A DNA stretch of 64,000 bases from Candidatus Cloacimonadales bacterium (GTDB lineage: Bacteria; Cloacimonadota; Cloacimonadia; Cloacimonadales; JAIOQZ01): positions 3,712,001 to 3,776,000 of the forward strand of contig OY762463.1 in the NCBI GenBank assembly GCA_963665815.1, given 5' to 3'. Both the position numbers and the translations under genes were made by a program. The notes under the pieces were generated by a model. The model was given only the letters and a program-made list of their open reading frames with translations. It was not told where the DNA came from and made no database searches. Below, piece after piece: positions 1 through 64,000 of this stretch. The number at the start of each line of letters is the position of its first letter. The first letter of the stretch is position 1.

Positions 1-759
1 ATCCAGATCCTGCTGGTTTTCTTTTCCAAAGTTGATTGATACTTTTTCTACTCCTGTAAGAATTACAAGACGCTCAGCATCAATTTGAATTGCGAGAAGA
101 GCAGAAGCATAATCTTTATCTATTACAGCATCAAAGCCTTCAAAGAGACCTTCTTCTGTTTTGTAGAATGGAACACCACCGCCTCCGCAGGCAACAACGA
201 TTTTACCGTCATCAACTAAGTTTTTGATAATTGATTTTTGCACAATATCAACAGGTTTTGGAGAAGGCACAACTTGTCTGTAACCCCTACCGGAGTCTTC
301 TACCATTGTCCATCCGTATTCCTCGATCATCTTGTCTGCTTGTTCCTTGGTAAAGAACGGACCGACCGGCTTGGACGGATTTTTAATACTTGGATCGTTT
401 TCATCTACAAGAACCTGGGAGATAATAGTAACAACGTTACGATCTATTTTTTCCTTTATCAATCTGTTTTGCAGAGATTGCTCAATCATATAGCCCATTG
501 TTCCTTCGGTAGCCGCATTGAGAACACCAAGTGGAAGCGGAGCAACATTTTTCTCTAAACCGGCGAGCTGTTGTATTAACAGATTACCGACTTGTGGTCC
601 ATTGCCATGAGTAATCGCGAGGAGATAGTCCTGCTCAATTAGTTCAACAATACCGCCGAGAGATTCTCTTGTGTTAGCGAATTGTTCTGTGATTGTACCT
701 TTTTGCCCGGACTGGATTATGGCATTTCCGCCCAGAGCAAGAACAGCTTTCTTTTTCAT
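1..759 (-). CDS. arcC: Carbamate kinase (3' end runs off the window)
   Basis: My translation from ATG at 759 (not in the ORF track): MKKKAVLALGGNAI...THGNGPQVG...NPSKPVGPF...GRGYRQVVPSP...ACGGGGVP...AVIDKD, all carbamate kinase motifs. Confidence 0.95.
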   Translation of the reverse strand, partial: MKKKAVLALGGNAIIQSGQKGTITEQFANTRESLGGIVELIEQDYLLAITHGNGPQVGNLLIQQLAGLEKNVAPLPLGVLNAATEGTMGYMIEQSLQNRLIKEKIDRNVVTIISQVLVDENDPSIKNPSKPVGPFFTKEQADKMIEEYGWTMVEDSGRGYRQVVPSPKPVDIVQKSIIKNLVDDGKIVVACGGGGVPFYKTEEGLFEGFDAVIDKDYASALLAIQIDAERLVILTGVEKVSINFGKENQQDLD

Positions 760-773
760 TTATCCACCTTTCT

Positions 774-898
774 GAGTCCTTTGCATAATAACATAATCTA
801 CGACTTCAACATTGTGTGATTGATGAAATTAGAGGATAGCATCAATTTACATCAATATGAGACTCGAGATAATACTACTCCAATTACGCAAAGATTTT
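774..898. repeat. Degenerate MITE-like remnant with imperfect terminal inverted repeats
   Basis: Left end GAGTCCTTTGCATAAT (774-789); right end CTACTCCAATTACGCAAAG (875-893). Related ends occur at 16596-16680. Confidence 0.4.
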
Positions 899-904
899 AT
901 TAGA

Positions 905-935
905 AAAGAAAAGGAGACTTGAAAACAAGTCTCCT
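905..935 (-). terminator. Intrinsic terminator after the ArcE-like gene
   Basis: Stem AGGAGACTT/AAGTCTCCT (912-935), followed on the minus strand by a U-rich tract. Confidence 0.75.
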
Positions 936-954
936 CTCCTGATAATATTTTATC

Positions 955-2268
955 TTAGAAATCTTTTAATACGTCAGCAATAGTTGGTGCACCAATTTCT
1001 TGCAGGTCATATTGTACACGTGTGTGTGGGTGTTTGATATTAATGATTCTGGAAAGATCGATAGGAGTAGCGATCAGAACAGCGTCACATTCAGTAGCAT
1101 TGATTGTTTCTTCGAGATCTTTAATTTGTTGTTCGCCATAACCCATAGCAGGTAAAAGAACACCAATTTCAGGATATTTTTCGAATGTTTCTTCGATTGT
1201 ACCAACTGCGAATTCTCTAGGATCAACGAGGTTAGCAACACCACATTTGTGAGCTGCTACAACACCTGCACCGTATTCCATTTCACCGTGTGTAAGTGTA
1301 GGACCATCTTCAACAACGAGTACATCTGCACCTTTGATAAGGTCAGGATTATCTGTTGTGAGTGGTGAAGCACCATCAATAATGATAGCATCAGGGTTGA
1401 TTTCCATAACATTTTCACGTACGATCTGGATGTCGTCGAAATCTGCTGAGTCAATTTTGTTAATCACAATAACGTCAGCAAGGTGAACGTTAGTTTCACC
1501 AGGGTAGTAGGAAAGTTCGTGACCAGGTCTGTGTGGGTCAACAACTACTATTTTGAGTTCTTTATCTGAAGTGTAGAAAGAAATATCATTATTTCCACCA
1601 TCCCAGATGATTACATCAGCTTCTTTTTCGGCTTCGCGAACGATTGCTTCGTAGTCAACACCAGCGTAAATTACACTGCCCATAGCGATATGTGGTTCGT
1701 ACTCTTCCATTTCTTCGATAGTACATTTGTGTTTTTCAAGATCAGCAAGTTCTGCGTATCTTTGTACTTTTTGAGCAACAAGGTCGCCGTAAGGCATAGG
1801 GTGTCTGATAGAAACAACTTTTTTACCTTTAGCTTTGAGAGCTTTAACAACCGCTCTGGTTGTCTGGCTTTTTCCACAACCTGTACGAACAGCAGTGATA
1901 GAAACTAATGGTTTTGTTGTTTTAACCTGAGTATGTTTTGCTCCCATGAGCATGAAGTCAGCACCTGTTGCATTCACTAATGATGCGTTATGCATAACTC
2001 TTTCATGAGGAACATCACTGTATGCAAATACAACGATATCAATGTTATGTTTTTCAATAAGAGATACAAGCTCTTCTTCTGCGAAGATGGGAATTCCTTC
2101 CGGATAAAGTTCTCCGGCGAGTTCTGCAGGATATTTCCTACCATCAATGTCAGGAATTTGGGTAGCTGTAAAAGCCACAATTTCGTAGTCTTCATTGTTT
2201 CTGAAGTATGTATTGAAATTGTGGAAATCTCTTCCGGCTGCACCCATAATAATAACTTTTTTCTTCAT
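955..2268 (-). CDS. COG2403 P-loop protein (cyclic 2,3-diphosphoglycerate synthetase-like); probable arginine synthetase ArcE
   Basis: N-terminal MGAAGRDFHNFN, P-loop AVRTGCGKS, RHPMPYGDL, WDGGNND and VEDGPTLTHG motifs; adjacent to carbamate kinase. Confidence 0.75.
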   Translation of the reverse strand: MKKKVIIMGAAGRDFHNFNTYFRNNEDYEIVAFTATQIPDIDGRKYPAELAGELYPEGIPIFAEEELVSLIEKHNIDIVVFAYSDVPHERVMHNASLVNATGADFMLMGAKHTQVKTTKPLVSITAVRTGCGKSQTTRAVVKALKAKGKKVVSIRHPMPYGDLVAQKVQRYAELADLEKHKCTIEEMEEYEPHIAMGSVIYAGVDYEAIVREAEKEADVIIWDGGNNDISFYTSDKELKIVVVDPHRPGHELSYYPGETNVHLADVIVINKIDSADFDDIQIVRENVMEINPDAIIIDGASPLTTDNPDLIKGADVLVVEDGPTLTHGEMEYGAGVVAAHKCGVANLVDPREFAVGTIEETFEKYPEIGVLLPAMGYGEQQIKDLEETINATECDAVLIATPIDLSRIINIKHPHTRVQYDLQEIGAPTIADVLKDF

Positions 2269-2529
2269 TCCAATCTCCTTGTATTATATTGATAGTCACA
2301 ACGTTATTTATAAAATTTAAGAGTCAAGGAAAACTTTTAGAGAATGAGTGATAATTGATGAAAAGTGTCTGCTCGTGCTGTTCAACAGTCTGTTGGTATG
2401 CAGATATTTGTATGTGATTGTAGAATAATTCAGAAATTTTTGCATGCTCATGGCTGAAGAGATGAAATTGCTTGACTGTCATATGCTATCTTGATAACCT
2501 GCGAATAATAATATTAGGGAGGAATCTAT

Positions 2530-3108
2530 ATGGCAAAACATTTATTGTGGGTAATATTGCTAACTATCTGTTCTCAATTTTTATCTGGTGTTACGAGTGA
2601 AAGCCATCTTGAAAATACAGCAAAACTTCTTAGGTCGATTGGAATGGAAGAAATGTCCGAGATTTTCTGGGAAGAGAGAGTTTTTCAAACAAGAATAACA
2701 CATCATCCAGATTTACCTGATTCTGTCTGGAATATTGTTCGTGAAGAAATGGATGAAAAGATGACATTTTTCAATTCAATGATAGATTTTTATGCAACTC
2801 AATTCAGTGAGGATGAAGTTAAGGAATTAATTGATATTGTTGGTTCTGAATTGCTACAAAGGTTTTATGAATTTATGGGGAACACACAAAATATGTATGA
2901 CTCCACTATTGAGGAACTTTTTAAAAAAGAGTTTACTGAAGAAGAGAATGCTGAGCTGGAACGTTTTTTCGATTCAAAAGCTTATAGAAGATTCAGAGAA
3001 GTTACAGAATCTTCAGCTGGAAACAAAAACAAACATGCTCTTGAACTCGGTAGTGAAGTTTCAAAGCGAATCACAAAGTTCCTGAAAGAAAGAGGATTTA
3101 TTGAATAG
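2530..3108 (+). CDS. Secreted DUF2059-like protein
   Basis: Signal peptide; two repeats of F(S/T)E(D/E)E..EL..F/I..S; strong SD GGGAGG. Confidence 0.55.
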   Translation: MAKHLLWVILLTICSQFLSGVTSESHLENTAKLLRSIGMEEMSEIFWEERVFQTRITHHPDLPDSVWNIVREEMDEKMTFFNSMIDFYATQFSEDEVKELIDIVGSELLQRFYEFMGNTQNMYDSTIEELFKKEFTEEENAELERFFDSKAYRRFREVTESSAGNKNKHALELGSEVSKRITKFLKERGFIE

Positions 3109-3157
3109 TAATTATAGCGTTATATATTTCTTGAAGTATTGTATTTTGTGAGTCCTT

Positions 3158-4108
3158 ATGAAAAAATACATTATATCTATTCTGATTCCATTTTCTCTTC
3201 TCATTACAGCTTGTAATAAAGGCAATATAACAAATGTAATTGCTCCCCGAGATTCTCTTGGGTGGCAGAATAATGATGAGTACTATTTTCAGAACATCAA
3301 AGGTTTGACATGTTCTAATGATAAGCTGTTTGCTCTCGATAGCTCTCAGGGCAAAGTATTCGCATTTAACCTTAATAGTTTTGAGTATTTGAATGAATAC
3401 TGCTTTCCCGGAAAAGGCCCAGGAGAATTGTCTGCCCCGGAAGATATTGCAGTAATTGATGACAGTTTATACATTACTGATGTAGGTAGCAGAAAGCTTG
3501 TAGCTGTTTCAGTTTCAAACAAAACATTCCGTGAGATGAAAACAGATTTATTATTCTATTTGTCTGAGTCTGCGGGAAAGCTATATACTGCCGGTATGCC
3601 TTTTCTGGAGACTTCGGAAATCAGTGTAATGGAGAGCGGAAAATTCAAAGAGATTGCTGAACCGAACAAGTTGTTTCCTGCAAATGAAGATAAGAAAAAT
3701 GACAGACTATATAATATGTACAGTTTCAATACTATTAATGACCGGATTGTTGTTGCTAAAAGATTTTTCGATAATAAGCTTGTTTTGAGTGAAAGTGGAG
3801 AATCAGAGAACATTACTTTTGAAGAACCGGATGTGAGTAATGCTGATCTTACTATATTTGGAAGACCAATGCCATATAAGCAGGGATTTATACAGCCTGT
3901 ATCTGTTCGATATAAATCTGAAAATGGAACATCTGCCACAGGCAAAACTAATTTGTATTACTACAAAAATGGGAATATCGTGAAAACATGGCGACTAGAA
4001 ACCAACAATAAAATGCTTGTTTTCTATACAAACTGGGTTTTGCACGACAACATAGTTATGGTCCCTCTTCAGGCAGAAGGGATGATTTATAAGTATGAAC
4101 TGGATTAA
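3158..4108 (+). CDS. Lipoprotein, 6-bladed beta-propeller/NHL-like
   Basis: Lipobox LITAC; GKGPGELSAPEDIAV and LYITD blade motifs. Confidence 0.7.
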   Translation: MKKYIISILIPFSLLITACNKGNITNVIAPRDSLGWQNNDEYYFQNIKGLTCSNDKLFALDSSQGKVFAFNLNSFEYLNEYCFPGKGPGELSAPEDIAVIDDSLYITDVGSRKLVAVSVSNKTFREMKTDLLFYLSESAGKLYTAGMPFLETSEISVMESGKFKEIAEPNKLFPANEDKKNDRLYNMYSFNTINDRIVVAKRFFDNKLVLSESGESENITFEEPDVSNADLTIFGRPMPYKQGFIQPVSVRYKSENGTSATGKTNLYYYKNGNIVKTWRLETNNKMLVFYTNWVLHDNIVMVPLQAEGMIYKYELD

Positions 4109-4125
4109 ACACAACTAAAACTACT

Positions 4126-5043
4126 ATGCTGAACACAGATTTTATCCCTAATTTCAAAGAGCTTTTGTCTTCTAAAGGGGACAAGGTTATTTATGATAAA
4201 ATTCTGGATTCCCCTGCTTACCGCGAACTATTCTCAAGGGAATATTGTCTGAGCAAGTCCAGAATGAAATACATATTTGACCTTTGCATAGGCGAAAAAA
4301 GTAGGTATCTGCAGGCTATAAAATCACACTATAAAACAAAGCAGGACATTAAGTACAGGTTCTATGAGTATCTGATAAAGTCAGTACAAACCGTAACAAA
4401 ACGGATATCAGATATTGAGAAGCACATAAACAGTATCGATTTGATACGCTTAGAGATGGATGTTAAGCAGAGACTATCCGAGTTTATAGACTTCGATGAT
4501 AACGATATATTACCTGAGGTATATTTTGTTATTTCTCCTGGGTATTTCGGTTATGAGCCGATAATAATGGATTTATCATTTCTTGTGGATGAAGAGACGG
4601 GGGAGATGATAAACTATAACAATCTGGTTAATACAATTGCCCATGAATGCTTTCATGTAATCAGGGCTCGCGAGTTAAAGAAAAGTGGACTTGTCAAAAC
4701 AGGATTCAAGTCCTGGTTAATGGATCAGATTGTTAACGAAGGCATTGCAGATTGTATTGATATTCTCCCTCGATACTCGGAAGATTCTGAATTCATCAAA
4801 GGCCATAAAGAGCAGCAAAAGCAGCAGCCGGAAGTACTCAAAAGATTGAACCTGATTTTTTTTGCTACAGGAGAAAATGAGTTTACTTCTGACCAAATCT
4901 CTAAGATTAGAAAGCTTGTACCTGATGCCGGTCATGCTCTGGGATTCTACATTATTCAGAAAATGTTGGGTCGAAACAAGGAAATGAATATTAAGGATCT
5001 GGTCTATGATATGGATTTACAATCTGTATTGTTGAGTATTTGA
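4126..5043 (+). CDS. Putative Zn-dependent protease (DUF5700/DUF2268-like)
   Basis: HExxH (AHECFH), downstream NEGIAD third-ligand motif, GHALGFY. Confidence 0.7.
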   Translation: MLNTDFIPNFKELLSSKGDKVIYDKILDSPAYRELFSREYCLSKSRMKYIFDLCIGEKSRYLQAIKSHYKTKQDIKYRFYEYLIKSVQTVTKRISDIEKHINSIDLIRLEMDVKQRLSEFIDFDDNDILPEVYFVISPGYFGYEPIIMDLSFLVDEETGEMINYNNLVNTIAHECFHVIRARELKKSGLVKTGFKSWLMDQIVNEGIADCIDILPRYSEDSEFIKGHKEQQKQQPEVLKRLNLIFFATGENEFTSDQISKIRKLVPDAGHALGFYIIQKMLGRNKEMNIKDLVYDMDLQSVLLSI

Positions 5044-5253
5044 GACAGTTCTGAAATCTGAGAAATTCTCAAGATTCTAATAAAGTCTAAAACTCATTGC
5101 AGTATACCAGACAAAAAAATATTGACTAATTTATCAGTCGTCTGAATTAGTATAAAGTGATTTGCATAATTAGAAAATCGAATTGAATATGTCTTTAATG
5201 AGTAAACTTAATTATGCACACAATACAATGAAAATTCTATATCAGGAGTTTTA

Positions 5254-6687
5254 ATGCTCTTTAATTCGTTTATATTTTTTATATTTTTGCTGATTGTATT
5301 ACCAGTATTTTACATCTTACCGACCAAGCGGACAAGGAATCTTTTCCTACTGGTTGCCAGCTATGTTTTCTATGGCTACTGGGACTGGAGATTCTGCATT
5401 CTACTCGCTGTATCTACAATTGTAGACTTCATCCTTGGTCTGTCACTGAAACACACCGAGAACATCACGCACAGAAAACTGATGCTTGCTGCCAGTGTTG
5501 TGGTTAATCTTGGGATTCTGGGATTCTTCAAGTACTTCAACTTCTTTGTATCCAGCTTTGAGTCTATGATTAGTTTTACAGGTCATAATCTGGATTTCCT
5601 GCATCTGAATATCATTCTGCCTGTAGGAATTTCTTTTTATACATTCCAGACAATGTCGTATACTCTGGATATTTATAAAAGGAAGCTGGAACCAACCCAT
5701 GATTTTATAGACTTTGCTCTGTTTGTTTCCTTTTTCCCGCAGCTTGTTGCAGGTCCTATTGAAAGAGCATCTAATCTCTTACCTCAACTTTCGAAGAAAT
5801 ATGCTCCGACAAAAGATCAGTTTATTAAGGGAATTGTCCTTATTATAACAGGTTTATTTAAAAAAGTGATGATTGGGGATACAACAGGTAGGATCGTAGA
5901 CCATATTTTCGGTAATCCGGAAATATATACATCTTTTGAGCTTCTTAGTGGACTAATACTTTTCTCCCTGCAGATTTATGCTGATTTCTCAGGATACAGC
6001 AGTATTGCCAGAGGTGTATCGAAAATGCTTGGTATTGAGCTGATGAAGAACTTCGAACAGCCATATCTTTCTGCAAATATTACAGAGTTCTGGAGAAGGT
6101 GGCATATATCGCTTTCATCCTGGCTGAGAGACTACCTTTATATCTCACTTGGAGGTAACAGAAAGGGTAAGGGCAGGACATACGTAAACCTTATGGCAAC
6201 AATGCTTCTTGGTGGTCTATGGCATGGAGCAAGCTGGAATTTTGTGATCTGGGGAGGTTTACATGGACTTTATCTTGCAATTCATAAGTTTATGCTTGGA
6301 TCAAAGAAAGTAGCCTTCCGGTATGAGCATTCAGGTACTTCCAGCTTTATCAGATATCTGGGTTCCATGTTTGCTACTAACGTTCTGGTTCTTATTACCT
6401 GGCTGTTTTTCAGAGCAAAAGACTTTACGACAATCAAGATTTTCTTCACTAAGATGATACACTGGGAATCAAGTGCTCTCAGTTACAGATTCCTGACGAT
6501 TACCTTAACATTCCTTCTGGTAAATCTGCTGCTTGATGTTCTGGAATACTACACAAAGCGTCATACCTATGTTTTAAAACTGAAGAAAAAGGAATTCGCA
6601 GCAGGACTACTTACAGCTTTGATACTTGTGACCTTCACATTCATGTTCCAGTCGGAACCGTTACCTTTCGTGTATTTCCAATTTTAG
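5254..6687 (+). CDS. MBOAT O-acyltransferase (AlgI/PatA/DltB family)
   Basis: LPVGISFYTFQ, FFPQLVAGPIER, FWRRWHISLSSWLRDYLYI, GLWHGA. Confidence 0.95.
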   Translation: MLFNSFIFFIFLLIVLPVFYILPTKRTRNLFLLVASYVFYGYWDWRFCILLAVSTIVDFILGLSLKHTENITHRKLMLAASVVVNLGILGFFKYFNFFVSSFESMISFTGHNLDFLHLNIILPVGISFYTFQTMSYTLDIYKRKLEPTHDFIDFALFVSFFPQLVAGPIERASNLLPQLSKKYAPTKDQFIKGIVLIITGLFKKVMIGDTTGRIVDHIFGNPEIYTSFELLSGLILFSLQIYADFSGYSSIARGVSKMLGIELMKNFEQPYLSANITEFWRRWHISLSSWLRDYLYISLGGNRKGKGRTYVNLMATMLLGGLWHGASWNFVIWGGLHGLYLAIHKFMLGSKKVAFRYEHSGTSSFIRYLGSMFATNVLVLITWLFFRAKDFTTIKIFFTKMIHWESSALSYRFLTITLTFLLVNLLLDVLEYYTKRHTYVLKLKKKEFAAGLLTALILVTFTFMFQSEPLPFVYFQF

Positions 6688-6696
6688 GGTATAACT

Positions 6697-7713
6697 ATGA
6701 AATATATAAAATCAATAATACTTTTTGTTTTAGCTTTTTCAATTACACTCGTTGTACTTGATAGATATCTGTTATTCAGCGAAATAAACTCAACATCTCA
6801 GGATATTTTCGATAAACGATACGGGAAAATATTCCGTCCCGGACGTAAATTCTCAGCGTTTAACGAAGGTTTTTCTATCGGTGAAGTTAACGACTACAGC
6901 TATCTTTATGCTGATTATCCCAGAGAAAGAAAACCCGGCACATATCGTATAGCACTTCTTGGAGATTCGTACATTGAAGGATTCCAATTATTCGCAAGAA
7001 ACCATTTGGCATCAATTATTGAAGAAAACCTAAATTCCGGAGACTCTCAGAACAGATTTGAAGTTCTGAACTTCGGAAGAAGTGGGTTTACTCTTGAATC
7101 AATGTATGCCCAATATAAAACCTTTGTGGGTGAATTTAAACCGGATCGCACTTTGTTCTTTCTGGCTGAATCTGATTTTTACGATGAAACGAATGATGCC
7201 CTTACTCTTGGTTATGTGGTTGATAATGACAGTTTGAAGCTCAAGAATTTTTCTGAAGGCTCAATAAAGAAATATAAGATTTATTCAAGTGTAACTAAGT
7301 ATTCACCTTATTTTACTATGCTTAACAGCTGCAGAAGACTTGCGACCAGTGGAAACGCTGCTAAGATTCTGTTGGATAAATTCGCTCCCTCTCGGAAACA
7401 GGGGGGAGGTTCAGATGCAAGTTCTAAAAAAGTAAGTTCCAAAGTGAAAATGATACTTGAGAAAGTTTCTTCTGATAGCAATACTGTAATTGTAAACCGT
7501 TCAGATGAACCTTATAATGAAGAAATTACAGCGCTGTTGATTAAAAACGGAATTACTCCTGTTGAAATACCTGAAGTTATAGAAAAACTGGAGAAGCAGG
7601 GAATTGATCCTCACTATTGGTCTGCAACTAATAAAACAGGACACTGGAACTATATTGCTCATAGAGAAATAGGTGATTTTCTTTCGGAAAAACTCAGGGA
7701 AATAATTAAGTAA
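6697..7713 (+). CDS. SGNH/GDSL-fold protein (AlgJ/PatB-like partner)
   Basis: N-terminal anchor, LLGDSY, NFGRSG, C-terminal GHWN; directly downstream of the MBOAT gene. Confidence 0.8.
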   Translation: MKYIKSIILFVLAFSITLVVLDRYLLFSEINSTSQDIFDKRYGKIFRPGRKFSAFNEGFSIGEVNDYSYLYADYPRERKPGTYRIALLGDSYIEGFQLFARNHLASIIEENLNSGDSQNRFEVLNFGRSGFTLESMYAQYKTFVGEFKPDRTLFFLAESDFYDETNDALTLGYVVDNDSLKLKNFSEGSIKKYKIYSSVTKYSPYFTMLNSCRRLATSGNAAKILLDKFAPSRKQGGGSDASSKKVSSKVKMILEKVSSDSNTVIVNRSDEPYNEEITALLIKNGITPVEIPEVIEKLEKQGIDPHYWSATNKTGHWNYIAHREIGDFLSEKLREIIK

Positions 7714-7884
7714 GTAGATTACAAAAATTGCTTTTCAAAGCTACTCGTCTTCAGTAATATCAGACGACAAAAACAAATACATTTGGAGTGGTTCTCCATT
7801 CAAACAACTATATTCTGAATGAACTCAATTGGTTTTGGGGAAAACTCATCAATTTTCCTGATTAAATTCTGCTTTGGATGAGAC

Positions 7885-8838
7885 TTACTTTATATGTATT
7901 ATCTCCTGTATATCATTGATAAACATTTCAGTAAAAATATCTGCTCCCGTGGAATTCAGGTGAGACTTATCTTTAAAATACTCAGGTTTACTGAAAACTT
8001 TGTATTCTTTATTGCCGTAGTTCAAGTATGGTACTTTGTTTTCCTTCATAAACTCTCTGAAATCCTGTGGTACAAGATTGGTATTAGAGTAGAATCTTGG
8101 AGATGATACACATATTATCTTCACATTATTCTCTTGGCATACACGCACCATATCTACAACCGAATCGTATAACTCCTGATCATACACATTGACATCTATC
8201 TTAAGTGAATTCGGTTCTGTGAGAAGCTTATCTACACCCGATAAAGGCTGGTAACCCTTTATCATTTTTTTGTTTGGTGGAATAAAATAATCTCTCAGTA
8301 GGTAAGCAAAGATTGAGTTATATTTATAAAAGTTTATTTGTTTGAAGAACTTTTCAGTAAACTTGAAGTCAGATATCTCAGATGGAAAATTATCGAGATA
8401 TTTTTCTGTCAGGTAAAACGATTTTAATTTTCCGGACAGACTTTCCCGTAGTTCGAAAGACATTCCGTAGGAGAGGTCAACAATAACAGCTTCGGGTTTA
8501 TGGTTTGCCAGAAAAATTCTTAATACTCTGCTCAGTACAAAAGTATTTGTTCCATCAAGTCCTATGTTATATACTGACTTATGAAGTTCTTTCTCCATCA
8601 TTTGTGTGTTATAGTGGTGTCCAGCTCTGGAGGCACCGATTACAAGGATATCCGGTTTGGATTTTACTGCTTCCATAAGAATATATGGTGGTGAATAGCT
8701 TTTCTTTATGTTTTCGAAAACCTTTTGTGTTACAAAACCAATAAGCTGATCTAAAATCAGAACAAGCAAAAAGAATATTCCGAGTTTAATGATGAATTTT
8801 TTTACTTTAGAACTGGAAGTAGATAAATTGTGATTCAT
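7885..8838 (-). CDS. SGNH-like protein (DltD/AlgJ-like partner)
   Basis: N-terminal TM, IGASR, YNIGLDG, FKDKSHLNSTGA (DxxH); overlaps the upstream MBOAT gene. Confidence 0.75.
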   Translation of the reverse strand: MNHNLSTSSSKVKKFIIKLGIFFLLVLILDQLIGFVTQKVFENIKKSYSPPYILMEAVKSKPDILVIGASRAGHHYNTQMMEKELHKSVYNIGLDGTNTFVLSRVLRIFLANHKPEAVIVDLSYGMSFELRESLSGKLKSFYLTEKYLDNFPSEISDFKFTEKFFKQINFYKYNSIFAYLLRDYFIPPNKKMIKGYQPLSGVDKLLTEPNSLKIDVNVYDQELYDSVVDMVRVCQENNVKIICVSSPRFYSNTNLVPQDFREFMKENKVPYLNYGNKEYKVFSKPEYFKDKSHLNSTGADIFTEMFINDIQEIIHIK

Positions 8839-10234
8839 CCAATACTCCTAAGACCATAATTGATGCTACTACTATAAGATATGAACTCCATCTCAGAATT
8901 CTAGGTTTGGATAACCAGAACTCATTGATATCCATATTTGAATTGTATTCCATTGCAATCAGAATAATTATTCCAACGAAAGAATGACTGAGAGAACGGG
9001 GATCAATGAACACGCTTCCCGGTTTCAGTGTTGCAATACCCTTAAGAATAGCCCATGCCTGCTGGAAGTTTGATGCTCTGAAGAAGATCAGTCCCAGACA
9101 TAATATGATAAAAGTAAGCATATATCTGAAATAAATACTTACAGTGTAAAGCTTCATTTTCTTAAGTCGTTTATCTAATTTCTTTCTCGTTTTTCGCATG
9201 AGAATATCGTAAATCAAGAACACTGCCTGCCAGATCCCCCAGATAACAAAAGTCCAGTCAGCGCCATGCCACAATCCACTCAATAAGAAAGTTATGAATG
9301 TGAAAAAGCATATTCTGAACATTGTCGGATTTTTTTCAACGAGTGGGAAATATAAGTAGTCTTTTAACCAGGTTGTAAGTGATATGTGATTCTTCTGCCA
9401 GTATTTGGTAACATTGGCAGAGAAATAAGGGAATCGGAAGTTAACCATCAAGTCAAAGCCCATGATTCTGGCAGAACCTCTTGCCAGATCGGAATATCCG
9501 GAGAAGTCACAATATATCTGAAACGCGAATAGTATTGTTGCCAGCATATATGAGATACCGTTGTGGTGTGGGTAGTGATTGAAAACAGCATCAACATAAG
9601 TTGCAGCACGATCAGCAATAACAATTTTCTTGAACATTCCCCAAAGCATGAGACGTAGTCCCTGAGTGGCTTTATCTGTATCAAAAGTGTGTTTTCTGTA
9701 AAACTGTGGGAGAAGGTTGGTCGCTCTTTCTATTGGACCAGCCACAAGTTGTGGGAAAAAGGATACAAACAGAGCAAATATCCCGAAGTTCTTCTCCACC
9801 TTTAACTTCCCTTTGTAAACATCAATTGTGTAGCTTAATGCTTGGAAAGTGAAGAAAGAAATACCAACAGGAAGCAAAATCTTTGGCAAAGGGATTTTTA
9901 TAAGAAGTCCCATACTGCTCATGATATAGTTTATCGATTCTCCAAAAAAAATGAAGTACTTATAATAATATAGTGCTGATAGACTTAGCACTACTGATGT
10001 TATCAATGTGATTCTTTTTGTCTTTTTATTCTCAGCCTTGTTTATGGCTAAACCTGCAAGATAATTTATCCCCGTTACTCCCAAAAGAAGTATTGCATAT
10101 TCCGGTTTCCAGCACATGTAAAAGTAGTAGCTGGCAATCAACAGCAATAACCATCTTACTTTATGTGGTATTGAAAAGTAGAGAATGGTTACAACTGGGA
10201 AAAAAACTAAAAACTCAAATGAGTTGAAAAGCAT
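8807..10234 (-). CDS. MBOAT O-acyltransferase (AlgI/PatA/DltB family), second copy
   Basis: LPVGISFFTFQ, FFPQLVAGPIER, YCDFSGYSD, HISLTTWLKDY, GLWHGA. Confidence 0.95.
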   Translation of the reverse strand: MLFNSFEFLVFFPVVTILYFSIPHKVRWLLLLIASYYFYMCWKPEYAILLLGVTGINYLAGLAINKAENKKTKRITLITSVVLSLSALYYYKYFIFFGESINYIMSSMGLLIKIPLPKILLPVGISFFTFQALSYTIDVYKGKLKVEKNFGIFALFVSFFPQLVAGPIERATNLLPQFYRKHTFDTDKATQGLRLMLWGMFKKIVIADRAATYVDAVFNHYPHHNGISYMLATILFAFQIYCDFSGYSDLARGSARIMGFDLMVNFRFPYFSANVTKYWQKNHISLTTWLKDYLYFPLVEKNPTMFRICFFTFITFLLSGLWHGADWTFVIWGIWQAVFLIYDILMRKTRKKLDKRLKKMKLYTVSIYFRYMLTFIILCLGLIFFRASNFQQAWAILKGIATLKPGSVFIDPRSLSHSFVGIIILIAMEYNSNMDINEFWLSKPRILRWSSYLIVVASIMVLGVLDESQFIYFQF

Positions 10235-10599
10235 TTATACTTTCTCCAAATTATAAAATTTCATTGTGTAAAGACATATTCAATATTAAGATTTCAAGTC
10301 AAGAAATAAATTAGAGATGATACTCAGTTGTTTACTTTCCGGCAATCTGCAAGTTCTCAATAACACGCTCAGGAAAATTTATTATTTTGCAAATGATAAA
10401 TCTATATAAACCAGAGCTCTAAAAACAAAAATTACAAAATTAGTTGACAAAAAAAACTATTTACAAGTGTTAATTTACTTACGTAAGGAAATTGTGATGG
10501 AATGTATATGGGGTGTAGAACAATGCAATAACTGTGTTCCTATCCTCCGATATACATATTTGGAAATTAACTACTTAAGAACTCTTTAAAGGAGGAGTA

Positions 10600-10959
10600 A
10601 TGAAAAAATTATTATTAGCAATCATCTTCTGTTTCTCATTCATACTGTTGATAGCTGGCGGAATTGATGAAATCTATGAACTATCATGTGATCTAGATGC
10701 AGAAACCGGACATTATGTGATGGATGCAGTAACAAATATTGGAAATGTTCAGGTTCAAGGATTGGACGATATAAAGATATTTACTGATGAAGAGATTGAA
10801 GAGCTAAAAAACATGAGGATGATAGCGTGGACAGCAACTGATTATACGTCTCTTGTTGTATGTTCTGGTCGAGGATATGATTGCTGGACTTATATTAATC
10901 GAGCAATTGAACTCCATAAGCACTTTAAGGAAATGATGGACGAATTTAACAATCTGTAG
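10600..10959 (+). CDS. Small secreted protein with a C-terminal CxGxGxxC pair
   Basis: SD AGGAGG, signal peptide, VVCSGRGYDCW. Confidence 0.65.
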   Translation: MKKLLLAIIFCFSFILLIAGGIDEIYELSCDLDAETGHYVMDAVTNIGNVQVQGLDDIKIFTDEEIEELKNMRMIAWTATDYTSLVVCSGRGYDCWTYINRAIELHKHFKEMMDEFNNL

Positions 10960-10963
10960 ACAG

Positions 10964-10995
10964 AATGGTCAGGGGGATTCCTCTGACCGTTTTTT
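10964..10995 (+). terminator. Intrinsic terminator after the small secreted gene
   Basis: GGTCAGGGG/CCTCTGACC stem followed by a T6 tract. Confidence 0.8.
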
Positions 10996-11014
10996 ACTCT
11001 GTAAAGGGGGAAAA

Positions 11015-12175
11015 TTGAGAAAATTTACATGCCTGATATTATGTATACTTCTCTATAATTGCAAATTGAATGCTGTAAGTGTTAAGAATACAAAAGAAGA
11101 AAGAATTTTTAATACTAATGAAAAAGTGGTGATTGAATCTTCAGGATATATTGATGATACCCAGAGAATACTATTTCTAACTGTTCCCGATACAACTTTT
11201 TTTGGAACGAATCTGTTTGAGAAGACGAGAAAGTTCTTTGCTTACGATATTGAAAGCAAAGCATTCGAAGAAATTTTAGTGCCTGATGGTCATAATGCAA
11301 ATTCACTGAAAGTACCCTCATATGTATCAGTTATTGAAGATACTCTTTTCTACTTGGATTCCGGTGCCAACAGAATCTCAGCTATGAAGTACATTGATGA
11401 GAAACTTAAAAATCAATATACGTTTGATTTGGGTTACAGATTAAAAGGAGGAGTATTTAATATTATAGACTCAAAAATGTACACGTCTAAGTCTATGGAA
11501 GGGTATAAATTGAATAAAATCTTGAGTGTCTATGATATTATACAGGATAGTCAGTACAGAGATTCAAAGATTTTGAGTGATGGAAAACATTTCATGGAAT
11601 ACACAAAATATCGTGATCAATTGGATTACAGAATTAACAAAATTCTCAAAATCAGGGCAGAAATAGATAGTAGTTCAATGATGATTGATATGACTGAGAC
11701 TCTACTATCTGAGAACTCTTACTTTGCAGTAAATACGTTTAAATATCATGATAAAATTTTCGCTCTTAACGGATGTGGAACTGATATTTATGAAATTGAC
11801 GGAGATTCCGAAAAACTTTATACAACAATTGATACTGTGCTGTCACTTAGGAAGCAGGAAGTTTCAATATTGAAAGAACATAAACTAACACCTGGGCAAT
11901 TCAATACTTATGCAAAGATTAGAAAAGTGTTTTGTGATGAAAATAATAACATGATTATGATCTATTTGAAAAGGATGAAAAGGGTGAAAGAAGCATCGGG
12001 AAATCCGAAAGATTATCTGATTATCAAATTTACAGGTAACAACAATGCAGATGATGAAGTAGTATTTCCCATTGATTTTATGCCTGTTTACTATAATGAA
12101 GAAACAAGCACATTTTATGGTTTGAAAAAAGACGATGGCATACTGAAATATGTCGAGTATAAAATAGAGGTATAA
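11015..12175 (+). CDS. Secreted hypothetical protein, probable beta-propeller
   Basis: Signal peptide; LFYLDSGANRI blade-like motif; TTG start with a G-rich SD. Confidence 0.55.
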   Translation: MRKFTCLILCILLYNCKLNAVSVKNTKEERIFNTNEKVVIESSGYIDDTQRILFLTVPDTTFFGTNLFEKTRKFFAYDIESKAFEEILVPDGHNANSLKVPSYVSVIEDTLFYLDSGANRISAMKYIDEKLKNQYTFDLGYRLKGGVFNIIDSKMYTSKSMEGYKLNKILSVYDIIQDSQYRDSKILSDGKHFMEYTKYRDQLDYRINKILKIRAEIDSSSMMIDMTETLLSENSYFAVNTFKYHDKIFALNGCGTDIYEIDGDSEKLYTTIDTVLSLRKQEVSILKEHKLTPGQFNTYAKIRKVFCDENNNMIMIYLKRMKRVKEASGNPKDYLIIKFTGNNNADDEVVFPIDFMPVYYNEETSTFYGLKKDDGILKYVEYKIEV

Positions 12176-12757
12176 ATGAAGATATTATCAGTAAGTTTAA
12201 TTCTTTTTTCTGCATGTATTTCAATATACTCGATGAATGAAATGATAGAGAAAAAAGTTACAAAATACTATGATTACAGTAAGATTGCGGACTCTCTTTT
12301 ATTTAAGTACAAACTGACAGATATTAAAGAGAATGAGATTGATTTTTCTGACAGGATATATAAAGCAGAAGATCCGATTCTGCTTTGTATTGCAACACCA
12401 TATTCATGTTCTTCCTGTAATGCTTCATTTTACCCAATGCTGAATGAGTTCACAAAACTTGATTCGAACAGAACATGTTTTATCATAGAAAATCATTATC
12501 TTCGTGATACTATGAAAAGGTTCGATGAAATTGTATCATATATAGAACCGGAAACTCGCATTTTGCTTGATACGGAAGGCAGGAATGCCAGTCTGTTGAA
12601 ATTTGAAGATACAGGAAATAACTTCTGGTTTGTTATTGTAAAGAAAGGGCGAATTAAGCATGTTATAGGTTTTGCTGATTATCAGCATGAGTGTAAGCCG
12701 ATCGGTTACTACATGGAAGAATTATATAAATTCTGGGAAGTTAAAAGCGAAAAGTAG
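12176..12757 (+). CDS. Secreted thioredoxin-fold-like protein
   Basis: Signal peptide; CxxC (YSCSSC) after a hydrophobic strand; ILLD and FVIVKKG motifs; abuts the upstream gene. Confidence 0.55.
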   Translation: MKILSVSLILFSACISIYSMNEMIEKKVTKYYDYSKIADSLLFKYKLTDIKENEIDFSDRIYKAEDPILLCIATPYSCSSCNASFYPMLNEFTKLDSNRTCFIIENHYLRDTMKRFDEIVSYIEPETRILLDTEGRNASLLKFEDTGNNFWFVIVKKGRIKHVIGFADYQHECKPIGYYMEELYKFWEVKSEK

Positions 12758-12766
12758 TACTCATAT

Positions 12767-12801
12767 AAAAAAAGCTCAGGTAGCAATAACTAACTGAGCT
12801 T
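12767..12801. terminator. Terminator between convergent genes
   Basis: AAGCTCAG/CTGAGCTT stem with an A7 run on the left, giving a U tract on the minus strand. Confidence 0.7.
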
Positions 12802-12821
12802 ATCTAAATGTTGGTAGCATT

Positions 12822-14306
12822 TTAGATTTTTAGCCAATCCTCTAGTAGCCTGTTTTCAAGATTTATATCATTTTTATGTGTGAATTCATTAGTTGAGGGA
12901 TCATAATCATAATCCTCTATCCATTCATCATATTTTTCTGCAATCTGTCTGAGAGCATTAAAAATGTAGTGGAGTTCTTCATTGGTTATTGTAGGATGGA
13001 TTGAGAATCTGATCCAGCCCGGTTTCTTGGAAAGATCACCGCTGTCAATCTGTTTTGTGATTGAATGGGAAATTCTCTTCTGGATGTAATACAGGAAATG
13101 ACCGTATGTTCCGGCGCAGGCACAACCACCGCGCATCTGAATACCAAATCTGTCATTAAGCAGTTTTACAACTAGGTTGTAATGTTTATCCTGCATGAAA
13201 AAGGAAATAACACCAAGTCTTTCTTTGTGCCCTTCTTCGAGTATGCGCAATCCGGGGATTTGCGGAAGATTATCGAAAATGAGATCAAGGATTTCCTTTT
13301 CTCTCTTTATAATGTTATCTGTTCCCATTTTCTCTTTAAGCTTAACACATAATGCAAACTTTATTGTTTGAAGGAATGGTGGAGTTCCACCATCTTCACG
13401 AATTTCTATATCATCATAATAACCGACTTCGTTCCAGGGATTAGTCCAGTTAACAGTTCCACCGCCCGGTCTGTCCGGTACTTTATTATCGTACATACAT
13501 TCGTTAAAAATAAGTACACCCGGAGTACCGGGTCCACCAAGGAACTTATGAGGAGAAAGGAATATTGCATCTAACCTTTCGCTTTCTTTTTCAGGATGCA
13601 TGTCAATTTTCACATAAGGCCCCGAACAGGCGTAATCTGCAAAGCAGTATCCACCATATTCATGAATCAAGGAAGCTATCTTATGTACCCGAGGCTGCAT
13701 ACCTGTAACATTTGAGCAGGCAGAAACAGATGCAATCTTCAGAGGACGGTCTTTATACTGCTCCAGCAGTTCTTTCAAATGTTCAACATCAACCAGTCCA
13801 TCGCATGTAGCTTTTATAATGATTACATCAGCAATAGTTTCTATCCAGGAAGTATGATTTGAGTGGTGCTCCATGTGAGTAACAAAAACAACAGGACGTT
13901 TATCATCACTGATAGAGAAGTTTTCACAGTATTTCTCAGGAATCTTCAAACCAAGAATTCTCTGGAGCTTCACAATTGCACCGGTCATTCCGGAACCTGC
14001 GAGTATTATTTTATCACATTCAGAAGCATTAACATGGCTTTTAATTATCTCTTTAGCTTCATGATATGCCTTTGTCATCAAAGTTCCGGTAATAGTTGTT
14101 TCCGTATGAGTGTTCCCGACAAAGGGTCCAAATTTATCAGCAATTGCATTTTCAATTGGCTTATATAGTCTGCCACTTGCTGTCCAGTCTGCATAAACTA
14201 AAGGCTTTACACCATAAGAAGTTTCAAATTTGGCATCATAGCCAATAATATTCTTTCTGAACTGACTGAAATAGTTCTCAAGATTTCCTGAATTTTCTCT
14301 GCTCAT
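12822..14306 (-). CDS. Class V PLP-dependent aminotransferase (cysteine desulfurase/selenocysteine lyase-like)
   Basis: YADWTASGR, EHHSN, SPHKFLGGPG (PLP Lys), RGGCACAG. Confidence 0.9.
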   Translation of the reverse strand: MSRENSGNLENYFSQFRKNIIGYDAKFETSYGVKPLVYADWTASGRLYKPIENAIADKFGPFVGNTHTETTITGTLMTKAYHEAKEIIKSHVNASECDKIILAGSGMTGAIVKLQRILGLKIPEKYCENFSISDDKRPVVFVTHMEHHSNHTSWIETIADVIIIKATCDGLVDVEHLKELLEQYKDRPLKIASVSACSNVTGMQPRVHKIASLIHEYGGYCFADYACSGPYVKIDMHPEKESERLDAIFLSPHKFLGGPGTPGVLIFNECMYDNKVPDRPGGGTVNWTNPWNEVGYYDDIEIREDGGTPPFLQTIKFALCVKLKEKMGTDNIIKREKEILDLIFDNLPQIPGLRILEEGHKERLGVISFFMQDKHYNLVVKLLNDRFGIQMRGGCACAGTYGHFLYYIQKRISHSITKQIDSGDLSKKPGWIRFSIHPTITNEELHYIFNALRQIAEKYDEWIEDYDYDPSTNEFTHKNDINLENRLLEDWLKI

Positions 14307-14439
14307 ACTCTATCCAAAAAAAGTTTTTTCTCATTTTTCAATTACTTGATTTTTTTGTCAATTTCTTTAACAGTATTAACTATTAACCTGAAAGAATCAG
14401 AACTGGCTGTTATTGTATAGAATAGGAAGAATGAAGTTA

Positions 14440-15264
14440 TTACATCATTCTCATTGTGCCTTTAAAGAAATCTATGTTTACGGTAAAAATCATTGCTCCC
14501 TGTTTTTTATCAAGATTACCCGTTATTTCTTCAATGCCGGATACAATTCTGTTGATTTTCTCATCAGGGATCAAGGCAATAATTGTTTTACTCTGATTTT
14601 TATTCTCATTCATAAAACCGATAAAGTTTGCGAATATTGGTATGTTTGATATATATTCTCCCATACCGAAAGAATCAAAAACTGTTGCTCCGTCAATGCC
14701 TTCTTCCAGAAAGTACTCAAGAATATCATAGAGAAACTCTTCAATGTACAGAATAACATACATAAGTTTCATTTTTCGCATTTTTTTCTTTTTACCCGAA
14801 GACAGGCTGGTGTTTCTGAAGAGACTCTCTTTTAATGCCTGAACTGTATTTGATGAAATCAATTCCTTTTTTATGCCTGTTTTTCTAAGTAATCCTGAAA
14901 TATAAGCCAGAATCTGAACATGGACATCAACTTGCTCAGCAGGACCGAGAATAACGAAGAATACTTTCACTTTCTTTTTATCAAGGCTGGCAAAATCAAC
15001 ACCCTTGTTTGAAACTGCAATCAGAATAATGAATTGATCTAATCCTTCAATTCTTGCGTGAGGAATTGCTATTTCATCTCCGAAACCTGTTGTACCCTGA
15101 TTTTCTCTGTCCATAAGTTTCTGATAAATAGTTGAAACTGGAATATCTTTTAATTTTATGTGTCTTCCTGCAAGCTCTGCAAGACCTTTTATGGCATCTT
15201 TTTTTGAATTAGGGTTGAAACCGACCGCACTACAATCCGCACTGAAAAATTCTGTATAATCCAT
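14440..15264 (-). CDS. PTS IIA(Ntr/Fru)-domain protein fused to a PII-like C-terminal domain
   Basis: RENQGTTGFGDEIAIPHAR (phospho-His); C-terminal GIDGATVFDSFGMG...GAMIFTVNI. Confidence 0.8.
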   Translation of the reverse strand: MDYTEFFSADCSAVGFNPNSKKDAIKGLAELAGRHIKLKDIPVSTIYQKLMDRENQGTTGFGDEIAIPHARIEGLDQFIILIAVSNKGVDFASLDKKKVKVFFVILGPAEQVDVHVQILAYISGLLRKTGIKKELISSNTVQALKESLFRNTSLSSGKKKKMRKMKLMYVILYIEEFLYDILEYFLEEGIDGATVFDSFGMGEYISNIPIFANFIGFMNENKNQSKTIIALIPDEKINRIVSGIEEITGNLDKKQGAMIFTVNIDFFKGTMRMM

Positions 15265-16514
15265 TATTTCTCCATGTCATTGCCTCTGATTATCGCATAT
15301 CTCGATAAAGAAGGGCCTATAAGTTCGTTAACGAAAACTGAAAGAAGAACAATATTTATCATGTTATCTATAATAACAACCTGATCGGCAGGAAGCAGTT
15401 TTACAAGTGGGGAGGCCTGAATTAACAGTACCAATCCGATTGCTACACCTGCCTGCGGAAGCATACATACTCCCAGATATTTTCTTATTCTGGATTGTGA
15501 TCCACTGATAAGACAACCTGTGTAAACTCCTGTATATTTCCCTATAGCTCTGAATAAAATATAAACTGAGCCGAGAAGCAGAACACTTTTGTTCATGAAA
15601 ATTTCAGGTTGAAGTTCTGTTCCTGCTATTACAAAAAACAATGCATAGACCGGTGGGGATAAAGGTTCCAGAATTCTGAAAATTCTGTGGTTTCTCGGTG
15701 AGAGATTAATCAGTATTGCTCCGGCTGCCATATTCATAAGCAGAGGTGACATGTGAAAAATTATTGCTGTTGCAGTGCTGATGAATATTATTCCAAGACT
15801 GATGATAAGTATTTCATTATTATTGTTTTTTTTACGGGTTGTAATATGAATAATATATCCGCTGACGAGACCAATAGTAATAGATATCGCCACTTCCATG
15901 AATGCATGCATTACGACAACAAAACTACTTTCATTCCCCCCGGGATTCAGCATTCCTGAAACAATGGCAAATACTACACCAAAAAGAATTACACATCCTG
16001 CATCATCCAGTGCAACAACACCATAAAGGTAGTCAATAAAAACACCATGGGCACGTAATGATTGTACTATTGCAACAGTTGCAGCAGGTGCAGTGGCAGC
16101 GGCAATAGCTCCGAGAAGAAGAGCGAAAGGCAGATCTAACTTAAAGATCCACAGGGATATTGTCACCGATAGAAAAGTAAATAGAATCTGTACTACCGTT
16201 ATTATCAGAATTGCTTTCCCCATCCGCTTCAGCTTTTTCCAGTAGAACTCTCCACCGATTGTAAGAGCAATAAGTCCAAGAGCTACTTCCGTAATTGTTC
16301 GCAGGGACTCATTCATATGGTGAGGAATAACTTGTAACACAGAATCACCAAGAAGAATACCTGCAATAATGAATCCGGTGATCTCCGGTAGTTTTACTTT
16401 TGCAGATAACTTGCCAATAATATATCCAACAATGAGTAAAGTTCCTACTGAGAACAAAGGGTGCTCATTCATTGTATGCTTCAATGAATTCAGATATAAG
16501 AATAATTCGTTCAT
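15264..16514 (-). CDS. Cation:proton antiporter (CPA2-like)
   Basis: Multi-TM; ATAPAAT, VVALDDA, LPQAGVAIG; coupled to the downstream gene. Confidence 0.9.
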   Translation of the reverse strand: MNELFLYLNSLKHTMNEHPLFSVGTLLIVGYIIGKLSAKVKLPEITGFIIAGILLGDSVLQVIPHHMNESLRTITEVALGLIALTIGGEFYWKKLKRMGKAILIITVVQILFTFLSVTISLWIFKLDLPFALLLGAIAAATAPAATVAIVQSLRAHGVFIDYLYGVVALDDAGCVILFGVVFAIVSGMLNPGGNESSFVVVMHAFMEVAISITIGLVSGYIIHITTRKKNNNNEILIISLGIIFISTATAIIFHMSPLLMNMAAGAILINLSPRNHRIFRILEPLSPPVYALFFVIAGTELQPEIFMNKSVLLLGSVYILFRAIGKYTGVYTGCLISGSQSRIRKYLGVCMLPQAGVAIGLVLLIQASPLVKLLPADQVVIIDNMINIVLLSVFVNELIGPSLSRYAIIRGNDMEK

Positions 16515-16595
16515 ATTTCTTTCCCGATGAATTTATCCATTATTGCTCTTAATATTAAAGGCTGTCAATATTTGTTTTATTTTCTGATTCTATTT

Positions 16596-16680
16596 GAGGG
16601 TTTTGCATAGCTGAAAAATCAAACAGCTTAGGTTAATAAGAATATATTGAGTCATCTACTCCCAATTATGCAAAGGGCTC
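16596..16680. repeat. Degenerate MITE-like remnant, related to 774-898
   Basis: Left GAGGGTTTTGCATA; right CTACTCCCAATTATGCAAAGGGCTC, whose reverse complement begins GAGCCCTTTGCATAAT. Confidence 0.4.
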
Positions 16681-16686
16681 TATAGG

Positions 16687-17121
16687 TTATACTTCTTCAA
16701 GTACAGGACCTGTTCCGGGTATAAGTTTTCCGTTAAAATATTTCTCGCGATTTGATTTGGCTTCTTCTGCCCATTTCTCGAATCCAAGAAGTTTTATTCG
16801 GCATAGATTGTACATCTTGTAATTATGAGGGAACTTACTTGCACCATCTGCACAGGTGAGGAACTTTCCACATGGGAACTCATCGCACTCATAACAGAAC
16901 TCATACCCTTTTTCTGAAACACAATCCCAGGTTTTACAGGCAAATGCATCCATTATTTTCCCTTTCTGATCTCTACAGCCTTTGCAATATACTAAAGCTT
17001 CCGGAATGTTCATATTTTTACTGATCATTTCAACAAGTTCTTCAGTAATATTATCCTCATGTAAATCGCAATTGAAGCAGTCAATTCCGCATGGTGCAGT
17101 AAGGTTTCTTATATCTTTCAT
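16687..17121 (-). CDS. DUF3795-family Cys-rich protein
   Basis: APCGIDCFNC, CKGCR, C..K..EFCYECDEFPC. Confidence 0.85.
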   Translation of the reverse strand: MKDIRNLTAPCGIDCFNCDLHEDNITEELVEMISKNMNIPEALVYCKGCRDQKGKIMDAFACKTWDCVSEKGYEFCYECDEFPCGKFLTCADGASKFPHNYKMYNLCRIKLLGFEKWAEEAKSNREKYFNGKLIPGTGPVLEEV

Positions 17122-17274
17122 TAAATCTCCTTTACATAATCATCAATCTGTCAAAAAATATCATTGTAGATTGACCATGCTGATTCAACACTGATTATTG
17201 GTCAATTTAATAAACAGATTTGTGAATTTCAGTATTTTACTGAAACAGTCAAAATCACTTAAAAGAGGATAAAT

Positions 17275-18219
17275 ATGAGATTTGCGATTGTGGTATCAAT
17301 TTTGTTAATGATACTGATGGGTTGTTCTGAAAACAGACCTGAGAAGGGTGATGGAATGGATTTCAGTGCGTTCTGGAAATATCAGGATCCGGGAGCTACA
17401 CACAGGGAATTAGATAAACTGCTCGAGGATACTTCGGTAGAACAAAAACTTACAAGAGCTGAGATTTTGACTCAAATGGCTAGAGCGAGAGGTTTGCAGC
17501 AAAGATTCGAAGAGGGTGAGAAATACTTGATGAGAGCTCTGAAATTGATTGGTGGAAATGATAAATCCAGAGCATATATGAGATATCTGCTTGAATATGG
17601 ACGTTTGAGACTTTCAGCTAAAGATGTTAATGCCGCTAGAATTTCATTCCTTACTGTCTGGGATAAAGCTCGACAATATAATTATCCATCTCTTGCTGTT
17701 GATGCAGCTCATATGATGGCAATTGTAGAGGAACCTGAAAAACAACTTGGCTGGAGTGAAAAAGCAATTGAATACATTGAAAACTCTGAAAGCAATAAAG
17801 TCTCAGGATGGCTTGGACCATTATATAATAATACCGGATGGAGTTATCACGATCTTGGTCAATATGACAAAGCAATGGAGCTTTTTAAGAAAAGCTACGA
17901 TTTTCGTAAAGCCAGAAACGACACTATGAGTATACTTGTTGCAGAATGGACGATTGCAAGAGGAATGAGGTCTCTCAATCAGATTGAAGAAGCAAAAAAG
18001 ATTCAGCTAAAACTGGAAAACGAGTTTCTGGAATTTACAGGTAAGCCTTATGGTTATGTATACGAAGAGCTGATGGAAATTGCTCTAATTGAGAAAGATA
18101 ATGAAAAAGTAAAGGAATATGCCCAAAAAGCTTATGATATTATGTCAAAAGATAAGTATACACTGACATATGAGAGGAATAAGTTAGATCGATTCAAAGA
18201 ACTGGCTGAAGGTATATAA
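17275..18219 (+). CDS. TPR-repeat lipoprotein
   Basis: Lipobox LMGC; TPR motif LYNNTGWSYHDLGQYDKAMELF. Confidence 0.8.
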   Translation: MRFAIVVSILLMILMGCSENRPEKGDGMDFSAFWKYQDPGATHRELDKLLEDTSVEQKLTRAEILTQMARARGLQQRFEEGEKYLMRALKLIGGNDKSRAYMRYLLEYGRLRLSAKDVNAARISFLTVWDKARQYNYPSLAVDAAHMMAIVEEPEKQLGWSEKAIEYIENSESNKVSGWLGPLYNNTGWSYHDLGQYDKAMELFKKSYDFRKARNDTMSILVAEWTIARGMRSLNQIEEAKKIQLKLENEFLEFTGKPYGYVYEELMEIALIEKDNEKVKEYAQKAYDIMSKDKYTLTYERNKLDRFKELAEGI

Positions 18220-18357
18220 TACTTAATAAAGTCTTTGAAAACTGTATAATCATGTTTTCGGATAATGAAGTATTGATGAGACTTTCGAATTTTTCAAGAA
18301 TGTCTGTTTAAAGCAAAACTTGAGGATTTCTAAAAAAATGAATCATCTGATCCAATC

Positions 18358-19050
18358 ATGCAAAGATCTCTTAATTTGTACATAATGAAAAAAAATATAA
18401 ACAAAATTGATAAATATTTAAGTTCCGGAGTCATTACATTTCTGCTCCGGGGCTTTTTGCTTTTATATTTTGCATTGATTGTTAATTATCAGATTGTCAG
18501 ATTATCTGTAGATGATAGTCATTATATTGATGATGATTCGAATGTTGAATATGAGTATGGGCTTGTTCTGGGAACAACTCCTTCAATACGTGGGAAGGAG
18601 TATCCTTTTTTCTGGCATAGAATTGACGCTGCTGTTAAGCTGTATGAAAATGGCAATGTTAAAAAGCTCATTGTTTCCGGTAGAGTTGGAGAGAGAGGCT
18701 ATCACGAACCTCTGGCAATGAAGAAAGCTCTTTTGAAAAGAGGAATTCCGGAAGATTGTATTGTTATGGATAAACATGGAGACAGGACAATATACTCAAT
18801 TTACAGAGCAAAACATGTTTTTAAGTTGAATAGATTTATCATAATTTCCCAGAAATTCCACAATGAAAGAGCTTTGACAATTGCAAAACATTATGATCTG
18901 AATTGTGTAGCCTTTAATGCTGAAAATGATTCGTTTATTCCTCTGGGAAGAGTTGTAATTCGTGAGCATTTAGCAAGAGTTAAAATGTATTTCGACTTTA
19001 TTCTGAAGACTAAAGTACCTGAACAAAACGACAGTTTCTTGCATAATTGA
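18358..19050 (+). CDS. SanA/YdcF (DUF218) family protein; true start possibly 18385
   Basis: GLVLG, RIDAAVKLY, LIVSG, GDRTIYS, IISQKFHNERA, REHLAR. Confidence 0.85.
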   Translation: MQRSLNLYIMKKNINKIDKYLSSGVITFLLRGFLLLYFALIVNYQIVRLSVDDSHYIDDDSNVEYEYGLVLGTTPSIRGKEYPFFWHRIDAAVKLYENGNVKKLIVSGRVGERGYHEPLAMKKALLKRGIPEDCIVMDKHGDRTIYSIYRAKHVFKLNRFIIISQKFHNERALTIAKHYDLNCVAFNAENDSFIPLGRVVIREHLARVKMYFDFILKTKVPEQNDSFLHN

Positions 19051-19259
19051 AACTTGCTCAGAACGTAATTTTCCATAAAAACAATTTATTAATACTTCTT
19101 TACAATTAAGTATCAAAACAGAAAAAGTGTTTCAGTAAACAGGTGGTTGTGATTTGTAATAATGTTAACAACTTGTTTTATATCAAGTAATTATGTTATA
19201 AAGATATATTTTTATAATACGAAAATAGTTTAGATGCAAATCTTCTGAATGGAGGAAAA

Positions 19260-22088
19260 TTGAAGACTGAAATTTTAATAAAAGGTGCACAGGAACATAA
19301 CCTTAAGAACATAGATATTACGATTCCAAGAGATAAACTTGTAGTGTTCACAGGAGTGTCGGGATCAGGGAAATCATCTCTGGCATTCGATACATTGTAC
19401 GCTGAAGGACAAAGACGATATGTTGAATCATTGTCAGCCTATGCAAGACAGTTTCTGGGGCAGATGGAGAAACCCAAACTGGATTATATTGAGGGGCTTT
19501 CTCCAGCAATATCCATTGAACAGAAGGCAGCTAGTAAAAATCCAAGATCAACCGTAGGAACTGTAACAGAGATTTATGATTATCTGAGAATACTTTATGC
19601 CAGAATCGGAATTCAGCATTGCTATAATTGTGGTCAGGAAGTGGGAGCTCAGAGTGTTGATCAGATAATAGATCATATAATGTCAAAAGGAGAAAAAACT
19701 CGATTGCAGATACTTGCTCCTATTGTGCAGAATAGAAAAGGAGAACACAAAGATGAGCTGGAAGAAGCCCGTCGGGAAGGATTTGCCCGTGTAGTTATCA
19801 ACGGAACGATGCGGGATTTAAGTGAGGAAATTGTCCTTGATAAGAAAAGTAAACATTCAATTGATATTGTTGTAGATAGAATTGTGATAAAGGACGGAAT
19901 TCGCTCACGGTTGACAGATTCTGTCGAGACAGCCCTCAAAGTAACAGATGGTGTCGTGAAAGTTGATTATGTTGATGAGAAAACACAGGAAACTTTGTCA
20001 GAAGCAAATAGCTGTAATGATTGTGGTATCAGTTTTCCTGAACTCACCCCCCAGCATTTCTCCTTTAATAGTCCTATAGGTATGTGTAAAACCTGTAATG
20101 GCCTGGGAACAAAGATGGAATTCGATCCCGACTTGATAATTCCTGATCATGAGCTTTCCATTATGGAAGGTGCTGTCTTACACTGGGGAAAACTTGCAGA
20201 CAAGAAATCAAGCTGGCGTCTCAAGATATTAAAGTCAGTTGCCAAAGAATTCCAGTTTTCGCTGGATACTCCCTGGAAGAACCTGTCTGAAATGGCAAGA
20301 GATGTGATAATGTATGGTTCCAAGGGCAAGAAGTTTAAAATGAAATGGCAGGGAACAAGTGGGCATGGCGAATGGATGGCAAACTATGAAGGTCTGATTC
20401 CAACTCTGCAGAGAAGACTCAGAGAAACAACTTCTGAAGGTATGAAGCGTTATTATACTCAGTTTATCTCAGATAGTGAATGTCCTGATTGCCATGGTAA
20501 AAAACTTAGAAAAGAAAGTCTGGCTGTACTGGTCGGAGGACAGAGTATTGATCAGATCACATGCTTATCTGTTGGAAAAGCACACGAATTCTTCACGAAT
20601 ATTGAACTTGATGGTAATGCAAAAATTATTGCTGCAGAGGTTCTTAAAGAAATAAGAAACAGGCTGAGTTTTCTGATAAATGTTGGTCTACACTACTTGT
20701 CACTTAATAGACGATCTCCCACGCTTTCCGGTGGTGAGTCGCAGAGAATCAGGCTTGCAAGTCAGATAGGCTCCAGTCTGGTTGGCGTTATGTATATATT
20801 GGATGAACCAAGTATCGGGTTACATCAGAGAGATAATAACAGACTGATAAATATGCTGATAAAACTGCGTGATCTCGGGAATACGATAATAGTTGTAGAG
20901 CACGACGAGGAAATGATCAGAACTGCTGATCAAATTGTTGACTTTGGTCCTCGAGCCGGTGTTCTCGGTGGAGAAATCGTTGCTCAGGGACATATCAATG
21001 AAGTAATGAAGATAGAGAAATCTCTTACCGGTAAGTATCTCTCCGGAGAGTTAACAATTGAAACACCATCTGTAAGACGAAAGAAAGGCAGAAAGTACAT
21101 ACATATAAAAGGGGCAAAACAAAACAATCTGAAGAACATAGATGTCAAAATTCCTGTGGGGGTTCTTACTTGTGTTACAGGTGTATCCGGTTCAGGGAAA
21201 AGTTCTCTGATTAACCAGATTCTATATCCTGCCATGGCTAATAAACTTAACAGAGCTAATCTTAAACAGGGTGATCACGATAAAATTATCGGTTTCGATT
21301 ATTTCGATAAGATTATCAATATTGACCAACAGCCTATTGGTAGAACACCAAGATCTAATCCGGCGACATACATAAAGCTTTTTGATCCAATAAGAAATCT
21401 GTTTTCTCAGGTCCCGGCAGCGAAAATCAGAGGTTACAAACCCGGTAGATTTTCCTTCAATGTGAAAGGTGGCCGATGCGAGAGCTGTCAGGGTGCAGGT
21501 GTAAGAAAGATAGAAATGCACTTTCTGGCTGACATTTTCGTAACCTGCGAGGATTGTAAGGGTAAACGCTATAATTCGGAAACTCTGGCAGTTAAGTATA
21601 AAGGCAAGAGTATTGCAGATGTTCTTGATATGGACGTTCAGGAAGCTTTAGAAGTCTTTGAGAATGTTCCGAAGATAAAAGATAAACTACAGACTTTGAA
21701 AGATGTTGGTCTTGAATACATTAAAGTTGGTCAACCTTCTCCTACATTATCAGGAGGGGAAGCTCAGCGGATAAAACTCGCAAGAGAATTGAGTAAAGTA
21801 AGTACGGGGCAGACACTTTATATTCTGGATGAACCTACAACAGGGCTGCATTTTGATGATATTAAAAAACTGCTTAGTGTTTTGCAGAAGCTTGTTGATA
21901 TGGGGAATACTATTGTTGTGATAGAACATAATCTGGATGTTATCAAGTGTGCTGATTATATCATTGATATTGGACCTGAAGGTGGTCTTGACGGAGGAAC
22001 AATCATTGCTGAAGGCACTCCGGAAGAACTGATAAAGAAAAGAAAGTCCTTTACGGGAAAATTCCTGAAAGAGCACATGCAAAATTGA
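19260..22088 (+). CDS. uvrA: Excinuclease ABC subunit A
   Basis: Two [11 protein letters not shown]alker A motifs, two LSGGE signatures, Zn fingers; SD GGAGG before TTG. Confidence 0.98.
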
Positions 22089-22110
22089 GTATTTTAAAAG
22101 TACAATAAAC

Positions 22111-22142
22111 AAGAGGAATCGGTTTAAACTGATTCCTCTTTT
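22111..22142. terminator. Terminator between uvrA and the convergent gene
   Basis: AAGAGGAATC/GATTCCTCTT perfect 10-bp stem. Confidence 0.8.
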
Positions 22143-22151
22143 CTATATAAA

Positions 22152-22601
22152 CTATTTTATGCTCTCGAGATCTCCAAGGAGATAGTTTTTATCGTCTTCC
22201 TTTTCAATTTTTTCAGCATGTTTTTTTGCCAGTTTAACAAATTCCTGAGCTTTCTCCATATTTCCTGCAATGTAATAGGCTCTGGCTACAGCTTCGTAAG
22301 CAAAGGCTGTATCGAATGCCCCCAGATTATGTTCCGTGCAGTATCTAAGGCTCTTGTTAGCGTGAAATAAGGAAGGTTCCGGTTTATTGGCAGAGGAGTA
22401 TACTCTGGAAATTTGCCATTCACCGCGTGCCCATTGCAAAGGTTCGCCAATCTGTCCCCAGTGCCATCTGGAGGCATGAGCCAGATGAATCATCTGCAAA
22501 TCATCGTCTGCTGTTCTTTCCGTCATATCGAGATATTCCCAGGTTTTATTAAAACATGTAGCTGCAAAATGCTGATGTACTTTCTTTAAATTTTCATCCA
22601 T
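22152..22601 (-). CDS. Conserved hypothetical helical-repeat protein
   Basis: FNKTWEYLD, AHASRWHW, RGEWQISRVY, AYEAVARA; SD AGGAG. Confidence 0.75.
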   Translation of the reverse strand: MDENLKKVHQHFAATCFNKTWEYLDMTERTADDDLQMIHLAHASRWHWGQIGEPLQWARGEWQISRVYSSANKPEPSLFHANKSLRYCTEHNLGAFDTAFAYEAVARAYYIAGNMEKAQEFVKLAKKHAEKIEKEDDKNYLLGDLESIK

Positions 22602-22773
22602 GGTTTAACTCCTTTTTTTTGCGTTTATTATAAACTGAGTGTGTATTTTGACAAGATAAAAAGTTCATATGATAAATAAAAAATAAACATTAATTCATAA
22701 AAAAACTTGACACTCTGAGTTGCATGGTGCATATAAAAGTTCATACATTGCTTGTAGGGACAAGGAGTGAGAA

Positions 22774-23004
22774 ATGAAAAGTAAATTAGTGTTTTGTTTA
22801 ATGCTTTTAAGCGTTATTCAATTGTTTTCTTATAATGTACAATTTAATCAAACTAACTTCGAAATCAATATAAATGACAACAACTACAATGTAATAGAAA
22901 ACTCAGACTTAGAAGATAATGAATTTAGGTTCAGGAATATATTATATAATCTTATTGCAAACGGCAAAACAATAAAAACCAACAAATGTCTATTACTAAA
23001 ATAG
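22774..23004 (+). CDS. Small secreted hypothetical protein
   Basis: SD AAGGAG, signal peptide; C-terminus KTIKTNKCLLLK resembles the tail of the next gene. Confidence 0.5.
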   Translation: MKSKLVFCLMLLSVIQLFSYNVQFNQTNFEININDNNYNVIENSDLEDNEFRFRNILYNLIANGKTIKTNKCLLLK

Positions 23005-23013
23005 TGAGGAATT

Positions 23014-24588
23014 ATGCTTAGATACACATTTCTAATTTTTTTAGCATGCCTATGTTTTTTATGTTATGCAGAAAATACAATTAACGTTTTGACTTCTATT
23101 ACAACAGATGACCTTTATGGTCTTTTTAACGTCACTCATGGAGACATAAATGGAGACTCAACTCCCGATCTTATAATACTAAGAGGTAGGCAGACATATT
23201 TTGGTTTAGCTCCTATTATTAGTGTTTATCTCGGAGGGGATAATTTTGACTTTACTCCTGTTTTTTCATTTGATACAAGTACGACCTATAACAGTATTAG
23301 TTTAAGTGGAGATATTAACGGAGATGGAGCAAATGATCTGGTTGTTGCCGATAGTGACTTTCCAATAAATGGTATTATGAATGGTAGAGTTCAGGTATAT
23401 TTCGGTGGAGCTGCAATGGATACAATACCTGATTTGACTCTGAACGGTAACGATTATTCAAGTCTTATTGGAGAAAATGAGTTCGGATATGATTTATCTT
23501 TTGAAGATATTAATGTAGATGGCTATGATGACTTAATAGTTTATTCAGGAATGGCAGGAGATAGTTATTCAGGTCAGATTTCCGTTTTTCTGGGTTCGGA
23601 TAATCCTGACACAATTTGTGACTGGAGCAAACAGGGAAATATTAACTCCAAATATGGTCGGGTTAGAGCAATAGGAGACTTAACCGGAGACGGATATCCT
23701 GAAATAATACTGTCACGTTATATACAAACTCAGAATAGTACAGGATTTCATTTTAATCCGGTATATGATGTTTACAGAGGTGGGGTCAATATAGCCAGTA
23801 TTCCTGACACGACAATAGTTTCTCCATATGCTGATCAGTTTCTTACAAATTGTATTTCTGTAGACAAAGATTTAAATAATGATGGTAAAATGGATATTCT
23901 TATTACAAGAGGGAATGAAGATTCTTTGTTCTGTATTTATGGCTCAGATAACCTGAATATGGATTTTACTTTTTTCCAACACCTGAACAATGATGGATCT
24001 GATTTAACATCAATAACATTTGAGGATATTGATTCTAATGGTATTGATGATATTGTTTTTTGCAGAGAATCAGCACCTTATAATGAATATTATACTATAC
24101 ATTGCAATATGGACTGGACGAGTAATCCTGATTTGATATTACCACCGTCATCATTTAATGGCTCTTATGTTTACTATGGTAACTTAGGAGATATAAATAA
24201 TGATGGTTTAAATGATCTGGCAGAAGCAAGAAGAGAAGTTGATGAGAATCTTGAACTCAGGCTGCTGAATTTTATAAGAGAGACACCAATCGATAATGAT
24301 GTCAACCCGTATACAGAACTTGAGTTAAGTAATTACCCTAATCCATTCAATCCTGTTACAACCATAGAATACAGTCTCCCGGAAGAAAGTAATATTTGTA
24401 TTGAAGTATTTAACATAAAAGGACAAAAAGTAAAACAATTAGTTAATGCATACAAAGAAAGCGGACATCACACCATAAAATGGAATGGAACAGACGAAAA
24501 CAATAAGCCGGTTGGTTCCGGAGTATATTTCTATAAGGTCAAAACAGAAAAGTCATCGTTAATAAACAAAATGATAATGTTGAAATAA
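23014..24588 (+). CDS. FG-GAP-repeat secreted protein with FlgD-Ig/Por-type C-terminal domain
   Basis: Repeated GDINGDG..DL motifs; tail NYPNPFNPVTTIEY...WNGTDENNKPVGSGVYFYK...KMIMLK. Confidence 0.9.
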   Translation: MLRYTFLIFLACLCFLCYAENTINVLTSITTDDLYGLFNVTHGDINGDSTPDLIILRGRQTYFGLAPIISVYLGGDNFDFTPVFSFDTSTTYNSISLSGDINGDGANDLVVADSDFPINGIMNGRVQVYFGGAAMDTIPDLTLNGNDYSSLIGENEFGYDLSFEDINVDGYDDLIVYSGMAGDSYSGQISVFLGSDNPDTICDWSKQGNINSKYGRVRAIGDLTGDGYPEIILSRYIQTQNSTGFHFNPVYDVYRGGVNIASIPDTTIVSPYADQFLTNCISVDKDLNNDGKMDILITRGNEDSLFCIYGSDNLNMDFTFFQHLNNDGSDLTSITFEDIDSNGIDDIVFCRESAPYNEYYTIHCNMDWTSNPDLILPPSSFNGSYVYYGNLGDINNDGLNDLAEARREVDENLELRLLNFIRETPIDNDVNPYTELELSNYPNPFNPVTTIEYSLPEESNICIEVFNIKGQKVKQLVNAYKESGHHTIKWNGTDENNKPVGSGVYFYKVKTEKSSLINKMIMLK

Positions 24589-24743
24589 ATTCCTTATAAA
24601 CCACGAAAGACACGTAAAAACAGGAAAAATAATATTGTAATAAATGAACTCATAAGGTTATCGAAATTCGGTAGCCTTTCTTTATTATATAACAATCTTC
24701 ATTTTAAATTTGACTTTTTCAAAATCATTATCACTTTTTAAAC

Positions 24744-26678
24744 ATGAAACTAAACAAGCTAATCTATATCATAACAGCTTTACTGCTGAGCACGCATATT
24801 TACGCAGCCATGCCGAATATAGTTATTTTCGATGTTGTGTCAGATAAGATTGATGACAACACAAGCCAGCTTCTTTTTGAAGATATCACAAAGACAATTT
24901 CTGAGACAAAAAAATTCAGTATTATCGACAGGAAAAATCTTGATGCTATACTCAGGGAGCAGCAGCTTTCTCTCGAAGATTTCACTGAACAGACGAATAT
25001 TTTCAGACTTGGTCAGCTCCTTAATGCAGATTATATACTATTTCCAACAATATACATCAAAGAAAACACGGCATATATTTATCTTAAATTGACTGTTGTA
25101 ACAACCGGTGAGACTCTGTATCCTCAGTCTGTCACAAGTCTGCCCGACTACAAATCGCTGCTTAAGAATATCAGAACTGCTGTTTACCGGCTTGCAGATA
25201 ACTTTGATATTAAAGGAGTGATAGTAAGAGATAAGAATCCTGAGTTTATTGTCAATCTGGGGATGAAGCATGGAATTCTGAATAATAACATTTTATATGT
25301 ATACCGAAAAGGTGAAAAAGTATTTGATCCACGAACATTGAGAATTATTGGTTATGACAGCAGGAAAATAGGGGAGATGATTGTTGTTGAAGTTATCTCC
25401 GGAGATCTTGCCCGGGCAAAATTGATTCAGGGAGATTTTGTCAGTGAAGGAGATGAGGTTGTACTTGTAGATAAAGAGAAGTTGAATCGGGTAAATGAAC
25501 TGAGAAAGAAGGATTCTTTTGATCTGGTAGATTATGCCGAACTTGTAATAAATACTGTACCTCCGGATGCAAAAGTATATATAAACGATAAATTCTCAGG
25601 TAGAACAAAACCCATAGAGCCATTGAATATTGAGTTAACTGAAGACCGATATATGATGCGCATAGAAAAGGATGGTTATAATACTGTAAGAAGAGTAATA
25701 GATCTTAAAAAGGGTGAAAGGTCAACGACCAATATTAATCTTGCATCTGTGCAGTCAGTGCTTTTCATTTCTTCTGAACCATCAGGTGCTCTTGTATATG
25801 TTGACGGGCAATATGAAGGTAGAACGCCGGTACGTGTAATTCGAAATGAATACAGAAAAGCAGCAGTAGTTCTTAGCAAATCAGGATATAGAAAAGCATT
25901 GGAAAAAGTGAAATTCGAACTTGGATCAGATGTTGATATTCATGTTGAAATGAAGAAGGGTGAATTCAAAGAAAATGACATTTTTGATGGAATGGCTTAT
26001 GTTCCCGGAGGACAGTTCAGAATGGGAACAGATAATGAAAAGTTCAGTCGTGATACACATCCTGAGCATCTTGTAGAACTGGAGCCTTTTTATATAGATA
26101 AATATGAGGTTATGGTCAAAGAATACAGACAGTTCTGTGAGATTACAGGTAACAGAATGCCGGAGCTTCCGGGTTGGATTCAGGAAAATCATCCGATGAT
26201 AAACGTGAGCTGGAAAGAAGCTAATGCTTATGCAAAGTGGATAGGGAAAAGGCTTCCAACAGAAGCTGAGTGGGAATATGCATATCGCGAGCTTGGAATG
26301 GATGAGTTAGAGTATTCTGCATTTGGGGACAGCAGTAAAGTCAGGAATAACTGTAATATCAAAGGTGTTTATTCCAAGGATAACTGGAGATATACAGCTC
26401 CGGTTGGTAGTTTTGCACCCAATGAACTGGGGATTTATGACATGGGAGGAAATGTGTTTGAGTGGTGCGAAGACTGGTATGACGATATCTACTATACCTA
26501 TAGTATAAAGAAGCAGCCTCAAGGACCATCAATAGGAAACAGAAAAGTAATACGTGGTGGTTGCTGGGCATTTGGCATTTATGATGTTTCAATCTATACA
26601 AGAAGTTTCAGTGCTCCCGGGAGCAGATCTTCAATACTTGGTTTTCGCTGTGTAAAAGATTGTAAATGGTCGGATTGA
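24744..26678 (+). CDS. CsgG-like + PEGA + FGE-sulfatase (SUMF1) domain protein
   Basis: IIDRKNLDAILREQ (CsgG-like), two PEGA repeats (P.DAKVYIN, PSGALVYVDG), RLPTEAEWEYA, GNVFEW, GFRC. Confidence 0.85.
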   Translation: MKLNKLIYIITALLLSTHIYAAMPNIVIFDVVSDKIDDNTSQLLFEDITKTISETKKFSIIDRKNLDAILREQQLSLEDFTEQTNIFRLGQLLNADYILFPTIYIKENTAYIYLKLTVVTTGETLYPQSVTSLPDYKSLLKNIRTAVYRLADNFDIKGVIVRDKNPEFIVNLGMKHGILNNNILYVYRKGEKVFDPRTLRIIGYDSRKIGEMIVVEVISGDLARAKLIQGDFVSEGDEVVLVDKEKLNRVNELRKKDSFDLVDYAELVINTVPPDAKVYINDKFSGRTKPIEPLNIELTEDRYMMRIEKDGYNTVRRVIDLKKGERSTTNINLASVQSVLFISSEPSGALVYVDGQYEGRTPVRVIRNEYRKAAVVLSKSGYRKALEKVKFELGSDVDIHVEMKKGEFKENDIFDGMAYVPGGQFRMGTDNEKFSRDTHPEHLVELEPFYIDKYEVMVKEYRQFCEITGNRMPELPGWIQENHPMINVSWKEANAYAKWIGKRLPTEAEWEYAYRELGMDELEYSAFGDSSKVRNNCNIKGVYSKDNWRYTAPVGSFAPNELGIYDMGGNVFEWCEDWYDDIYYTYSIKKQPQGPSIGNRKVIRGGCWAFGIYDVSIYTRSFSAPGSRSSILGFRCVKDCKWSD

Positions 26679-26782
26679 TGGATTTGATGTGAAATAATAT
26701 TTATAAGTGTAAAAATAATTTGGTAAGAAATAAAAAATGTGTAATCTATAGTAATATACTGTTAACTTAATACAAGAAACTG

Positions 26783-27664
26783 GTGGTACAAATGCCGGAA
26801 GCATTTAATCTAAACGAAAAAGTTTTAGAACTGGAGGATTTGCCAACATTACAGCCTGTAGCTTCCAGTCTGATGAAGCTTCTTTCGGACAAAACTACTG
26901 ATGCACAGCACATTGAGGAACTGATACAGACTGATCCTGCATTGACAGCCAAAATTCTTAAAGTAGTGAATTCAGCATATTATGGAATGAGAAACATAGT
27001 TGATACGGTGAAACTTGCAGTAGTAATACTTGGGTTCGATGAACTTAGAAAAATGATTTCTTCTGTAGCTTTAATGAACTTATCCAATGAATTACTTGAC
27101 AATAATGAATTCGATTTTAAATCTTTTTGGAAACATTCTGTAACGGTTGCTTTTTTTTCTGAGAAGATTTACAAAGATTTCAAGATAGAATCTCATGGAG
27201 AAGAATTTACTGCCGGATTGATGCATGATGTCGGTAAACTTGTTGCTGGAATGATTATACCTGATTATACTATTAAGGTAATTGACGCAGTAGTTAATCA
27301 CAAATTCAGTATATATGAAGCAGAATATCTCCTGTATGGAACCAGTCACATGGAGATTGGAGGATTTCTTGCAGAGAAATGGAATTTTCCAAAATCTATA
27401 GTAAACTGCATTTTTTCACATCATGGAGATTCTGAAGAAAATGTGCTTGTTTCCAATGTAAAGTTAGGAAATATGATTGCAAACTTGCTTGAAACAGGAA
27501 ATGATATTATTATAACTAAAGAAACTATTTCTGAATGCAAATGCTGGGAAGTTATTAATAATAATTCGAGATTACAGGAAGAACGTTATTTTGATGATGA
27601 ATATCTTGATGAATTCAAGCAGGAATTGCGAAAGATAAATTTGTTTCTGGAAAGTTTATTATAG
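26783..27664 (+). CDS. HDOD domain protein
   Basis: LPTLQ, DPALTAKILKVVNSAYYG, FWKHS, GLMHDVGK, WNFP. Confidence 0.92.
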   Translation: MVQMPEAFNLNEKVLELEDLPTLQPVASSLMKLLSDKTTDAQHIEELIQTDPALTAKILKVVNSAYYGMRNIVDTVKLAVVILGFDELRKMISSVALMNLSNELLDNNEFDFKSFWKHSVTVAFFSEKIYKDFKIESHGEEFTAGLMHDVGKLVAGMIIPDYTIKVIDAVVNHKFSIYEAEYLLYGTSHMEIGGFLAEKWNFPKSIVNCIFSHHGDSEENVLVSNVKLGNMIANLLETGNDIIITKETISECKCWEVINNNSRLQEERYFDDEYLDEFKQELRKINLFLESLL

Positions 27665-27688
27665 TCGGAAATATCTGATGGAGGATAC

Positions 27689-28078
27689 ATGAATATATTG
27701 AAGTTCTTGATTGTGGATGATTCGCCTACAATGCGTAGAATTGTAACAAACACGTTGAAACGACTGGGCTACAGGGATATTGAGGAAGCAGACAATGGTC
27801 AAACAGCGTTAGATAAGCTAAGAACCATACCTGGAATTAATTTTGTTGTAACTGACTGGAACATGCCGGTAATGGATGGTTTAACATTTGTGCAAACAAT
27901 GCGCAGTTCACAGGAGTTCAAGAATATTCCTATTTTGATGATCACTACCAGGAGTGTCAAAGACGATATTATTGAAGCAATGAAATCTGGTGTTAACAAC
28001 TATATTGTGAAACCATTTACACCGGATACTATGAAAGAAAAAATTGATTCAATTCTAAAAAAATTGAATTTGATATAA
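27689..28078 (+). CDS. cheY: Chemotaxis response regulator CheY
   Basis: VDDSPTMRRI, TDWNMPVMDG, YIVKPFT; precedes a CheZ-like gene. Confidence 0.9.
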   Translation: MNILKFLIVDDSPTMRRIVTNTLKRLGYRDIEEADNGQTALDKLRTIPGINFVVTDWNMPVMDGLTFVQTMRSSQEFKNIPILMITTRSVKDDIIEAMKSGVNNYIVKPFTPDTMKEKIDSILKKLNLI

Positions 28079-28088
28079 GGATGGTGCA

Positions 28089-29090
28089 ATGAGTGATCAA
28101 AAATCAACACCGAAAGGTATTCTTCCAACAATGCTCAAGATAAATGAGTATATGAACGAAGTTTATGAAGTTCTTAATCATATACTTGATAAGGAAATGA
28201 CAGAAGAACATGCAAATGTTGTCAGGGAAAAGGTAGAACAAATAAAGACAAAGCTTGAGGAAATTCCTGATACTTTAATGGAAGGGTATAATCTTATACA
28301 GTCAGTTATAAAATCCATTCACTCAAGTAGATGTGAACTCAAGAAAAGTGTAGATGGTCTGATAAAGAAGACAGGTGTACAATTACAGAAAGTAACATCA
28401 ACAACCGAGGAAGCCACCAACAAAATTCTGGACGTTGCAGAAAAGTTAGATGATGATCAAATGAAAATTATTGAACTCGTCGAGAAAATCGAAGACTCTG
28501 TTAAAAACGATGCTGGTGCAGATGCAGCTAAACAATTTAGTGAACTTAAAGAGAATATATATGCAAATCAGGATTCCGCTTTCACAATAATGGATTATCT
28601 GCAATTTCAGGATATTACTGCCCAGCAGATTGCCGGAGCATACGCGCTTCTTGCTGATACAGAAGGTACGTTGATTTACGTTTCTGACATGCTGAAGAAT
28701 TTTGACTCTGATAATGATACCGAAAAATTCGTACAAAAGACAATTGATGATAAATCTTTTAATGCTGATGCATCTTTTAACGATAAAGGTAATATACAGG
28801 ATGCAATAGATAACTTGTTTGATACCGGGGATACTAATTCCGAAATCCCTGAAGATAAGGTTGAAACACCTGAAGGGACTCAGACTCTGGAATCTATCGA
28901 GCACCATGGAGACTATAATAACGTTATTGATGATGATGAAATAAACAAATTGTTTGACACCTCACCATCAAAAAGTGATGATAAACTTGGCGATGATGAG
29001 ATTAACAGTCTGTTTGATGATAAATCAGACGATAAAAAACAGAAGAAAGAGAGTACTTCACAGAACGAAATTGACAAATTGTTCTCATAG
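28089..29090 (+). CDS. cheZ: CheZ-like phosphatase
   Basis: TEEATNKILD and LQFQDITAQQI (DxxxQ active-site motif); acidic C-terminal tail. Confidence 0.75.
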   Translation: MSDQKSTPKGILPTMLKINEYMNEVYEVLNHILDKEMTEEHANVVREKVEQIKTKLEEIPDTLMEGYNLIQSVIKSIHSSRCELKKSVDGLIKKTGVQLQKVTSTTEEATNKILDVAEKLDDDQMKIIELVEKIEDSVKNDAGADAAKQFSELKENIYANQDSAFTIMDYLQFQDITAQQIAGAYALLADTEGTLIYVSDMLKNFDSDNDTEKFVQKTIDDKSFNADASFNDKGNIQDAIDNLFDTGDTNSEIPEDKVETPEGTQTLESIEHHGDYNNVIDDDEINKLFDTSPSKSDDKLGDDEINSLFDDKSDDKKQKKESTSQNEIDKLFS

Positions 29091-29167
29091 ATTGAATTAA
29101 TTTGTTGACAATATATTGTACGTATCAAAATTAAAGTTATTGTGGTAAATTGCAGAGGAAATAATAT

Positions 29168-29533
29168 ATGACAAAAAATATATTAGTTGTCGATGATGAA
29201 GAAAACATCCGAGAGATAATCTCAGAGTTTTTACAAACGCTTGGATATAATGTCGTAGAGGCCTCCAATGGAGAAGAGGCTATTATTGCATGCTCCAAGA
29301 CTAAGTTTCATTTAATCATCAGTGATATAAGAATGCCCAAGATGAATGGGCTGAAGCTTCTCAAAGCTATAAAAACATACATGCCGGATCTTCCTGTCAT
29401 TCTGATGACAGGTTATCAGCCATCCAAAGCGCAGGAAGAAAGTCTTTCTACCAAAGCAGATGGTTATCTTCTTAAACCTTTCTCATTGAATTCACTCAGA
29501 CAATCTATTTTAAAAATATTTAAAACGTTATAA
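29168..29533 (+). CDS. Single-domain response regulator
   Basis: VVDDE, SDIRMPKMNG, LLKPF. Confidence 0.9.
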   Translation: MTKNILVVDDEENIREIISEFLQTLGYNVVEASNGEEAIIACSKTKFHLIISDIRMPKMNGLKLLKAIKTYMPDLPVILMTGYQPSKAQEESLSTKADGYLLKPFSLNSLRQSILKIFKTL

Positions 29534-29542
29534 TTAGTTGTT

Positions 29543-29806
29543 ATGAGCACCAGAATAATAAAGAATTACAAAGTTGTTGATAATGGTGTAAGTGTAACAA
29601 AACACAATAAGTGTCCAAAAATTATAAAGAAATCTGAAATCGCAGAAAAGGCGAAAGAAATCAATCCGGAAAAAGCTATAGAAAAAATGTCAAAAAAAAG
29701 TCCTGTGATTACAGAAGTAAGAGATAAGCACGGGATTATTACATCAATTAATGTTGAATGCGGGTGTGGTGAAAAATTTTCAATAGATATCAAGTATGAT
29801 GAATAG
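29543..29806 (+). CDS. Small hypothetical protein with a CxCG motif
   Basis: Tightly packed in the operon; INVECGCGEKFSI. Confidence 0.6.
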   Translation: MSTRIIKNYKVVDNGVSVTKHNKCPKIIKKSEIAEKAKEINPEKAIEKMSKKSPVITEVRDKHGIITSINVECGCGEKFSIDIKYDE

Positions 29807-29808
29807 AG

Positions 29809-30498
29809 GTGCCTGTGAAACCTAACATTATAGTTGTTGATGATGAGGCACTTATAAGGGATGTGCTTGTAGACTTCCTTTCCAGAAACGGTTACAAAAC
29901 ATTTATTGCTTCCAATGGCGAACAGGGGTTGGATATTATCCGTAAAGAAGATATTCAATTTGCTCTTGTTGATGTTAAAATGGAAGGTATGAACGGTATA
30001 GAACTGACAAAACAGATTAAGAAACACAAACCTTCTGTTAATGTTATCATTATTACCGGATATCCAAGTCTTGAAACAGCTGTTAATGCACTGAAATCAG
30101 GGGCTTCCGAGTATATAATAAAACCTTTTAAGCTTGAGGAAATAGATAAAATAATAAGAGCAAAGATGTATGAAAATGATGTTTCTTATGAGAATATGAA
30201 GCTTAAATCCCGAATCAAGGAACTCGAAAGCAGACTTGATGATCGTGCTGATTTACCAGAAAAGGCATTAGAAGAAAATAAAAATTATAATTCAGGTCTT
30301 TTTGAAGTTAAAGCCAGAACAGAAAACCAGTCTCGCAGTGATATGTCAACAGCTTCACAGAAATACAGCGATAATACTCTGAATACTCAGACATTACGGT
30401 TAAGAGAGAAGCTTAGAAAGCTTGATCAACTTCTGGCAGAAGGTATTTTAACAGAGAAGGAATATAAACAGAAGAAAAACGAATTTCTGAAAGGATAA
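29809..30498 (+). CDS. Response regulator with a C-terminal SHOCT domain
   Basis: REC domain, coiled coil, then LRKLDQLLAEGILTEKEYKQKK. Confidence 0.85.
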   Translation: MPVKPNIIVVDDEALIRDVLVDFLSRNGYKTFIASNGEQGLDIIRKEDIQFALVDVKMEGMNGIELTKQIKKHKPSVNVIIITGYPSLETAVNALKSGASEYIIKPFKLEEIDKIIRAKMYENDVSYENMKLKSRIKELESRLDDRADLPEKALEENKNYNSGLFEVKARTENQSRSDMSTASQKYSDNTLNTQTLRLREKLRKLDQLLAEGILTEKEYKQKKNEFLKG

Positions 30499-30499
30499 C

Positions 30500-31798
30500 A
30501 TGTCAAAGCAAGATATTCGTGAATTAACATCGGCATTTAAGGATTTTAACTCAATAATAGAGAAATTTGAAGCTACATATGCCATGCTTCAGATGAAAAT
30601 AGAAAATCTCTCTACTCAGCTCGAACATAAAAATAATGAACTTGAACTGAAAATTGCAGAAAGCGATACAATAAAAACTTTCCTAAATGGTATTCTTGAA
30701 AGTATACATACCGGAGTAATTGTTCTGGATAATACCGGAATTATCACAATATTCAACAAAGCTGCTGAAGATATAACTAACCTGCGTAAAGAAGATGTTG
30801 TCGGAAGTAATTACAAGGAAATTTTCCCTGAGCAGAATATAAGAAATAAAACCGCTTTGTATACTCTGACTACCAGCAAAGAAATATTCCATCAGCATAG
30901 AATTGTAGTTGTTGATGATAAAAGAAAAGATATAGAGTTCAGTACTGCAATTGTTAAGGATAAAACAGGGACTCCTCTTGGTATTGTGGAAGCAATTAAT
31001 GATGTATCCGAACTCAGAAAACTTCAATCCAGAATAAACCATATTGAAACTCTTGCTGCTCTTGGAGAAATGGCTGCGAGTGTAGCTCATGAAATAAGAA
31101 ATCCTCTGGGTGGTATTGGTGGATTTGCCGGATTGCTGAACAGACAGATTGAAGAAGGAGATTCCCGTAAAAAACTGGTAGAGCCGATAATTACCGGAGT
31201 AGATAGACTTAACAATATTGTTAATAATTTGTTGACTTTTACCCGACCACAGAAACTGAATGTACAGAAAGTAAAATTAACTGATGTTCTGGATAAAACA
31301 ATTGAATTATTCAGGATGAGTGTAAGTGATTCAGGGAAGAATATTGACATTATAGAAGATGTTTCTGAATCTGAAATACATGTATTTCTGGATGTCCATC
31401 TTTTCCAGCAGATTTTGATGAATATTCTTAAAAATGCGTATGATGCAGTTGAGGAAGGTGGAAAGGTATCAATAACACTTAATGCAAATGAACCGGAGAA
31501 GTTCAGTGATCTTCTTGAAGACGAAGAAAAAGAAGAATTGCTAAGGCTGTTCAGTACAGTCGAAATTGACATAACAGATAATGGAATCGGTATATCCGAA
31601 GAAAATATAAAGAAATTGTTTAATCCTTTTTTCACAACAAAGGAATCCGGTAATGGGCTTGGATTGGCGATTTGTCAGAAAATTGTCCAGCTGCACAGAG
31701 GAGATATCTCTGTGAAATCTCAACCAGAAGTCGGAACAACCTTTACAATAACATTACCCTTAAACGAGACTTATGAAGAAGAAAATATTAATTGTTGA
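30500..31798 (+). CDS. PAS sensor histidine kinase (FleS/FlrB-like)
   Basis: Soluble; PAS domain; AHEIRNPLGGI; DNGIG; FFTTK; GLGL. Confidence 0.9.
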   Translation: MSKQDIRELTSAFKDFNSIIEKFEATYAMLQMKIENLSTQLEHKNNELELKIAESDTIKTFLNGILESIHTGVIVLDNTGIITIFNKAAEDITNLRKEDVVGSNYKEIFPEQNIRNKTALYTLTTSKEIFHQHRIVVVDDKRKDIEFSTAIVKDKTGTPLGIVEAINDVSELRKLQSRINHIETLAALGEMAASVAHEIRNPLGGIGGFAGLLNRQIEEGDSRKKLVEPIITGVDRLNNIVNNLLTFTRPQKLNVQKVKLTDVLDKTIELFRMSVSDSGKNIDIIEDVSESEIHVFLDVHLFQQILMNILKNAYDAVEEGGKVSITLNANEPEKFSDLLEDEEKEELLRLFSTVEIDITDNGIGISEENIKKLFNPFFTTKESGNGLGLAICQKIVQLHRGDISVKSQPEVGTTFTITLPLNETYEEENINC

Positions 31799-33179
31799 TG
31801 ATGAACCATTAATCAGGAGTTTTATAAGCAGCTATTTTGAGACCTCAGCAGAGTACTCTCAGTGCAATATAGACGTTGCTGTTAATGGAGAAGAGGCGAT
31901 AGCCAGAATAAAAGAAAAAGAATATGACCTGATTTTTACAGATTTGAAAATGCCTGGTAAAAGTGGATTAGATGTAATTAAATTTGCGACAGAGAATTCA
32001 CCTGCAACTGACAGTGTTCTTATTACTGCTTATGGTGGTGGTGAAAGTGCATCCAAAGCTATGGCATACGGGGCTTACGAATATATAACTAAACCTGTAG
32101 CTCTTGAAGAACTGGAAATGATTGTAAAACATATTTTTGAGCGTCAGGAGCTTATTGCAAAGAACAAAAAGCTCAGTAAACAGATTCAGGATCAGACCGG
32201 TTTCCCGAAGATTATCGGGAAAAGCAAAGCTATTTCCGATATTATGGATGTTGTGAAGATGGTTGCCAGGACTAATTCTACTGTTCTTATTACAGGGGAA
32301 AGTGGTACCGGTAAAGAGCTCATTGCAGAAGCAATTCATGGTCTCAGTAGTAGAAATGAGAATAACTTTGTTAAAATAAACTGTGCAGCACTCCCGGAAA
32401 ACCTGATAGAAAGTGAACTTTTTGGTTTTGAGAAAGGAGCTTTTACCGGAGCTATTAAGAGAACTCGTGGTAAGTTTGAGATGGCTGACAAGGGATCAAT
32501 CCTTCTTGATGAGATCAGTGAAATGAATCTTGATCTACAGGCAAAACTTCTCAGGGTTATTCAGGAAAAGGAAATTGTAAGGATAGGGAGCGAAACTCCT
32601 CAGAAAATAGATGTAAGAATTGTTGCAACTTCAAACAGAGAGCTTTCAAGGTACGTAGAAGAAGGAAAATTCAGAGAAGACTTGTTCTTCAGGTTGAATA
32701 TTATTCCGGTTCATTTACCTCCGCTAAGAAAGCGTAAAGATGATATTCCTCTTATTGCTGAAAGCTTCGTTAAAAAAATCTGTTTCAATCTGGGAACTCC
32801 AAAGAAAGTAATCTCAGACTCTGCTATGCAGCTGCTTGTAGAGTATGATTGGCCTGGAAATATAAGAGAACTGCAGAATGCTGTAGAACGAGCTGTGATA
32901 ACAAATCCTCAGGATGTTTTGACAACAGAATCTTTTCAGTTTCTTGGATATTTATTCAAGAACAGAACTGTGGATTCCGGATCAGAAAAAGAAGAGATTA
33001 TTCAAAAACCTGTTAGAACAGAAAGCAGTGTAATGACTATTGCTGAAATGGAAAAACAGATGATTTTTGATACTCTCGAAAAAACAGGAAACAACAGGAC
33101 TGAAGCTGCAAAAATTCTCGGTATTACTACACGGACACTCAGAAATAAACTGCATCAATACGAGAGTGAGGAAGAGTAG
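31773..33179 (+). CDS. Sigma-54-dependent response regulator (FleR/FlrC-like)
   Basis: REC + GESGTGKE + GAFTGA + WPGNIREL + Fis-type HTH. Confidence 0.93.
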   Translation: MKKKILIVDDEPLIRSFISSYFETSAEYSQCNIDVAVNGEEAIARIKEKEYDLIFTDLKMPGKSGLDVIKFATENSPATDSVLITAYGGGESASKAMAYGAYEYITKPVALEELEMIVKHIFERQELIAKNKKLSKQIQDQTGFPKIIGKSKAISDIMDVVKMVARTNSTVLITGESGTGKELIAEAIHGLSSRNENNFVKINCAALPENLIESELFGFEKGAFTGAIKRTRGKFEMADKGSILLDEISEMNLDLQAKLLRVIQEKEIVRIGSETPQKIDVRIVATSNRELSRYVEEGKFREDLFFRLNIIPVHLPPLRKRKDDIPLIAESFVKKICFNLGTPKKVISDSAMQLLVEYDWPGNIRELQNAVERAVITNPQDVLTTESFQFLGYLFKNRTVDSGSEKEEIIQKPVRTESSVMTIAEMEKQMIFDTLEKTGNNRTEAAKILGITTRTLRNKLHQYESEEE

Positions 33180-33186
33180 AGTTTGA

Positions 33187-34125
33187 ATGACAGATATTGA
33201 ATTAACTGATTTATCAGATTTAGCCAATAGTAATAGTGTGTTTACCGATACAGAATGGTTGAAATCAATTCGGGAGAATTTCGGTTATAATATATGTGTA
33301 CTCAGTATAAATGAAAAAGACAAAAGCTTTATAATACCCCTTTTCAGTAGAAAGAAATTCTCACTTAAACAGATAATTATGCCATTGTATCTTCCGTATA
33401 CAGCCTATGTATCCCCCGACTCAAGTTTATCAAAAGATGGAATCGACAGGTTGTGCTTGTTTCTAAAAAAAAGGTTCTTCTCCGGTAAATTTGCTTTTAT
33501 TGTATCACAATCTGATAAAGAATGGGGAACATCTAAGTATACGATAGAAAGGAATACATTTTTACTTGATCTTGAGAGCAATACTTTTGACAACTACAGT
33601 AAATCCAAACGTAAAAAATGCAGAAAGCTCATCAGGGAATATGATATACAGACAGTGAAAGAGAAAAATCTGGAATTGTTCTATAAGCTTGAAGATAAAA
33701 CTTTTGGACGAAAGAACAGCAGTCCTTTGGGTAATAGAGAACAGGAACGCGGATTTATTGAGGATCAGTTGGAGAATGGTAATATGACTCAATGGGTCTT
33801 CTACGATGGCTCGAATGTAACGGGCACAAAGATTGTGATTAATGATTACAAACAGGAAACAGTATATGCGTGGAAAGGCTATACAGATCCTGAGTATCTG
33901 GAAAAGGGTTTTTCTATACTTCTGACTCATCTTATGATTGAAGAATCAAAAAAGGCTTTCAGGTTCTACAATTTTCATGGGGCTAATATTGAGAGTTTTG
34001 CATCATTTAAAAAAGGATTTGGAGGTGTACTCAAATCTTATTATGAGTTTAATTGGACAAAATTACCAGAACTTGTAGCCTTTGTACAGAGGATCAAAAA
34101 TGATAGCAATATTTTTAGATTATAA
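33187..34125 (+). CDS. GNAT/FemAB-like acyltransferase
   Basis: C-terminal YNFHGAN...FKKGFGG pattern of polysaccharide-cluster GNAT proteins. Confidence 0.7.
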   Translation: MTDIELTDLSDLANSNSVFTDTEWLKSIRENFGYNICVLSINEKDKSFIIPLFSRKKFSLKQIIMPLYLPYTAYVSPDSSLSKDGIDRLCLFLKKRFFSGKFAFIVSQSDKEWGTSKYTIERNTFLLDLESNTFDNYSKSKRKKCRKLIREYDIQTVKEKNLELFYKLEDKTFGRKNSSPLGNREQERGFIEDQLENGNMTQWVFYDGSNVTGTKIVINDYKQETVYAWKGYTDPEYLEKGFSILLTHLMIEESKKAFRFYNFHGANIESFASFKKGFGGVLKSYYEFNWTKLPELVAFVQRIKNDSNIFRL

Positions 34126-35830
34126 ACTGGAGCGTTTCAGCAATAAGATTAAGTATGTCTGTGATTTTGTATTCAGTACTCTTGGTTATAATTACAGATT
34201 CATACGCAAGATGAGTGAACTTGATGACGGTGATATACTTTTTCTATACAGTTTAATAGAACCTACACAGGAAGAAATTCAATATGTCTCACGAGATAGA
34301 ATAACTTTCTATTCTCCATTTTATGAGTACCTGTATCAATCACAGTTGATTCCTGCAAGAAAGTTCTCAGATTACATTAAAGAAGTAAAATTCAATAAAA
34401 ACATACCAATTATATCTGAAAAGGATATAAAAAATCCTATTTCATTCAGAAAAGATGAGAGGACTTATCTCGGGTATTTTCATTTTGATATATTAGGAAA
34501 CATCTTTTATCACATGCTTGATCATAAGGATTATTATAAAGACAGAAATAATGTTCAGCATTTTAAAGATACAGATAACCCATTCCATAATTATACAGGA
34601 ATTCCATACATTAACGAGCTGTTAAATGTAATTGATCTTTTCTTCTCGGAATCAGCAGAAAATTCAGGAAAGTATCTTGTGAAGAAATCATATTGGCCTA
34701 ATGCAGAGAAATATGCTGTTTCAGTATCTCATAATGTCCTCCGATTACAGAAGTGGTCGTATCTTCAGTTATTCAATTCGTTTTTTACAGATTTCTTTCT
34801 GTTTTTTACATTTAAATGGAAAATACTGGCAAAGAACTTTGTAGAGAAGATTAAGTATATTGTAACTAATTTTGAGCCATACTGGAATTTTGATTTTATT
34901 CTGAAACTTGAAGAAACATACAAAATAAAAAGTACATTTTTCTTCTGTACTGAAACAAAAGCAAGGGAAGATGCTGATTATAGTCTGGATGATCCGGATA
35001 TCCTGAAAACAGCAGATATTCTGAAGAAGAGTAATAAGGAGATTTCACTTCTTGGATCTTATCTTTCTTACAAGAATGATATTCTCGACAACCAGAAGTA
35101 TAAGCTAATGGAATCATTCAATCTTATGGAGACTGGAGTGAGGCAGAACAACTACAGGTTTTCCGCAGACCATACTCCGGAGTTTCATCAGAAACTGAAA
35201 GTTGTATATGATTCATCAATATCTAATCGGGAAACAAGTGGTTTTTCAAATGGTATAGCATTCCCATATAAACATTTTTCACCGAGTTCAAGACTCAGTA
35301 AACATTATAATTATCTGGAAATGCCGGTAATGTTTAATGATGAGGTTCTGAAGATTTCTCCTTATAAATGTGTTTCATTTGAAAGGGCAAAGGAAATTGT
35401 GAAAAGATTGTTCAGCAATGTGGAAAAAACAAACGGTATGCTGAATCTTGCATTTAATATTTCAAATTTTACAGACATTCCATATGGTAAGAAATTATAT
35501 ACATATATAATAGAATATATTTCACAGCAAAATGCTTTTCAGTATACACTTATGGGATTGGCGAAATGGTGGAAAAAAAGGGCAGGTGTTGAGATAATTG
35601 AATATCCGGAAGAAGTGATTGTACATTTTACTGAGAGTATTTCTCAATTCTCCCTCCAGATTTTTGGAAATGTGGAGATTATAGAAGTAAGAGATGTCGA
35701 ATCAAAAGTTCGAGATAGAGTCATTACATTACTCAATCTTAAGAAAGACAGCACAGCGAGAATTATTCTTAAAAGATCACTTCAGGATGTATACAGAGAA
35801 TTGAAGGAACAGGATCAGACGGGAGAATAA
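34100..35830 (+). CDS. Polysaccharide deacetylase-like protein (metal ligands apparently degenerate)
   Basis: WPNAEKYAVSVSHNV, KSTFFF, EISLLGSY, GVRQNNYRF, YDSS, LEMPV. ATG at 34100 chosen over the TTG at 34082. Confidence 0.7.
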   Translation: MIAIFLDYKLERFSNKIKYVCDFVFSTLGYNYRFIRKMSELDDGDILFLYSLIEPTQEEIQYVSRDRITFYSPFYEYLYQSQLIPARKFSDYIKEVKFNKNIPIISEKDIKNPISFRKDERTYLGYFHFDILGNIFYHMLDHKDYYKDRNNVQHFKDTDNPFHNYTGIPYINELLNVIDLFFSESAENSGKYLVKKSYWPNAEKYAVSVSHNVLRLQKWSYLQLFNSFFTDFFLFFTFKWKILAKNFVEKIKYIVTNFEPYWNFDFILKLEETYKIKSTFFFCTETKAREDADYSLDDPDILKTADILKKSNKEISLLGSYLSYKNDILDNQKYKLMESFNLMETGVRQNNYRFSADHTPEFHQKLKVVYDSSISNRETSGFSNGIAFPYKHFSPSSRLSKHYNYLEMPVMFNDEVLKISPYKCVSFERAKEIVKRLFSNVEKTNGMLNLAFNISNFTDIPYGKKLYTYIIEYISQQNAFQYTLMGLAKWWKKRAGVEIIEYPEEVIVHFTESISQFSLQIFGNVEIIEVRDVESKVRDRVITLLNLKKDSTARIILKRSLQDVYRELKEQDQTGE

Positions 35831-38203
35831 GTGAAAATTGCGATCATTACAAACAGTCATATCCCGCTTGATACACGAGTTTATCATAAAATAGCTCTTT
35901 CTTTGTCCGAAAAACATCAGGTAAGAATTTTTAATACATTTCCGTCACCTCAGACAATAATGAGTAATCCATCTTTTGAGCAGATTAAGGACAAACGAAA
36001 GTGTGTTCAGCTACGTTCATTTTATTATAAAGTGAAGGATTATAACCCTGAAGTAGTTATTTGCGTTGAGCCTATAACTCTTATTGTTGGGATTAAACTA
36101 AAACGTAAACTCAATTGCAGGCTTGTTTATGATTGCCATGAATTTTTCGCAATGGCTTTTTCAGAACGTTTTAAGAATCCTATCATCAGAAATCTGGCAT
36201 ATCGGTTTTACTATACTCTGGAAAATTTTCTTCTGAGATATACAGATGCAAGCATTACAGTAAATGAGTATCTCGGGGCAAGACTGGCTGAAGCCGGGGA
36301 TAATGTACATATATGTGCAAATAATCCTGTTGCAGGAATAAAAGAACGAAAAACGGGTATCGTAAAAAAGAAATACGATTTCATATATGCAGGTGGAATA
36401 TCTTATGACAGAGGACTGAAACTCATACTTGAAGCTTGCAGGAAGCTCAAAAAACAGAACATAGATTTTAAATTTCTTTTTATGGGTAAATTTATCAATG
36501 AGGATGTGAAGAAATATTTCCATGAATTTTTAGAGGAAAACGGATTAACGAAAAATTTGCTTTATTTTGGAATCATTCCGCATGAACGGGTATTTCATTA
36601 TCTGGAGCAATCAAAATTTGGCGTAATGATGACGAATCCGGATATCAGACGGTACAGGCTGACTCTGAGCTTGAAAGTGCTTGAATATATGGAAGCAGGA
36701 ATTCCTGTTCTTGTTAATGAATATCCTATTATGAAACGCAGAATTATTAAGACCGGAACAGGAATTTCTTCGGAATATTCTGCTGATGCATTTGCAGATG
36801 TTATGCTTCGATGTATGGGAATCGCAGATAAAGAATCAGAATATAAAGTTCTTTGTGAGAAAGCTGCTGAGCTCTACAAAAAGAAATACACCTGGGAATC
36901 ACAGATTGAAGAATTGCATGAAGCTGTAAAACTGAGAGATAGAAAAAAAATGCTTCTTTTTGCTTATTTCTTCCCTCCATTGGGAGGTCCCGGAGTGCAG
37001 CGTCCATGTAAAATGGTAAAATATCTGAAAAGATCAAACATTGATACTGATGTTGTATCTGTCAGGAATATCCAGTTTCATTCATACGACGAGAACATGA
37101 CAAAAGAGTGCAGGGCAGAATCTGTTATAAGAACTTTTACCGCTGATCCAATGGGGATACTTTATATCTTGAAGAAGTTCAGTAAGCAGAAGACTGATGA
37201 AATTTACTTCAAGACCAGTGAAACTAAAAAGAAACTGATCAGGGCAATATTTCCTGTCGATGAGAAGATACTCTGGCTTCCATTTGCTCTGGTTTCTGCG
37301 TTCAAAGCTGTTCTTGCAAAAAAGTATGATTACGTAATGGCTACAATTGGTCCATATACAAGTGGAGTGGCAGCATATATTGTCAGTATAATTTCCGGGA
37401 AACCTTTAGTTATTGATTATAGAGACCACTGGACTTTAAACAGATATCTTTTCTATGCCACAAAGTTACACCAGAGAATATCTGAAAATTTCGAACAAAA
37501 AATACTCAGTAGAGCGAAAATAGTAACTACCGTTTCTGAAACAATGAAAGAAGAATTGATTGGGAAATTCGGGGAACATCTCAGAAAAAAAATGCTTGTA
37601 ATGTATAATGGATGGGATGACGAGGATTTCTCAGAACTAAAAGAGAAAGAAGAAGGTAAACTCGTTTTCAGTTATGTAGGCAATTTTTATGGTAACAGAA
37701 GTCCTGAGTTTCTGGTTAATGTATTAAAGGAACTGAAAACAGAGAACATGCTGCCGGATAATGTGCTTTTCCGGTTTGTTGGTAATTATCATATTGAATG
37801 GCAAAAAATGCTTGATTGTCCTGAGCTGGAAGGATTTGTCGATATTGTTCCTCAGGTAACTCATGAAAAGGCAGTTGATATTATGCAGAACTCTGATGTC
37901 TTACTGCTGTTTATTGCAACAGCAAGTGGAAAGAATGTACTTACAGGTAAGATATTCGAGTATTTAAGAACAGGAAATGAAATATTTGCAATGGTTCCCG
38001 AAAAAGGAGACGCTGAAATACTTTTGAAATCAGAGAATTACGATCATATATGTCCGATGGAGGATGTGCAATCAATAAGAAATCACCTTATTATGTTGTT
38101 TAAGAACAATAGCAGAGCAGTGAAAACACGTAAGGTTAATTCAGAATATTCCAGAGAGAATCAGGTTAAAAAATTGGTAGAGCATTTAAGAGACGGTGGA
38201 TGA
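35831..38203 (+). CDS. Tandem fusion of two GT4 (GT-B) glycosyltransferases
   Basis: First unit DTRVYHK...YDCHE...KVLEYMEAGIP; second unit AYFFPPLGGPGVQR...DYRDHW...GKIFEYL. Confidence 0.88.
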   Translation: MKIAIITNSHIPLDTRVYHKIALSLSEKHQVRIFNTFPSPQTIMSNPSFEQIKDKRKCVQLRSFYYKVKDYNPEVVICVEPITLIVGIKLKRKLNCRLVYDCHEFFAMAFSERFKNPIIRNLAYRFYYTLENFLLRYTDASITVNEYLGARLAEAGDNVHICANNPVAGIKERKTGIVKKKYDFIYAGGISYDRGLKLILEACRKLKKQNIDFKFLFMGKFINEDVKKYFHEFLEENGLTKNLLYFGIIPHERVFHYLEQSKFGVMMTNPDIRRYRLTLSLKVLEYMEAGIPVLVNEYPIMKRRIIKTGTGISSEYSADAFADVMLRCMGIADKESEYKVLCEKAAELYKKKYTWESQIEELHEAVKLRDRKKMLLFAYFFPPLGGPGVQRPCKMVKYLKRSNIDTDVVSVRNIQFHSYDENMTKECRAESVIRTFTADPMGILYILKKFSKQKTDEIYFKTSETKKKLIRAIFPVDEKILWLPFALVSAFKAVLAKKYDYVMATIGPYTSGVAAYIVSIISGKPLVIDYRDHWTLNRYLFYATKLHQRISENFEQKILSRAKIVTTVSETMKEELIGKFGEHLRKKMLVMYNGWDDEDFSELKEKEEGKLVFSYVGNFYGNRSPEFLVNVLKELKTENMLPDNVLFRFVGNYHIEWQKMLDCPELEGFVDIVPQVTHEKAVDIMQNSDVLLLFIATASGKNVLTGKIFEYLRTGNEIFAMVPEKGDAEILLKSENYDHICPMEDVQSIRNHLIMLFKNNSRAVKTRKVNSEYSRENQVKKLVEHLRDGG

Positions 38204-39306
38204 AAAAGAAGGTACTTCATATACAATTACTCCCAATTCTTTCCGGAGTACAGAAAATAAGTCTACAGATTTTTGAAAATCTCAGAGATGATTTCGAGAT
38301 GTGGCTGCTGTGTGCGCCCCAACCTGATGGAAGAAGCGATTCGTTGATTACCGAAGCAAAGAAACTGGGAGTAAATGTGCATGTTGAAGGGCTTCTTAAA
38401 AGGAATCTTAATCTGGGTGATTTCAGAGTGTTTTACAGAATTTACCGATTTATAAAAGAAAATAACTTTGATATTGTTCATACTCATTCATCAAAGACAG
38501 GATTTTTAGGCAGAATTGCTGCAAAACTTGCAGGTGTACCAGAAGTAATTCATACGATTCATGGTTATCCTTTTCATCCTTATCAGTCTCCAGAGACAAG
38601 AATGTTTTACAAGATGTTGGAGAAGATAGCAGCAGGATTTGCCGATATGAATGTGTTTGTGAATAAGTATGAACGTCAATTGGCTTTGACTGAACATCTT
38701 GTAGGTGAAAGAAATTCTAAAACAATATTCAATGGAATAGATGTCCCAGGTGAGAAAGCTGCTGGCAGCAAAGGGGAAAAGATCATTGTTGTAAGTGTCT
38801 GCAGGTTTTCTGCACAGAAAAACATAAGATCAACAATTAGAACTGCAGTGAGAGTATGCCGGAAATCAGAAGATCTGGATTTTTATTTTATAGGTAATGG
38901 TGAATTTTTCGAATCATGTAGAAGAGTGGTTTCAGAGGCAGGCTTAACAGACAGAATCCATCTTCCGGGATGGTCAAAGAATGTCAGTGAGTATTACAGA
39001 AAAGCAGATGTATTTCTGCTTAATTCAAAATGGGAAGGATTACCTGTTTCAATATTGGAAGCTATGTCTTACGGATTGCCTGTTATTGCATCGAATATCA
39101 AGGGTAATAATGAGCTTGTAACAAGCGAAAACGGGTATCTTGTGGATGTCATGAATCCGAGAGAGTTGGAACATATATTGCTTCAAATTCCCGGGAAGAA
39201 AAAAACACTGCATTTTCTTGGTGACAAATCATTGGAAAGAATTAGAAATGACTTCAATCTGAATGATTTTGTTACAGCTTATAAGGAGCTTTATATTAAT
39301 GGATAA
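38200..39306 (+). CDS. Glycosyltransferase family 4
   Basis: HTHSSKTGFLGR, SKWEGLPVSILEAM. Confidence 0.92.
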   Translation: MKKKVLHIQLLPILSGVQKISLQIFENLRDDFEMWLLCAPQPDGRSDSLITEAKKLGVNVHVEGLLKRNLNLGDFRVFYRIYRFIKENNFDIVHTHSSKTGFLGRIAAKLAGVPEVIHTIHGYPFHPYQSPETRMFYKMLEKIAAGFADMNVFVNKYERQLALTEHLVGERNSKTIFNGIDVPGEKAAGSKGEKIIVVSVCRFSAQKNIRSTIRTAVRVCRKSEDLDFYFIGNGEFFESCRRVVSEAGLTDRIHLPGWSKNVSEYYRKADVFLLNSKWEGLPVSILEAMSYGLPVIASNIKGNNELVTSENGYLVDVMNPRELEHILLQIPGKKKTLHFLGDKSLERIRNDFNLNDFVTAYKELYING

Positions 39307-40390
39307 ATTTCTTGTTGACTTGATTTACTCTTTTGTATGGGGATTTCTCAGTACATATTTGTTTATATCCTTTTATATTAAGTTTGCTGGTAAACTTGGA
39401 ATGGTTGCAATTCCTAATGAACGCACAATTCATTTGAAACCAATCCCAACATCAGGTGGAATATGTTTTGGAATGAGTTTTTTATTAGGATTATTCTTTT
39501 TAACACTAAGATACAAAAATATTTATAATGGTTTTGTTGTACCTATAATTATTGGTGGTACATTTACTTTATTAATTGGGGTGATAGATGATAGATTTGA
39601 TCTGAAAGCAACAATTAAGCTTTGTTTGCAGATTATTGTTGTAAGTTTTGTTTATTGGAAAGGAATAAGAATTGATCAACTGACAAATCCTTTTGGACCT
39701 GAATTCCAACTGCATTATTTCGCTTATCCTGTTACATTGATCTGGTATCTGTTTCTGATGAATGCAGTGAATCTTGTTGATGGAATGGATGGACTGGCAT
39801 CCGGGATTGTTTCAATAGCATCATTTGTATTACTGATTGTCGGATTAATGTATGACAACTTTCTAATGGTTGTCTTAACGTCATTGCTTTTATCATCGAA
39901 TCTGGCATTTCTGATATTTAATTTTAATCCTGCAAAAATCTTTATGGGAGATTCCGGTGCATTATTTCTTGGTTTTGTTATGGCGTCGTTGTCTATTGCA
40001 GGAAATGGTCAGTTCAAGGGTATTACGGCAATGACTCTGCTTATCCCCCTGCTGACACTATTTGTGCCTATATTTGATACTCTTAGTTCAGTGATCAGGC
40101 GAGTAATGAATAATAAGCACATTTTCAAAGCAGATGATGATCATTTGCATCATAGACTGCTTCAGCTTGGTTTCAGTCAGAAAACTGTTGTACTGATCGT
40201 TTATTTCATTACATTTCTGTTTGGACTGATTGCTCTTGGATTTTCCTTTACAACAAAGAAAATAGTAATGATTCTATTCCTTTTTATGGCTATAGCATTG
40301 ACCGTGATGCTATATTATATTTTAAGACAAATAAAAAAAGTTCTGATTATTAATGATAAAAATGGTGAAAAATCAAACAATGGAGAATAA
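39299..40390 (+). CDS. wecA: Undecaprenyl-phosphate GlcNAc-1-phosphate transferase (WecA/TagO)
   Basis: GVIDD, NAVNLVDGMDGL, FMGDSG, HLHHRL; start placed at the ATG overlapping the upstream stop. Confidence 0.88.
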   Translation: MDKFLVDLIYSFVWGFLSTYLFISFYIKFAGKLGMVAIPNERTIHLKPIPTSGGICFGMSFLLGLFFLTLRYKNIYNGFVVPIIIGGTFTLLIGVIDDRFDLKATIKLCLQIIVVSFVYWKGIRIDQLTNPFGPEFQLHYFAYPVTLIWYLFLMNAVNLVDGMDGLASGIVSIASFVLLIVGLMYDNFLMVVLTSLLLSSNLAFLIFNFNPAKIFMGDSGALFLGFVMASLSIAGNGQFKGITAMTLLIPLLTLFVPIFDTLSSVIRRVMNNKHIFKADDDHLHHRLLQLGFSQKTVVLIVYFITFLFGLIALGFSFTTKKIVMILFLFMAIALTVMLYYILRQIKKVLIINDKNGEKSNNGE

Positions 40391-42811
40391 ATGAAAGTCA
40401 AAACAGCAGTATTGATAATATTAAGCATTATTTCTTCTCTAACAGCTGTGAGAAGTTGGAATTTATATACAAACACAACTCATATATATGATTTTGAGAA
40501 AATTGGTGATGAAATATATATTGCAACATGGGGTGGTGTTGAAGTTTATAATCTTAAGACAGGAGAACTTACAAACAAATTTGTAAGAGAATCCGGTTTT
40601 GAATCTATGAAAATACATACAATCGAATATTCTGAAACAACCGGAGATATTCTTTTTGGCTCTGACGAAGATGGAGTATTCAGATATAATGACGGGAAAT
40701 TCCTTATCAGTTTAAAGAACGAGAATGGACTCCCTGATAATAACGTAAATGATATGATTATGACAGAAGACCTTATATATGTAGCAACAGACTTAGGGCT
40801 TGCAGTATATGAGAACAAATCAGAATATCCTTTTCCTCTCGTTGAAAACATATTTAACAGTTCAAACGGTATGACTGAAGATATTGTTGAATCAATTGTA
40901 TTGACTGAAGATAACTATCTATTATGCATAAGATCAAGCAGCATAGATTATGTTCATGCTGATTCAATGCTGATTAAAAACAGTTGGCATACTTTAAGAT
41001 CTGAAGATCTTGGTGAGGATGTTACAGATTTGATCTGCTGTAGCGAAAATAATAATCTTGTTGCGTTAAGTGTTAACAATGGACTTCTTATCTGGCCGGA
41101 TTTCCCTGTTGGAATGCCTTATGCCTCAACCGTACCGGATATTGAAAATGGAGCTTATCCCTTATATATTGATGAGGAAAACAACATCTGGACCAGTCTG
41201 GCATATTGGGACATAAATGAAGAAGTCTTTCTGAATGCGGGAACAACTGAGCTTGTTAAAATCAAAAATGACGGTACATATGAAATAACAGATATCCAGA
41301 ACGTAACAGATAAAGCAATAAGTAAGATCACATTAATGGATGACAGATTATATCTTGGTTCCTGGGGGGACGGGATAATTTTTGAAGATACCGATAATGA
41401 ATGGGTGTCAATTAAAACGGAAACAATCTGTACAAATCCTGTAACTGAAATTGAAGCAGATGATAATGGTAGAATATGGGTTTGCAACGGGTTTATTGGG
41501 GTTGATGAAACAAAAAGTGGTGCAAAAGGTGTTTCTGTATTTGATTACTCAACCGATTCCTGGGAAACCTACTCTTATAATAACTCGGATTTAGTCGGCA
41601 ATAACATATTTACATTATGTGCTGCTGATAATCAAATCTGGATGGGAGCGTTTGGATATTACCTCGATGTCGGCTGGTTAAATGGAGTTACTGTTATTCA
41701 GGACGTCTATACTGAGGATGAAGCTTGGTTTAATTTGACTCGCAGCAATGGACTTGCAGGGAATACAATTGGTCATATTTCGGTTAAGAGTGAGGATGAA
41801 ATATGGGTAAGCAGCTACGGAAGTGGTGTGGTTTCGTATAATATATCTTCTGGAGAGACAACAGTTTATTCTGTTCCCGGAAGAAATCAGACTGTTGAAA
41901 TAATGATTCTTGGTGAAGATACAAATGATACGAATGATGATCAGATCTGGTTTGGATCCAAACATGACGGCTTGAAAGTATTGAATGGTTATGGAGTTCC
42001 GGAAAGTTCCACAGATTATCATTGGGAACTGGTTGATGCTCCTGAGCTGAGAGCCAGTTGTGAAATAAACGGATTTGCTCATTACAACAGAGATGGGAAA
42101 GATGACTACTGGATTACATCCAATAAAGGCGTTTTTTTCTACGATAATGTAGATAAAGAATGGCATAAACTTGGTGTTATCTATAAAAGAGAAACCCTGA
42201 TAAATGGAAGATGGCAGATAAAAAGTGATTATGACAAATACTATGTTGACGAAACAAAACTCTATGGTGCTGAGAATGCAACACCTACGTGTATAGAAAT
42301 TGATGCTGATGGAGATGTCTGGATAGGTACTGCTGATTATGGAATTTCTGTCTATAACTATGAAAATGATTCCTATACTCTTTTTGATAAAGATAATACA
42401 CCTCTAATGACAAATTTTATTACAGATCTTGAGTTTGAAGGCCATTCCGGAAGAATGTATATTGGAACTACCGATGGATTGGTTTCTGTTGAAGTTGGTA
42501 AAGATAAGAGGACAGTTGATGATACATCCGATATGATTGTGTATCCAAATCCTTTCTATCCGGATAAAGGTGATGTAGTAAAGATAAGAAACAGCATAGG
42601 TAACGGTTCTATGCCTTCAGATTCGTACATGTGCAGAATTTTTGATGTTTCAGGAAAACTCGTGATTGAAATGGAACAAAATTCACACTATGATTTTGAT
42701 TGGAACGGGAAGAACCTTGCAGGAAAAGACTGCAGTTCAGGAATTTATTACTATGTAGTTTATGATAATGATGGAGATGTGCAAAAAGGTAAAATTGCTC
42801 TCATTCGCTGA
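40391..42811 (+). CDS. PorZ-like two-component-regulator propeller protein with Por-type C-terminal domain
   Basis: Repeated GLP.N.V and IWVGT-type blades; tail VYPNPF...WNGKNLAGKDCSSGIYYY...GKIALIR. Confidence 0.75.
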   Translation: MKVKTAVLIILSIISSLTAVRSWNLYTNTTHIYDFEKIGDEIYIATWGGVEVYNLKTGELTNKFVRESGFESMKIHTIEYSETTGDILFGSDEDGVFRYNDGKFLISLKNENGLPDNNVNDMIMTEDLIYVATDLGLAVYENKSEYPFPLVENIFNSSNGMTEDIVESIVLTEDNYLLCIRSSSIDYVHADSMLIKNSWHTLRSEDLGEDVTDLICCSENNNLVALSVNNGLLIWPDFPVGMPYASTVPDIENGAYPLYIDEENNIWTSLAYWDINEEVFLNAGTTELVKIKNDGTYEITDIQNVTDKAISKITLMDDRLYLGSWGDGIIFEDTDNEWVSIKTETICTNPVTEIEADDNGRIWVCNGFIGVDETKSGAKGVSVFDYSTDSWETYSYNNSDLVGNNIFTLCAADNQIWMGAFGYYLDVGWLNGVTVIQDVYTEDEAWFNLTRSNGLAGNTIGHISVKSEDEIWVSSYGSGVVSYNISSGETTVYSVPGRNQTVEIMILGEDTNDTNDDQIWFGSKHDGLKVLNGYGVPESSTDYHWELVDAPELRASCEINGFAHYNRDGKDDYWITSNKGVFFYDNVDKEWHKLGVIYKRETLINGRWQIKSDYDKYYVDETKLYGAENATPTCIEIDADGDVWIGTADYGISVYNYENDSYTLFDKDNTPLMTNFITDLEFEGHSGRMYIGTTDGLVSVEVGKDKRTVDDTSDMIVYPNPFYPDKGDVVKIRNSIGNGSMPSDSYMCRIFDVSGKLVIEMEQNSHYDFDWNGKNLAGKDCSSGIYYYVVYDNDGDVQKGKIALIR

Positions 42812-42812
42812 T

Positions 42813-43826
42813 ATGGAAAAAAAAATAAAAACAAAAATAGAGTTTATCTCATTAGATGATCTGAAATCGGTTCTGATGAACCAGATTGTGGTTCTTGATA
42901 AAAAAGTATACATACATTACAGAAGTTTGTTCAGTAAAACTGAGAGATTTCTGTTTACTCCCAATGAGGATAACAAGAACTTATATACTGTCAGGAAGAT
43001 ATATTCTTTCCTTGATAAGATAAATGCAGTTAGAACAGATACAGTGTATTCTACAGGTGGTGGAATTACAACAGATATTGGTGGATTTGCAGCTGCCACT
43101 TTTAAAAGAGGAATGAAGTCTGTTCTTATTCCAACTACTCTACTAAGTATGGTCGATGCCGCGGTAGGAGGAAAAACCGGAGTTAATTTCAGGGGATCCA
43201 AAAATCTCGTAGGAGTTTTTAATCAACCTGAAAAAGTATATATTTGCATGGATTTCCTGAAAAGTCTATCTGAAAAACAGATAGGGGAGGGTTTAGCAGA
43301 GATTCTGAAGATTGGTATTGTTGCAGGCAAACATATTCTTAAGGATCTTTCAGGAGAAAACATATCCGAGGATATCATCAGAAAGGCAATTGAGCTGAAA
43401 ATAAGCGTTTGCGAACAAGATGTGTATGACCACTCTGCGAGAATGATGCTTAACTTCGGGCATACTTTTGCTCATGCAGTGGAGAAAGCCTCCGGTTATT
43501 CTGTATCTCATGGCAATGCCGTAAGTTATGGAATGATCACAGCAATAGAAATAAGTGAGAAGTTGGGACTCCTGAAATCCTATACATCAGAGGAAATGAA
43601 GTCTTTAATGAAAGGATTGAATTTAGACTACCAGTTAAGTGATGAAATTGCTGCAAGATTGCTTAAGAAATGTGATCACTATTTCCTCAAGGATAAGAAG
43701 AAATCCAATTATATAAGATTTGTGTTGTTGGAAGATCTTGAGAAACCTTTAATCTCGAATAATAATCAGGAATCTGAGATTATAGAGCTATTTAAAGCTA
43801 AACTGGGAAAGCAATTACGTAAATAA
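42813..43826 (+). CDS. aroB: 3-dehydroquinate synthase
   Basis: GGGITTDIGGF, PTTLLSMVDAAVGGKTGVN, LNFGHTFAHAVE, HGNAV; start at 42813. Confidence 0.93.
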   Translation: MEKKIKTKIEFISLDDLKSVLMNQIVVLDKKVYIHYRSLFSKTERFLFTPNEDNKNLYTVRKIYSFLDKINAVRTDTVYSTGGGITTDIGGFAAATFKRGMKSVLIPTTLLSMVDAAVGGKTGVNFRGSKNLVGVFNQPEKVYICMDFLKSLSEKQIGEGLAEILKIGIVAGKHILKDLSGENISEDIIRKAIELKISVCEQDVYDHSARMMLNFGHTFAHAVEKASGYSVSHGNAVSYGMITAIEISEKLGLLKSYTSEEMKSLMKGLNLDYQLSDEIAARLLKKCDHYFLKDKKKSNYIRFVLLEDLEKPLISNNNQESEIIELFKAKLGKQLRK

Positions 43827-43868
43827 AAAAAACAGCCTGTCTTTAGTGTTACAGGCTGCTTCTTTTCT
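43825..43868. terminator. Bidirectional terminator between aroB and degQ
   Basis: CAGCCTGT/ACAGGCTG stem flanked by an A run and a T-rich run. Confidence 0.75.
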
Positions 43869-43879
43869 ATACAGGTGTA

Positions 43880-45319
43880 CTATTTGATATTGACTGTCAG
43901 GAATTTGTAAATCCCATTTTTTGATACTACATGAAAGAGCACTAATGAACCTGAGTAATCCTTATCGATTTTATCAAGAATCTTATCAAAATCTTTTACA
44001 TTTTTAATTCTGCTATTGTTGATCTCCAGTATAGTATCTCCTACCGATAAACTGGATGATGCCGCGAAGGATTCCGGTTCGATGTTTGTTATTACAACAC
44101 CTTCTAAATCCTTAAGTCCCATTCTTCTGGCAATATCCGAGTCGCTGTCTACAACATCAAGGCCTAAACCTGAGTTATTATCCTTACTTTCGCTTCTTGA
44201 CGCAACACTTCTATCAGGGAATTCTTCTAACTTAGCATAGATATTTTTGTGTTTACCATCTCTGATGATACCAAGGTTTACTTTCTTATTGATTTCTTTA
44301 TTAGCAATCTGAATTCTGAATTTAGCAAGATTTTCAACTGTTTTTCCGTCGATTTCAATTATTACATCACCTTTTTTAAGTCCGGCTTTATCAGCAGGAG
44401 TATCATCTTCAACTTTAGCTATAAGAACTCCATTCAGATCTTCAAGGTTCATCATTTTACCTAAATCTTCTGTCAGTTCCTGTGGTAACACTCCAAGATA
44501 AGCTCTGACAACTTTTCCCTTATCCATGATATCGTTAACTACTTTCTTTACCAGATTAACAGGGATTGCAAAACCGATACCCACATTTCCACCGGCAGGT
44601 GAAGTTATAGCAGCATTGACTCCTATAACTTTGCCATGAATATCTACCAACGGACCTCCACTGTTCCCCGGATTAATTGCTGCATCTGTTTGAATGTAGT
44701 CCTGATAAACAGGAGAATCTGAACCGAAATTAAGATTTGATCTACCTTTAGCAGAAATAACACCTACAGTAACTGTTCTGTCCAGACCAAGCTGACCAAA
44801 CGGATTACCGATGGCAATTGCCCAGTCACCTATTTCGAGAGACTCCGAATCTCCCAACGGGATTTTTGAAAGAGGAAAGTCTTTATTTTTCTCAATTTTG
44901 ATTACAGCAAGATCTGTTGATGGATCTCGACCAACGATTTCGCCTTTATACTTGTGCTTTTCTCCAATAGAAACCGTTATATCCCCTTCAGTCTGCACAA
45001 CGTGATTATTCGTGATTATATAAGCGTGTTTAGAATCTGTTTTGTATATGAATCCTGATCCCATTTGAGTAGATTTTCTTGAATTGGGCATTCTGGGAGC
45101 AAAAAATTTGAAAAAATCATCATCAAATGGTGAACTGTATGTTCTGCCCCTGAGTTTTATTTCAGACTCAACTTTGATATTTACTACGGCATCTCTGGTA
45201 TTTTTTACTACCTCTACAAAAGGAGATTTTCCATCACTGTTTACAGGTGGATAAGCTGAAAGCATGGTTGTAAATAATGATATTGCAACCAGTAAGATTA
45301 CTAATTTCATGTTTCTCAT
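43880..45319 (-). CDS. degQ: DegP/DegQ (HtrA) serine endoprotease with two PDZ domains
   Basis: TNNHVV, DLAV, QTDAAINPGNSGGPL; signal peptide from the ATG at 45319 after SD GGAGG. Confidence 0.93.
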   Translation of the reverse strand: MRNMKLVILLVAISLFTTMLSAYPPVNSDGKSPFVEVVKNTRDAVVNIKVESEIKLRGRTYSSPFDDDFFKFFAPRMPNSRKSTQMGSGFIYKTDSKHAYIITNNHVVQTEGDITVSIGEKHKYKGEIVGRDPSTDLAVIKIEKNKDFPLSKIPLGDSESLEIGDWAIAIGNPFGQLGLDRTVTVGVISAKGRSNLNFGSDSPVYQDYIQTDAAINPGNSGGPLVDIHGKVIGVNAAITSPAGGNVGIGFAIPVNLVKKVVNDIMDKGKVVRAYLGVLPQELTEDLGKMMNLEDLNGVLIAKVEDDTPADKAGLKKGDVIIEIDGKTVENLAKFRIQIANKEINKKVNLGIIRDGKHKNIYAKLEEFPDRSVASRSESKDNNSGLGLDVVDSDSDIARRMGLKDLEGVVITNIEPESFAASSSLSVGDTILEINNSRIKNVKDFDKILDKIDKDYSGSLVLFHVVSKNGIYKFLTVNIK

Positions 45320-45466
45320 TTTGGTTCCTCCAATTATTGATTTTTCATTTATTATAACTTTCATGAGATTTCTTTGTTACATCAATTATGATTTATTTTG
45401 ATGAATATTGTAAAAAATATTAGTTTACACAAGCTCTATGAATGATATTATTGTATCGGTAAAAAT

Positions 45467-45934
45467 ATGAAAAAAACAGAATTCAGAAAAAGTTTTAAAC
45501 TTGATGAAACTATCAGGGAAATAGTAAATCCTCGAAATGAGATTAAAATAAGCAGACCCTTGCTGGGGCATAAACTTCCGGCAGGTTTTCCTTCTCCGGC
45601 AGATGATTATATTGAGAAAAGTCTGGATTTGAATGAGTATCTTATTGCTCATCCTGCAGCTACATTCTTTATTAGAGTAGAAGGTGATTCCATGATAGGT
45701 GCCGGTATTCATGATAATGATATCCTTATTGTAGACAGAGCACTTGATGCCGGAGATAATTCAATTATTATTGCAGCCCTTGATGGATATCTGACAGTTA
45801 AAAGATTGATAAAGACAGATAAACTTTGGTACCTGCATCCCGAGAATTCTGATTATGAAGATATCAACCTGGAAGAGGGAAGTGACTTTACTATCTGGGG
45901 TGTTGTGACTTACGTTATCCATAAAGCTGAGTAA
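45467..45934 (+). CDS. umuD: DNA polymerase V subunit UmuD
   Basis: AGFPSPADDY, VEGDSM, TVKRL. Confidence 0.93.
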   Translation: MKKTEFRKSFKLDETIREIVNPRNEIKISRPLLGHKLPAGFPSPADDYIEKSLDLNEYLIAHPAATFFIRVEGDSMIGAGIHDNDILIVDRALDAGDNSIIIAALDGYLTVKRLIKTDKLWYLHPENSDYEDINLEEGSDFTIWGVVTYVIHKAE

Positions 45935-45937
45935 TCA

Positions 45938-47218
45938 ATGGATGTTTTTGCCTTAGTAGACTGCAATAGCTTTTATGCTTCTTGTGAAAAGGTTTTTAAC
46001 CCTTCTTTGAGGGATAAGCCTGTTGCTGTTCTTTCCAATAATGATGGAATAATTGTTGCCCGATCAAAGGAAGTAAAAGAACTTGGAATCCCAATGGGGC
46101 AGCCTGTTTTCAAGATAGAACATCTTATCAGGAAACATGATGTTAAACTTTTTTCATCAAACTATACATTATATGCAGATTTATCCAGAAGAGTAATGGA
46201 GACGCTTAAAACATTCAGTCCTCAAGTGGAAGTTTATTCAATTGATGAAGCATTTGTGATTTTTCCTCTTAATACAGTACAAAGCTGTTCTCTTCGAGAA
46301 TACGGACTAAAGATTAAGAGAACTGTTGAGAAATGGACAGGAATTCCTGTTTCTGTAGGGATTGGTCCCAGTAAGACTCTGGCAAAGCTGGCAAACAGAC
46401 TGGCAAAGAAACGTCCTGAACTGGAAGGCATATACAGTCTTGTAAATTATAAAAATATAGATAGAATTCTGGATAGTGTGGATGTCAGTGAATTATGGGG
46501 GATAGGACGTCAATATGCAAAACTGCTCAAGAATGCAGGTATCAGAACAGCAAGACAGTTAAAGGAAGCTCCTGATCAATGGGTAAGAGAATATATGACG
46601 GTTGTGGGACTAAGGCTTGTTCATGAATTGAGGGGGATTCCTTGTTATGACGTTGAGCTGGAAGTAGACCCCAAAAAGGGAATTGTCAGTTCCAAATCTT
46701 TCGGGAGGTTAACATCTGATTTCGATGAGATCAGAGAATCGGTTGCAAGTTACACAGCCAGAGCTGCCGAAAAACTCAGGGCTCAAAAATCTGTCACAAG
46801 TTTTATTACCGTGTTTATAACAACAAATCCTTATAAAAAGGAAATGCCACAGTATGGGAATGTATTGACACGTGCATTCAAAGCTCCCACAGCAGATTCA
46901 TCCGTAATGATTAAGATGGCTTGCAGTATTTTTGAAAAGATTTACAAACCGGGTTTTCTTTACAAGAAATCCGGCGTTATGCTTACCGGAATAACTCATC
47001 AGGATGATGTTCAATACGATGCATTTACTAAGGCATATGTTGAGACAGAAGGAAAGACCGTAATGGAGATTATTGATAAGATTAACAAAGAACATGGTAG
47101 AGGCACAATTCAGATTGCCTCTATGGGAACAGAAAAAAAATGGAATATGAAAAGAAGTAAATTGTCTCCCCGATATACAACATCCTGGGATGAGCTGCCT
47201 AAAACACGAAACAAATAA
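45938..47218 (+). CDS. umuC: DNA polymerase V subunit UmuC (Y family)
   Basis: DCNSFYASCE, LSNNDG, YSIDEAF, LSPRYTT.W. Confidence 0.95.
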   Translation: MDVFALVDCNSFYASCEKVFNPSLRDKPVAVLSNNDGIIVARSKEVKELGIPMGQPVFKIEHLIRKHDVKLFSSNYTLYADLSRRVMETLKTFSPQVEVYSIDEAFVIFPLNTVQSCSLREYGLKIKRTVEKWTGIPVSVGIGPSKTLAKLANRLAKKRPELEGIYSLVNYKNIDRILDSVDVSELWGIGRQYAKLLKNAGIRTARQLKEAPDQWVREYMTVVGLRLVHELRGIPCYDVELEVDPKKGIVSSKSFGRLTSDFDEIRESVASYTARAAEKLRAQKSVTSFITVFITTNPYKKEMPQYGNVLTRAFKAPTADSSVMIKMACSIFEKIYKPGFLYKKSGVMLTGITHQDDVQYDAFTKAYVETEGKTVMEIIDKINKEHGRGTIQIASMGTEKKWNMKRSKLSPRYTTSWDELPKTRNK

Positions 47219-47292
47219 TACAGTACATTTTTCAGTATTTTAATTTATTACTTGTCATATTTTATATAAATCAAATACTAAGTATATAATAC

Positions 47293-47319
47293 TTAAGTTT
47301 AATGAGTTAAGTCCGATAT
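47293..47319 (+). promoter_or_regulatory. Sigma-28 (FliA) promoter
   Basis: TTAAGTTT-N11-TCCGATAT versus consensus TAAAGTTT-N11-GCCGATAA, upstream of the flagellin block. Confidence 0.75.
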
Positions 47320-47335
47320 AGAATCAGGAGATACG

Positions 47336-48145
47336 ATGGATTTATATGGAGATGCTTTTGAAAGAATTAATGCCGCTTCTGAGATAAAGGTAGTGGACAG
47401 GCAGGATTCAGGGAATCAGAATCCTCCTTCATACCCTAATCATGATAAGAAGAAGCATAAAGAAGAAGCAGGCTCTGACAACTCAGATAGACTTCCGGAA
47501 TATGATGATTCGCAATGGATTCAGTATAATCTTGAACTTGGCAGACTTATAATTGAGAAGAAGAATCTGGAAATATCCCTTTACTCAGAAGAGAGAAAAT
47601 CCGGATCACGAGATTATGTTGCCAGTAAGATTGAATTGATTAAAAAGAATATATCTGAACTGGAAAATAAGATCGTAGCATTGGATTTTTCTTCTTTAAA
47701 GTTACCCGAATCACCTGTAGATGATGTCAATACTCAAATAAAATACCTGTCAAAATTACACAGGCTTTATAATGTATATCTTGAAATAACATCCAATGAA
47801 ACTTCAGCGATAGAGGAGGAGGATTTAGATACTCTTCAGCTGCTGATGGAACAGAAATCTACAGTTCTGGATTCAATACATACAACTCAAAATAATATCC
47901 TCTTTGATGTCTTTAAAAAAATGCCTGAAAAAACTGAAAAAAGAACTAAGGCAGATGCAATTCTTACCGATATTAATGTGAAGATTAAACAGATCATTGA
48001 CTCGGAAAACAAAAATAGTGTGGAGCTTGAGAACCAGAAAGAAGAGCTCAGACTTAGACTCGGTAAGAAAAGTATAGGTACAAGAGCGATCTCAAAATAT
48101 GCATCAGCACATATGAGATCACACTTTATCGATACAACCAAATAA
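47336..48145 (+). CDS. Flagellar-associated coiled-coil protein, C-terminal half FliT/FlgN-like
   Basis: Follows the sigma-28 promoter and precedes the flagellins; AIEEEDLDTLQLLMEQK...FIDTTK resembles export chaperones. Confidence 0.5.
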   Translation: MDLYGDAFERINAASEIKVVDRQDSGNQNPPSYPNHDKKKHKEEAGSDNSDRLPEYDDSQWIQYNLELGRLIIEKKNLEISLYSEERKSGSRDYVASKIELIKKNISELENKIVALDFSSLKLPESPVDDVNTQIKYLSKLHRLYNVYLEITSNETSAIEEEDLDTLQLLMEQKSTVLDSIHTTQNNILFDVFKKMPEKTEKRTKADAILTDINVKIKQIIDSENKNSVELENQKEELRLRLGKKSIGTRAISKYASAHMRSHFIDTTK

Positions 48146-48209
48146 AGAAAAAAGACACAGAACAAAGGGCAAGGAAGCCCGGAAAAAACAATCATCAAGG
48201 AGGATGAAC

Positions 48210-49172
48210 ATGTCACTCTTTATTAACAACAACCAGTATGCATTAAATGCATCAAACAACTTAAGATCTCATTACGCTAACATGGGTAAGTCAATTGAAA
48301 GACTTACAACAGGTTTGAGAATTAACTCAGCAAGAGACGATGCTGCCGGAATGGCTGTCAGAGAAGAAATGAGATCTGACATTGCAACTTACAATCAAGG
48401 CATCAGAAATGCAGAAATGGCAATTAACATGCTTCAGACTGCAGAAAGCTCAATGGCAATCATCGATGAAAAGCTCATGAGAATGAAACAACTTGCAGAA
48501 CAAGCTGCAACCGGAACTTACACACATGAGCAAAGACAGATTATTCACTCAGAATTTGCTGCAATGGCTGCCGAAATTGACCGTATCGCTGAATCAACCG
48601 AGTTTGGCGGAAGAAAACTTCTCAACGGTGACTTATCTACAGATGCTCACAACAACATAACTGTTGGTGGATGGCTTCAATCAGGTCCTGCTACATTAAC
48701 AGCAGACAATTATGACAGTGATGGCGAATATCGTCACAATGTTGGTGTAAAAGTTCACTTTGGTCTCACAAACAATCGTCTTGAAGACTATTACTTCATT
48801 AACATTGGAGATATGACAACAAACGGACTGTTTGAGAAGGTTGGAAACGAAACAGATACAGCAGCAAGCAAAATTTCTGTATCAACTCAGCACGTAGCTC
48901 AGATTGCACTTGAGCAACTTGATTCAGCTATTCTTGAGAAAGAACACCAGAGAGCTCACCTTGGTTCAATGATGGTAAGGCTTGAAAACACAATAGCTCA
49001 CCTTCAGTCACAATCAGAAAACCTTCAGGCTGCGGAATCACAGATTTCAGATGTTGATGTAGCATCAGAAATGACAGAATTCGTAAAAAGTCAGGTTTTA
49101 ACACAGGCTGCAGTTGGAATGCTTGCTCAAGCTAATTCTCTTCCACAAATGGCTCTCCAGTTACTTGGATAA
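48210..49172 (+). CDS. fliC: Flagellin 1 (most divergent copy)
   Basis: RLTTGLRINSARDDAAG...ISDVDVASEM...QANSLPQ; start 48210 fits SD AGGAGG spacing. Confidence 0.95.
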   Translation: MSLFINNNQYALNASNNLRSHYANMGKSIERLTTGLRINSARDDAAGMAVREEMRSDIATYNQGIRNAEMAINMLQTAESSMAIIDEKLMRMKQLAEQAATGTYTHEQRQIIHSEFAAMAAEIDRIAESTEFGGRKLLNGDLSTDAHNNITVGGWLQSGPATLTADNYDSDGEYRHNVGVKVHFGLTNNRLEDYYFINIGDMTTNGLFEKVGNETDTAASKISVSTQHVAQIALEQLDSAILEKEHQRAHLGSMMVRLENTIAHLQSQSENLQAAESQISDVDVASEMTEFVKSQVLTQAAVGMLAQANSLPQMALQLLG

Positions 49173-49375
49173 TAAAAGAAAGATATAATCTCAAAAACAA
49201 GCTTCAGATAAAAAGAAATAATTACGAATAGAAAACAGATTTTTGACAAGAAAATAGATGTGATGTGATAGATGTGTTACCTGGCACAAATATCAAAACG
49301 CACTCATAGCAGAAGCTAAATTATGAGTAACTCGTTCCCAACACAAGGATGATTCACTCATCAAGGAGGAAAAAG

Positions 49376-50335
49376 ATGTCACTCGTAATTAACCATAATC
49401 TGATGGCTATGAACACAGCAAGAAACCTGACTTCGGCATATGGAAGATTAGGTAATTCAGTAGAAAGACTTTCAACAGGATTGAGAGTAAATTCAGCTGC
49501 AGACGATGCAGCCGGACTCGCAATTCGTGAGAGCATGAGAGCAGAAATTGCTTCTCTTAATCAAGGTGTCCGTAATGCACAGGATGGTATCTCAATGATC
49601 CAGACAGCAGAAGGTGCAATGGCGGTAATTGATGAAAAACTGATTCGTATGAAAGAGCTTGCAGAACAGGCTGCTACAGGAACATATACTAACGATCAAA
49701 GAATGATTATTCATTCTGAGTTCGCAGCAATGGCTTCTGAAATCGATAGAATCGCAACAGCGACAGATTTCAATGGAGTTCATCTGCTTGACGGTAATGT
49801 GTCAATGGCAGGAACAAATGGTCAATGGACCTCAACAAACAACTGGACTGCAACAGAAGGTCTCTGGACAAATAGTTCCGGATGGCAGGAAGTTAATGGT
49901 ACTGCTGCTGCAAACGGAGATGTTACCGGTGGTGTAAAAATCCACTTTGGCTCCGGAAACAGCAGAGCAGAAGACTATTACTTCTTCAGAATCGGTGATA
50001 TGAGAACTTCATCTCTCGGAGTAGGTTCCGAAGATGTTGCTGTAAGTACACAGCACTCTGCACAGCTCGCACTTGAAAGAATAAACACAGCTATCATCAG
50101 GAAAGAAAATGCGCGTGCTCAACTTGGAGCTATTCAAAACAGACTTGAAAACACGATAACTAATATCTCAATTCAGGCTGAGAATATCCAGGCATCTGAG
50201 TCACGTATTTCCGACGTTGATGTAGCTCAAGAAATGACTGAATTTACCCGTAATCAAATCCTTACACAGTCCGCAGTAGGTATGCTTGCACAAGCAAATT
50301 CATTACCTCAGATGGCACTAAGATTGATCGGTTAA
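49376..50335 (+). CDS. fliC: Flagellin 2
   Basis: MSLVINHN...RLSTGLRVNSAADDAAG...SRISDVDVA; start after AGGAGG. Confidence 0.97.
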   Translation: MSLVINHNLMAMNTARNLTSAYGRLGNSVERLSTGLRVNSAADDAAGLAIRESMRAEIASLNQGVRNAQDGISMIQTAEGAMAVIDEKLIRMKELAEQAATGTYTNDQRMIIHSEFAAMASEIDRIATATDFNGVHLLDGNVSMAGTNGQWTSTNNWTATEGLWTNSSGWQEVNGTAAANGDVTGGVKIHFGSGNSRAEDYYFFRIGDMRTSSLGVGSEDVAVSTQHSAQLALERINTAIIRKENARAQLGAIQNRLENTITNISIQAENIQASESRISDVDVAQEMTEFTRNQILTQSAVGMLAQANSLPQMALRLIG

Positions 50336-50467
50336 CTATTGAGTGGATTATTTTCTCATAGATTGGTTTGGTTAAGCCTAGAAATGTCAGCAGATATGCC
50401 ATAATCGTATGAGACATTTGTCTTATACAGTATCATGGAAGTACATTCAACCAATCAAGGAGGAAAG

Positions 50468-51427
50468 ATGTCACTCGTAATAAATCATAACCTGATGGCG
50501 ATGAATACAGCCAGAAATCTTACAACATCCTACGGTAACTTGAGTACATCCGTTCAAAGACTTTCAACAGGACTGCGTATTAATTCAGCAGCAGATGATG
50601 CTGCAGGATTGGCAATCCGTGAAGGTATGAGAGCTGAAATAGCTGCTATTAATCAAGGAGTTAGAAATGCTCAGGATGGTATCTCAATGATCCAGACAGC
50701 TGAAGGTGGTATGGCGGTAATTGACGAAAAGTTAATTCGTATGAAAGAATTGGCAGAACAGGCAGCTACCGGTACATATACAAACGAACAAAGAATGATT
50801 ATTCATTCTGAATTCTCAGCAATGGCCGCAGAAATCGATAGAATCGCAACAGCGACCGATTTCAATGGAATTCACTTATTAAACGGTAACGTTTCAATAG
50901 CTGGATCTAACGGTCAATGGACATCTTCAAATACATGGACAGCAACTGAAGGCTTGCATACAAACAGTAGTGGATGGCAAGAAACTAATGGAACAGCAGC
51001 AGCAAATGGAGACATCACAGGTGGAGCTAAGATTCACTTTGGACCTGCCAATGACAGGGCTGAAGATTATTACTTCATCAGAATCGGTGATGTTCGAACA
51101 AGCGCATTAGGTATCGGAGCATCTGAGGTAGCTGTAAGTACTCAGCACTCAGCTCAGCTTGCTCTCGAAAAACTAAACACAGCAATGGTCCGTAAGGAAA
51201 ATGCTCGTGCTGCACTTGGTGCTGTCCAGAATCGTCTGGAAAACACCATTACAAACTTATCCATCCAAGCTGAAAATGTTCAGGCTGCAGAATCGAGAAT
51301 TTCTGATGTTGACGTAGCACAAGAAATGACCGAGTTCACAAGAAATCAGATACTGACACAATCCGCAGTAGGTATGTTAGCGCAAGCTAATTCATTACCA
51401 CAAATGGCACTCAGACTTATAGGTTAG
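50468..51427 (+). CDS. fliC: Flagellin 3
   Basis: Flagellin N- and C-terminal domains; start after AGGAGG. Confidence 0.97.
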   Translation: MSLVINHNLMAMNTARNLTTSYGNLSTSVQRLSTGLRINSAADDAAGLAIREGMRAEIAAINQGVRNAQDGISMIQTAEGGMAVIDEKLIRMKELAEQAATGTYTNEQRMIIHSEFSAMAAEIDRIATATDFNGIHLLNGNVSIAGSNGQWTSSNTWTATEGLHTNSSGWQETNGTAAANGDITGGAKIHFGPANDRAEDYYFIRIGDVRTSALGIGASEVAVSTQHSAQLALEKLNTAMVRKENARAALGAVQNRLENTITNLSIQAENVQAAESRISDVDVAQEMTEFTRNQILTQSAVGMLAQANSLPQMALRLIG

Positions 51428-51510
51428 ATTGAGAGGCTTCTTTCCATAATTCGAGATTGGTTTGGTTCCCCGGCAAACAGCAGAATGTCGGCTGTATAAG
51501 ACTAATGTCT

Positions 51511-51550
51511 TATATTAGCAAGGATGACTAATATACCAATCAAGGAGGAA
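51511..51550 (+). promoter_or_regulatory. CsrA-type binding sites in the flagellin 4 leader (equivalents at 48167-48180, 49344-49351, 50434-50441)
   Basis: TATATTAG-CAAGGATGA-CTAATATA hairpin with GGA in the loop, plus CAAGGAGG over the SD. Confidence 0.65.
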
Positions 51551-51552
51551 AG

Positions 51553-52512
51553 ATGTCACTCGTAATAAACCATAATTTGATGGCGTCGAATACTGCAAGA
51601 AATCTTACTGATTCTTACGGTCGTCTCGGCACGTCAGTGATGAGATTGTCTACAGGGCTACGTATCAATTCAGCAGCGGACGACGCTGCAGGTCTCGCAA
51701 TACGTGAAGGAATGAGAGCTGAAGTTGCATCATTGAATCAGGGAGTTAGAAATGCCCACGATGGTATTTCCATGATTCAAACAGCAGAAGGTGCAATGGC
51801 AGTTATCGATGAAAAACTTATACGTATGAAAGAGTTAGCAGAGCAAGCCGCTACCGGAACGTATACTAACGAGCAACGCTTGATTATACATTCCGAGTTT
51901 TCAGCAATGGCAGCTGAAATTGATAGAATAGCCACAGCCACAGATTTCAACGGGGTTAAGCTTCTGAATGGAAATGTCTCTATAGCCGGATCCGGTGGTT
52001 CCTGGTCTTCAACGAATACCTGGAGCGCTACAGAAGGCTTATGGACAAACAGTAGTGGTTGGCAGGAAGTTTCTGGTTCTGCCGATGCAAACGGTAATGT
52101 TACCGGTGGTGCAAAAATTCACTTCGGACCTGCTAATGACAGGGCTGAAGATTACTACTTTGTACGTATAGGTGATGTGCGAACAAGTGCTTTGGGAATT
52201 GGCTCAGCTGATGTTGCAGTCAGTACTCAGGATGCTGCACAGGCTGCTCTCGAGAAAATCAATACGGCTATGATTCGTAAAGAGAACGCTCGGGCTGCAC
52301 TCGGTGCTGTTCAAAACCGATTGGAGAACACAATAACTAACTTGTCAATTCAAGCTGAGAATATTCAGTCAGCAGAATCTCGTGTCTCAGATGTGGACGT
52401 AGCTCTGGAAATGACAGAATTTGTGAGAAATCAAATTCTAACACAGGCTGCAGTCGGAATGCTTGCACAAGCTAATTCGTTGCCTCAAATGGCTTTGCGT
52501 CTGATAGGATAA
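51553..52512 (+). CDS. fliC: Flagellin 4
   Basis: Flagellin N- and C-terminal domains; start after AGGAGG. Confidence 0.97.
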   Translation: MSLVINHNLMASNTARNLTDSYGRLGTSVMRLSTGLRINSAADDAAGLAIREGMRAEVASLNQGVRNAHDGISMIQTAEGAMAVIDEKLIRMKELAEQAATGTYTNEQRLIIHSEFSAMAAEIDRIATATDFNGVKLLNGNVSIAGSGGSWSSTNTWSATEGLWTNSSGWQEVSGSADANGNVTGGAKIHFGPANDRAEDYYFVRIGDVRTSALGIGSADVAVSTQDAAQAALEKINTAMIRKENARAALGAVQNRLENTITNLSIQAENIQSAESRVSDVDVALEMTEFVRNQILTQAAVGMLAQANSLPQMALRLIG

Positions 52513-52599
52513 CGTTAAGCATAGGATGGATGATCTGGAAGTATATCGTCCAGAATTTGCGTAAGCTAAGTTAAGCAAATTCTCCCAACTATAATTCAT

Positions 52600-52928
52600 T
52601 GTTTCGCAAGAAACACAGCCAAGTATATATAAAAACCTGCTTATATTGGCTATATGGTTTATAAGACCATATGTAATATACTCTCGTAATAAACAAACAC
52701 TTAATCAAATATAGAATTATGGATTGCGGAGACACAATAAGAGAATAAGTTACAAATAGTTTTGGCAAAATCTGCTGTGGCAATGTCATCTAATAATCTG
52801 TCAGATGGCATTGGGAGTGCTAGGCTAACCGAACCAGATGGGTGGGGGACGCTCCGCCCATCAAATTATAAATCTATCACAAAGATCATCACTTACTTGG
52901 CTGCAGGATTATTGCAGCCTTTTTTTTT
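52600..52928 (+). ncRNA. Candidate structured non-coding RNA of unknown family
   Basis: TATAAT at 52590; GNRA-capped hairpin; 10-bp closing stem 52616-52625/52894-52903; three internal stems with plus-strand G-U pairs; terminal terminator. Confidence 0.5.
52899..52928 (+). terminator. Plus-strand intrinsic terminator overlapping the sigma-factor stop codon
   Basis: GGCTGCA-GGATTAT-TGCAGCC followed by T9. Confidence 0.75.
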
Positions 52929-53817
52929 CTTCGATCTCTTTGATTTCTTTATATGAAAAGCTGCCTTTTGGAGCATTACGTATTGTTCTTATCAGTGATT
53001 TGTTTTTAGATTTAAAAAAATTAGGTTTTCTAATATTGAATATTTTTAATCTGTTCAATTTATTTATTTTGAAACCTATGCATAGAAAAAAAACATCTTT
53101 GTTCTCGTCAACACAGAATAAGGTCATTAAATATCCGGATTCATTGATTCTGATTCCCCAGTCTCTTATTGAATGTATACTGAATTCAGGCATATTCTCC
53201 AATTTGAAATCCTGAAAATAACTTTTTAATGATATAAGATTATTTTCTCCGGTTTTCTTTATGAGAAGCTTAATAAAGTTACCCACATTTTCATATTGCT
53301 GATAAGTAAGAATATTCTTTGTCCAGGTTAAACCTTGTTCTTTCAGTATTGCAGCTTTCAAATTTCTCCTCATCCTTTGAACATATTTCTGAGCAGTTTT
53401 CAGCTTTATATCATTTTTTTTTGCAATTTCAGCAGAACTAAGTTGTTTAACGAAATAGTATTTATATATTTTTAAATCCAGTTTACTAAGGTGTTGCCTA
53501 AGTACTTCAAAAGGAATATCATCCTTATGTTTTTCAATTTCCTCATCATATGAAGGAATCTCATAGTTCACTTGTTCCTTAAGTGCTTCAAGTGATCTTA
53601 CTCTTTCACGTTTTTTTAATACATTTAGAGACATGTTATAGGCTACTTTGTACAACCAGCTCTTAGGGTGTTTTATCTCCTGTTCCTGAATGTAAAACTT
53701 ATAAAAGGCGTTCTGAACAATATCTTCTGCATCATCCGTATTTGAAGTTATACTGTATGCATAGTTAAAAATCTGGTATCTCAACTGAGCAAACAGTTGA
53801 TCAGTTATTTTTGTCAT
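52909..53817 (-). CDS. ECF-type sigma-70 factor with a ~150-aa C-terminal extension
   Basis: Region 2 DAEDIVQNAF...SWLYKVAYN; region 4 LSSAEIAKKNDIKLKTAQKYVQRMR; overlaps the selA 3' end by 17 nt. Confidence 0.85.
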   Translation of the reverse strand: MTKITDQLFAQLRYQIFNYAYSITSNTDDAEDIVQNAFYKFYIQEQEIKHPKSWLYKVAYNMSLNVLKKRERVRSLEALKEQVNYEIPSYDEEIEKHKDDIPFEVLRQHLSKLDLKIYKYYFVKQLSSAEIAKKNDIKLKTAQKYVQRMRRNLKAAILKEQGLTWTKNILTYQQYENVGNFIKLLIKKTGENNLISLKSYFQDFKLENMPEFSIHSIRDWGIRINESGYLMTLFCVDENKDVFFLCIGFKINKLNRLKIFNIRKPNFFKSKNKSLIRTIRNAPKGSFSYKEIKEIEEKKRLQ

Positions 53818-55192
53818 ACAGGGAAACCTTCAGGATCCGGGCAACAGAATCAGCAATGTACTGAAAATCTTTTGTATCTATACACAGAACATCAATAAGA
53901 ATAGTTCCTTCTCTTAACACACTCAGAATCGGCTTTTGTAGTTTCAGAAGGTCAAAAAAAAGTGAGTCTGTCTGTCTTGTATTTATATTGAGTTTCACAG
54001 CATAGCTGTTTCTCTTAAAATCAGGTAATGTACCACCACCACATCGTCCGTAGCTTTCTGTTACATCAGAATTTACATTCTCTCCCCTAAGAGTATTTTT
54101 CAAGTTTTCAGCTTTTAACTTCACATCATCATCAGCAAGATTGAGGAGTTTGAATAAGGGCGTATTTTCCATAAGCCTTTCTTCAGAGAAATAATTGGAT
54201 ATAACAGAAATTAACGAGCTGATTGTCAGCTTACCAATTCTATAAGTACGCATAAGCTGGGAGGAGTGAATTTTTTTAACACACTCTGATTTACCTGAGA
54301 TTATGCCAGCCTGTGGTCCACCAAGCAGCTTATCACAACTGAATGTAACAATATCTGCTCCGGCATCAATACAACTTTTTACGTCAGGTTCCTCCAGAGG
54401 AAGAGATTCCGGTTTTCTGAGTAATCCTGAACCAATATCATAGATGACAGGAATGTTGTGTTTTTTGCCAAGCTTAATCAGTTCTTTAAGCTCAACATCA
54501 CTTGTAAAACCGGTTATATGGTAATTAGACTGATGCACTTTAATTATTGCTCCGGTATTCTCGTTGATTGCATTTTCGTAATCCTTGAGATGAGTTCTAT
54601 TAGTAGTGCCTATTTCAACCATTTCAGCACCACTGAGTTTCATTATCTCCGGAATACGGAAAGAACCGCCTATTTCCACGAGTTCACCACGAGACACAAT
54701 CACTTCTTTGTCTTTTGCCAGAGTGTTAAGAGTAAGGAATACAGCTGCAGCATTGTTGTTGACTGCTATGGAATCTTCTGCACCGGTAACATATTTCAGT
54801 ATAGCTTTCAAATGATAGTTACGGTTACCGCGACGACCTTTATCCAGATCAAATTCCAGATTTGAGTAACCGGATACTCTTTCTGCCAGATCATTAATCA
54901 CATTAGGTCCTAAAGGTGATCTGCCAAGATTTGTATGAATGATGATTCCTGATCCGTTAATAACAGGTTTTAATCCGGGTTCGGACAGCTTCTTGATGAA
55001 ATCATAAACGGAATCGATCCAGAACTGTTCGTTAGCATCAGGAATATTGTCTTTCAGCAGCTTATTTTTTTCCAGCTTTATTGCTTCTCTGGCACAATAG
55101 ACTAAAAAGGAATGATCGAAAGTGGATTTGAATTCTGCAAACATGTCATCTTGCAGGAGTTTTTCTATACTTGGAATATTAAGTGCATTCAT
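53801..55192 (-). CDS. selA: L-seryl-tRNA(Sec) selenium transferase
   Basis: VINGSGIIIHTNLGRS, YSNLEFDL, VNNNAAA, SRGELVEIGGSFRIP, FSCDKLLGGPQAG. True start is ATG 55192; the longer ORF in the track runs through the tRNA. Confidence 0.96.
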   Translation of the reverse strand: MNALNIPSIEKLLQDDMFAEFKSTFDHSFLVYCAREAIKLEKNKLLKDNIPDANEQFWIDSVYDFIKKLSEPGLKPVINGSGIIIHTNLGRSPLGPNVINDLAERVSGYSNLEFDLDKGRRGNRNYHLKAILKYVTGAEDSIAVNNNAAAVFLTLNTLAKDKEVIVSRGELVEIGGSFRIPEIMKLSGAEMVEIGTTNRTHLKDYENAINENTGAIIKVHQSNYHITGFTSDVELKELIKLGKKHNIPVIYDIGSGLLRKPESLPLEEPDVKSCIDAGADIVTFSCDKLLGGPQAGIISGKSECVKKIHSSQLMRTYRIGKLTISSLISVISNYFSEERLMENTPLFKLLNLADDDVKLKAENLKNTLRGENVNSDVTESYGRCGGGTLPDFKRNSYAVKLNINTRQTDSLFFDLLKLQKPILSVLREGTILIDVLCIDTKDFQYIADSVARILKVSLYDKNN

Positions 55193-55206
55193 ATTTTCCT
55201 CATTAT

Positions 55207-55301
55207 TGGCCGCGAGGGCAGGAATCGAACCTGCCACAGACGGTGTTATCCGCCTGCTACTGATTTTGCAGACCAGTTGGACCACCAGATCCGTCCTCGC
55301 T
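55207..55301 (-). tRNA. selC: tRNA-Sec-type tRNA with a GCA (Cys) anticodon
   Basis: (A)GCGAGG AC GGAUC-UGGU-GGUCC A ACUGGU-CU GCA AA-AUCAGU A GCAGGCGG-AUAACA-CCGUCUGU G GCAGG-UUCGAUU-CCUGC CCUCGCG G CCA. Extended D stem with 4-nt loop, 6-bp anticodon stem, long variable arm, G73, encoded CCA; anticodon at 55267-55269; ends 14 nt before selA. Confidence 0.9.
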
Positions 55302-55340
55302 ATTAAGAAAGATTGAATATCTTATTCAATTTATTTACTA

Positions 55341-58040
55341 CTAATAATTATTGGCAATCAATTTTTTAACTTGTACGGCTGTAACTTTGTATTCAGGGAT
55401 TTTTGCGACTGGATCAATTTCTTTGTGGGTAAGTCGGTTCGCAGGACTTTCATGGAAATGAAAAGAAATGAAAACCACACCTTTTTTTATTCTATCAGTA
55501 ACTTCAGCTGCAATTGTAATTTCGCCTCTTGCTGATGAAACGGAAACGAATTCGCCATTATCAATACTTCTTTGAGCTGCGTCAAATGGAGATATTTTTA
55601 TTGTTGGAGGTGATAACCGATCGAACTCTTCACTTTTCCTTATCATTGTCCCTGTATGGAATTGATGCGCCAGACGTCCGGTAGTAAGAATCAGTGGGTA
55701 TTCACGGCTGCAAATTTCATAAGGTGGAACATAGTCCACGATTTTAAACTTTGGAAGTCCAATTGGAAAGCTATTTTCGTGAAGAATACTTGTACCAGGG
55801 TGTTCAATATCCGGGCATGGCCACTGAATTCCGTCTTCTTCGGTTCTATCAGATGTAATACCTCTATAGAATGGGATAGTCTCGTTGATTTCTCTGGTAA
55901 TATCCTCAGAATTCGAGTATTCCCAGTTATAACCCATTGCATTAGCGAGGTCAGTAACAATCTTCCAGTCATTTTCAACTAATCCAGGAGCATCAGTTGC
56001 TTTTCTCAGCTTCTGCACTCTACGCTCTGTGTTTGTGAAATGTCCTGTCTTTTCAGAGAAACAGGCTGCCGGTAGAACAATGTCAGCCATTTCAGCAGTT
56101 TCGGTCATGAATATATCCTGAACAATCAGCAAATCAAGGTTTTTAAGAGCTTTAATAGTGTGGGTCTGGTCCGGATCACTCAATACAGGATTTTCTCCCA
56201 TAACGTATATAGCTTTAATATCTCCAGATATGGCACTGTCCAGCATTTCTGTGATCGTTAATCCCGACTTATTGCTAATGTCAGATTTCCAGTAATCTGC
56301 GAATCTTTCTATAGCTTCAGGATTGGATACTTTTGCATAGCCCGGAAGAGTATCCGGAAGACAACCAACATCACAAGCACCCTGTACATTGGATTGTCCC
56401 CTGAGTGGATTGACTCCAGCTCCGGGAATACCAATGTTCCCACACATTAACTGTAGATTTGCCAGAGCGAGTACATTCTGGTATCCAGATGTGTGCTGCG
56501 TTATGCCCATTGCAAAATAAACAGCAGCGGTTTTTGCTTTTCCGAACAGTTCTCCAATCTCGTAAAGTGTTGAAGCTTTAATACCTGCTATCTCTTCAAT
56601 CGTTTCAGGTGCATACTTTGTCATAAGCATCTCATTTTTAAAGAGAGTCCATGAGTCCAAGTCAGTACGAGACTTAATATACTCTGGATCGAACAGGTTC
56701 TTTTTAATAATGACATGTATGATTGAGTTAATCAAAGCAGTATCTGATCCCGGTTTCTGGGATGCATAGATTGAAGCAAATTTTGCCAATTCAATTTTTT
56801 TGGGATCAATTACAATAAGCTTGGTGTTATGAAACTTAACAGCCTGCTTGATTTTGTTTCCAATTATTGGATGAGCGGCTGTTGTGTCAGAACCAATTAC
56901 AAGGATTGCATCAGCTTTATGGATATCCTGTAAATTGTTCGTCATTGCACCACTTCCAAGAGATTCTGCAAGACCTGCAACTGTTGACGCATGACATAAT
57001 CTTGCACAATGATCAACATTATTATTACCTATGCAAGTCCGAAAAAATTTCTGGAAAAGATAATTATCTTCGTTTGAACACTTTGCTGAAGAAAAACCTC
57101 CGATAGCATTACTGCCGTTTTCATTAATAATCTTTTGGAATTTATCAGCAATGATTTCGATTACAGTATTCCAGTCTGTCGGAACATGTTTTCCATTTTG
57201 TTTTATAAGTGGAGTTGTCAAACGTCTGTCAGAATGAACAAATCTGAATCCGAATCTGCCTTTACTGCATAGCATACCGTTATTGACTTCAGAATCCTCA
57301 ACTCCCCTAATGCGAATGATCTCACCGGTTTTCTTGAGTGTATGAATTTCAATGTTGCATCCCACTCCACAATATGTGCAGATGGATCTGATTTTATCAA
57401 TCTCTCTGTCTCGATATGCTCTTTTAGAGTTTTTGTCGTAAATTGCTCCTACAGGACAAAGCTGAGAGCATTCTCCACATTGAACACAACTTGATTCACC
57501 GAGTTTTTTATTGTAGTCTATGGTAATTCTTGTATTTCCACCTCTGTCAGCGAAGTTGATTACTTCGTTAACAACAGTATTGTTACAACCGCTTACACAA
57601 TTCCCACAACTGATGCATTTATCAATGTCTTTTACGATGAACTCAGATGATGTGTCAGGTTTATTAAGTCTTTCACCAATAACATAATCATCCATCTCTG
57701 AATAGAATACTGCATCCTGTAATGCACAATGAAGGTTTGCCGGACAGTTTAGACAGCTATGATTACCTGATTCAAGAATAAGTTTAAGGATCATGGTAAC
57801 TGTATGTCTAACCATTTTGGACTTGGTTCTTACTTCCATGTTCGGTGAGACTGGAGTGGAACATGCAGGTACGAGCCTATTGGCAACTTCAACAAGACAG
57901 ACGCGGCAGTTACCGCAAATTCCTGTTTTAGGGTGATAACACAAGTGAGGAATATACATATTGTTCCTCATGGCGCATTGCAGAATTGTCTCGTTTTCTT
58001 TTGCCTGCAGAACCTGATTGTTAATTTTTATGGAAAACAT
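55341..58040 (-). CDS. fdhF: Formate dehydrogenase alpha subunit (Mo/W-bisPGD) with an N-terminal NuoG/HydA-like FeS module
   Basis: 2Fe-2S, HxCxxC and 2x4Fe-4S motifs; CTYCGVGC; DHCARLCHAST; PLRGQSNVQGACD; KIPEYK. Confidence 0.95.
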   Translation of the reverse strand: MFSIKINNQVLQAKENETILQCAMRNNMYIPHLCYHPKTGICGNCRVCLVEVANRLVPACSTPVSPNMEVRTKSKMVRHTVTMILKLILESGNHSCLNCPANLHCALQDAVFYSEMDDYVIGERLNKPDTSSEFIVKDIDKCISCGNCVSGCNNTVVNEVINFADRGGNTRITIDYNKKLGESSCVQCGECSQLCPVGAIYDKNSKRAYRDREIDKIRSICTYCGVGCNIEIHTLKKTGEIIRIRGVEDSEVNNGMLCSKGRFGFRFVHSDRRLTTPLIKQNGKHVPTDWNTVIEIIADKFQKIINENGSNAIGGFSSAKCSNEDNYLFQKFFRTCIGNNNVDHCARLCHASTVAGLAESLGSGAMTNNLQDIHKADAILVIGSDTTAAHPIIGNKIKQAVKFHNTKLIVIDPKKIELAKFASIYASQKPGSDTALINSIIHVIIKKNLFDPEYIKSRTDLDSWTLFKNEMLMTKYAPETIEEIAGIKASTLYEIGELFGKAKTAAVYFAMGITQHTSGYQNVLALANLQLMCGNIGIPGAGVNPLRGQSNVQGACDVGCLPDTLPGYAKVSNPEAIERFADYWKSDISNKSGLTITEMLDSAISGDIKAIYVMGENPVLSDPDQTHTIKALKNLDLLIVQDIFMTETAEMADIVLPAACFSEKTGHFTNTERRVQKLRKATDAPGLVENDWKIVTDLANAMGYNWEYSNSEDITREINETIPFYRGITSDRTEEDGIQWPCPDIEHPGTSILHENSFPIGLPKFKIVDYVPPYEICSREYPLILTTGRLAHQFHTGTMIRKSEEFDRLSPPTIKISPFDAAQRSIDNGEFVSVSSARGEITIAAEVTDRIKKGVVFISFHFHESPANRLTHKEIDPVAKIPEYKVTAVQVKKLIANNY
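56967..56996 (-). promoter_or_regulatory. SECIS-like hairpin downstream of the active-site UGU codon
   Basis: UGU CAU GCG UCA ACA GU UGCA-GGUCU-UGCA; compare E. coli fdhF UGA CAC GGC CCA UCG GU UGCA-GGUC-UGCA. Confidence 0.55.
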
Positions 58041-58053
58041 AATGTGTCCGGAT

Positions 58054-58088
58054 AAAAAAAAAGAGAGGTATGGGTTTGACCATACCTC
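58054..58088 (-). terminator. Intrinsic terminator between the nuoF/hydB-like gene and fdhA
   Basis: GAGGUAUGG-UCAAAC-CCAUACCUC then UC and U9 on the minus strand. Confidence 0.85.
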
Positions 58089-58100
58089 AAAATGTATTTA

Positions 58101-59954
58101 TTAATCTTGCTCTGCAGCTTCAGCTTGAGCTTTTCTGAATTGAATGATTTCTTCTCGCATTCCGGCGTTCTTATTAACAGCATTAACTGGACATACATCC
58201 ACGCAGTTTCCACATTTAACACAATCAATTTGTTTGATAGTGTATTTTTCTTCTCTGGAACCGGAGATACAGTTTGTCGGGCAGTTTTTAGCACAAAGTG
58301 AACAGCCGATACATTTATCTTTGTCTATATCAAAGTTGATGAGATCAAGACAAACAAGTGTTGAACATTTATTTTCTTTGATATGTTCTTCGTATTCATG
58401 TCTGAAGTATCTTATTGTACTTAAAACAGGATTTGGTGCAGTTTGACCAAGACCACAGAGTGATGTTTGTTTTATAACATTACCAAGCTCAATAAGTCTT
58501 TCGATGTCACCTTCTTTACCTCTACCTGATGTAATGTTATTCAAGATTTCGTGCATATGTTTAAGACCTATTCTACATGGTGTACATTTACCGCATGATT
58601 CTTCAACTGAGAATTCCAGGAAGAATTTGGCAACGTTAACCATACAGTTACTGTCGTCCATAACAATAACACCACCGGAACCCATCATCGCACCTTTTTC
58701 AAGGAGTGACTGATAGTCTATCTGAACGTCAAGGTGATCGTTTGTGAGGCATCCGCCTGAAGGTCCGCCAAGTTGAACAGCTTTAAATGCTTTTCCATTA
58801 GGAATTCCACCACCAACTTCAAAAATAAGTTCTTTAAGACTGATTCCCATTGGAACTTCAACAAGACCGGTATTTTTAACATCACCTGTAAGAGCGAATA
58901 CTTTTGTACCTTTACTTGTTTCAGTACCCATTTGAGAGAACCATTCAGCACCTTTTGTGAATATTGTAGGAAGATTAGCATATGTTTCAACATTGTTAAC
59001 TGCTGTTGGTTTTCCCCAGAGTCCTTCTACTGATGGATATGGTGGTTTTACGGATGGTTGACCTCTTTTACCTTCGATAGAAGCGATAAGAGCTGTTTCT
59101 TCTCCACAGACGAAAGCACCGGCACCGGTTCGTACTTCAGCTTTGAAAGAGAAGTCTGAACCGAAGATGTTATCACCGAGGATACCGAGTTCAAGTGCCT
59201 GACTTATAGCTTGTCTGATACGTTTTATTGCAAGCGGGTATTCAGCTCTGATGTAGAAATATCCTTCGGAAGCTCCGATACAGTATGCAGCAATTGCCAT
59301 ACCTTCAAGTACTCGATGAGGATCTCCTTCAAGGAGTGATCTGTCCATGAATGCTCCAGGGTCACCTTCGTCACCATTACAGATAACGTATTTCTGATCT
59401 GCAACAGGTTTTCTTGTGAGTTCCCATTTCAACGCAGTAGGGAAGCCACCGCCACCACGACCACGTAGTCCTGATTCTTTCACAACACTGATACCATCTT
59501 CTGGTGACAGTTGTGTAACGAGCTTACCAAGAGCTTCGTAACCTCCGAGAGCGATATATTCTTCAATACTTTCAGGATCAAGGTGTCCGCAGTTTTCCAG
59601 AGCAACTTTAACCTGTTTCTTATAGAAAGGAATTTCTTTCTGGTCTACAATAACTTTATTTTCATCTTCTTTAAGCATAAGACGTTGAACCGGACGACCT
59701 TTTATAAAGTGTTCCATTACCATTTCTTCAACATCTTCTACGGTAACTTTCTGATAAAATGTGCCATCAGGATAAATCTTGATAACAGGACCGTAGTCAC
59801 AAGGTCCCATACAGCCTGTTTCAATAATGTTTATTTCATTAAGAATATCATTGGCTTCAAGAACCTGAATCATTTTTTCTTTAATCTTAAGTGCTCCTGC
59901 GGAAACACAACCTGAACCGCAGCATATTAGAACATCAATTCTTTTAACTGGCAT
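58101..59954 (-). CDS. nuoF: NADH/FMN-binding NuoF/HydB-type subunit
   Basis: N-terminal 2Fe-2S; SGLRGRGGGGFP; NGDEGDPGAFMDRS; GGPSGG; SCGKCTPCRIG; C-terminal 2x4Fe-4S. Confidence 0.93.
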   Translation of the reverse strand: MPVKRIDVLICCGSGCVSAGALKIKEKMIQVLEANDILNEINIIETGCMGPCDYGPVIKIYPDGTFYQKVTVEDVEEMVMEHFIKGRPVQRLMLKEDENKVIVDQKEIPFYKKQVKVALENCGHLDPESIEEYIALGGYEALGKLVTQLSPEDGISVVKESGLRGRGGGGFPTALKWELTRKPVADQKYVICNGDEGDPGAFMDRSLLEGDPHRVLEGMAIAAYCIGASEGYFYIRAEYPLAIKRIRQAISQALELGILGDNIFGSDFSFKAEVRTGAGAFVCGEETALIASIEGKRGQPSVKPPYPSVEGLWGKPTAVNNVETYANLPTIFTKGAEWFSQMGTETSKGTKVFALTGDVKNTGLVEVPMGISLKELIFEVGGGIPNGKAFKAVQLGGPSGGCLTNDHLDVQIDYQSLLEKGAMMGSGGVIVMDDSNCMVNVAKFFLEFSVEESCGKCTPCRIGLKHMHEILNNITSGRGKEGDIERLIELGNVIKQTSLCGLGQTAPNPVLSTIRYFRHEYEEHIKENKCSTLVCLDLINFDIDKDKCIGCSLCAKNCPTNCISGSREEKYTIKQIDCVKCGNCVDVCPVNAVNKNAGMREEIIQFRKAQAEAAEQD

Positions 59955-59969
59955 TTTTCCTCCGTAGGA

Positions 59970-60338
59970 TTACTTGCTCTCGGTTGAGATTACATAGTCT
60001 TCACAAACAAAACCGTTAATAATATGACTTTCAACAACTTTGACAGCTTTTTCAGAATCCATTTTTCCATAAGTTATTGTTGGCTTTCCTTCTTCAATAA
60101 TATCAACAACAGGCTCCATGGAAGATAAGCCTTTTTCACCTGTTTGAGTAACAAGTACATCAGTGAGATTATGTCTTGTAATTTCGTTGAGGAAAGTTTT
60201 CATAACATCTCTGGCTCCCATAGCAATTCCGGATGTTCCCATTCCAACAACAATTTTGATTCTATGATCTGAACTTCGGAGCTTCATTTCATTCTGTGCT
60301 TTTTCTCTGATTTTTCTCAATTCTTCCAAAGTTTTCAT
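59970..60338 (-). CDS. HydD-like thioredoxin-type ferredoxin subunit lacking its usual Cys ligands
   Basis: KTLEELRKIREKA, VGMGTSGIAMGAR, QTGEKGLSSMEP, VESHIING. Confidence 0.8.
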   Translation of the reverse strand: MKTLEELRKIREKAQNEMKLRSSDHRIKIVVGMGTSGIAMGARDVMKTFLNEITRHNLTDVLVTQTGEKGLSSMEPVVDIIEEGKPTITYGKMDSEKAVKVVESHIINGFVCEDYVISTESK

Positions 60339-60907
60339 TAGATTTCCTCCAGTTTTGTCATTTTCAATCCTTCAAGTAATGTCTCTTCAATAAAAGATAT
60401 CACATCAGGATATGTAATCGGTATACCACCGAGTTCTTCCTTTATCTCTTTTGTTTTCAATTCAAATACTTTTTTACCTGAAAATCCGATTCTCTCATAA
60501 TAAATATCAAAGTCTGCTTCAGAATGACCGATTATTGCCCCAAGCAAAGTATCTGTTATGTTTCCGAGAGGCATACGATCAATACTATCAAGTTGGAAAA
60601 CAGCTTTAAGTTTAGTGCCTTCACCCGGTTTGCTGTAAACATCAAAACTGCCATTGCAGTTTTCAGCATTCTGCTTGAGTAAAGGTACGCCTAAGCCAAT
60701 CTTCTTTTGTCTTTCGACTTTGGTTGTGTAAAACGGATTTACAACATGTTCCAGAACTTCTTCGTCCATTCCGGTTCCATCATCTTCAACTCCGATCGTA
60801 ATAGTGTTGCGTCTAATGTCAGCTTTAATGGACACCTTGACACAAGTTGCTTTTGCTCGTACAGAGTTTTCTATCAGATCGAGAATATGAAGTGATAAAT
60901 CCTGCAT
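60338..60907 (-). CDS. Histidine-kinase-like ATPase of hyd-type operons
   Basis: LSLHILDLIENS, DDGTGM, PFYTTK, GLGVPLL, IDRMPLG. Confidence 0.88.
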   Translation of the reverse strand: MQDLSLHILDLIENSVRAKATCVKVSIKADIRRNTITIGVEDDGTGMDEEVLEHVVNPFYTTKVERQKKIGLGVPLLKQNAENCNGSFDVYSKPGEGTKLKAVFQLDSIDRMPLGNITDTLLGAIIGHSEADFDIYYERIGFSGKKVFELKTKEIKEELGGIPITYPDVISFIEETLLEGLKMTKLEEI

Positions 60908-61401
60908 TAAACAGAAGTCTCTTTAATTTTACTGATTATTTCTTTGATCTGTTTTTTAGTTTCAATTCTTCCAAAAGTATCTTCACCAATTACAAATACA
61001 GGTGCAAGAGAGCATGCTCCAACACAACGTACTGATGTAAGTGTGAACATATTGTCTTCGGTAGTTTCTCCGAGTTTTACATTAAGTTCATCGCTAAGCA
61101 TCTGGATAAGGCGTTCTGCACCTTTAACATAGCAGGCTGTACCTGTACATACATTAATGATGTGTTTTCCTCTTGGTTTCATTGAAAAGAAGTTATAGAA
61201 TGTGACAACACCATAAATTTGATTTATTGGTATACCTGTTTTATCTGCGATAAATTCCTGAACTTCCATTGGTAAATAACCAAATATCTCCTGAGCTTTA
61301 TGAAGAATTTCAATAAGCGGATTTCTGATCTTCATTTTTTCTTCGATTACTGCTTCAAGTTTCTTATAAAGCAAGTTATCTGTTGATTGACTATGTGTCA
61401 T
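60907..61401 (-). CDS. nuoE: NuoE/HydC-type 2Fe-2S subunit
   Basis: YGVVTFYNFF, CTGTAC, CVGACSLAP. Confidence 0.92.
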   Translation of the reverse strand: MTHSQSTDNLLYKKLEAVIEEKMKIRNPLIEILHKAQEIFGYLPMEVQEFIADKTGIPINQIYGVVTFYNFFSMKPRGKHIINVCTGTACYVKGAERLIQMLSDELNVKLGETTEDNMFTLTSVRCVGACSLAPVFVIGEDTFGRIETKKQIKEIISKIKETSV

Positions 61402-61637
61402 TCATCCTCCTTCAACAGGTTTTTATACTTCCCTTAACTTTTAATATTATAACAAACTGTCAACAGAATTCTAACAGAAATCAAATATTTCTAATTCGCT
61501 ATTTGATTGTTGAATAGATTGATATTAAAGGATTAAGGGAATTTCAATGTTAAGCATTGTCTTATTATAAGTGAAACTGTTTATGATTAGAAATTTTAGT
61601 GTTGATGCTTGATAGTACTTGTTTAATAATTTATTTA

Positions 61638-62378
61638 TCAGGACTTATATCTGATGTTATCAGCAGGATCCGAACAGGCTTTGACAAGATTGACTACGGA
61701 TGGTTCTTCCATAAAAATATATGTATGACTTTTTCCTATATCTTTAAGATAATGAGCATCGGAATTTCTCAGAATTGCCAGGTTCTGGACAGGAGGGAAC
61801 ATTTCAACTGCTGCGTTATTGCTTGTGTTGGCAGTAAGCTCAACAGCGATAAGATTTTCAAGCTCAGGGAAAAAACCAAGCTGTGATGAAATGCTGAATG
61901 ATGGAGCATCAATATGTGAAAGGAAGGGAAAACCATTACATGAAAGAATGTTTTCCAGCGTTTCTTCAAGATTCCATAATACAGAGTTCAGAAGAAGTTT
62001 TTCTTCGAAACAGACGATATTTTCGTCATTATCAATTACTACTTGATCACCAAAAAAATCAGGATCGTTCAACAGAGGGGGGAGAGCTGTATCAAGCAGC
62101 TCCTGAAAAGCATCTGCATCATCTTTAGTATCGAACAGAGCAACAACGTGAATTTCTTCAGAAGTTTGAACCTCTGACCCGAAGAAGCAGTATATTCCCT
62201 GCTTTTCCCCAACTGAACGATATGCCTCTGAGTTTTTCAGAGTATTATGGTCAGTGATCGCAATTATATCCAGCCCTGCTTCTCCCGCTTTCTGTATGAC
62301 GCTTGTAGGTGACATCTCAAGAGAGCCACATGGAGACAGAACGGAGTGAATATGCAGATCTGACTTATACCACGGCAA
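61638..62378 (-). CDS. PHP-domain phosphoesterase
   Basis: DLHIHSVLSPC, AITDHN, SHID, NSDAH. Confidence 0.92.
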   Translation of the reverse strand: MPWYKSDLHIHSVLSPCGSLEMSPTSVIQKAGEAGLDIIAITDHNTLKNSEAYRSVGEKQGIYCFFGSEVQTSEEIHVVALFDTKDDADAFQELLDTALPPLLNDPDFFGDQVVIDNDENIVCFEEKLLLNSVLWNLEETLENILSCNGFPFLSHIDAPSFSISSQLGFFPELENLIAVELTANTSNNAAVEMFPPVQNLAILRNSDAHYLKDIGKSHTYIFMEEPSVVNLVKACSDPADNIRYKS

Positions 62379-62389
62379 ATTACACCTTG

Positions 62390-62734
62390 TTACTGGTTAG
62401 TTAAGGAGTAAATAATCCCGGCAGTATTGAAGGATGGAAGCTTTGTAGTAATAAGACAAATTCCTTCTTCTTCTGCTTTAGTTATTACTTTATTGTCCGG
62501 GATGATATCGTTTGTGAACACAACAGCTTTTACTCCAGTAAGAGAAGCTACAGCAATAACATTCATATGTCTCATGATTGTAACCCAGATCATATTATCT
62601 CTGGCGTTTCCCATTACATCGCTGAGAAGATCGGATACATATCCATCTGAGACAGTTGCTTCATCAATATTAACATTTTCAGTAACAACTTTTCCTTCAA
62701 TTTTCTCAATGATTTCTGATACTTTAATATTCAT
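62390..62734 (-). CDS. DRTGG-domain protein
   Basis: GYVSDLLSDVMG, WVTIMRHMNVIAVASL. Confidence 0.88.
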   Translation of the reverse strand: MNIKVSEIIEKIEGKVVTENVNIDEATVSDGYVSDLLSDVMGNARDNMIWVTIMRHMNVIAVASLTGVKAVVFTNDIIPDNKVITKAEEEGICLITTKLPSFNTAGIIYSLTNQ

Positions 62735-62744
62735 TTTAACTCCA

Positions 62745-63068
62745 TCAGCTTTTTTTCTTGAATGGCACTTTTAGTAAGAACAGTATTTTATTACTGTTCA
62801 TATCGTATGTTTCATGTATTTCGATTAAACCTTCATTATCCGGCTCACAGTCATTGTTTTCCTGAGCCAGTTTTTCGAGAGCATCTGAAATCAGCTGCTC
62901 CACCTTGACAGTCGAAGATTCGTGATTCTCATATTCTTCTTTTGTAATCGAAAATGTTGTTCCATAATATACTCTGGAAGTTTCTCCATGTGGATTTGTC
63001 AAACCTTTAACTGTCTCAAAATATATTATTTGTCTTGGTAGATTAGGGTATTTACTCAGTATTTTCAT
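62745..63068 (-). CDS. Hypothetical protein
   Basis: Overlaps the upstream gene inside the operon; no recognised motif. Confidence 0.6.
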   Translation of the reverse strand: MKILSKYPNLPRQIIYFETVKGLTNPHGETSRVYYGTTFSITKEEYENHESSTVKVEQLISDALEKLAQENNDCEPDNEGLIEIHETYDMNSNKILFLLKVPFKKKS

Positions 63069-64000
63069 TTTGGTCTTTCTTTTTATTAATTTTTTTCATT
63101 CTTACAAGGCAGTCGTCTATTGATGCTTTCCCCTGAACTATATCTTCGGCGAGTGACTGACAACTTGGACTACCACAGGCTGAACAATCAAATCCCGGTA
63201 GTATTGATTCGATTTCCTGAAGCTTTTTCATTTTTGTTATTGCAGATTTGATATCCATGTCAAGCTGCATGATAGAACGAGGTTCAAGAGGAAGTATATC
63301 GAAAAGACCTTCGTTGTTAAGTTTTCTGAAATATTCACCATCAGGATTATCTAAGAAATCATTATCAATTCGTCTCTTAATTCTTGCTTTGGCTACAAAC
63401 AGGTTTTCAACATTGAGTATTCCGCCTACACAGCCATTAACACAGCTTGATAGAACAATATAATCAAAGTTCTCTATCTGGTGATTCTCTATATCTGCAA
63501 GAATTTTTATTACATTTCTTGTTCCGCTGACAGCAAGAGTTCTGATCTTGTCATTTGCTATCTCATCTGCTCTGTAGCTTGCAATAGCCCAGTTATGCCC
63601 TTTGGAAAGAATGTTTGCTTCTTTTGGGTATTTATCTGGCAGATTGCTCATAATCAGATTATATATCTGGTTTGTTCCAAATGCCCCATCCTGCATTCTC
63701 TTGTAAGCACCTTCAGGCTGGTAAACAGCAGTAACTTGAGATATACAGGGAACTATAAGAAAAATACCAATATCTTCAGGATTAAGGTTTTGCTCTTTAG
63801 ATATTTTGTCCCTGTAGTACTTTGTTAATATACTTATTGGGGCTTCTAACTGTATTACATGTGGCAGTAACGATGGAAAACGTACCTGAATCAATCTGAT
63901 TATAGATGGGCAGCTGCTGGAAATTATTGGTCTGATGTTTTTATGGTTTTCCACAAAATCACGAATCATTTCTCTAACTGCTTCAGTTGCTTCAGATTCG
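63052..64000 (-). CDS. [FeFe]-hydrogenase-like (sensory/regulatory type) protein with C-terminal FeS domain; 5' end outside the window
   Basis: ISSSCPS, IVPCISQ, SCVNGCVGG, LPGFDCSACGSPSC...DCL; the frame stays open to the window edge (ESEATEAVREMIR). Confidence 0.82.
   Translation of the reverse strand, partial: ESEATEAVREMIRDFVENHKNIRPIISSSCPSIIRLIQVRFPSLLPHVIQLEAPISILTKYYRDKISKEQNLNPEDIGIFLIVPCISQVTAVYQPEGAYKRMQDGAFGTNQIYNLIMSNLPDKYPKEANILSKGHNWAIASYRADEIANDKIRTLAVSGTRNVIKILADIENHQIENFDYIVLSSCVNGCVGGILNVENLFVAKARIKRRIDNDFLDNPDGEYFRKLNNEGLFDILPLEPRSIMQLDMDIKSAITKMKKLQEIESILPGFDCSACGSPSCQSLAEDIVQGKASIDDCLVRMKKINKKKDQNENTE

What the first reader, a model, noticed from the sequence alone, without database searches (positions are those of the whole stretch)
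52590..52928. Unexplained ~330-nt structured RNA candidate converging on an extended ECF sigma factor
Seen on the plus strand: TATAAT (52590); TGTTTC-GCAA-GAAACA (52600-52615); a perfect 10-bp long-range pair CAGCCAAGTA (52616-52625)/TACTTGGCTG (52894-52903). This pair encloses a long hairpin at 52642-52680, a multi-loop hairpin at about 52761-52833 (core CAATGTCATCT/AGATGGCATTG) and GATGGGTGG/CCGCCCATC (52837-52862). A terminator with T9 follows. The non-canonical pairs are G-U on the plus strand, which argues for RNA-level selection. I see no tmRNA, RNase P, SRP, 6S or riboswitch consensus. Inference: a new ncRNA class, possibly a partner of the adjacent sigma factor or of the flagellin/CsrA circuit.
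Basis: partly seen in the sequence, partly recalled or inferred. Interest (0 to 1): 0.72.

Follow-up and report, generated by a model that had tools for sequence, protein, structure and literature searches.

The report
Flagellin-array tail RNA pairing with flagellar leaders
A 109-base structured RNA element that closes the flagellin gene array in flagellated Cloacimonadota is complementary to the leaders of the P-ring gene flgI and of certain flagellin genes, so it looks like a new base-pairing regulator of flagellum synthesis.

Summary
That core matches no Rfam family. It occurs once per genome, in 20 of 23 flagellin-bearing and 0 of 128 flagellin-less genomes sampled from the order (record titles: Candidatus Cloacimonadota). 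It always follows the last gene of a tandem flagellin array on the same strand.

The core has two covarying hairpins (P1, and P2, which is the terminator in many lineages). It also has two nearly invariant unpaired segments. Its 5' two-thirds derive from the last ~80 nt of a flagellin coding sequence but evolve without codon periodicity.

The unpaired segments are complementary to:
- the 5' arm and a hairpin loop of flagellin leaders, most strongly the third gene of each array;
- 15-19 contiguous nt of the flgI leader, 400 kb away, in 9 of 9 genomes tested, with compensatory changes and wobble pairs only in the sense orientation.

Best reading (0.62): an RNA at the 3' end of the flagellin transcript that base-pairs with flagellar leaders. 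The direction of regulation is unknown. The link to the neighbouring sigma factor is not conserved, and no link to CsrA was found.

The parts
48204..52512 (+). Tandem array of four flagellin genes (ORFs 48204-49172, 49349-50335, 50435-51427, 51553-52512). The element follows the last one.
   Evidence: Pfam Flagellin_N and Flagellin_C in all four. Arrays of 4-6 flagellin genes ending in the element are also seen in G003, G022, G038 and G012.
50361..50395 (+). Leader of flagellin gene 3. The 5' arm (GATTGGTTTGGTTAAGCCTAG) is complementary to segment J of the element. A CAGCAGAT loop (50388-50395) is complementary to the element's 5' unpaired segment.
   Evidence: RNAduplex with J gives -27.1 to -28.8 kcal/mol, z -5.8 to -6.6. 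The exact 12-mer GATTGGTTTGGT occurs in the genome only here and at 51455.
51455..51485 (+). Leader of flagellin gene 4: the same 5' arm motif and a CAGCAGAA loop, with weaker complementarity to the element.
   Evidence: J duplex -20.5 kcal/mol, z about -3; 5' segment -13.2 kcal/mol, z about -3. In the minimum-energy fold the 5' arm closes the leader against the bases just before the ribosome-binding site.
52513..52757 (+). Variable spacer between the flagellin stop codon and the conserved core.
   Evidence: Conserved only in the same-genus genome. The spacer is 37-610 nt long in other loci. Contigs of a metatranscriptome run cover it without a break. Similarity to the gene-4 leader is weak (z 2.4; 12 of 300 shuffles as good).
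52758..52866 (+). Conserved core of the RNA element (match to covariance model R1).
   Evidence: 121.3 bits, E 2.7e-29, and the only strong match in the genome. One match in each of 20 of 151 genomes of the order. 30 distinct full-length sequences were collected.
52767..52780 (+). 5' unpaired conserved segment (AAAATCTGCTGTGG), complementary to the CAGYAGAT loop of flagellin leaders.
   Evidence: ATCT-CTGTG is invariant apart from one G/A position. The best duplex site falls at -68 to -89 in 18 of 20 leaders.
52781..52813 (+). Hairpin P1 with a variable distal part.
   Evidence: Eight pairs, three with changes on both sides, 97.9% of cells paired. Homologous to the flagellin codons for A-M..Q-A-N..M-A-L.
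52814..52836 (+). Unpaired junction J. AGGCTAACCGAACC (52822-52835) is identical in all 30 sequences. It is the main pairing segment.
   Evidence: Invariant. Complementary to the 5' arms of flagellin leaders and to the flgI leader.
52837..52862 (+). Hairpin P2. Its 5' arm also belongs to the complement of the flgI leader.
   Evidence: Eleven pairs, eight with changes on both sides. It scores as a terminator (T-rich tail) in 17 of 30 sequences, but not in this window.
52899..52928 (+). Intrinsic terminator (8-bp stem, T9). It is the probable 3' end of the transcript in this genus and overlaps the stop codon of the convergent sigma gene.
   Evidence: Terminator scan. 28 of 30 loci have a terminator-like site at P2 or within 150 nt after it.

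Best explanation
Window 52758-52866 (+) is a member of an undescribed RNA family specific to flagellated Cloacimonadota.

Origin and transcription. The element arose from the 3' end of a flagellin gene copy. It is transcribed at the tail of the flagellin array, either as a 3' UTR or as an RNA cut from it. The transcript ends at P2 or at a terminator just after it.

Proposed action (inferred). Its two unpaired, nearly invariant segments act as pairing seeds.
- J (UAACCGAACC plus neighbouring bases and the 5' arm of P2) pairs with a 15-19 nt stretch in the sigma-54-type leader of flgI. That stretch sits directly before a leader terminator.
- J also pairs with the 5' arm of flagellin leaders. Otherwise that arm closes the leader against the bases just upstream of the ribosome-binding site.
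- The 5' segment (AAAUCUGCUG) pairs with a hairpin loop of the same flagellin leaders.
- In this way the RNA would couple late-gene (flagellin) output to flgI and to particular flagellin paralogues.

Shown: conservation, structure, position, complementarity, and co-variation between the loci.

Inferred: that pairing happens in the cell, whether it activates or represses, and whether the element acts on the leaders or the terminated flgI leader acts on the flagellin transcript.
For: Family and position
- No Rfam match for the window or for 12 homologous loci.
- One copy per genome in 20 of 151 genomes of the order. Flagellin genes are in 23 of those 151, so 20 of 23 flagellin-bearing and 0 of 128 flagellin-less genomes carry the element.
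- 19 of 20 first loci have a flagellin gene directly upstream on the same strand; the twentieth is cut by a contig end.

RNA-level selection
- Covarying helices with G-U pairs on the + strand.
- Conservation of 0.94/0.92/0.93 by codon position, against 0.81/0.96/0.59 in real flagellin 3' ends.

Origin
- A profile of flagellin 3' ends (own genus left out) was run on the 3.96-Mb genome. It ranks the element directly after the five flagellin-family genes, aligned over positions 5-84 of 84, E 0.096.

Transcription
- Contigs of a metatranscriptome run cover 52198-52876 without a break. They do not cover the sigma gene at 52912-53900.

Flagellin leaders
- J's best site is the GGTTYGG motif in 17 of 20 leaders. 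The 5' segment's best site is the CAGYAGA loop in 18 of 20.
- In five arrays the third gene has the strongest site, at -24 to -32 kcal/mol and z -5.3 to -8.5.
- The 5' arm closes the leader in 15 of 17 minimum-energy folds. The mean duplex of the arm with J is -13.2 kcal/mol, against -10.6 with its own partner.
- Control: real flagellin 3' ends are not complementary to leaders (mean z -0.5, against -0.04 for an internal control).

flgI leader
- Complement present in 9 of 9 element-bearing genomes from five families, at -34.8 to -41.9 kcal/mol and z -6.4 to -8.9.
- Matched pairs form uninterrupted helices of 15-19 bp. Compensatory changes: CCAGAU/AUCUGG, CCGGAU/AUCCGG, CCAAAU/AUUUGG and GGGU/ACCC versus GGGC/GCCC.
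- All five non-Watson-Crick positions inside the matched helices are G-U wobbles when read as the + strand element against the sense leader. Only 6 of 20000 label permutations reach the observed fit.
- The one flagellated genome that lacks the element and has flgI (G043) carries a decayed site in one flgI copy and none in the other.
- In the own genome, near-exact anti-J 12-mers that lie upstream of a gene are found only at flgI, flagellin 3 and flagellin 4.
- A sigma-54-type -24/-12 match lies 58 nt upstream of the flgI site.
Against: - No transcript ends, strand or processing site are known. The RNA evidence is low-depth contigs (depth 2-4) from one run and gives no strand.
- The transcription start of the flagellin leaders is unknown. 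If it lies downstream of GGTTTGG, the 5'-arm site would be promoter DNA, not RNA. The only support for its being RNA is the predicted closing helix.
- The element side of the helices is nearly invariant. The co-variation therefore rests on three or four changes among related genomes, which are not independent.
- Pairing with flgI needs P2 to open.
- In two genomes of another family (G022, G012) a further complementary block in the flgI leader lies in the wrong order for one continuous duplex (seen in the sequence printed).
- RNAalifold found no consensus structure on the raw leader alignment.
- The same data fit a shared DNA motif in inverted orientation, apart from the direction of the wobble pairs.
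- All genomes but a few are metagenome bins.
Confidence: 0.62

Rival explanations
1. A cis-acting 3' UTR element only: a stabilising or protein-binding structure at the end of the flagellin mRNA, with no base pairing to other RNAs.
For: It sits at the 3' end with a terminator hairpin. P1 and P2 covary. The invariant unpaired bases could be a protein site.
Against: This does not explain the 15-19 nt complement in the flgI leader 400 kb away, which changes in step with the element. Nor does it explain the sites at fixed positions in flagellin leaders.
Confidence: 0.12
2. A neutral relic of a truncated flagellin gene together with its terminator, with no function of its own.
For: Homology to the flagellin 3' coding end. 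P2 is terminator-like in 17 of 30 sequences.
Against: - The pieces are more conserved than the functional flagellin 3' ends: mean pairwise identity 0.83 against 0.71.
- There is no third-position relaxation, and a 14-nt stretch is invariant in 30 sequences.
- Changes in P1 are compensatory.
- The element is kept as a single copy in 20 of 23 flagellated genomes across seven families.
Confidence: 0.08
3. A DNA-level motif. The same about 18-bp site (GGTTYGGTTAGCC and flanks) occurs in either orientation at flagellar loci and is bound by a regulator, or serves as inverted repeats for recombination of the array.
For: The motif occurs near the start of flagellin leaders, in the flgI leader, and inverted in the element. 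Matched changes at two loci would also arise if a site co-evolved with its binding protein.
Against: - P1 and P2 have many G-U pairs that would be A-C mismatches on the other strand.
- The five non-Watson-Crick positions between element and flgI leader are all wobbles in the sense orientation.
- The flgI site lies downstream of the sigma-54-type promoter, inside the leader.
- All arrays seen are co-directional, and no contig in the three runs joins the array in inverted order.
Confidence: 0.08
4. A small protein gene: a 30-40 residue peptide (M..KILAKSAVAMS..) derived from the flagellin C-terminus.
For: In 12 of 30 loci an ATG lies in the flagellin-like frame. In eight of these it is preceded by GAGGTGAG right after the flagellin stop.
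Against: - There is no ATG, or an early stop, in the other 18 loci, this window included.
- The stop falls in three different registers.
- Indels in the P1 loop are not multiples of three.
- The few substitutions in the conserved block are non-synonymous, and synonymous ones are absent.
Confidence: 0.04

Closest known systems
FliX, the sRNA processed from the 3' UTR of E. coli fliC (eLife 2023, PMC10578931; passages read)
   Same: It lies in the 3' UTR of the flagellin gene and shares its terminator. It acts by base pairing within the flagellar regulon, including on flagellin mRNA itself.
   Different: - No sequence or structure relation was established. FliX itself was not compared here, and the window matches no Rfam family.
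- FliX pairs inside coding sequences (fliC, S10 operon) and binds Hfq.
- This element is complementary to 5' leaders (flgI, flagellin paralogues), derives from flagellin coding sequence, and its chaperone, if any, is unknown.
CJnc230 (FlmE) of Campylobacter jejuni, processed from the 3' end of the flgE mRNA (Nat Commun 2024, PMC11187230; abstract read)
   Same: An RNA at the tail of a flagellar structural-gene transcript that represses other flagellar mRNAs by pairing. It links two tiers of the flagellar hierarchy.
   Different: It differs in parent gene (hook, RpoN-dependent), in targets (flgM, Cj1387c) and in phylum, and no homology was seen. Here the late-gene transcript would address a sigma-54-type middle gene, or the reverse.
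sRNAs that open a self-inhibiting leader helix, such as DsrA or RprA on rpoS (recalled, not looked up here)
   Same: J is complementary to the 5' arm of a leader helix whose other arm abuts the ribosome-binding site. This is the geometry of anti-antisense activation.
   Different: Whether the closing helix inhibits translation here is not known. The effect could equally be on mRNA stability or on CsrA access.
Bacillus subtilis hag leader with the CsrA-FliW partner switch (recalled), and CsrB-type sponge RNAs
   Same: The flagellin leaders here carry AAGGA motifs before and at the ribosome-binding site. The genome encodes CsrA and FliW.
   Different: The element itself has no conserved GGA repeats, so it is not a CsrB-like sponge. 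CsrA control of the leaders is a separate layer that was not tested.

Membership tests
Any Rfam 15 family (tmRNA, RNase P, SRP, 6S, riboswitches, known sRNAs) | Match to the family covariance model at or near the gathering score | tested here: not met
   At gathering thresholds the window gives only tRNA-Sec at 55212-55300. Permissive scans of 52400-53100 and of 12 homologous loci give only chance-level hits of 13-31 bits against cut-offs of 35-90.
3' UTR-borne base-pairing sRNA (FliX / CJnc230 kind) | Lies downstream of the parent coding sequence on the same strand and ends at an intrinsic terminator | tested here: met
   A flagellin gene lies upstream in 19 of 20 loci. 27 of 30 distinct loci show the flagellin C-terminus 37-610 nt upstream; of the other three, one was missed by the ORF heuristic, one is cut and one holds Ns. 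A terminator lies at P2 or within 150 nt in 28 of 30.
3' UTR-borne base-pairing sRNA (FliX / CJnc230 kind) | Co-transcribed with, or processed from, the parent mRNA | tested here: inconclusive
   Metatranscriptome contigs run unbroken from the flagellin gene to 52876, with none on the sigma gene. But these are contigs at depth 2-4, from one run, without strand or end information.
3' UTR-borne base-pairing sRNA (FliX / CJnc230 kind) | Conserved unpaired seed complementary to conserved target sites, with co-variation | tested here: met
   flgI leader: 9 of 9 genomes, helices of 15-19 bp, 6 of 20000 permutations as good. Flagellin leaders: 17 and 18 of 20.
3' UTR-borne base-pairing sRNA (FliX / CJnc230 kind) | Binding to an RNA chaperone (Hfq, ProQ) and a measurable effect on targets | not testable with these tools
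   This needs expression experiments. The organisms are uncultured bins.
CsrB-type CsrA-sequestering RNA | Several conserved GGA motifs displayed in loops | tested here: not met
   The junction GGGAG reads GAGAGG in one clade and AGAGAA in another. The P2 loop lacks GGA in L061 and L057.
Plain intrinsic terminator | A GC-rich hairpin with a U run accounts for everything that is conserved | tested here: not met
   P2 fits in 17 of 30 sequences. The 75 nt before it, including a 14-nt invariant unpaired stretch and P1, are conserved as well.
Flagellin pseudogene fragment | Homology to flagellin coding sequence with neutral or codon-like evolution | tested here: not met
   Homology is present. The evolution is neither neutral nor codon-like: 0.94/0.92/0.93 by position, against 0.81/0.96/0.59 in real genes.

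The most novel reading that the evidence does not exclude
The element and the flgI leader form a trans-encoded antisense pair that works as an RNA checkpoint of flagellar assembly. The sigma-54-driven flgI leader ends at its own terminator and so yields a short RNA. That RNA pairs with J and opens P2, the protective 3' hairpin of the flagellin array transcript. Alternatively, the flagellin tail RNA controls read-through of the flgI leader terminator. Either way, basal-body and filament synthesis would be coupled by RNA alone. The regulator would have been born from the coding sequence of the very gene family it controls.
Probability: 0.3. Interest if true: 0.8.

Novelty: new variant of a known kind. 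Interest (0 to 1): 0.62.

Why it matters
Post-transcriptional control of flagella by RNAs from the ends of flagellar transcripts has been shown only in a few Proteobacteria and Campylobacter (PMC10578931, PMC11187230). This would be an independent invention in an uncultured phylum, found from sequence alone.

It has three unusual traits:
- The RNA descends from the flagellin coding sequence.
- It carries two seeds.
- Its best-supported partner is a leader that contains a terminator.

The co-variation between two loci 400 kb apart gives a directly testable pair of RNAs. It also gives a marker for the motile lineages of Cloacimonadota, which are common in anaerobic digesters and sediments.

Tried and rejected
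- Rfam at gathering and permissive thresholds on the window, on 12 homologous loci and on the flgI leader: nothing above chance.
- Earlier notes of this scan, by place, by sequence and by words: nothing relevant.
- Exact or near-exact complements of the seeds in the whole genome: the first crude scan gave only chance hits, one of them inside umuC.
- GATTGGTTTG-like hits at genome 2530530 and 2530660 are repeats of a tRNA 3' end, not flagellar promoters. A hit at 492852 lies inside a long ORF.
- Spacer 52513-52757 as a decayed flagellin leader: similarity is weak (z 2.4; 12 of 300 shuffles as good), so it is left open.
- RNAalifold on 17 leaders returned no structure, because MAFFT misaligned the variable parts. 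I used single-sequence folds instead.
- Sigma-54-type promoter pattern in the window: no match, so the flagellin genes are not driven by that pattern.
- Literature: searches for Cloacimonadota with flagellin; Cloacimon- with small RNA and flagell-; flagellin with UTR, structured RNA and motif; and flgI with sRNA terms. None found a description of this element. Journals outside the held library were not searched.

Full report
**Observation.** The stretch lies between the fourth gene of a flagellin array (51553-52512, +) and a convergent sigma-70-family gene (52909-53817, -). The terminator at 52899-52919 with T9 is the only terminator-like site in 52300-53200. The + strand of 52596-52930 folds with z -4.68 and the - strand with z -2.25. 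Rfam gives nothing here at gathering or permissive thresholds.

**What is conserved.**
- A DNA search of 60 relatives showed that only 52757-52882 recurs outside the genus. It does so at 76-87% identity in 18 genomes of several families. The rest of the proposed 330-nt RNA matches only the same-genus genome.
- I aligned 20 copies (A1) and built a covariance model (R1).
  - The model finds exactly one strong match in the own genome, at 52758-52866, 121 bits.
  - It finds one match in each of 20 of 151 genomes sampled from the order. It finds none in the three large families sampled (0 of 54, 0 of 54, 0 of 12).
  - A sample of the class added nothing convincing.
- A pattern scan of one genome per species found 20 records. 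Nineteen are titled Candidatus Cloacimonadota or Cloacimonadales and one is titled Fibrobacteria. A metagenome scan added 21 loci. Together these give 30 distinct full-length sequences.

**Context.**
- Flagellin genes occur in 23 of the same 151 genomes. All 20 genomes with the element are among them.
- The three flagellin-bearing genomes without the element are 64%, 83% and 91% complete.
- The element always follows a flagellin gene on the same strand. This holds in 19 of 20 first loci, and the twentieth is cut by a contig end. In 27 of 30 distinct loci the flagellin C-terminus lies 37-610 nt upstream.
- In complete arrays it follows the last of four to six tandem genes.
- Downstream neighbours differ from locus to locus. 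A sigma-70-family gene follows only in the own genus and in one other locus out of 13 tested. The sigma link is therefore incidental.

**Anatomy.** From 5' to 3' the core has four parts:
- an unpaired segment (52767-52780);
- hairpin P1 (52781-52813), with a variable tip;
- an unpaired junction J (52814-52836), whose 14 nt AGGCTAACCGAACC are identical in all 30 sequences;
- hairpin P2 (52837-52862).

RNAalifold on the MAFFT alignment predicts P1, P2 and a 3-bp closing helix. On the 30-sequence alignment 97.6% of cells pair and 11 of 22 pairs show changes on both sides. No shuffle of 500 reaches this, and slid controls pair in 36-58% of cells (that alignment is fitted to the model). Frequent G-U pairs fix the strand as +. 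P2 with its T-rich tail scores as a terminator in 17 of 30 sequences. Eleven others have a separate terminator within 150 nt, as this window does.

**Origin.**
- Weak model hits turned out to be the 3' ends of real flagellin genes.
- The element's first 75 nt align colinearly with the codons for ..ILAQSAVAMLAQAN..MALRLLG-stop.
- A profile of flagellin 3' ends from other genera was run on the whole genome. It finds the five flagellin-family genes and then the element: E 0.096, profile positions 5-84 of 84, with the next hit at E 0.94.
- Yet the element does not evolve like coding sequence. Conservation is flat across codon positions (0.94/0.92/0.93), against 0.81/0.96/0.59 in the genes. It is more conserved than the genes (0.83 against 0.71 mean pairwise identity).
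- A short ORF with a ribosome-binding-site-like sequence runs into it in one clade. It is absent or interrupted in 18 of 30 loci, this window included.

**Transcription.** One metatranscriptome run holds contigs that cover 52198-52876 without a gap and nothing over the sigma gene. This fits read-through from the flagellin gene. The evidence is weak: contigs only, depth 2-4, no strand.

**Complementarity to flagellin leaders.**
- The two unpaired segments are complementary, in antiparallel colinear order, to the leader of flagellin gene 3 (50361-50395; -27 to -29 kcal/mol, z about -6). The match to the gene-4 leader is weaker.
- Across 20 leaders J's best site is the motif GGTTYGG near -100 in 17. 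The 5' segment's best site is a CAGYAGA loop near -75 in 18. Several of these genomes are close relatives.
- In five arrays the third gene carries a near-perfect site, and the first two genes carry none.
- Single-sequence folds put the CAGYAGA motif in a hairpin loop. They pair the GGTTYGG arm with the bases just before the ribosome-binding site in 15 of 17 leaders, with matched changes in some. J would compete well for that arm (-13.2 against -10.6 kcal/mol on average).
- Real flagellin 3' ends show no such complementarity.
- The one variable base of the 5' segment (G/A) faces C, U or U in three clades (G-C, G-U, A-U).

**Complementarity to the flgI leader.**
- A weak model hit 400 kb away lies upstream of flgI.
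- In mRNA sense the flgI leader carries 16-17 nt exactly complementary to J plus the 5' arm of P2. A hairpin with a U run follows directly, and the start codon lies about 20 nt further on.
- A sigma-54-type -24/-12 match lies 58 nt upstream of the site, so the site is inside the leader (the consensus is recalled).
- The same arrangement holds in all nine element-bearing genomes tested, from five families, at -34.8 to -41.9 kcal/mol and z -6.4 to -8.9. The leader terminator is visible in five of the first six.
- The two loci change together. Three positions show compensatory changes. All five non-Watson-Crick positions inside the helices are G-U wobbles in the sense orientation. Matched pairs form 15-19 bp helices, and only 6 of 20000 label permutations fit as well.
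- G043 is flagellated but lacks the element. One of its flgI copies has a decayed site and the other has none. This is a single case, in a bin 91% complete.
- In the own genome, near-exact anti-J 12-mers upstream of genes occur only at flgI and at flagellin genes 3 and 4.
- The flgI leader matches no Rfam family.

**Interpretation.**
- The data fit an RNA at the tail of the flagellin transcript that pairs with leaders of flagellar genes.
- The closest known cases are FliX from the fliC 3' UTR of E. coli (PMC10578931, passages read) and CJnc230 from the flgE 3' end of C. jejuni (PMC11187230, abstract read).
- Which way regulation runs is not known. J could open the closing helix of flagellin leaders and so change translation or stability. 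It could affect the flgI leader terminator. Or the terminated flgI leader could act on the flagellin transcript by opening P2.
- Rivals are a purely cis-acting 3' UTR element, a neutral relic, a DNA motif and a small ORF. Each explains part of the data, but none explains both the strand-specific wobble pairs and the co-variation between the two loci.

**Limits.**
- The genomes are mostly metagenome bins and are related to one another.
- Transcription starts are unknown.
- The co-variation rests on few events.
- All energies are predictions.
- Literature searches in the held library found no earlier description.

Noticed in passing
window 53801-58040 (-): A tRNA-Sec gene (55212-55300, 52.8 bits) sits between selA (SelA domain, ORF 53801-55285) and a molybdopterin oxidoreductase of formate-dehydrogenase type (55341-58040). 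This is a compact selenocysteine locus. The long selA ORF overlaps the tRNA, so its true start is probably further downstream.
   Followed up: no
own genome C1:3356171-3356271 and flanks (L022:1527-1660, - strand): The flgI leader holds a sigma-54-type promoter match, a small hairpin, the site complementary to the element, and then a terminator-like hairpin with a U run about 20 nt before the start codon. It could be an attenuator or the source of a short leader RNA. It matches no Rfam family.
   Followed up: partly
L063, L047, L064, L060, L051, L062, L080 and relatives, just after the flagellin stop codon: In one clade GAGGTGAG-N3-ATG follows the flagellin stop codon directly. It opens a 30-40 codon ORF that runs into the element in the flagellin-like frame (peptide ..KILAKSAVAMS..). 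It is absent or broken in other clades.
   Followed up: partly
window 48146-52512 and homologous loci: Flagellin leaders share a hairpin TATAAGAC..GTCTTATA, an AAGGA motif and AATCAAGGAGG at the ribosome-binding site. This is reminiscent (from recall) of CsrA sites in the B. subtilis hag leader. csrA and fliW lie at genome 3350471-3352328, next to a flgL-like gene.
   Followed up: partly
window 52909-53817 (-): The sigma factor has regions 2 and 4 within its first 153 residues and about 150 further residues of no known family. In a relative's contig (run X5) the stretch 52928-53243 is replaced by 320 other letters, so this C-terminal extension is variable.
   Followed up: no
own genome C1:2530400-2530700 (L086:901-1200): A tRNA gene is followed by two direct repeats of its 3' part, each with the same 60-nt flank. 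This looks like the scars of integration at a tRNA gene.
   Followed up: no
own genome C1:324099-324998 (L087:1100-1999): A fifth, divergent flagellin gene (299 aa) lies outside the array. It has neither the leader motifs nor the element.
   Followed up: partly
window 40391-47218: Upstream of the array lie a PorZ-like protein with a type IX secretion sorting tail, a dehydroquinate synthase, an HtrA-type protease and a umuD/umuC pair. No other flagellar gene adjoins the array; only a 269-aa ORF shows a sub-threshold FlgN match.
   Followed up: no
G043 (L102, L103): This flagellated relative lacks the element. It has two flgI copies on different contigs and a 547-aa flagellin. It may carry a second or different flagellar system, or the bin may be mixed.
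   Followed up: no

What the first reader, a model, noticed from the sequence alone, without database searches (positions are those of the whole stretch)
55207..55301. tRNA-Sec body carrying a Cys (GCA) anticodon, between fdhA and selA
Seen: a full cloverleaf with Sec-type geometry (long D stem with a UGGU loop, 6-bp anticodon stem, 8-bp variable arm, G73, CCA). The anticodon loop is CU-GCA-AA rather than CU-UCA-AA, and the gene ends 14 nt before the selA start. Established: G73 plus a long variable arm are SerRS/SelA determinants, whereas CysRS needs U73, so this should be charged with Ser and converted to Sec while reading UGC/UGU. Rare non-UCA tRNA-Sec species, including GCA in an Aeromonas salmonicida strain, have been reported. 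Inference: this organism inserts Sec at a Cys sense codon. Standard pipelines would label the gene tRNA-Cys or miss it.
Basis: partly seen in the sequence, partly recalled or inferred. Interest (0 to 1): 0.95.

Follow-up and report, generated by a model that had tools for sequence, protein, structure and literature searches.

The report
Selenocysteine tRNA that reads cysteine codons
This bacterium's only selenocysteine-type tRNA carries a cysteine anticodon, and its selenoprotein genes carry cysteine codons followed by insertion hairpins, so it most likely inserts selenocysteine at selected cysteine codons that routine annotation reads as plain cysteine.

Summary
Window 55207-55301 (minus strand) holds a 95-nt selenocysteine-type tRNA with anticodon GCA, G73 and an encoded CCA. 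It lies 39 nt after fdhA and 14 nt before selA. Rfam calls it tRNA-Sec; ARAGORN calls it tRNA-Cys. It is the genome's only Sec-type tRNA. A normal 74-nt tRNA-Cys with U73, and intact selB and selD, lie elsewhere.

The body is the known 7/5 'Cloacimonetes-type' tRNA-Sec, not the classical 8/5 form.

FdhA has UGU at the Sec position, followed by a hairpin homologous to the SECIS of relatives that have UGA there. Of 61 related genomes, 21 have only a GCA Sec-tRNA, 21 only UCA, and 4 both. Four protein families were checked: FdhA, SelD, an Omp28-related UxxC secreted protein and a DUF1573 protein. In these, the Sec site was TGA in UCA-only genomes except one (SelD of G043). It was TGC or TGT in every GCA-only genome. 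The hairpins are retained and show compensatory changes.

Sec recoding at Cys codons is already known from Aeromonas salmonicida (Mukai 2016). This is therefore a new member of a known kind, though lineage-wide and affecting several genes. No RNA or protein data were available.

The parts
55207..55301 (-). Sec-type tRNA (7/5 'Cloacimonetes-type' body) with anticodon GCA, G73 and an encoded CCA
   Evidence: ARAGORN; Rfam RF01852, 52.8 bits against a gathering score of 47; cloverleaf fold; only hit over the cut-off in the genome
55267..55269 (-). anticodon GCA (G34 at 55269) in loop CUGCAAA
   Evidence: sequence; ARAGORN anticodon position 33; identical in contigs of three runs and in G001
53801..55192 (-). 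selA, L-seryl-tRNA(Sec) selenium transferase; its start is 14 nt after the tRNA
   Evidence: TIGR00474, 522 bits against a cut-off of 267.9; sequence
55341..58040 (-). fdhA, formate dehydrogenase alpha subunit with an N-terminal NuoG-like Fe-S domain; 899 aa, no in-frame stop
   Evidence: TIGR01591, 793.6 bits against a cut-off of 666.25; only copy in the genome
56994..56996 (-). UGU codon for residue 349 in the motif HCARL-C-HAS. This is the position that is TGA in the FdhA of G011 and G035, and is the proposed Sec codon
56966..56980 (-). SECIS-like hairpin UUGCA-GGUCU-UGCAG, starting 13 nt after UGU349
   Evidence: It is homologous to the hairpin in 17 orthologs: 97.2% of cells paired, 0 of 500 shuffles as high. 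RNAalifold gives 7 pairs, 3 of them with double changes
58101..59954 (-). NuoF-like flavoprotein subunit, upstream in the same operon-like row
   Evidence: TIGR01959, 494 bits, below the cut-off of 558.65
60907..61401 (-). NuoE/HoxE-like 2Fe-2S subunit, first gene of the row
   Evidence: NF005747, 173 bits, below the cut-off of 224
58065..58088 (-). terminator-like G+C hairpin with a T run, between the NuoF-like gene and fdhA
   Evidence: consensus scan only
55312..55330 (-). 8-bp A/U inverted repeat (AUUGAAUA..UAUUCAAU) between the fdhA stop and the tRNA
   Evidence: read directly from the sequence; not tested

Best explanation
The gene is this organism's tRNA-Sec (selC), with anticodon GCA instead of UCA.

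Proposed path:
1. SerRS charges it with serine, using the long variable arm and G73.
2. The adjacent SelA converts Ser to Sec, using selenophosphate from SelD.
3. SelB binds Sec-tRNA and a hairpin (SECIS) that starts about 11-14 nt after particular UGU/UGC codons.
4. SelB delivers the tRNA to those codons only, in competition with ordinary Cys-tRNA-Cys on EF-Tu.

In this genome the predicted sites are:
- UGU349 of the neighbouring fdhA;
- the active-site UGC of selD;
- the UxxC-equivalent site of two Omp28-related T9SS proteins;
- the first Cys of the C-G-C motif of a DUF1573-rhodanese protein.

Shown here: the tRNA, its Sec-type body and G73; the intact machinery; the conserved hairpins; and the joint switch of anticodon and codon across relatives.

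Inferred: aminoacylation, conversion to Sec, SelB delivery and the Sec:Cys ratio. Also inferred is a likely benefit. Without selenium the same codon gives a full-length Cys enzyme instead of a truncated protein.
For: 1. Identity of the tRNA.
- RF01852 scores 52.8 bits against 47.
- Sec-type arms are present.
- It is the only Sec-type tRNA among 41 tRNAs in a single 3.96-Mb contig that is 98.7% complete.
- G73 is present in 42 of 42 distinct Sec-type tRNAs of the order, and CCA is encoded in 41 of 42.
- The canonical 74-nt tRNA-Cys has U73.

2. Machinery.
- selA lies 14 nt downstream.
- SelB is 650 aa with GTPase, domain 2, SelB beta-barrel and SelB winged-helix-3 domains.
- selD is intact.

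3. Target in fdhA. The Sec position is UGU. Of 19 FdhA orthologs with the motif, 2 have TGA, both from UCA-only genomes. The other 17 have TGT or TGC: 16 from GCA-only genomes and 1 from a genome with both tRNAs.

4. Hairpin in fdhA. In 18 orthologs 97.2% of cells pair, and 0 of 500 shuffles reach this. Pairs 18-30 and 21-27 carry double changes at synonymous sites, including C-G to A-U in this genus.

5. Three further families show the same switch.
- Omp28-related UxxC proteins: TGA in 14 of 14 UCA-only genomes checked and in G015; TGC in 10 GCA-only genomes and in 3 genomes with both tRNAs. Hairpin 85.2% paired, 0 of 500 shuffles.
- SelD: TGA in 18 of 19 UCA-only genomes with a match, and in 0 of 20 GCA-only genomes. 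Hairpin 84.5% paired, 1 of 500 shuffles.
- DUF1573: U-G-C with TGA in 5 UCA-only genomes, TGC in 6 GCA-bearing genomes, the same GGUC-loop hairpin in all, and a compensatory change within this genus.

6. A crude scan found no convincing in-frame TGA gene in this genome.

7. Precedent. Citing passages state that Aeromonas salmonicida recodes the Cys codon UGU to Sec with a SECIS and a matching tRNA-Sec, and that its tRNA-Sec also has a 12-bp acceptor branch (PMC10778597; PMC6267555; PMC10573291).
Against: - There is no experimental or expression evidence. No RNA run holds the stretch.
- GCA is itself a strong CysRS identity element (passage in PMC5389517), so some Cys charging cannot be excluded.
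- The body departs from the E. coli determinants. It has 12 rather than 13 acceptor/T layers, an A1-G72 mismatch, and a D stem of 5 bp plus a C-A position. The UCA tRNAs of the same order share these features.
- This genome's fdhA hairpin has only 5 pairs, against 6-7 in most relatives.
- G022 has a GCA tRNA, but its FdhA has TGC without the hairpin. Not every such codon is a target.
- Relatives are not independent, so the co-switch counts overstate the number of events. The tRNA tree needs only 2-4 changes of anticodon.
- Ordinary tRNA-Cys competes at the same codon, so the Sec share could be low.
Confidence: 0.8

Rival explanations
1. The tRNA is a Sec-shaped cysteine tRNA of the tRNAReC / selC* kind. 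CysRS charges it with Cys and SelB delivers it, so that Cys, not Sec, goes in at SECIS-marked codons.
For: It has a GCA anticodon and a Sec-like body, as described for selC* tRNA-Cys (passages of PMC5389517; PMC13582414). GCA is a major CysRS identity element.
Against: - The class is defined by U73. This tRNA and all 42 distinct relatives have G73, while the genome's true tRNA-Cys has U73.
- selC* genomes keep a canonical tRNA-Sec. This genome has none.
- The gene sits directly before selA.
- SelB-delivered Cys at a codon that ordinary tRNA-Cys already reads would serve no evident purpose.
Confidence: 0.08
2. It is a relic. The lineage replaced Sec by Cys in its proteins, and the tRNA and hairpins are decaying leftovers without function.
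For: All predicted sites encode a workable Cys. Cys forms of FDH and SelD exist in nature. One example here is the hairpin-less SelD subtype of G012, G016, G022 and G043. Another is the hairpin-less FdhA of G022.
Against: - selA, selB and selD are intact in this genome. SelB matches occur in 46 and SelD matches in 45 of the 61 related genomes.
- The anticodon is GCA in 22 distinct tRNA sequences, not a scatter of changes.
- The hairpins keep pairing through compensatory synonymous changes inside GCA lineages, including between G000 and G001.
Confidence: 0.04
3. The GCA tRNA-Sec reads UGA through a G34-A mismatch, and the true targets are UGA selenoprotein genes elsewhere in the genome.
For: PMC13582414 states that both UCA and GCA forms of tRNAReC are reported to mediate UGA recoding with a SECIS. 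I also recall the abstract of Vargas-Rodriguez 2018, which was not held.
Against: - No convincing in-frame TGA gene was found. Of 55 filtered candidates, the two with strong hairpins are a repeat element and the antisense strand of a small gene.
- The four families that carry TGA in UCA genomes all carry TGY here.
- The scan was crude and could miss short genes.
Confidence: 0.04
4. The GCA anticodon is a sequencing or assembly error in a UCA tRNA-Sec.
For: None found.
Against: The same anticodon occurs in G001 and, in all, in 25 of the 61 related genomes. Contigs of three runs agree, although these come from one sample that may be the source. The target codons match GCA.
Confidence: 0.005

Closest known systems
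tRNA-Sec(GCA) with UGU-encoded Sec in formate dehydrogenase of Aeromonas salmonicida subsp. pectinolytica 34mel (Mukai et al. 2016, Angew Chem; paper not held, known here from citing passages in PMC10778597, PMC6267555, PMC10573291 and PMC8124441, and from recall)
   Same: A Cys-reading anticodon on a tRNA-Sec with a 12-bp acceptor branch. A Cys codon at the Sec site of a formate dehydrogenase, followed by a SECIS. The selA/selB/selD machinery is present.
   Different: - This is another phylum-level lineage: 36% G+C, T9SS proteins, no Spo0A.
- At least four protein families appear recoded, including SelD itself.
- The trait is spread over 25 of 232 held genomes of the phylum.
- Nothing here has been tested at the bench.
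- I could not check whether the 2016 data set already lists this lineage.
'Cloacimonetes-type' 7/5 tRNA-Sec (named in PMC5330540, which cites Mukai 2016)
   Same: A 7-bp acceptor, 5-bp T stem, G73 and a single linker nucleotide if the C-A position counts as part of the D stem. The same body is seen upstream of selA in 13 loci from Cloacimonadota, Fibrobacterota, Bacteroidales, Chitinivibrionales and others.
   Different: Those 13 carry UCA and mostly an A1-U72 pair. This one carries GCA and an A1-G72 mismatch.
tRNAReC / selC* tRNA-Cys (Mukai 2017, PMC5389517; Vargas-Rodriguez 2018, not held)
   Same: A Sec-like shape, a GCA anticodon, and proposed use of SelB and a SECIS.
   Different: Those have U73, an 8/4 form with a bulge in some groups, and a canonical tRNA-Sec beside them. 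Here the tRNA has G73 and a 7/5 form, it is the only Sec-type tRNA, and it is fused to selA.
Escherichia coli selC / fdhF SECIS system
   Same: The same logic of SerRS, SelA, SelD, SelB and a hairpin just after the codon. By recall, the apical loop sequence GGUC resembles the fdhF SECIS.
   Different: E. coli uses UGA, a UCA anticodon and an 8/5 tRNA, with competition from release factor 2. Here the codon is a sense codon and the competitor is Cys-tRNA-Cys.
allo-tRNA (Mukai 2017, PMC5389517)
   Same: A long variable arm, a Sec-like D arm, a 12-bp branch, Ser identity and sense anticodons.
   Different: allo-tRNAs are 8/4 or 9/3 and are not linked to selA or to SECIS-marked codons.

Membership tests
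bacterial tRNA-Sec (selC, Rfam RF01852) | scores over the family's gathering threshold | tested here: met
   52.8 bits against 47. The next best hit in the genome is a tRNA-Ser at 40.2 bits.
bacterial tRNA-Sec (selC, Rfam RF01852) | long variable arm, 6-bp anticodon stem, long D stem with a 4-nt loop | tested here: met
   8-bp variable arm, 6-bp anticodon stem, 5-bp D stem (the sixth position is C-A) with a UGGU loop.
bacterial tRNA-Sec (selC, Rfam RF01852) | 13-bp acceptor/T branch (8/5) | tested here: not met
   The branch is 7/5 with an A1-G72 mismatch. This 12-bp variant is documented for genuine tRNA-Sec (PMC5330540).
bacterial tRNA-Sec (selC, Rfam RF01852) | discriminator G73 | tested here: met
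   G73-CCA here. G73 is present in 42 of 42 distinct relatives.
bacterial tRNA-Sec (selC, Rfam RF01852) | UCA anticodon | tested here: not met
   The anticodon is GCA. Non-UCA tRNA-Sec species are documented (passages).
bacterial tRNA-Sec (selC, Rfam RF01852) | charged by SerRS and converted by SelA | not testable with these tools
   Only context is available: selA lies 14 nt downstream.
sense-codon Sec recoding of the A. salmonicida kind | the cognate sense codon at a known Sec position, followed by a SECIS | tested here: met
   UGU349 of FdhA plus the hairpin. The same holds for SelD, the Omp28-related proteins and the DUF1573 protein.
sense-codon Sec recoding of the A. salmonicida kind | complete selA, selB and selD, with no need for UGA | tested here: met
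   The TGA scan found no convincing candidate.
sense-codon Sec recoding of the A. salmonicida kind | selenium shown in the protein at that codon | not testable with these tools
   This needs 75Se labelling or mass spectrometry.
tRNAReC / selC* tRNA-Cys | discriminator U73 | tested here: not met
   The discriminator is G73. The definition comes from PMC5389517 and PMC13582414.
tRNAReC / selC* tRNA-Cys | coexists with a canonical tRNA-Sec | tested here: not met
   There is no second Sec-type tRNA in this genome.
canonical tRNA-Cys | about 74 nt, short variable loop, U73 | tested here: not met
   This tRNA is 95 nt with an 8-bp variable arm and G73. The real tRNA-Cys is at genome position 3848885-3848958 and has U73.
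allo-tRNA | 8/4 or 9/3 acceptor/T branch | tested here: not met
   The branch is 7/5.

The most novel reading that the evidence does not exclude
A whole lineage, about a quarter of the Sec-using genomes of this small phylum, has moved its selenocysteine codon from UGA to UGC/UGU for its entire selenoproteome. That includes the selenophosphate synthetase SelD, which the pathway itself needs. The result would be selenium-facultative coding: Sec when selenium is available, Cys from the same codon when it is not.

Four related genomes appear to run two Sec codes side by side. One uses a UCA tRNA with its own neighbouring SelB, the other a GCA tRNA with selA and selB. At least one of these genomes (G015) has both TGA sites and TGC sites.

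If so, selenoproteomes of such lineages are systematically annotated as cysteine proteins.
Probability: 0.5. Interest if true: 0.85.

Novelty: new member of a known kind. Interest (0 to 1): 0.72.

Why it matters
Natural insertion of selenocysteine at a sense codon has one experimentally confirmed example that I could trace, in Aeromonas salmonicida. Here the same device appears in another lineage and is spread over many genomes. It touches at least four protein families, and codon and anticodon switch together.

Three practical consequences follow.
- Gene callers and tRNA finders label everything as cysteine, so selenoproteins of such organisms are invisible to standard annotation and to UGA-based selenoprotein searches.
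- The set of sister genomes with UGA or UGY at homologous sites gives a natural experiment. It shows how a recoded codon can move, and what a SECIS needs in order to beat EF-Tu rather than a release factor.
- The compact tRNA-selA unit with a 12-bp tRNA-Sec is of the kind already used for engineered selenoprotein production.

Tried and rejected
- Expression. No RNA holder was listed for window 54900-57100. Only contigs of DNA-like runs from one sample could be laid, so they say nothing about expression or tRNA ends.
- UGA selenoprotein scan. 10,369 TGA codons had open frames on both sides. 578 passed a codon-usage score, and 55 passed a dominant-frame filter. Most are adjacent genes with their own ribosome site. 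The two with strong hairpins were a repeat element and the antisense strand of a small gene. The method is crude.
- GrdA (PF04723) and FlaA (PF04620) searches found nothing, but their controls were silent too, so they are uninformative.
- The Spo0A search gave only response-regulator hits below the cut-off.
It returned distant phyla rather than near relatives. It still served as an outgroup: 15 tRNA-Sec genes next to selA, all UCA.
- A lower helix for the fdhA SECIS was considered and dropped, because columns 12 and 39 do not covary.
- I tested whether GCA and UCA genomes have different SelB lineages. Identities form a continuum, 41-57%. Only the second SelB of the dual genomes stands apart.
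- Papers not held: Mukai 2016, Vargas-Rodriguez 2018 and Mukai 2017 Annu Rev. No supplements were opened. The supplements of Mukai 2016 and 2017 may already list GCA tRNA-Sec from this lineage.
- Searches of this scan's earlier findings gave nothing.
- No structure or complex prediction was run.

Full report
**1. What is at the site**

ARAGORN finds a single tRNA in the 64-kb window, at 55207-55301 on the minus strand. It calls it tRNA-Cys with anticodon gca. The only Rfam family over its gathering score in the window is tRNA-Sec (RF01852): 55212-55300, 52.8 bits against 47.

The fold is a cloverleaf:
- a 6-bp acceptor helix, GCGAGG/CCUCGC, with A1 opposite G72;
- two linker bases;
- a 5-bp D stem with a UGGU loop;
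- a 6-bp anticodon stem with loop CUGCAAA;
- an 8-bp variable arm;
- a 5-bp T stem;
- G73 and CCA at the 3' end.

The gene lies 39 nt after the stop of a formate dehydrogenase alpha subunit gene (55341-58040; TIGR01591, 793.6 bits). It lies 14 nt before the ATG of selA (53801-55192; TIGR00474, 522 bits). One correction applies: the acceptor/T branch is 7/5, not the classical 8/5.

**2. The rest of the genome**

The window lies in a single 3.96-Mb contig rated 98.7% complete.
- The contig has 41 tRNA genes and one tmRNA. None is a UCA tRNA-Sec. There is a normal 74-nt tRNA-Cys(GCA), and its discriminator is U73.
- RF01852 gives no second hit over its cut-off.
- selB is present (TIGR00475). It is 650 aa with GTPase, domain 2, SelB beta-barrel and SelB winged-helix-3 domains.
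- selD is present without an in-frame stop.
- The fdhA next to the tRNA is the only copy.

**3. The tRNA body is a known kind**

I looked at 61 genomes of the same order. Of these, 46 have a hit over the RF01852 cut-off. Reading the anticodons gives 21 genomes with GCA only, 21 with UCA only and 4 with both.

Both anticodon classes share the same body. Among 42 distinct sequences (22 GCA, 20 UCA), G73 is present in 42 and an encoded CCA in 41. Position 1 opposite position 72 is A:G in 16, C:A in 18, A:A in 3 and a Watson-Crick pair in 5. The five paired cases fix the reading as a 7-bp acceptor stem with G73.

This matches the 'Cloacimonetes type' 7/5 tRNA-Sec, which the Secmarker paper describes with reference to Mukai 2016 (passages of PMC5330540).

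As an outgroup I used 80 selA loci from other phyla. They hold 15 tRNA-Sec genes next to selA, all UCA. Thirteen of the 15 have this 7/5 body.

The terminal mismatch might help to keep EF-Tu off, as in initiator tRNA. That is my inference only.

**4. The target in the window**

FdhA has the motif HCARL-C-HAS, and the C is residue 349, codon TGT at 56994-56996.

Of the 61 genomes, 20 have an ortholog, and 19 of those show the motif. The codon there is:
- TGA in 2 (G011 and G035, both UCA-only);
- TGT in 5 and TGC in 12. Sixteen of these 17 come from GCA-only genomes, and one from G015, which has both tRNAs.

The DNA after the codon is strikingly conserved and forms a hairpin with loop GGUCU. 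In an alignment of 18 orthologs, 97.2% of cells pair. None of 500 shuffles reaches this, and sliding the partner drops pairing to 19-65%. RNAalifold predicts 7 pairs, 3 of them with double changes.

In this genus the pairs C-G and G-U of most relatives have become A-U and U-A. The changes are at synonymous third positions of Ala, Leu and Val codons. That is hard to explain without selection on the RNA.

In the two TGA genes this hairpin must be the SECIS. The TGY genes keep it. This genome's version has 5 pairs, UUGCA-GGUCU-UGCAG, at 56966-56980.

G022 has TGC but no hairpin. A Cys codon there is therefore not always marked for recoding.

**5. The same switch in three more families**

I scanned the genome for TGA/TGT/TGC followed at 6-16 nt by a stem of at least 5 bp with a GGUC loop, inside long frames. 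This gave 15 hits, including fdhA.

*Omp28-related proteins.* Two hits fall at the CxxC motif of paralogous T9SS-sorted proteins of about 790 aa. Their N-terminal domain weakly matches the NCBIfam model 'Omp28-related selenoprotein' (NF045500, 27-33 bits, far below the cut-off). Homologs occur in 46 of the 61 genomes. In the sequences checked, the first codon of the motif is:
- TGA in 14 of 14 UCA-only genomes, and in G015;
- TGC in 10 GCA-only genomes, and in G003, G006 and G007.

A stop reported for G047 lies elsewhere; its motif codon is TGC. The hairpin is 85.2% paired, with 0 of 500 shuffles as high. One family (f12) uses a hairpin shifted by about 5 nt.

*SelD.* 18 of 19 UCA-only genomes with a match have one in-frame TGA. 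The exception is G043. None of the 20 GCA-only genomes has one. In the sequences checked, the TGA stands in the motif SG-U-GAK, and this genome has TGC there. A 7-bp hairpin follows 9 nt after the codon. It is 84.5% paired over 12 sequences, with 1 of 500 shuffles as high and three pairs with double changes. A second SelD subtype (G012, G016, G022, G043) has a plain Cys codon without a hairpin.

*DUF1573-rhodanese protein* (PF07610, 98.4 bits). Five UCA-only genomes have TGA-GGN-TGY, that is U-G-C. A 2026 review lists U-G-C as the selenoprotein motif of DUF1573 (table passage of PMC13188914). This genome, G001 and four others carry TGC. All have the hairpin CCAGUU-GGUC-AACUGG 13 nt on. G001 shows a compensatory U-A to C-G change relative to this genome.

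**6. What this adds up to**

Anticodon and codon have changed together at homologous, hairpin-marked sites in four unrelated protein families. The Sec-specific enzymes stay intact.

The simplest reading is that the GCA tRNA is the working tRNA-Sec and that SelB brings it to hairpin-marked UGY codons. A crude scan found no convincing UGA selenoprotein gene in this genome. UGA therefore seems to be out of use for Sec here.

The literature I could read supports the identity argument.
- A long variable arm with G73 serves SerRS, and U73 with GCA serves CysRS (passages of PMC5389517).
- The Sec-shaped Cys tRNAs (selC*, tRNAReC) are defined by U73. This tRNA lacks U73.

The steps from charging to insertion, and the share of Sec against Cys at each site, are inferred.

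Relatives are not independent. A tree of the tRNAs needs only 2-4 anticodon changes. The counts above therefore reflect a few events, each followed by consistent maintenance.

**7. How common it is**

The held phylum has 232 species genomes. A strict pattern for the GCA form matches 25 of them, all in this order. The UCA form matches 84, and four genomes match both. The pattern misses at least G004.

The genome has T9SS-sorted proteins, no Spo0A over the cut-off and 34-41% G+C. I did not establish its name.

**8. Reads**

Three runs hold the stretch. They come from one sample, which may be the source of the assembly. Their separately built contigs agree with window 55000-57100 at every base. 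No RNA run was listed.

**9. Comparison with what is known**

Citing passages state that A. salmonicida recodes the Cys codon UGU to Sec with a SECIS and a matching tRNA-Sec. They also state that other bacteria use UGC/UGU with anticodon variants, and that the A. salmonicida tRNA-Sec has a 12-bp acceptor branch.

I could not read Mukai 2016 itself, its supplements, or Vargas-Rodriguez 2018. My full-text searches for 'Cloacimonetes' with 'tRNASec', and for GCA-anticodon tRNA-Sec, found no paper that describes this lineage-wide, multi-gene pattern. The 2016 study did name the 'Cloacimonetes type' tRNA-Sec, however, and may already list such genes.

I therefore file this as a new member of a known kind. 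The open possibility is that its scale and the dual-code genomes are new.

**10. Verdict**

Confidence in SelB/SECIS-directed Sec insertion at UGY codons is 0.8. Interest is 0.72.

Noticed in passing
L051-L054 and L055, L057, L058 (genomes G003, G005, G006, G007); G015 contigs C92 and C82: Four related genomes carry both a GCA and a UCA Sec-type tRNA. They are exactly the four with two SelB matches. In G003, G006 and G007 the GCA tRNA heads a tRNA-selA-selB row. The UCA tRNA sits beside the second SelB, which is only 33% identical to this genome's SelB. G015 has TGC in FdhA but TGA in SelD and in the Omp28-related protein. This suggests two parallel Sec codes in one cell.
   Followed up: partly
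genome G000 C1:781485-783806 (L193:186-2507, +) and C1:3942633-3945011 (L194:134-2512, -), outside the window: Two paralogous T9SS-sorted proteins have an N-terminal CxxC domain, and a strong hairpin with a GGUC loop follows 14 nt after a TGC. Homologs in UCA-tRNA genomes have TGA at the first Cys (UxxC). In the first paralog a 12-nt insertion shifts the spacing, so it is unclear which Cys codon is marked.
   Followed up: partly
genome G000 C1:3915889 (L192:890, +), outside the window: selD has TGC at the active-site position, which is TGA in 18 UCA-only relatives. A 7-bp hairpin follows: UUAGGGC-CGUGC-GCCUUAA. The enzyme that makes the selenium donor would then itself be a facultative selenoprotein.
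   Followed up: yes
L245 (genome G002): The DUF1573 homolog reads C-G-U, with TGA at the third position of the motif instead of the first. No Sec-type tRNA was found in this 81%-complete genome.
   Followed up: no
L079 (genome G022): FdhA has TGC at the Sec position but no downstream hairpin, although the genome has a GCA Sec-type tRNA. This looks like a plain Cys enzyme and serves as a natural negative control.
   Followed up: partly
window 58065-58088 (-): A terminator-like G+C hairpin with a T run lies between the NuoF-like gene and fdhA. It may be an attenuator inside the operon-like row.
   Followed up: no
window 55312-55330 (-): An 8-bp A/U inverted repeat sits in the 39-nt spacer between the fdhA stop and the tRNA. 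A weak promoter-like site lies at 55357-55328.
   Followed up: no
window 47336-52512 (+): A row of five ORFs of 269-330 aa stands upstream of the sigma-factor gene. The last one (51553-52512) matches flagellin models; the others were not scanned.
   Followed up: no
window 60338-60907 (-): A 189-aa protein matches only the ATPase end of histidine kinases. It sits between the NuoE-like and 2Fe-2S genes of the formate dehydrogenase row.
   Followed up: no

Follow-up and report, generated by a model that had tools for sequence, protein, structure and literature searches.

The UGU codon at residue 349 of the formate dehydrogenase (FDH) gene fdhA in a Candidatus Cloacimonadales genome is probably a programmed selenocysteine (Sec) site. 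We read it in this way because its context decides the matter, namely the adjacent tRNA with a GCA anticodon, the sel genes of the genome, and the comparative pattern among relatives, and not the hairpin that follows the codon alone.

The fdhA locus and the selenium genes of the genome

The window, that is, the whole stretch of 64,000 nucleotides analysed, contains the following features:

55341..58040 (-), fdhA, 899 aa, with an N-terminal Fe-S (NuoG-like) extension (TIGR01591)
56994..56996 (-), UGU codon, residue 349 of fdhA, at the Sec (UGA) position of selenium FDHs
56965..56981 (-), SECIS-like hairpin GUUGCA-GGUCU-UGCAGA (5' arm 56980-56976, loop 56975-56971, 3' arm 56970-56966)
55207..55301 (-), selC-like tRNA, 95 nt, anticodon GCA at 55269-55267 (ARAGORN, Rfam RF01852)
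53801..55192 (-), selA, L-seryl-tRNA(Sec) selenium transferase (TIGR00474, 521.6 bits, cut-off 268)
58101..59954 (-), NuoF-like flavoprotein/Fe-S subunit, immediately upstream of fdhA (TIGR01959, 494 bits, below the cut-off of 559)
59970..61401 (-), three small genes upstream of the NuoF-like gene and co-directional with it (NCBIfam matches), as follows
59970-60338 (-), 2Fe-2S ferredoxin-like protein (NCBIfam)
60338-60907 (-), histidine-kinase-type ATPase domain protein (NCBIfam)
60907-61401 (-), NuoE/HoxE-like protein (NCBIfam)

The fdhA product matches TIGR01591 (Fdh-alpha) with 793.6 bits, above the cut-off of 666.25, over positions 2-672 of the 672 of the profile. The selC-like tRNA gene lies 40 nt downstream of fdhA and is directly followed by selA, which also matches Pfam SelA (425 bits) and likely starts at the ATG at 55192-55190, 14 nt past the CCA of the tRNA. 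The NuoF-like subunit is presumed to be the electron-transfer partner of FdhA, and the spacing of the genes suggests a single operon that includes the three small ones.

The genome is a single contig of 3.96 Mb, 98.7% complete, with 41 tRNAs. None of these 41 has the anticodon UCA, and two have GCA, one being a regular tRNACys of 74 nt and the other the 95-nt selC-like tRNA. Both selB (305 bits, with a SelB-wing_3 domain) and selD (394 bits) are intact. A selenouridine synthase was not found in the genome, so SelD would have no selenouridine use here. GrdA and GrdB were also absent from the genome search, and fdhA encodes the only FDH-type molybdopterin enzyme (PF00384 matched fdhA and, weakly, one other protein with 27.6 bits). 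There is one copy of cysS, and no second cysS or selB paralogue. Other Pfam matches in the genome include a T9SS sorting domain and flagellins.

The UGU codon and its hairpin

Residue 349 lies in the sequence ...VDHCARL-C-HASTVAGLAES..., where its codon is TGT (56996..56994, minus strand); the peptide spanning it is CARL(C/U)HASTVAGLAESLGSGAMTNNLQDIHK. The codon is followed by CAT GCG TCA ACA GTT GCA GGT CTT GCA GAA, of which bases +15 to +31 (56981..56965) correspond to GUUGCA-GGUCU-UGCAGA. Five contiguous pairs (U.G, U-A, G-C, C-G, A-U) enclose the loop GGUCU, the outermost pair (G/A) being broken, and 18 bases lie between the UGU and the first G of the loop. In a bacterial SECIS, by definition, the stem-loop follows the recoded codon directly and its apical loop lies 16-37 nt from that codon (PMC10778597); the 18-nt spacing falls within this range. 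The GGUCU loop agrees with that of a bacterial SECIS and is found also in 29 of the 36 TGA homologues from other phyla among the matches listed. TGA itself aligns at residue 349 in the orthologues G011 and G035, in those 36 homologues from other phyla (among the matches listed), and in E. coli fdhF. Eleven bases, GTTGCAGGTCT, are identical between fdhA and E. coli K-12 fdhF in the alignment, in the same register after TGA or TGT. The first-pass annotation had described a TGT at residue 349 and a hairpin in the register of E. coli fdhF, and both were confirmed by reading the codon and aligning fdhF. When the fdhA site was searched against E. coli genomes with blastn, it matched plasmid-borne Cys-type fdnG genes and not fdhF.

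Judged alone, the hairpin is weak. It folds with -3.3 kcal/mol (z = -0.45), 62 of 200 shuffled sequences fold equally well, and it is not part of the minimum free energy (MFE) structure of its 47-nt context; thermodynamics was dropped as support for it on account of this z-score and its absence from the 47-nt MFE structure. It is also the weakest of the hairpin-bearing set, with -3.3 kcal/mol versus -7.0 for a congener and roughly -9 in the order. The peptide VAGLAE dictates three of the five pairs, and the chance of at least five contiguous pairs and a GGUCU loop under the codon usage of this genome is P = 0.050. The Rfam SECIS_3 model (RF01989) matched at 56999..56941 (-) with 28.6 bits (E = 0.0066), below its gathering score of 63, and since the model spans conserved coding sequence too, this confounded match was treated as a lead only. 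The reservations expressed at the outset were correct: the hairpin of this gene is weak, and coding constraint accounts for a large part of it. By itself, the hairpin of the window barely exceeds chance; the beyond-chance signal comes from the relatives and the neighbouring genes.

Conservation of the hairpin across homologues

The comparison set comprised 61 relatives, and the fdhA site was readable in 19 orthologues. The out-group was drawn from at least 80 distant homologues with 36-50% identity; none of the 80 listed was a close relative, 30 of them lacked the active-site pattern and were left out, and 50 were read. A hairpin was counted when it had at least five contiguous pairs and a GGUCU loop, and the MFE was calculated on a 21-nt segment:

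TGY fdhA, this order: hairpin kept in 15/17, median MFE -9.2 kcal/mol
TGA fdhA, this order: hairpin kept in 2/2, median MFE -11.6 kcal/mol
TGA homologues, other phyla (among the matches listed): hairpin kept in 26/36, median MFE -11.1 kcal/mol
TGY homologues, other phyla (among the matches listed): hairpin kept in 0/14, median MFE -3.8 kcal/mol

The proposal of a SECIS at this site would have had to be given up if the hairpin were no better kept than in Cys-FDHs, and the reverse was observed, 15 of 17 in genomes with the GCA tRNA versus 0 of 14 in the Cys-FDHs of other phyla. Two TGY orthologues with a GCA tRNA fail, one with a broken hairpin (G051) and one with none (G022). A GCA tRNASec-like gene was found in 0 of the 14 genomes with far Cys-FDHs; seven of these have a UCA tRNASec, six gave only a tRNA-Ser/Leu-type match or no match, and one gave an untyped match.

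Conservation at synonymous sites, which had been suggested as a check on the hairpin, was examined in the relatives. Codons V354-A358 have a mean codon entropy of 0.595 bits in 16 TGY orthologues, the lowest of 128 windows, versus a gene-wide mean of 1.62. In the hairpin alignment (A4), 92.7% of cells pair and three pairs show double changes; the covariation score is 0.303 versus 0.137 when shuffled, a value reached by 0 of 500 shuffles, and slid controls gave at most 0.15. Relative to the order consensus GUGGCC..GGCUGC, the genus of the window has changed two pairs on both sides (C-G to A-U and G.U to U-A). Synonymous entropy, covariation, and the 15/17 versus 0/14 distribution thus all point to conservation beyond coding constraint.

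These data bear on the possibility that the SECIS is a relic and fdhA encodes a standard Cys-type FDH. In that case UGA would have mutated to UGU, Cys alone would be inserted, the coding of VAGL would partly preserve the hairpin, and the GCA tRNA and the sel genes would serve other targets or decay. We consider this unlikely. The weak hairpin of the window (P = 0.05 under codon usage), the three of five pairs fixed by the peptide, the decay in G051 and G022, and the commonness of Cys-type FDHs (14 of the 50 far homologues read, among the matches listed) would all agree with it. However, a relic would be expected to erode, as happened in the far Cys-FDHs (kept in 0 of 14 among the matches listed); here, no other part of the gene is under stronger synonymous constraint, across families with a protein identity of only about 53%, and the hairpin carries compensatory changes in the genus of the window. 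Furthermore, selA, selB, selD, and the tRNA are all intact, with the tRNA and selA directly behind fdhA, and neither another FDH nor GrdA/B nor a selenouridine synthase turned up in the genome search as a reason to retain the sel genes.

Identity of the selC-like tRNA

The selC-like tRNA has the discriminator G73, an encoded CCA, a long variable arm, a 6-bp anticodon stem, and a D stem with a 4-nt loop. It scores 52.8 bits against the Rfam tRNA-Sec model (RF01852, gathering score 47) and is the sole match over the cut-off in the genome. Its 3' end reads ...CCUCGCG-G-CCA and its variable stem has 6-7 bp; G73 and the long variable arm are those of serine identity. It departs from a standard tRNASec in two respects. 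Bacterial tRNASec has a 13-bp acceptor/T domain (8/5), whereas the consensus fold of 50 selC-like tRNAs of relatives gives a domain of 12 bp, made of six pairs, a mostly non-Watson-Crick 1:72, and a 5-bp T stem; this 12-bp domain is also found in the UCA tRNASec of the whole class. The other departure is the anticodon, GCA in place of UCA, and anticodon variants of tRNASec are on record (PMC8124441). The 50 selC-like tRNAs, typed in 46 relatives (25 GCA and 25 UCA), have a common body, with G73 in 50/50.

ARAGORN labels the gene tRNA-Cys. In support of the recoding proposed in the first-pass annotation, it has G73 and lacks the U73 needed by CysRS. In this genome, the ordinary tRNACys has U73 and the tRNASer species have G73. 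Some cysteinylation may nevertheless be possible, as GCA is an identity element for CysRS.

It is more doubtful still, in our view, that this is a cysteine tRNA in selC clothing, akin to selC* or tRNAReC, that is charged by CysRS and through which SelB or EF-Tu brings Cys, with no selenium at the site. Such Cys-carrying, tRNASec-like tRNAs exist (PMC5389517, PMC13582414), and the ARAGORN call would fit one of them. U73 and GCA are described as the identity elements that matter most to CysRS (PMC5389517), but U73 is missing here, and G73 is found in 25/25 GCA tRNAs, as in the 25 UCA tRNASec of the order and in tRNASer. The genome has no second cysS or selB paralogue, and whereas selC* and tRNAReC are described as occurring beside a canonical tRNASec (PMC5389517), a UCA tRNASec was not found in this genome. 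Moreover, bringing Cys to a codon that already specifies it would achieve nothing, and the retention of selA beside the tRNA would go unexplained. The selC* tRNACys and tRNAReC (Mukai 2017 NAR, PMC5389517; Vargas-Rodriguez 2018) are similar to the present tRNA in their tRNASec-like body, their GCA anticodon, and their designation as tRNA-Cys. They differ in having U73 (PMC5389517, PMC13582414) where G73 is found here; in addition, the present genome has a complete sel system, no canonical tRNASec that we could find, and no selB* or cysS* paralogue, and the proposed cargo is Sec rather than Cys and the target UGU rather than UGA.

Codon and anticodon across relatives

The codon at the Sec position follows the anticodon of the tRNA. 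In fdhA, both orthologues in UCA-only genomes have TGA (2/2), and 17/17 orthologues with TGY (5 TGT and 12 TGC) are in genomes with a GCA tRNA, 16 of them GCA-only and one with both tRNAs. The catalytic codon of selD is TGA in 19 genomes, every one with a UCA tRNA, and TGY in 26, of which 20 are GCA-only, three have both, one is UCA-only, and two gave no tRNA. The GCA tRNA is the sole tRNASec in 21 of the 46 tRNASec-bearing relatives, and in four it stands beside a UCA tRNASec. The earlier proposal that UGU plus the hairpin is the recoding target of the GCA selC-like tRNA is strengthened, and every comparative test made supports it, among them this co-variation of codon and anticodon in each of two independent genes (fdhA and selD). 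The relatives are not independent, and the 17/17 and 19/19 matches could reflect a few evolutionary events; the tRNA tree of about 90 columns suggests only two to four GCA lineages, and neither this tree nor the FdhA tree (FastTree) supports firm claims on origin or transfer. TAA or TAG flagged within several fdhA orthologues proved to be their own terminal stops and not internal codons.

In selD of this genome, the TGC is followed by a 7-bp hairpin (L009, 1543-1561; P = 0.007 under codon usage). Many GCA genomes have a selD of the 'GGCSAKLSP' type, with TGY and without a hairpin, and TGY in a GCA genome alone therefore does not mean Sec.

Vargas-Rodriguez et al. (2018) reportedly found that a tRNASec with a GCA anticodon can recode UGA. 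That the tRNA acts on UGA codons elsewhere, by a wobble G-A mismatch in a SECIS context, and not on the UGU of fdhA is very improbable: both anticodon types of tRNAReC are described as mediating UGA recoding (PMC13582414), but among GCA-only genomes TGA is found in 0/16 fdhA and 0/20 selD, the two classic selenoprotein genes that were looked at, while UCA genomes do carry TGA in both, and the tRNA is co-located with a TGT-bearing fdhA in three genomes (G000, G001, G017).

Decoding of UGU349 as Sec agrees with the features by which sense-codon recoding is recognized, as the genome has a selC-like tRNA whose anticodon can pair with the codon in the Sec position of a SECIS-bearing gene, together with selA, selB, and selD. 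It is an even question, in our view, whether a separate lineage of tRNASec(GCA) operates a second, hidden Sec code, UGY plus SECIS, across much of the order, in which at least two gene families, fdhA and selD, have switched. The fdhA-selC(GCA)(-selA) cassette could be mobile between lineages, and the Aeromonas system may derive from it.

Proposed pathway and comparison with known systems

From the sequences, we infer a pathway of serylation, conversion to Sec, SelB binding, Sec insertion, and competition with Cys that would provide a fail-safe enzyme. SerRS would charge the selC-like tRNA encoded behind fdhA, which has G73 and a long variable arm, and SelA would turn the Ser on this tRNA into Sec with selenophosphate made by SelD. 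The hairpin GUUGCA-GGUCU-UGCAG, immediately 3' to the codon, and the Sec-tRNASec(GCA) would then both be bound by SelB, which would deliver the Sec-tRNA to UGU through a G34-U wobble. UGU codes for Cys in the ordinary way too, so EF-Tu could bring Cys-tRNACys to UGU349 when Sec-tRNA is scarce. Selenium supply would then set the proportions of Sec and Cys in the product, without truncation.

The site resembles UGA140 of E. coli fdhF and its SECIS in enzyme position, in hairpin register, and in 11 identical bases (GUUGCAGGUCU). Unlike in E. coli, the codon is UGU, so the competitor would be Cys-tRNACys and not release factor 2, and truncation is impossible. The SECIS of E. coli fdhF has a GGUC loop and a bulged U, whereas the hairpin here has a 5-nt loop, GGUCU, with a U-A stem continuation, and the tRNA carries the anticodon GCA and an acceptor domain of 12 bp instead of 13 bp. 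Cys-type NAD-linked FDH alpha subunits have the same Cys codon at the catalytic position, belong to the same protein family, and contain the VAGL motif, but those from other phyla have lost the hairpin (0/14 among the matches listed).

The closest known case is from Aeromonas. Mukai et al. (2016, Angew Chem) are said to have confirmed experimentally that a UGU in the FDH of Aeromonas salmonicida is recoded to Sec. Recoding of a Cys codon to Sec is already known in kind (Mukai 2016; Aeromonas), and the present case extends that phenomenon. Some bacteria are described as using UGU or UGC with anticodon variants of tRNASec (PMC8124441, PMC10778597, PMC10573291), and the UGU codon of A. salmonicida is named as recoded to Sec in PMC10778597. 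Similar to the locus described here, the Aeromonas system has a sense Cys codon at the Sec position of FDH, a retained SECIS, a tRNASec anticodon altered to match the codon, a complete set of selA, selB, and selD, and a 12-bp tRNASec acceptor domain (PMC10573291 for Aeromonas, the consensus fold here). Indeed, FdhA of Aeromonas sobria nests inside the FdhA clade of this order in the FastTree phylogeny. The two systems differ in anticodon, which is ACA in the Aeromonas group (PMC10573291) and here GCA, which would pair with UGC in Watson-Crick fashion and with UGU by wobble. They also differ in extent, as the trait here is found in many families of a single order (25 of the 79 tRNASec-bearing genomes typed), affects selD as well, and co-exists with a UCA tRNASec in four genomes.

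Biological significance

As a natural system the locus is compact and tractable, with a closed genome and one FDH followed by its own tRNASec(GCA) and selA. It would allow the competition between SelB/SECIS and EF-Tu/Cys-tRNACys at one sense codon, and a Sec:Cys ratio set by selenium, to be tested. It also offers putative natural parts for stop-codon-independent Sec insertion, namely a 12-bp tRNASec, SelA, SelB, and a short in-frame SECIS. If Sec is indeed inserted at UGU, annotation and UGA-only surveys of selenoproteomes would miss such selenoproteins, which would be labelled Cys proteins; a text search of a 2026 review of prokaryotic selenoproteomes (PMC13188914) found no mention of a sense codon or Cys codon. 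As Sec and Cys would share the codon, each such site would be a selenium-titrated switch between Sec and Cys, with no truncation.

Codon and hairpin at the fdhA active site

The window's fdhA has a Cys codon at the position that is selenocysteine (Sec) in selenium formate dehydrogenases (FDHs), and a SECIS-like hairpin lies 3′ of it. The relevant features are:

55341..58040, minus strand: fdhA ORF, 899 aa; TIGR01591 (formate dehydrogenase alpha subunit), 793.6 bits, cut-off 666
56996..56994, minus strand: TGT, residue 349, within VDHCARL-C-HASTVAGLAES, read from the sequence
56981..56965, minus strand: hairpin GUUGCA-GGUCU-UGCAGA, bases +15 to +31 after TGT, five contiguous pairs around the GGUCU loop
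55301..55207, minus strand: tRNA gene, 95 nt, 40 bases past the fdhA stop; tRNA-Cys(GCA) by ARAGORN
14 bases past the CCA of this tRNA: start of selA (TIGR00474, 521.6 bits)
upstream of fdhA: NuoF-like, 2Fe-2S, ATPase-domain and NuoE-like genes

The codons 3′ of TGT349 are CAT GCG TCA ACA GTT GCA GGT CTT GCA GAA. In an alignment with Escherichia coli K-12 fdhF, TGA140 falls on TGT349 and the two genes share a stretch of 11 bases, GTTGCAGGTCT, in one register, so the first-pass annotation was correct in placing a TGT at the Sec position and a hairpin in the fdhF register. Its caveat, that the lower stem is weak and part of the similarity to fdhF is coding constraint, also stands. The hairpin alone has a stability of -3.3 kcal/mol (z = -0.45; 62 of 200 shuffles are equally stable), it is missing from the MFE structure of its 47-nt context, and the peptide VAGLAE dictates three of its five pairs. 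By synonymous-codon enumeration under this genome's usage, the chance of at least five contiguous pairs with a GGUCU loop is P = 0.050. Rfam SECIS_3, a model that covers conserved coding sequence as well, scores the site at 28.6 bits (E = 0.0066), far below its gathering score of 63. The window alone says little on the SECIS nature of this hairpin, which is the weakest in its group; its A-U closing pair is also seen in two true TGA genes (L103, L125).

Within the FDH electron-transfer cluster, the gene flanked by the NuoE-like and 2Fe-2S genes (60338-60907, minus strand) encodes a 189-aa protein that consists of a histidine-kinase-type ATPase domain alone. The window also holds four tandem flagellin genes (48204-52512, plus strand; 319-330 aa). 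A protein at 23014-24588 carries a T9SS C-terminal sorting domain, and one at 40391-42811 is a PorZ-like propeller; T9SS alongside flagella is unusual.

Conservation of the hairpin

A less probable alternative is that a plain Cys enzyme has kept a relic of the hairpin. The weak fold of the window's own copy would suit this view, but the comparison with homologues speaks against it. The 17-nt segment was scored in 69 homologues: 19 belong to the order, and 50 are among the 80 distant matches listed, of which the other 30 did not match the active-site pattern and were dropped.

Hairpin at the fdhA site by codon and origin (TGY, TGT or TGC; present, at least five contiguous pairs and a GGUCU loop; MFE, median of the 21-nt segment)
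TGY, this order: 15/17; -9.2 kcal/mol
TGA, this order: 2/2; -11.6 kcal/mol
TGA, other phyla, among the matches listed: 26/36; -11.1 kcal/mol
TGY, other phyla, among the matches listed: 0/14; -3.8 kcal/mol

The hairpin is thus better conserved in the TGY genes of this order than in distant TGY genes (15/17 vs 0/14 among the matches listed), the comparison on which the first-pass annotation had staked its reading. Seven of the 14 distant TGY genomes have a UCA tRNASec, six have tRNA-Ser/Leu-type matches only or none, and one tRNA at a contig end could not be typed; a GCA tRNASec was found in none of the 14. The synonymous-site check proposed earlier bore the reading out: codons V354-A358 have a mean codon entropy of 0.595 bits in 16 TGY orthologues (both TGA genes and L038, which is divergent, left out) against a gene mean of 1.62, the lowest among 128 windows of five invariant columns, each at least four-fold degenerate. 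Compared with the order's GUGGCC..GGCUGC, the window's genus has changed both sides of two pairs. In alignment A4, pairing is found in 92.7% of cells with double changes in three pairs, and the covariation score is 0.303 vs 0.137 when shuffled (0/500 reach 0.303; slid controls, at most 0.15).

Identity of the tRNA

The window's genome is a single contig of 3.96 Mb (36% G+C) with 41 tRNAs, none with the anticodon UCA. Its 95-nt tRNA scores 52.8 bits as Rfam tRNA-Sec (vs 47) and is the only one to pass RF01852; apart from it, the anticodon GCA occurs only in a 74-nt tRNACys of the ordinary kind. The genome also encodes SelB (305 bits, 650 aa, with SelB beta-barrel and SelB-wing_3 domain), SelD (394 bits) and one CysS, and the window's fdhA is its sole FDH-type molybdoenzyme. 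Selenouridine synthase was not found in this genome, nor were GrdA and GrdB, for which both searches were without match in control genomes too.

We typed 50 selC-like tRNAs from 46 of the 61 relatives, 25 with GCA and 25 with UCA (21 genomes GCA-only, 21 UCA-only and four with both); Rfam tRNA-Sec matches under threshold were tRNA-Ser or tRNA-Trp. Both classes have one body, in which the D stem closes a 4-nt loop, the variable arm is long, and the anticodon and T stems are 6 bp and 5 bp. Six acceptor pairs and a mostly non-Watson-Crick 1:72 (C.A 24, A.G 18, A.A 3, Watson-Crick 5) give both a 12-bp acceptor domain, like that reported for Aeromonas tRNASec in PMC10573291. CCA is encoded in 49/50. 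That the tRNA is a Cys carrier is a further alternative, in keeping with its ARAGORN call, but the known Cys-carrying look-alikes selC*/tRNAReC are defined by U73 in PMC5389517 and PMC13582414, whereas the discriminator is G73 in 50/50 tRNAs here. In the window's genome, tRNACys has U73 and the tRNASer species have G73.

A wider class-level sample (151 genomes) added 34 tRNASec in 33 genomes, and since all are UCA with the same body, UCA is the majority state and GCA (25/84 genes typed) a derived subset. The 12-bp acceptor/T domain is present in all 84. The UCA and GCA tRNAs of the four genomes with both (G003, L063/L078; G006, L050/L080; G007, L041/L079; G015, L040/L083) are different lineages and no recent duplicates in the tRNA tree, which, as with all trees here, has low resolution.

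Codon and anticodon in fdhA and selD

An fdhA orthologue is present in 20/61 genomes, with a readable site in 19; in-gene TAA/TAG flags were terminal stops. TGA occurs in two, both UCA-only (G011, G035), and TGY in 17 (5 TGT, 12 TGC), every one with a GCA tRNA (16 GCA-only, 1 both). The selD catalytic codon is TGA in 19 genomes, each with a UCA tRNA, and TGY in 26 (20 GCA-only, 3 both, 1 UCA-only, G043, and 2 where no tRNA was found: G033, 91% complete, and G055, 64% complete); as the genomes are kin, independent events are fewer than these counts suggest. The least favored alternative, that the GCA tRNA really serves UGA sites elsewhere, is improbable from the two genes read: no GCA-only genome has TGA in fdhA (0/16) or selD (0/20).

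The GCA tRNA lies directly 3′ of fdhA in three genomes of two families (the window's; G001, L021; G017, L027). In the low-resolution tRNA tree, the window's tRNA clusters with those of family f11 and not with other f1 ones; the cassette of fdhA and tRNA may therefore move between lineages.

A second candidate site lies in the same genome, outside the window:

C1:3915859-3916785, plus strand: selD, TGC at the catalytic Sec/Cys position (L009:1531)

This TGC is probably a second UGY/Sec site. Twelve bases past it, a 7-bp hairpin, UUAGGGC-CGUGC-GCCUUAA (L009:1543-1561), is built from rare codons; given codon usage, its chance is P = 0.007. The TGY selD of G001, G004, G017, G025 and G039 retains this hairpin with one A-U pair replaced by G-C, and second selD copies in G003 and G005-G007 have a like sequence pattern. 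Its position is that of the hairpin in TGA versions of selD, and relatives with UCA tRNASec have TGA at this codon. TGY by itself is not diagnostic, since in GCA genomes other types of selD have this codon but no hairpin.

Proposed mechanism and precedents

The best-supported reading of these sequences is that Sec would be inserted at UGU349 by Sec-tRNASec(GCA). SerRS and SelA would make this Sec-tRNASec, with selenophosphate from SelD, and SECIS/SelB would direct it to UGU349. Cys-tRNACys would read UGU349 as well, which predicts a Sec/Cys mixture and no truncated product.

Sense-codon recoding to Sec is already known, and in Aeromonas salmonicida UGU recoding was reportedly confirmed by labelling or mass spectrometry by Mukai et al. 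in 2016. PMC8124441, PMC10778597 and PMC10573291 describe UGU/UGC used with anticodon variants of tRNASec in some bacteria, an A. salmonicida UGU codon recoded to Sec, and a small Aeromonas group whose tRNASec anticodon is ACA. In the fdhA of Aeromonas sobria (L100, L222), the codon is TGT and the hairpin is degenerate. The encoded FdhA falls inside this order's FdhA clade in a low-resolution tree, and the A. sobria UCA tRNASec has a T arm as in this order, which hints that the Aeromonas Sec/FDH system may derive from this lineage by transfer. The fdnG of an fdnGHI operon on 18 E. coli plasmids (for example NZ_CP012499.1 21659-24709, L236) also matches the window's site; the one copy aligned (H1), with TGT as its codon for the Sec residue and no GGUCU hairpin, is by its sequence classed as a plasmid-borne Cys-type FDH-N.

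What may be new here are the order-wide breadth, the co-switch of selD, and the joint presence of UCA and GCA tRNASec in four genomes. In one of these, G015, selD has TGA whereas fdhA has the hairpin after TGC, and a single cell would then use two codes for Sec.
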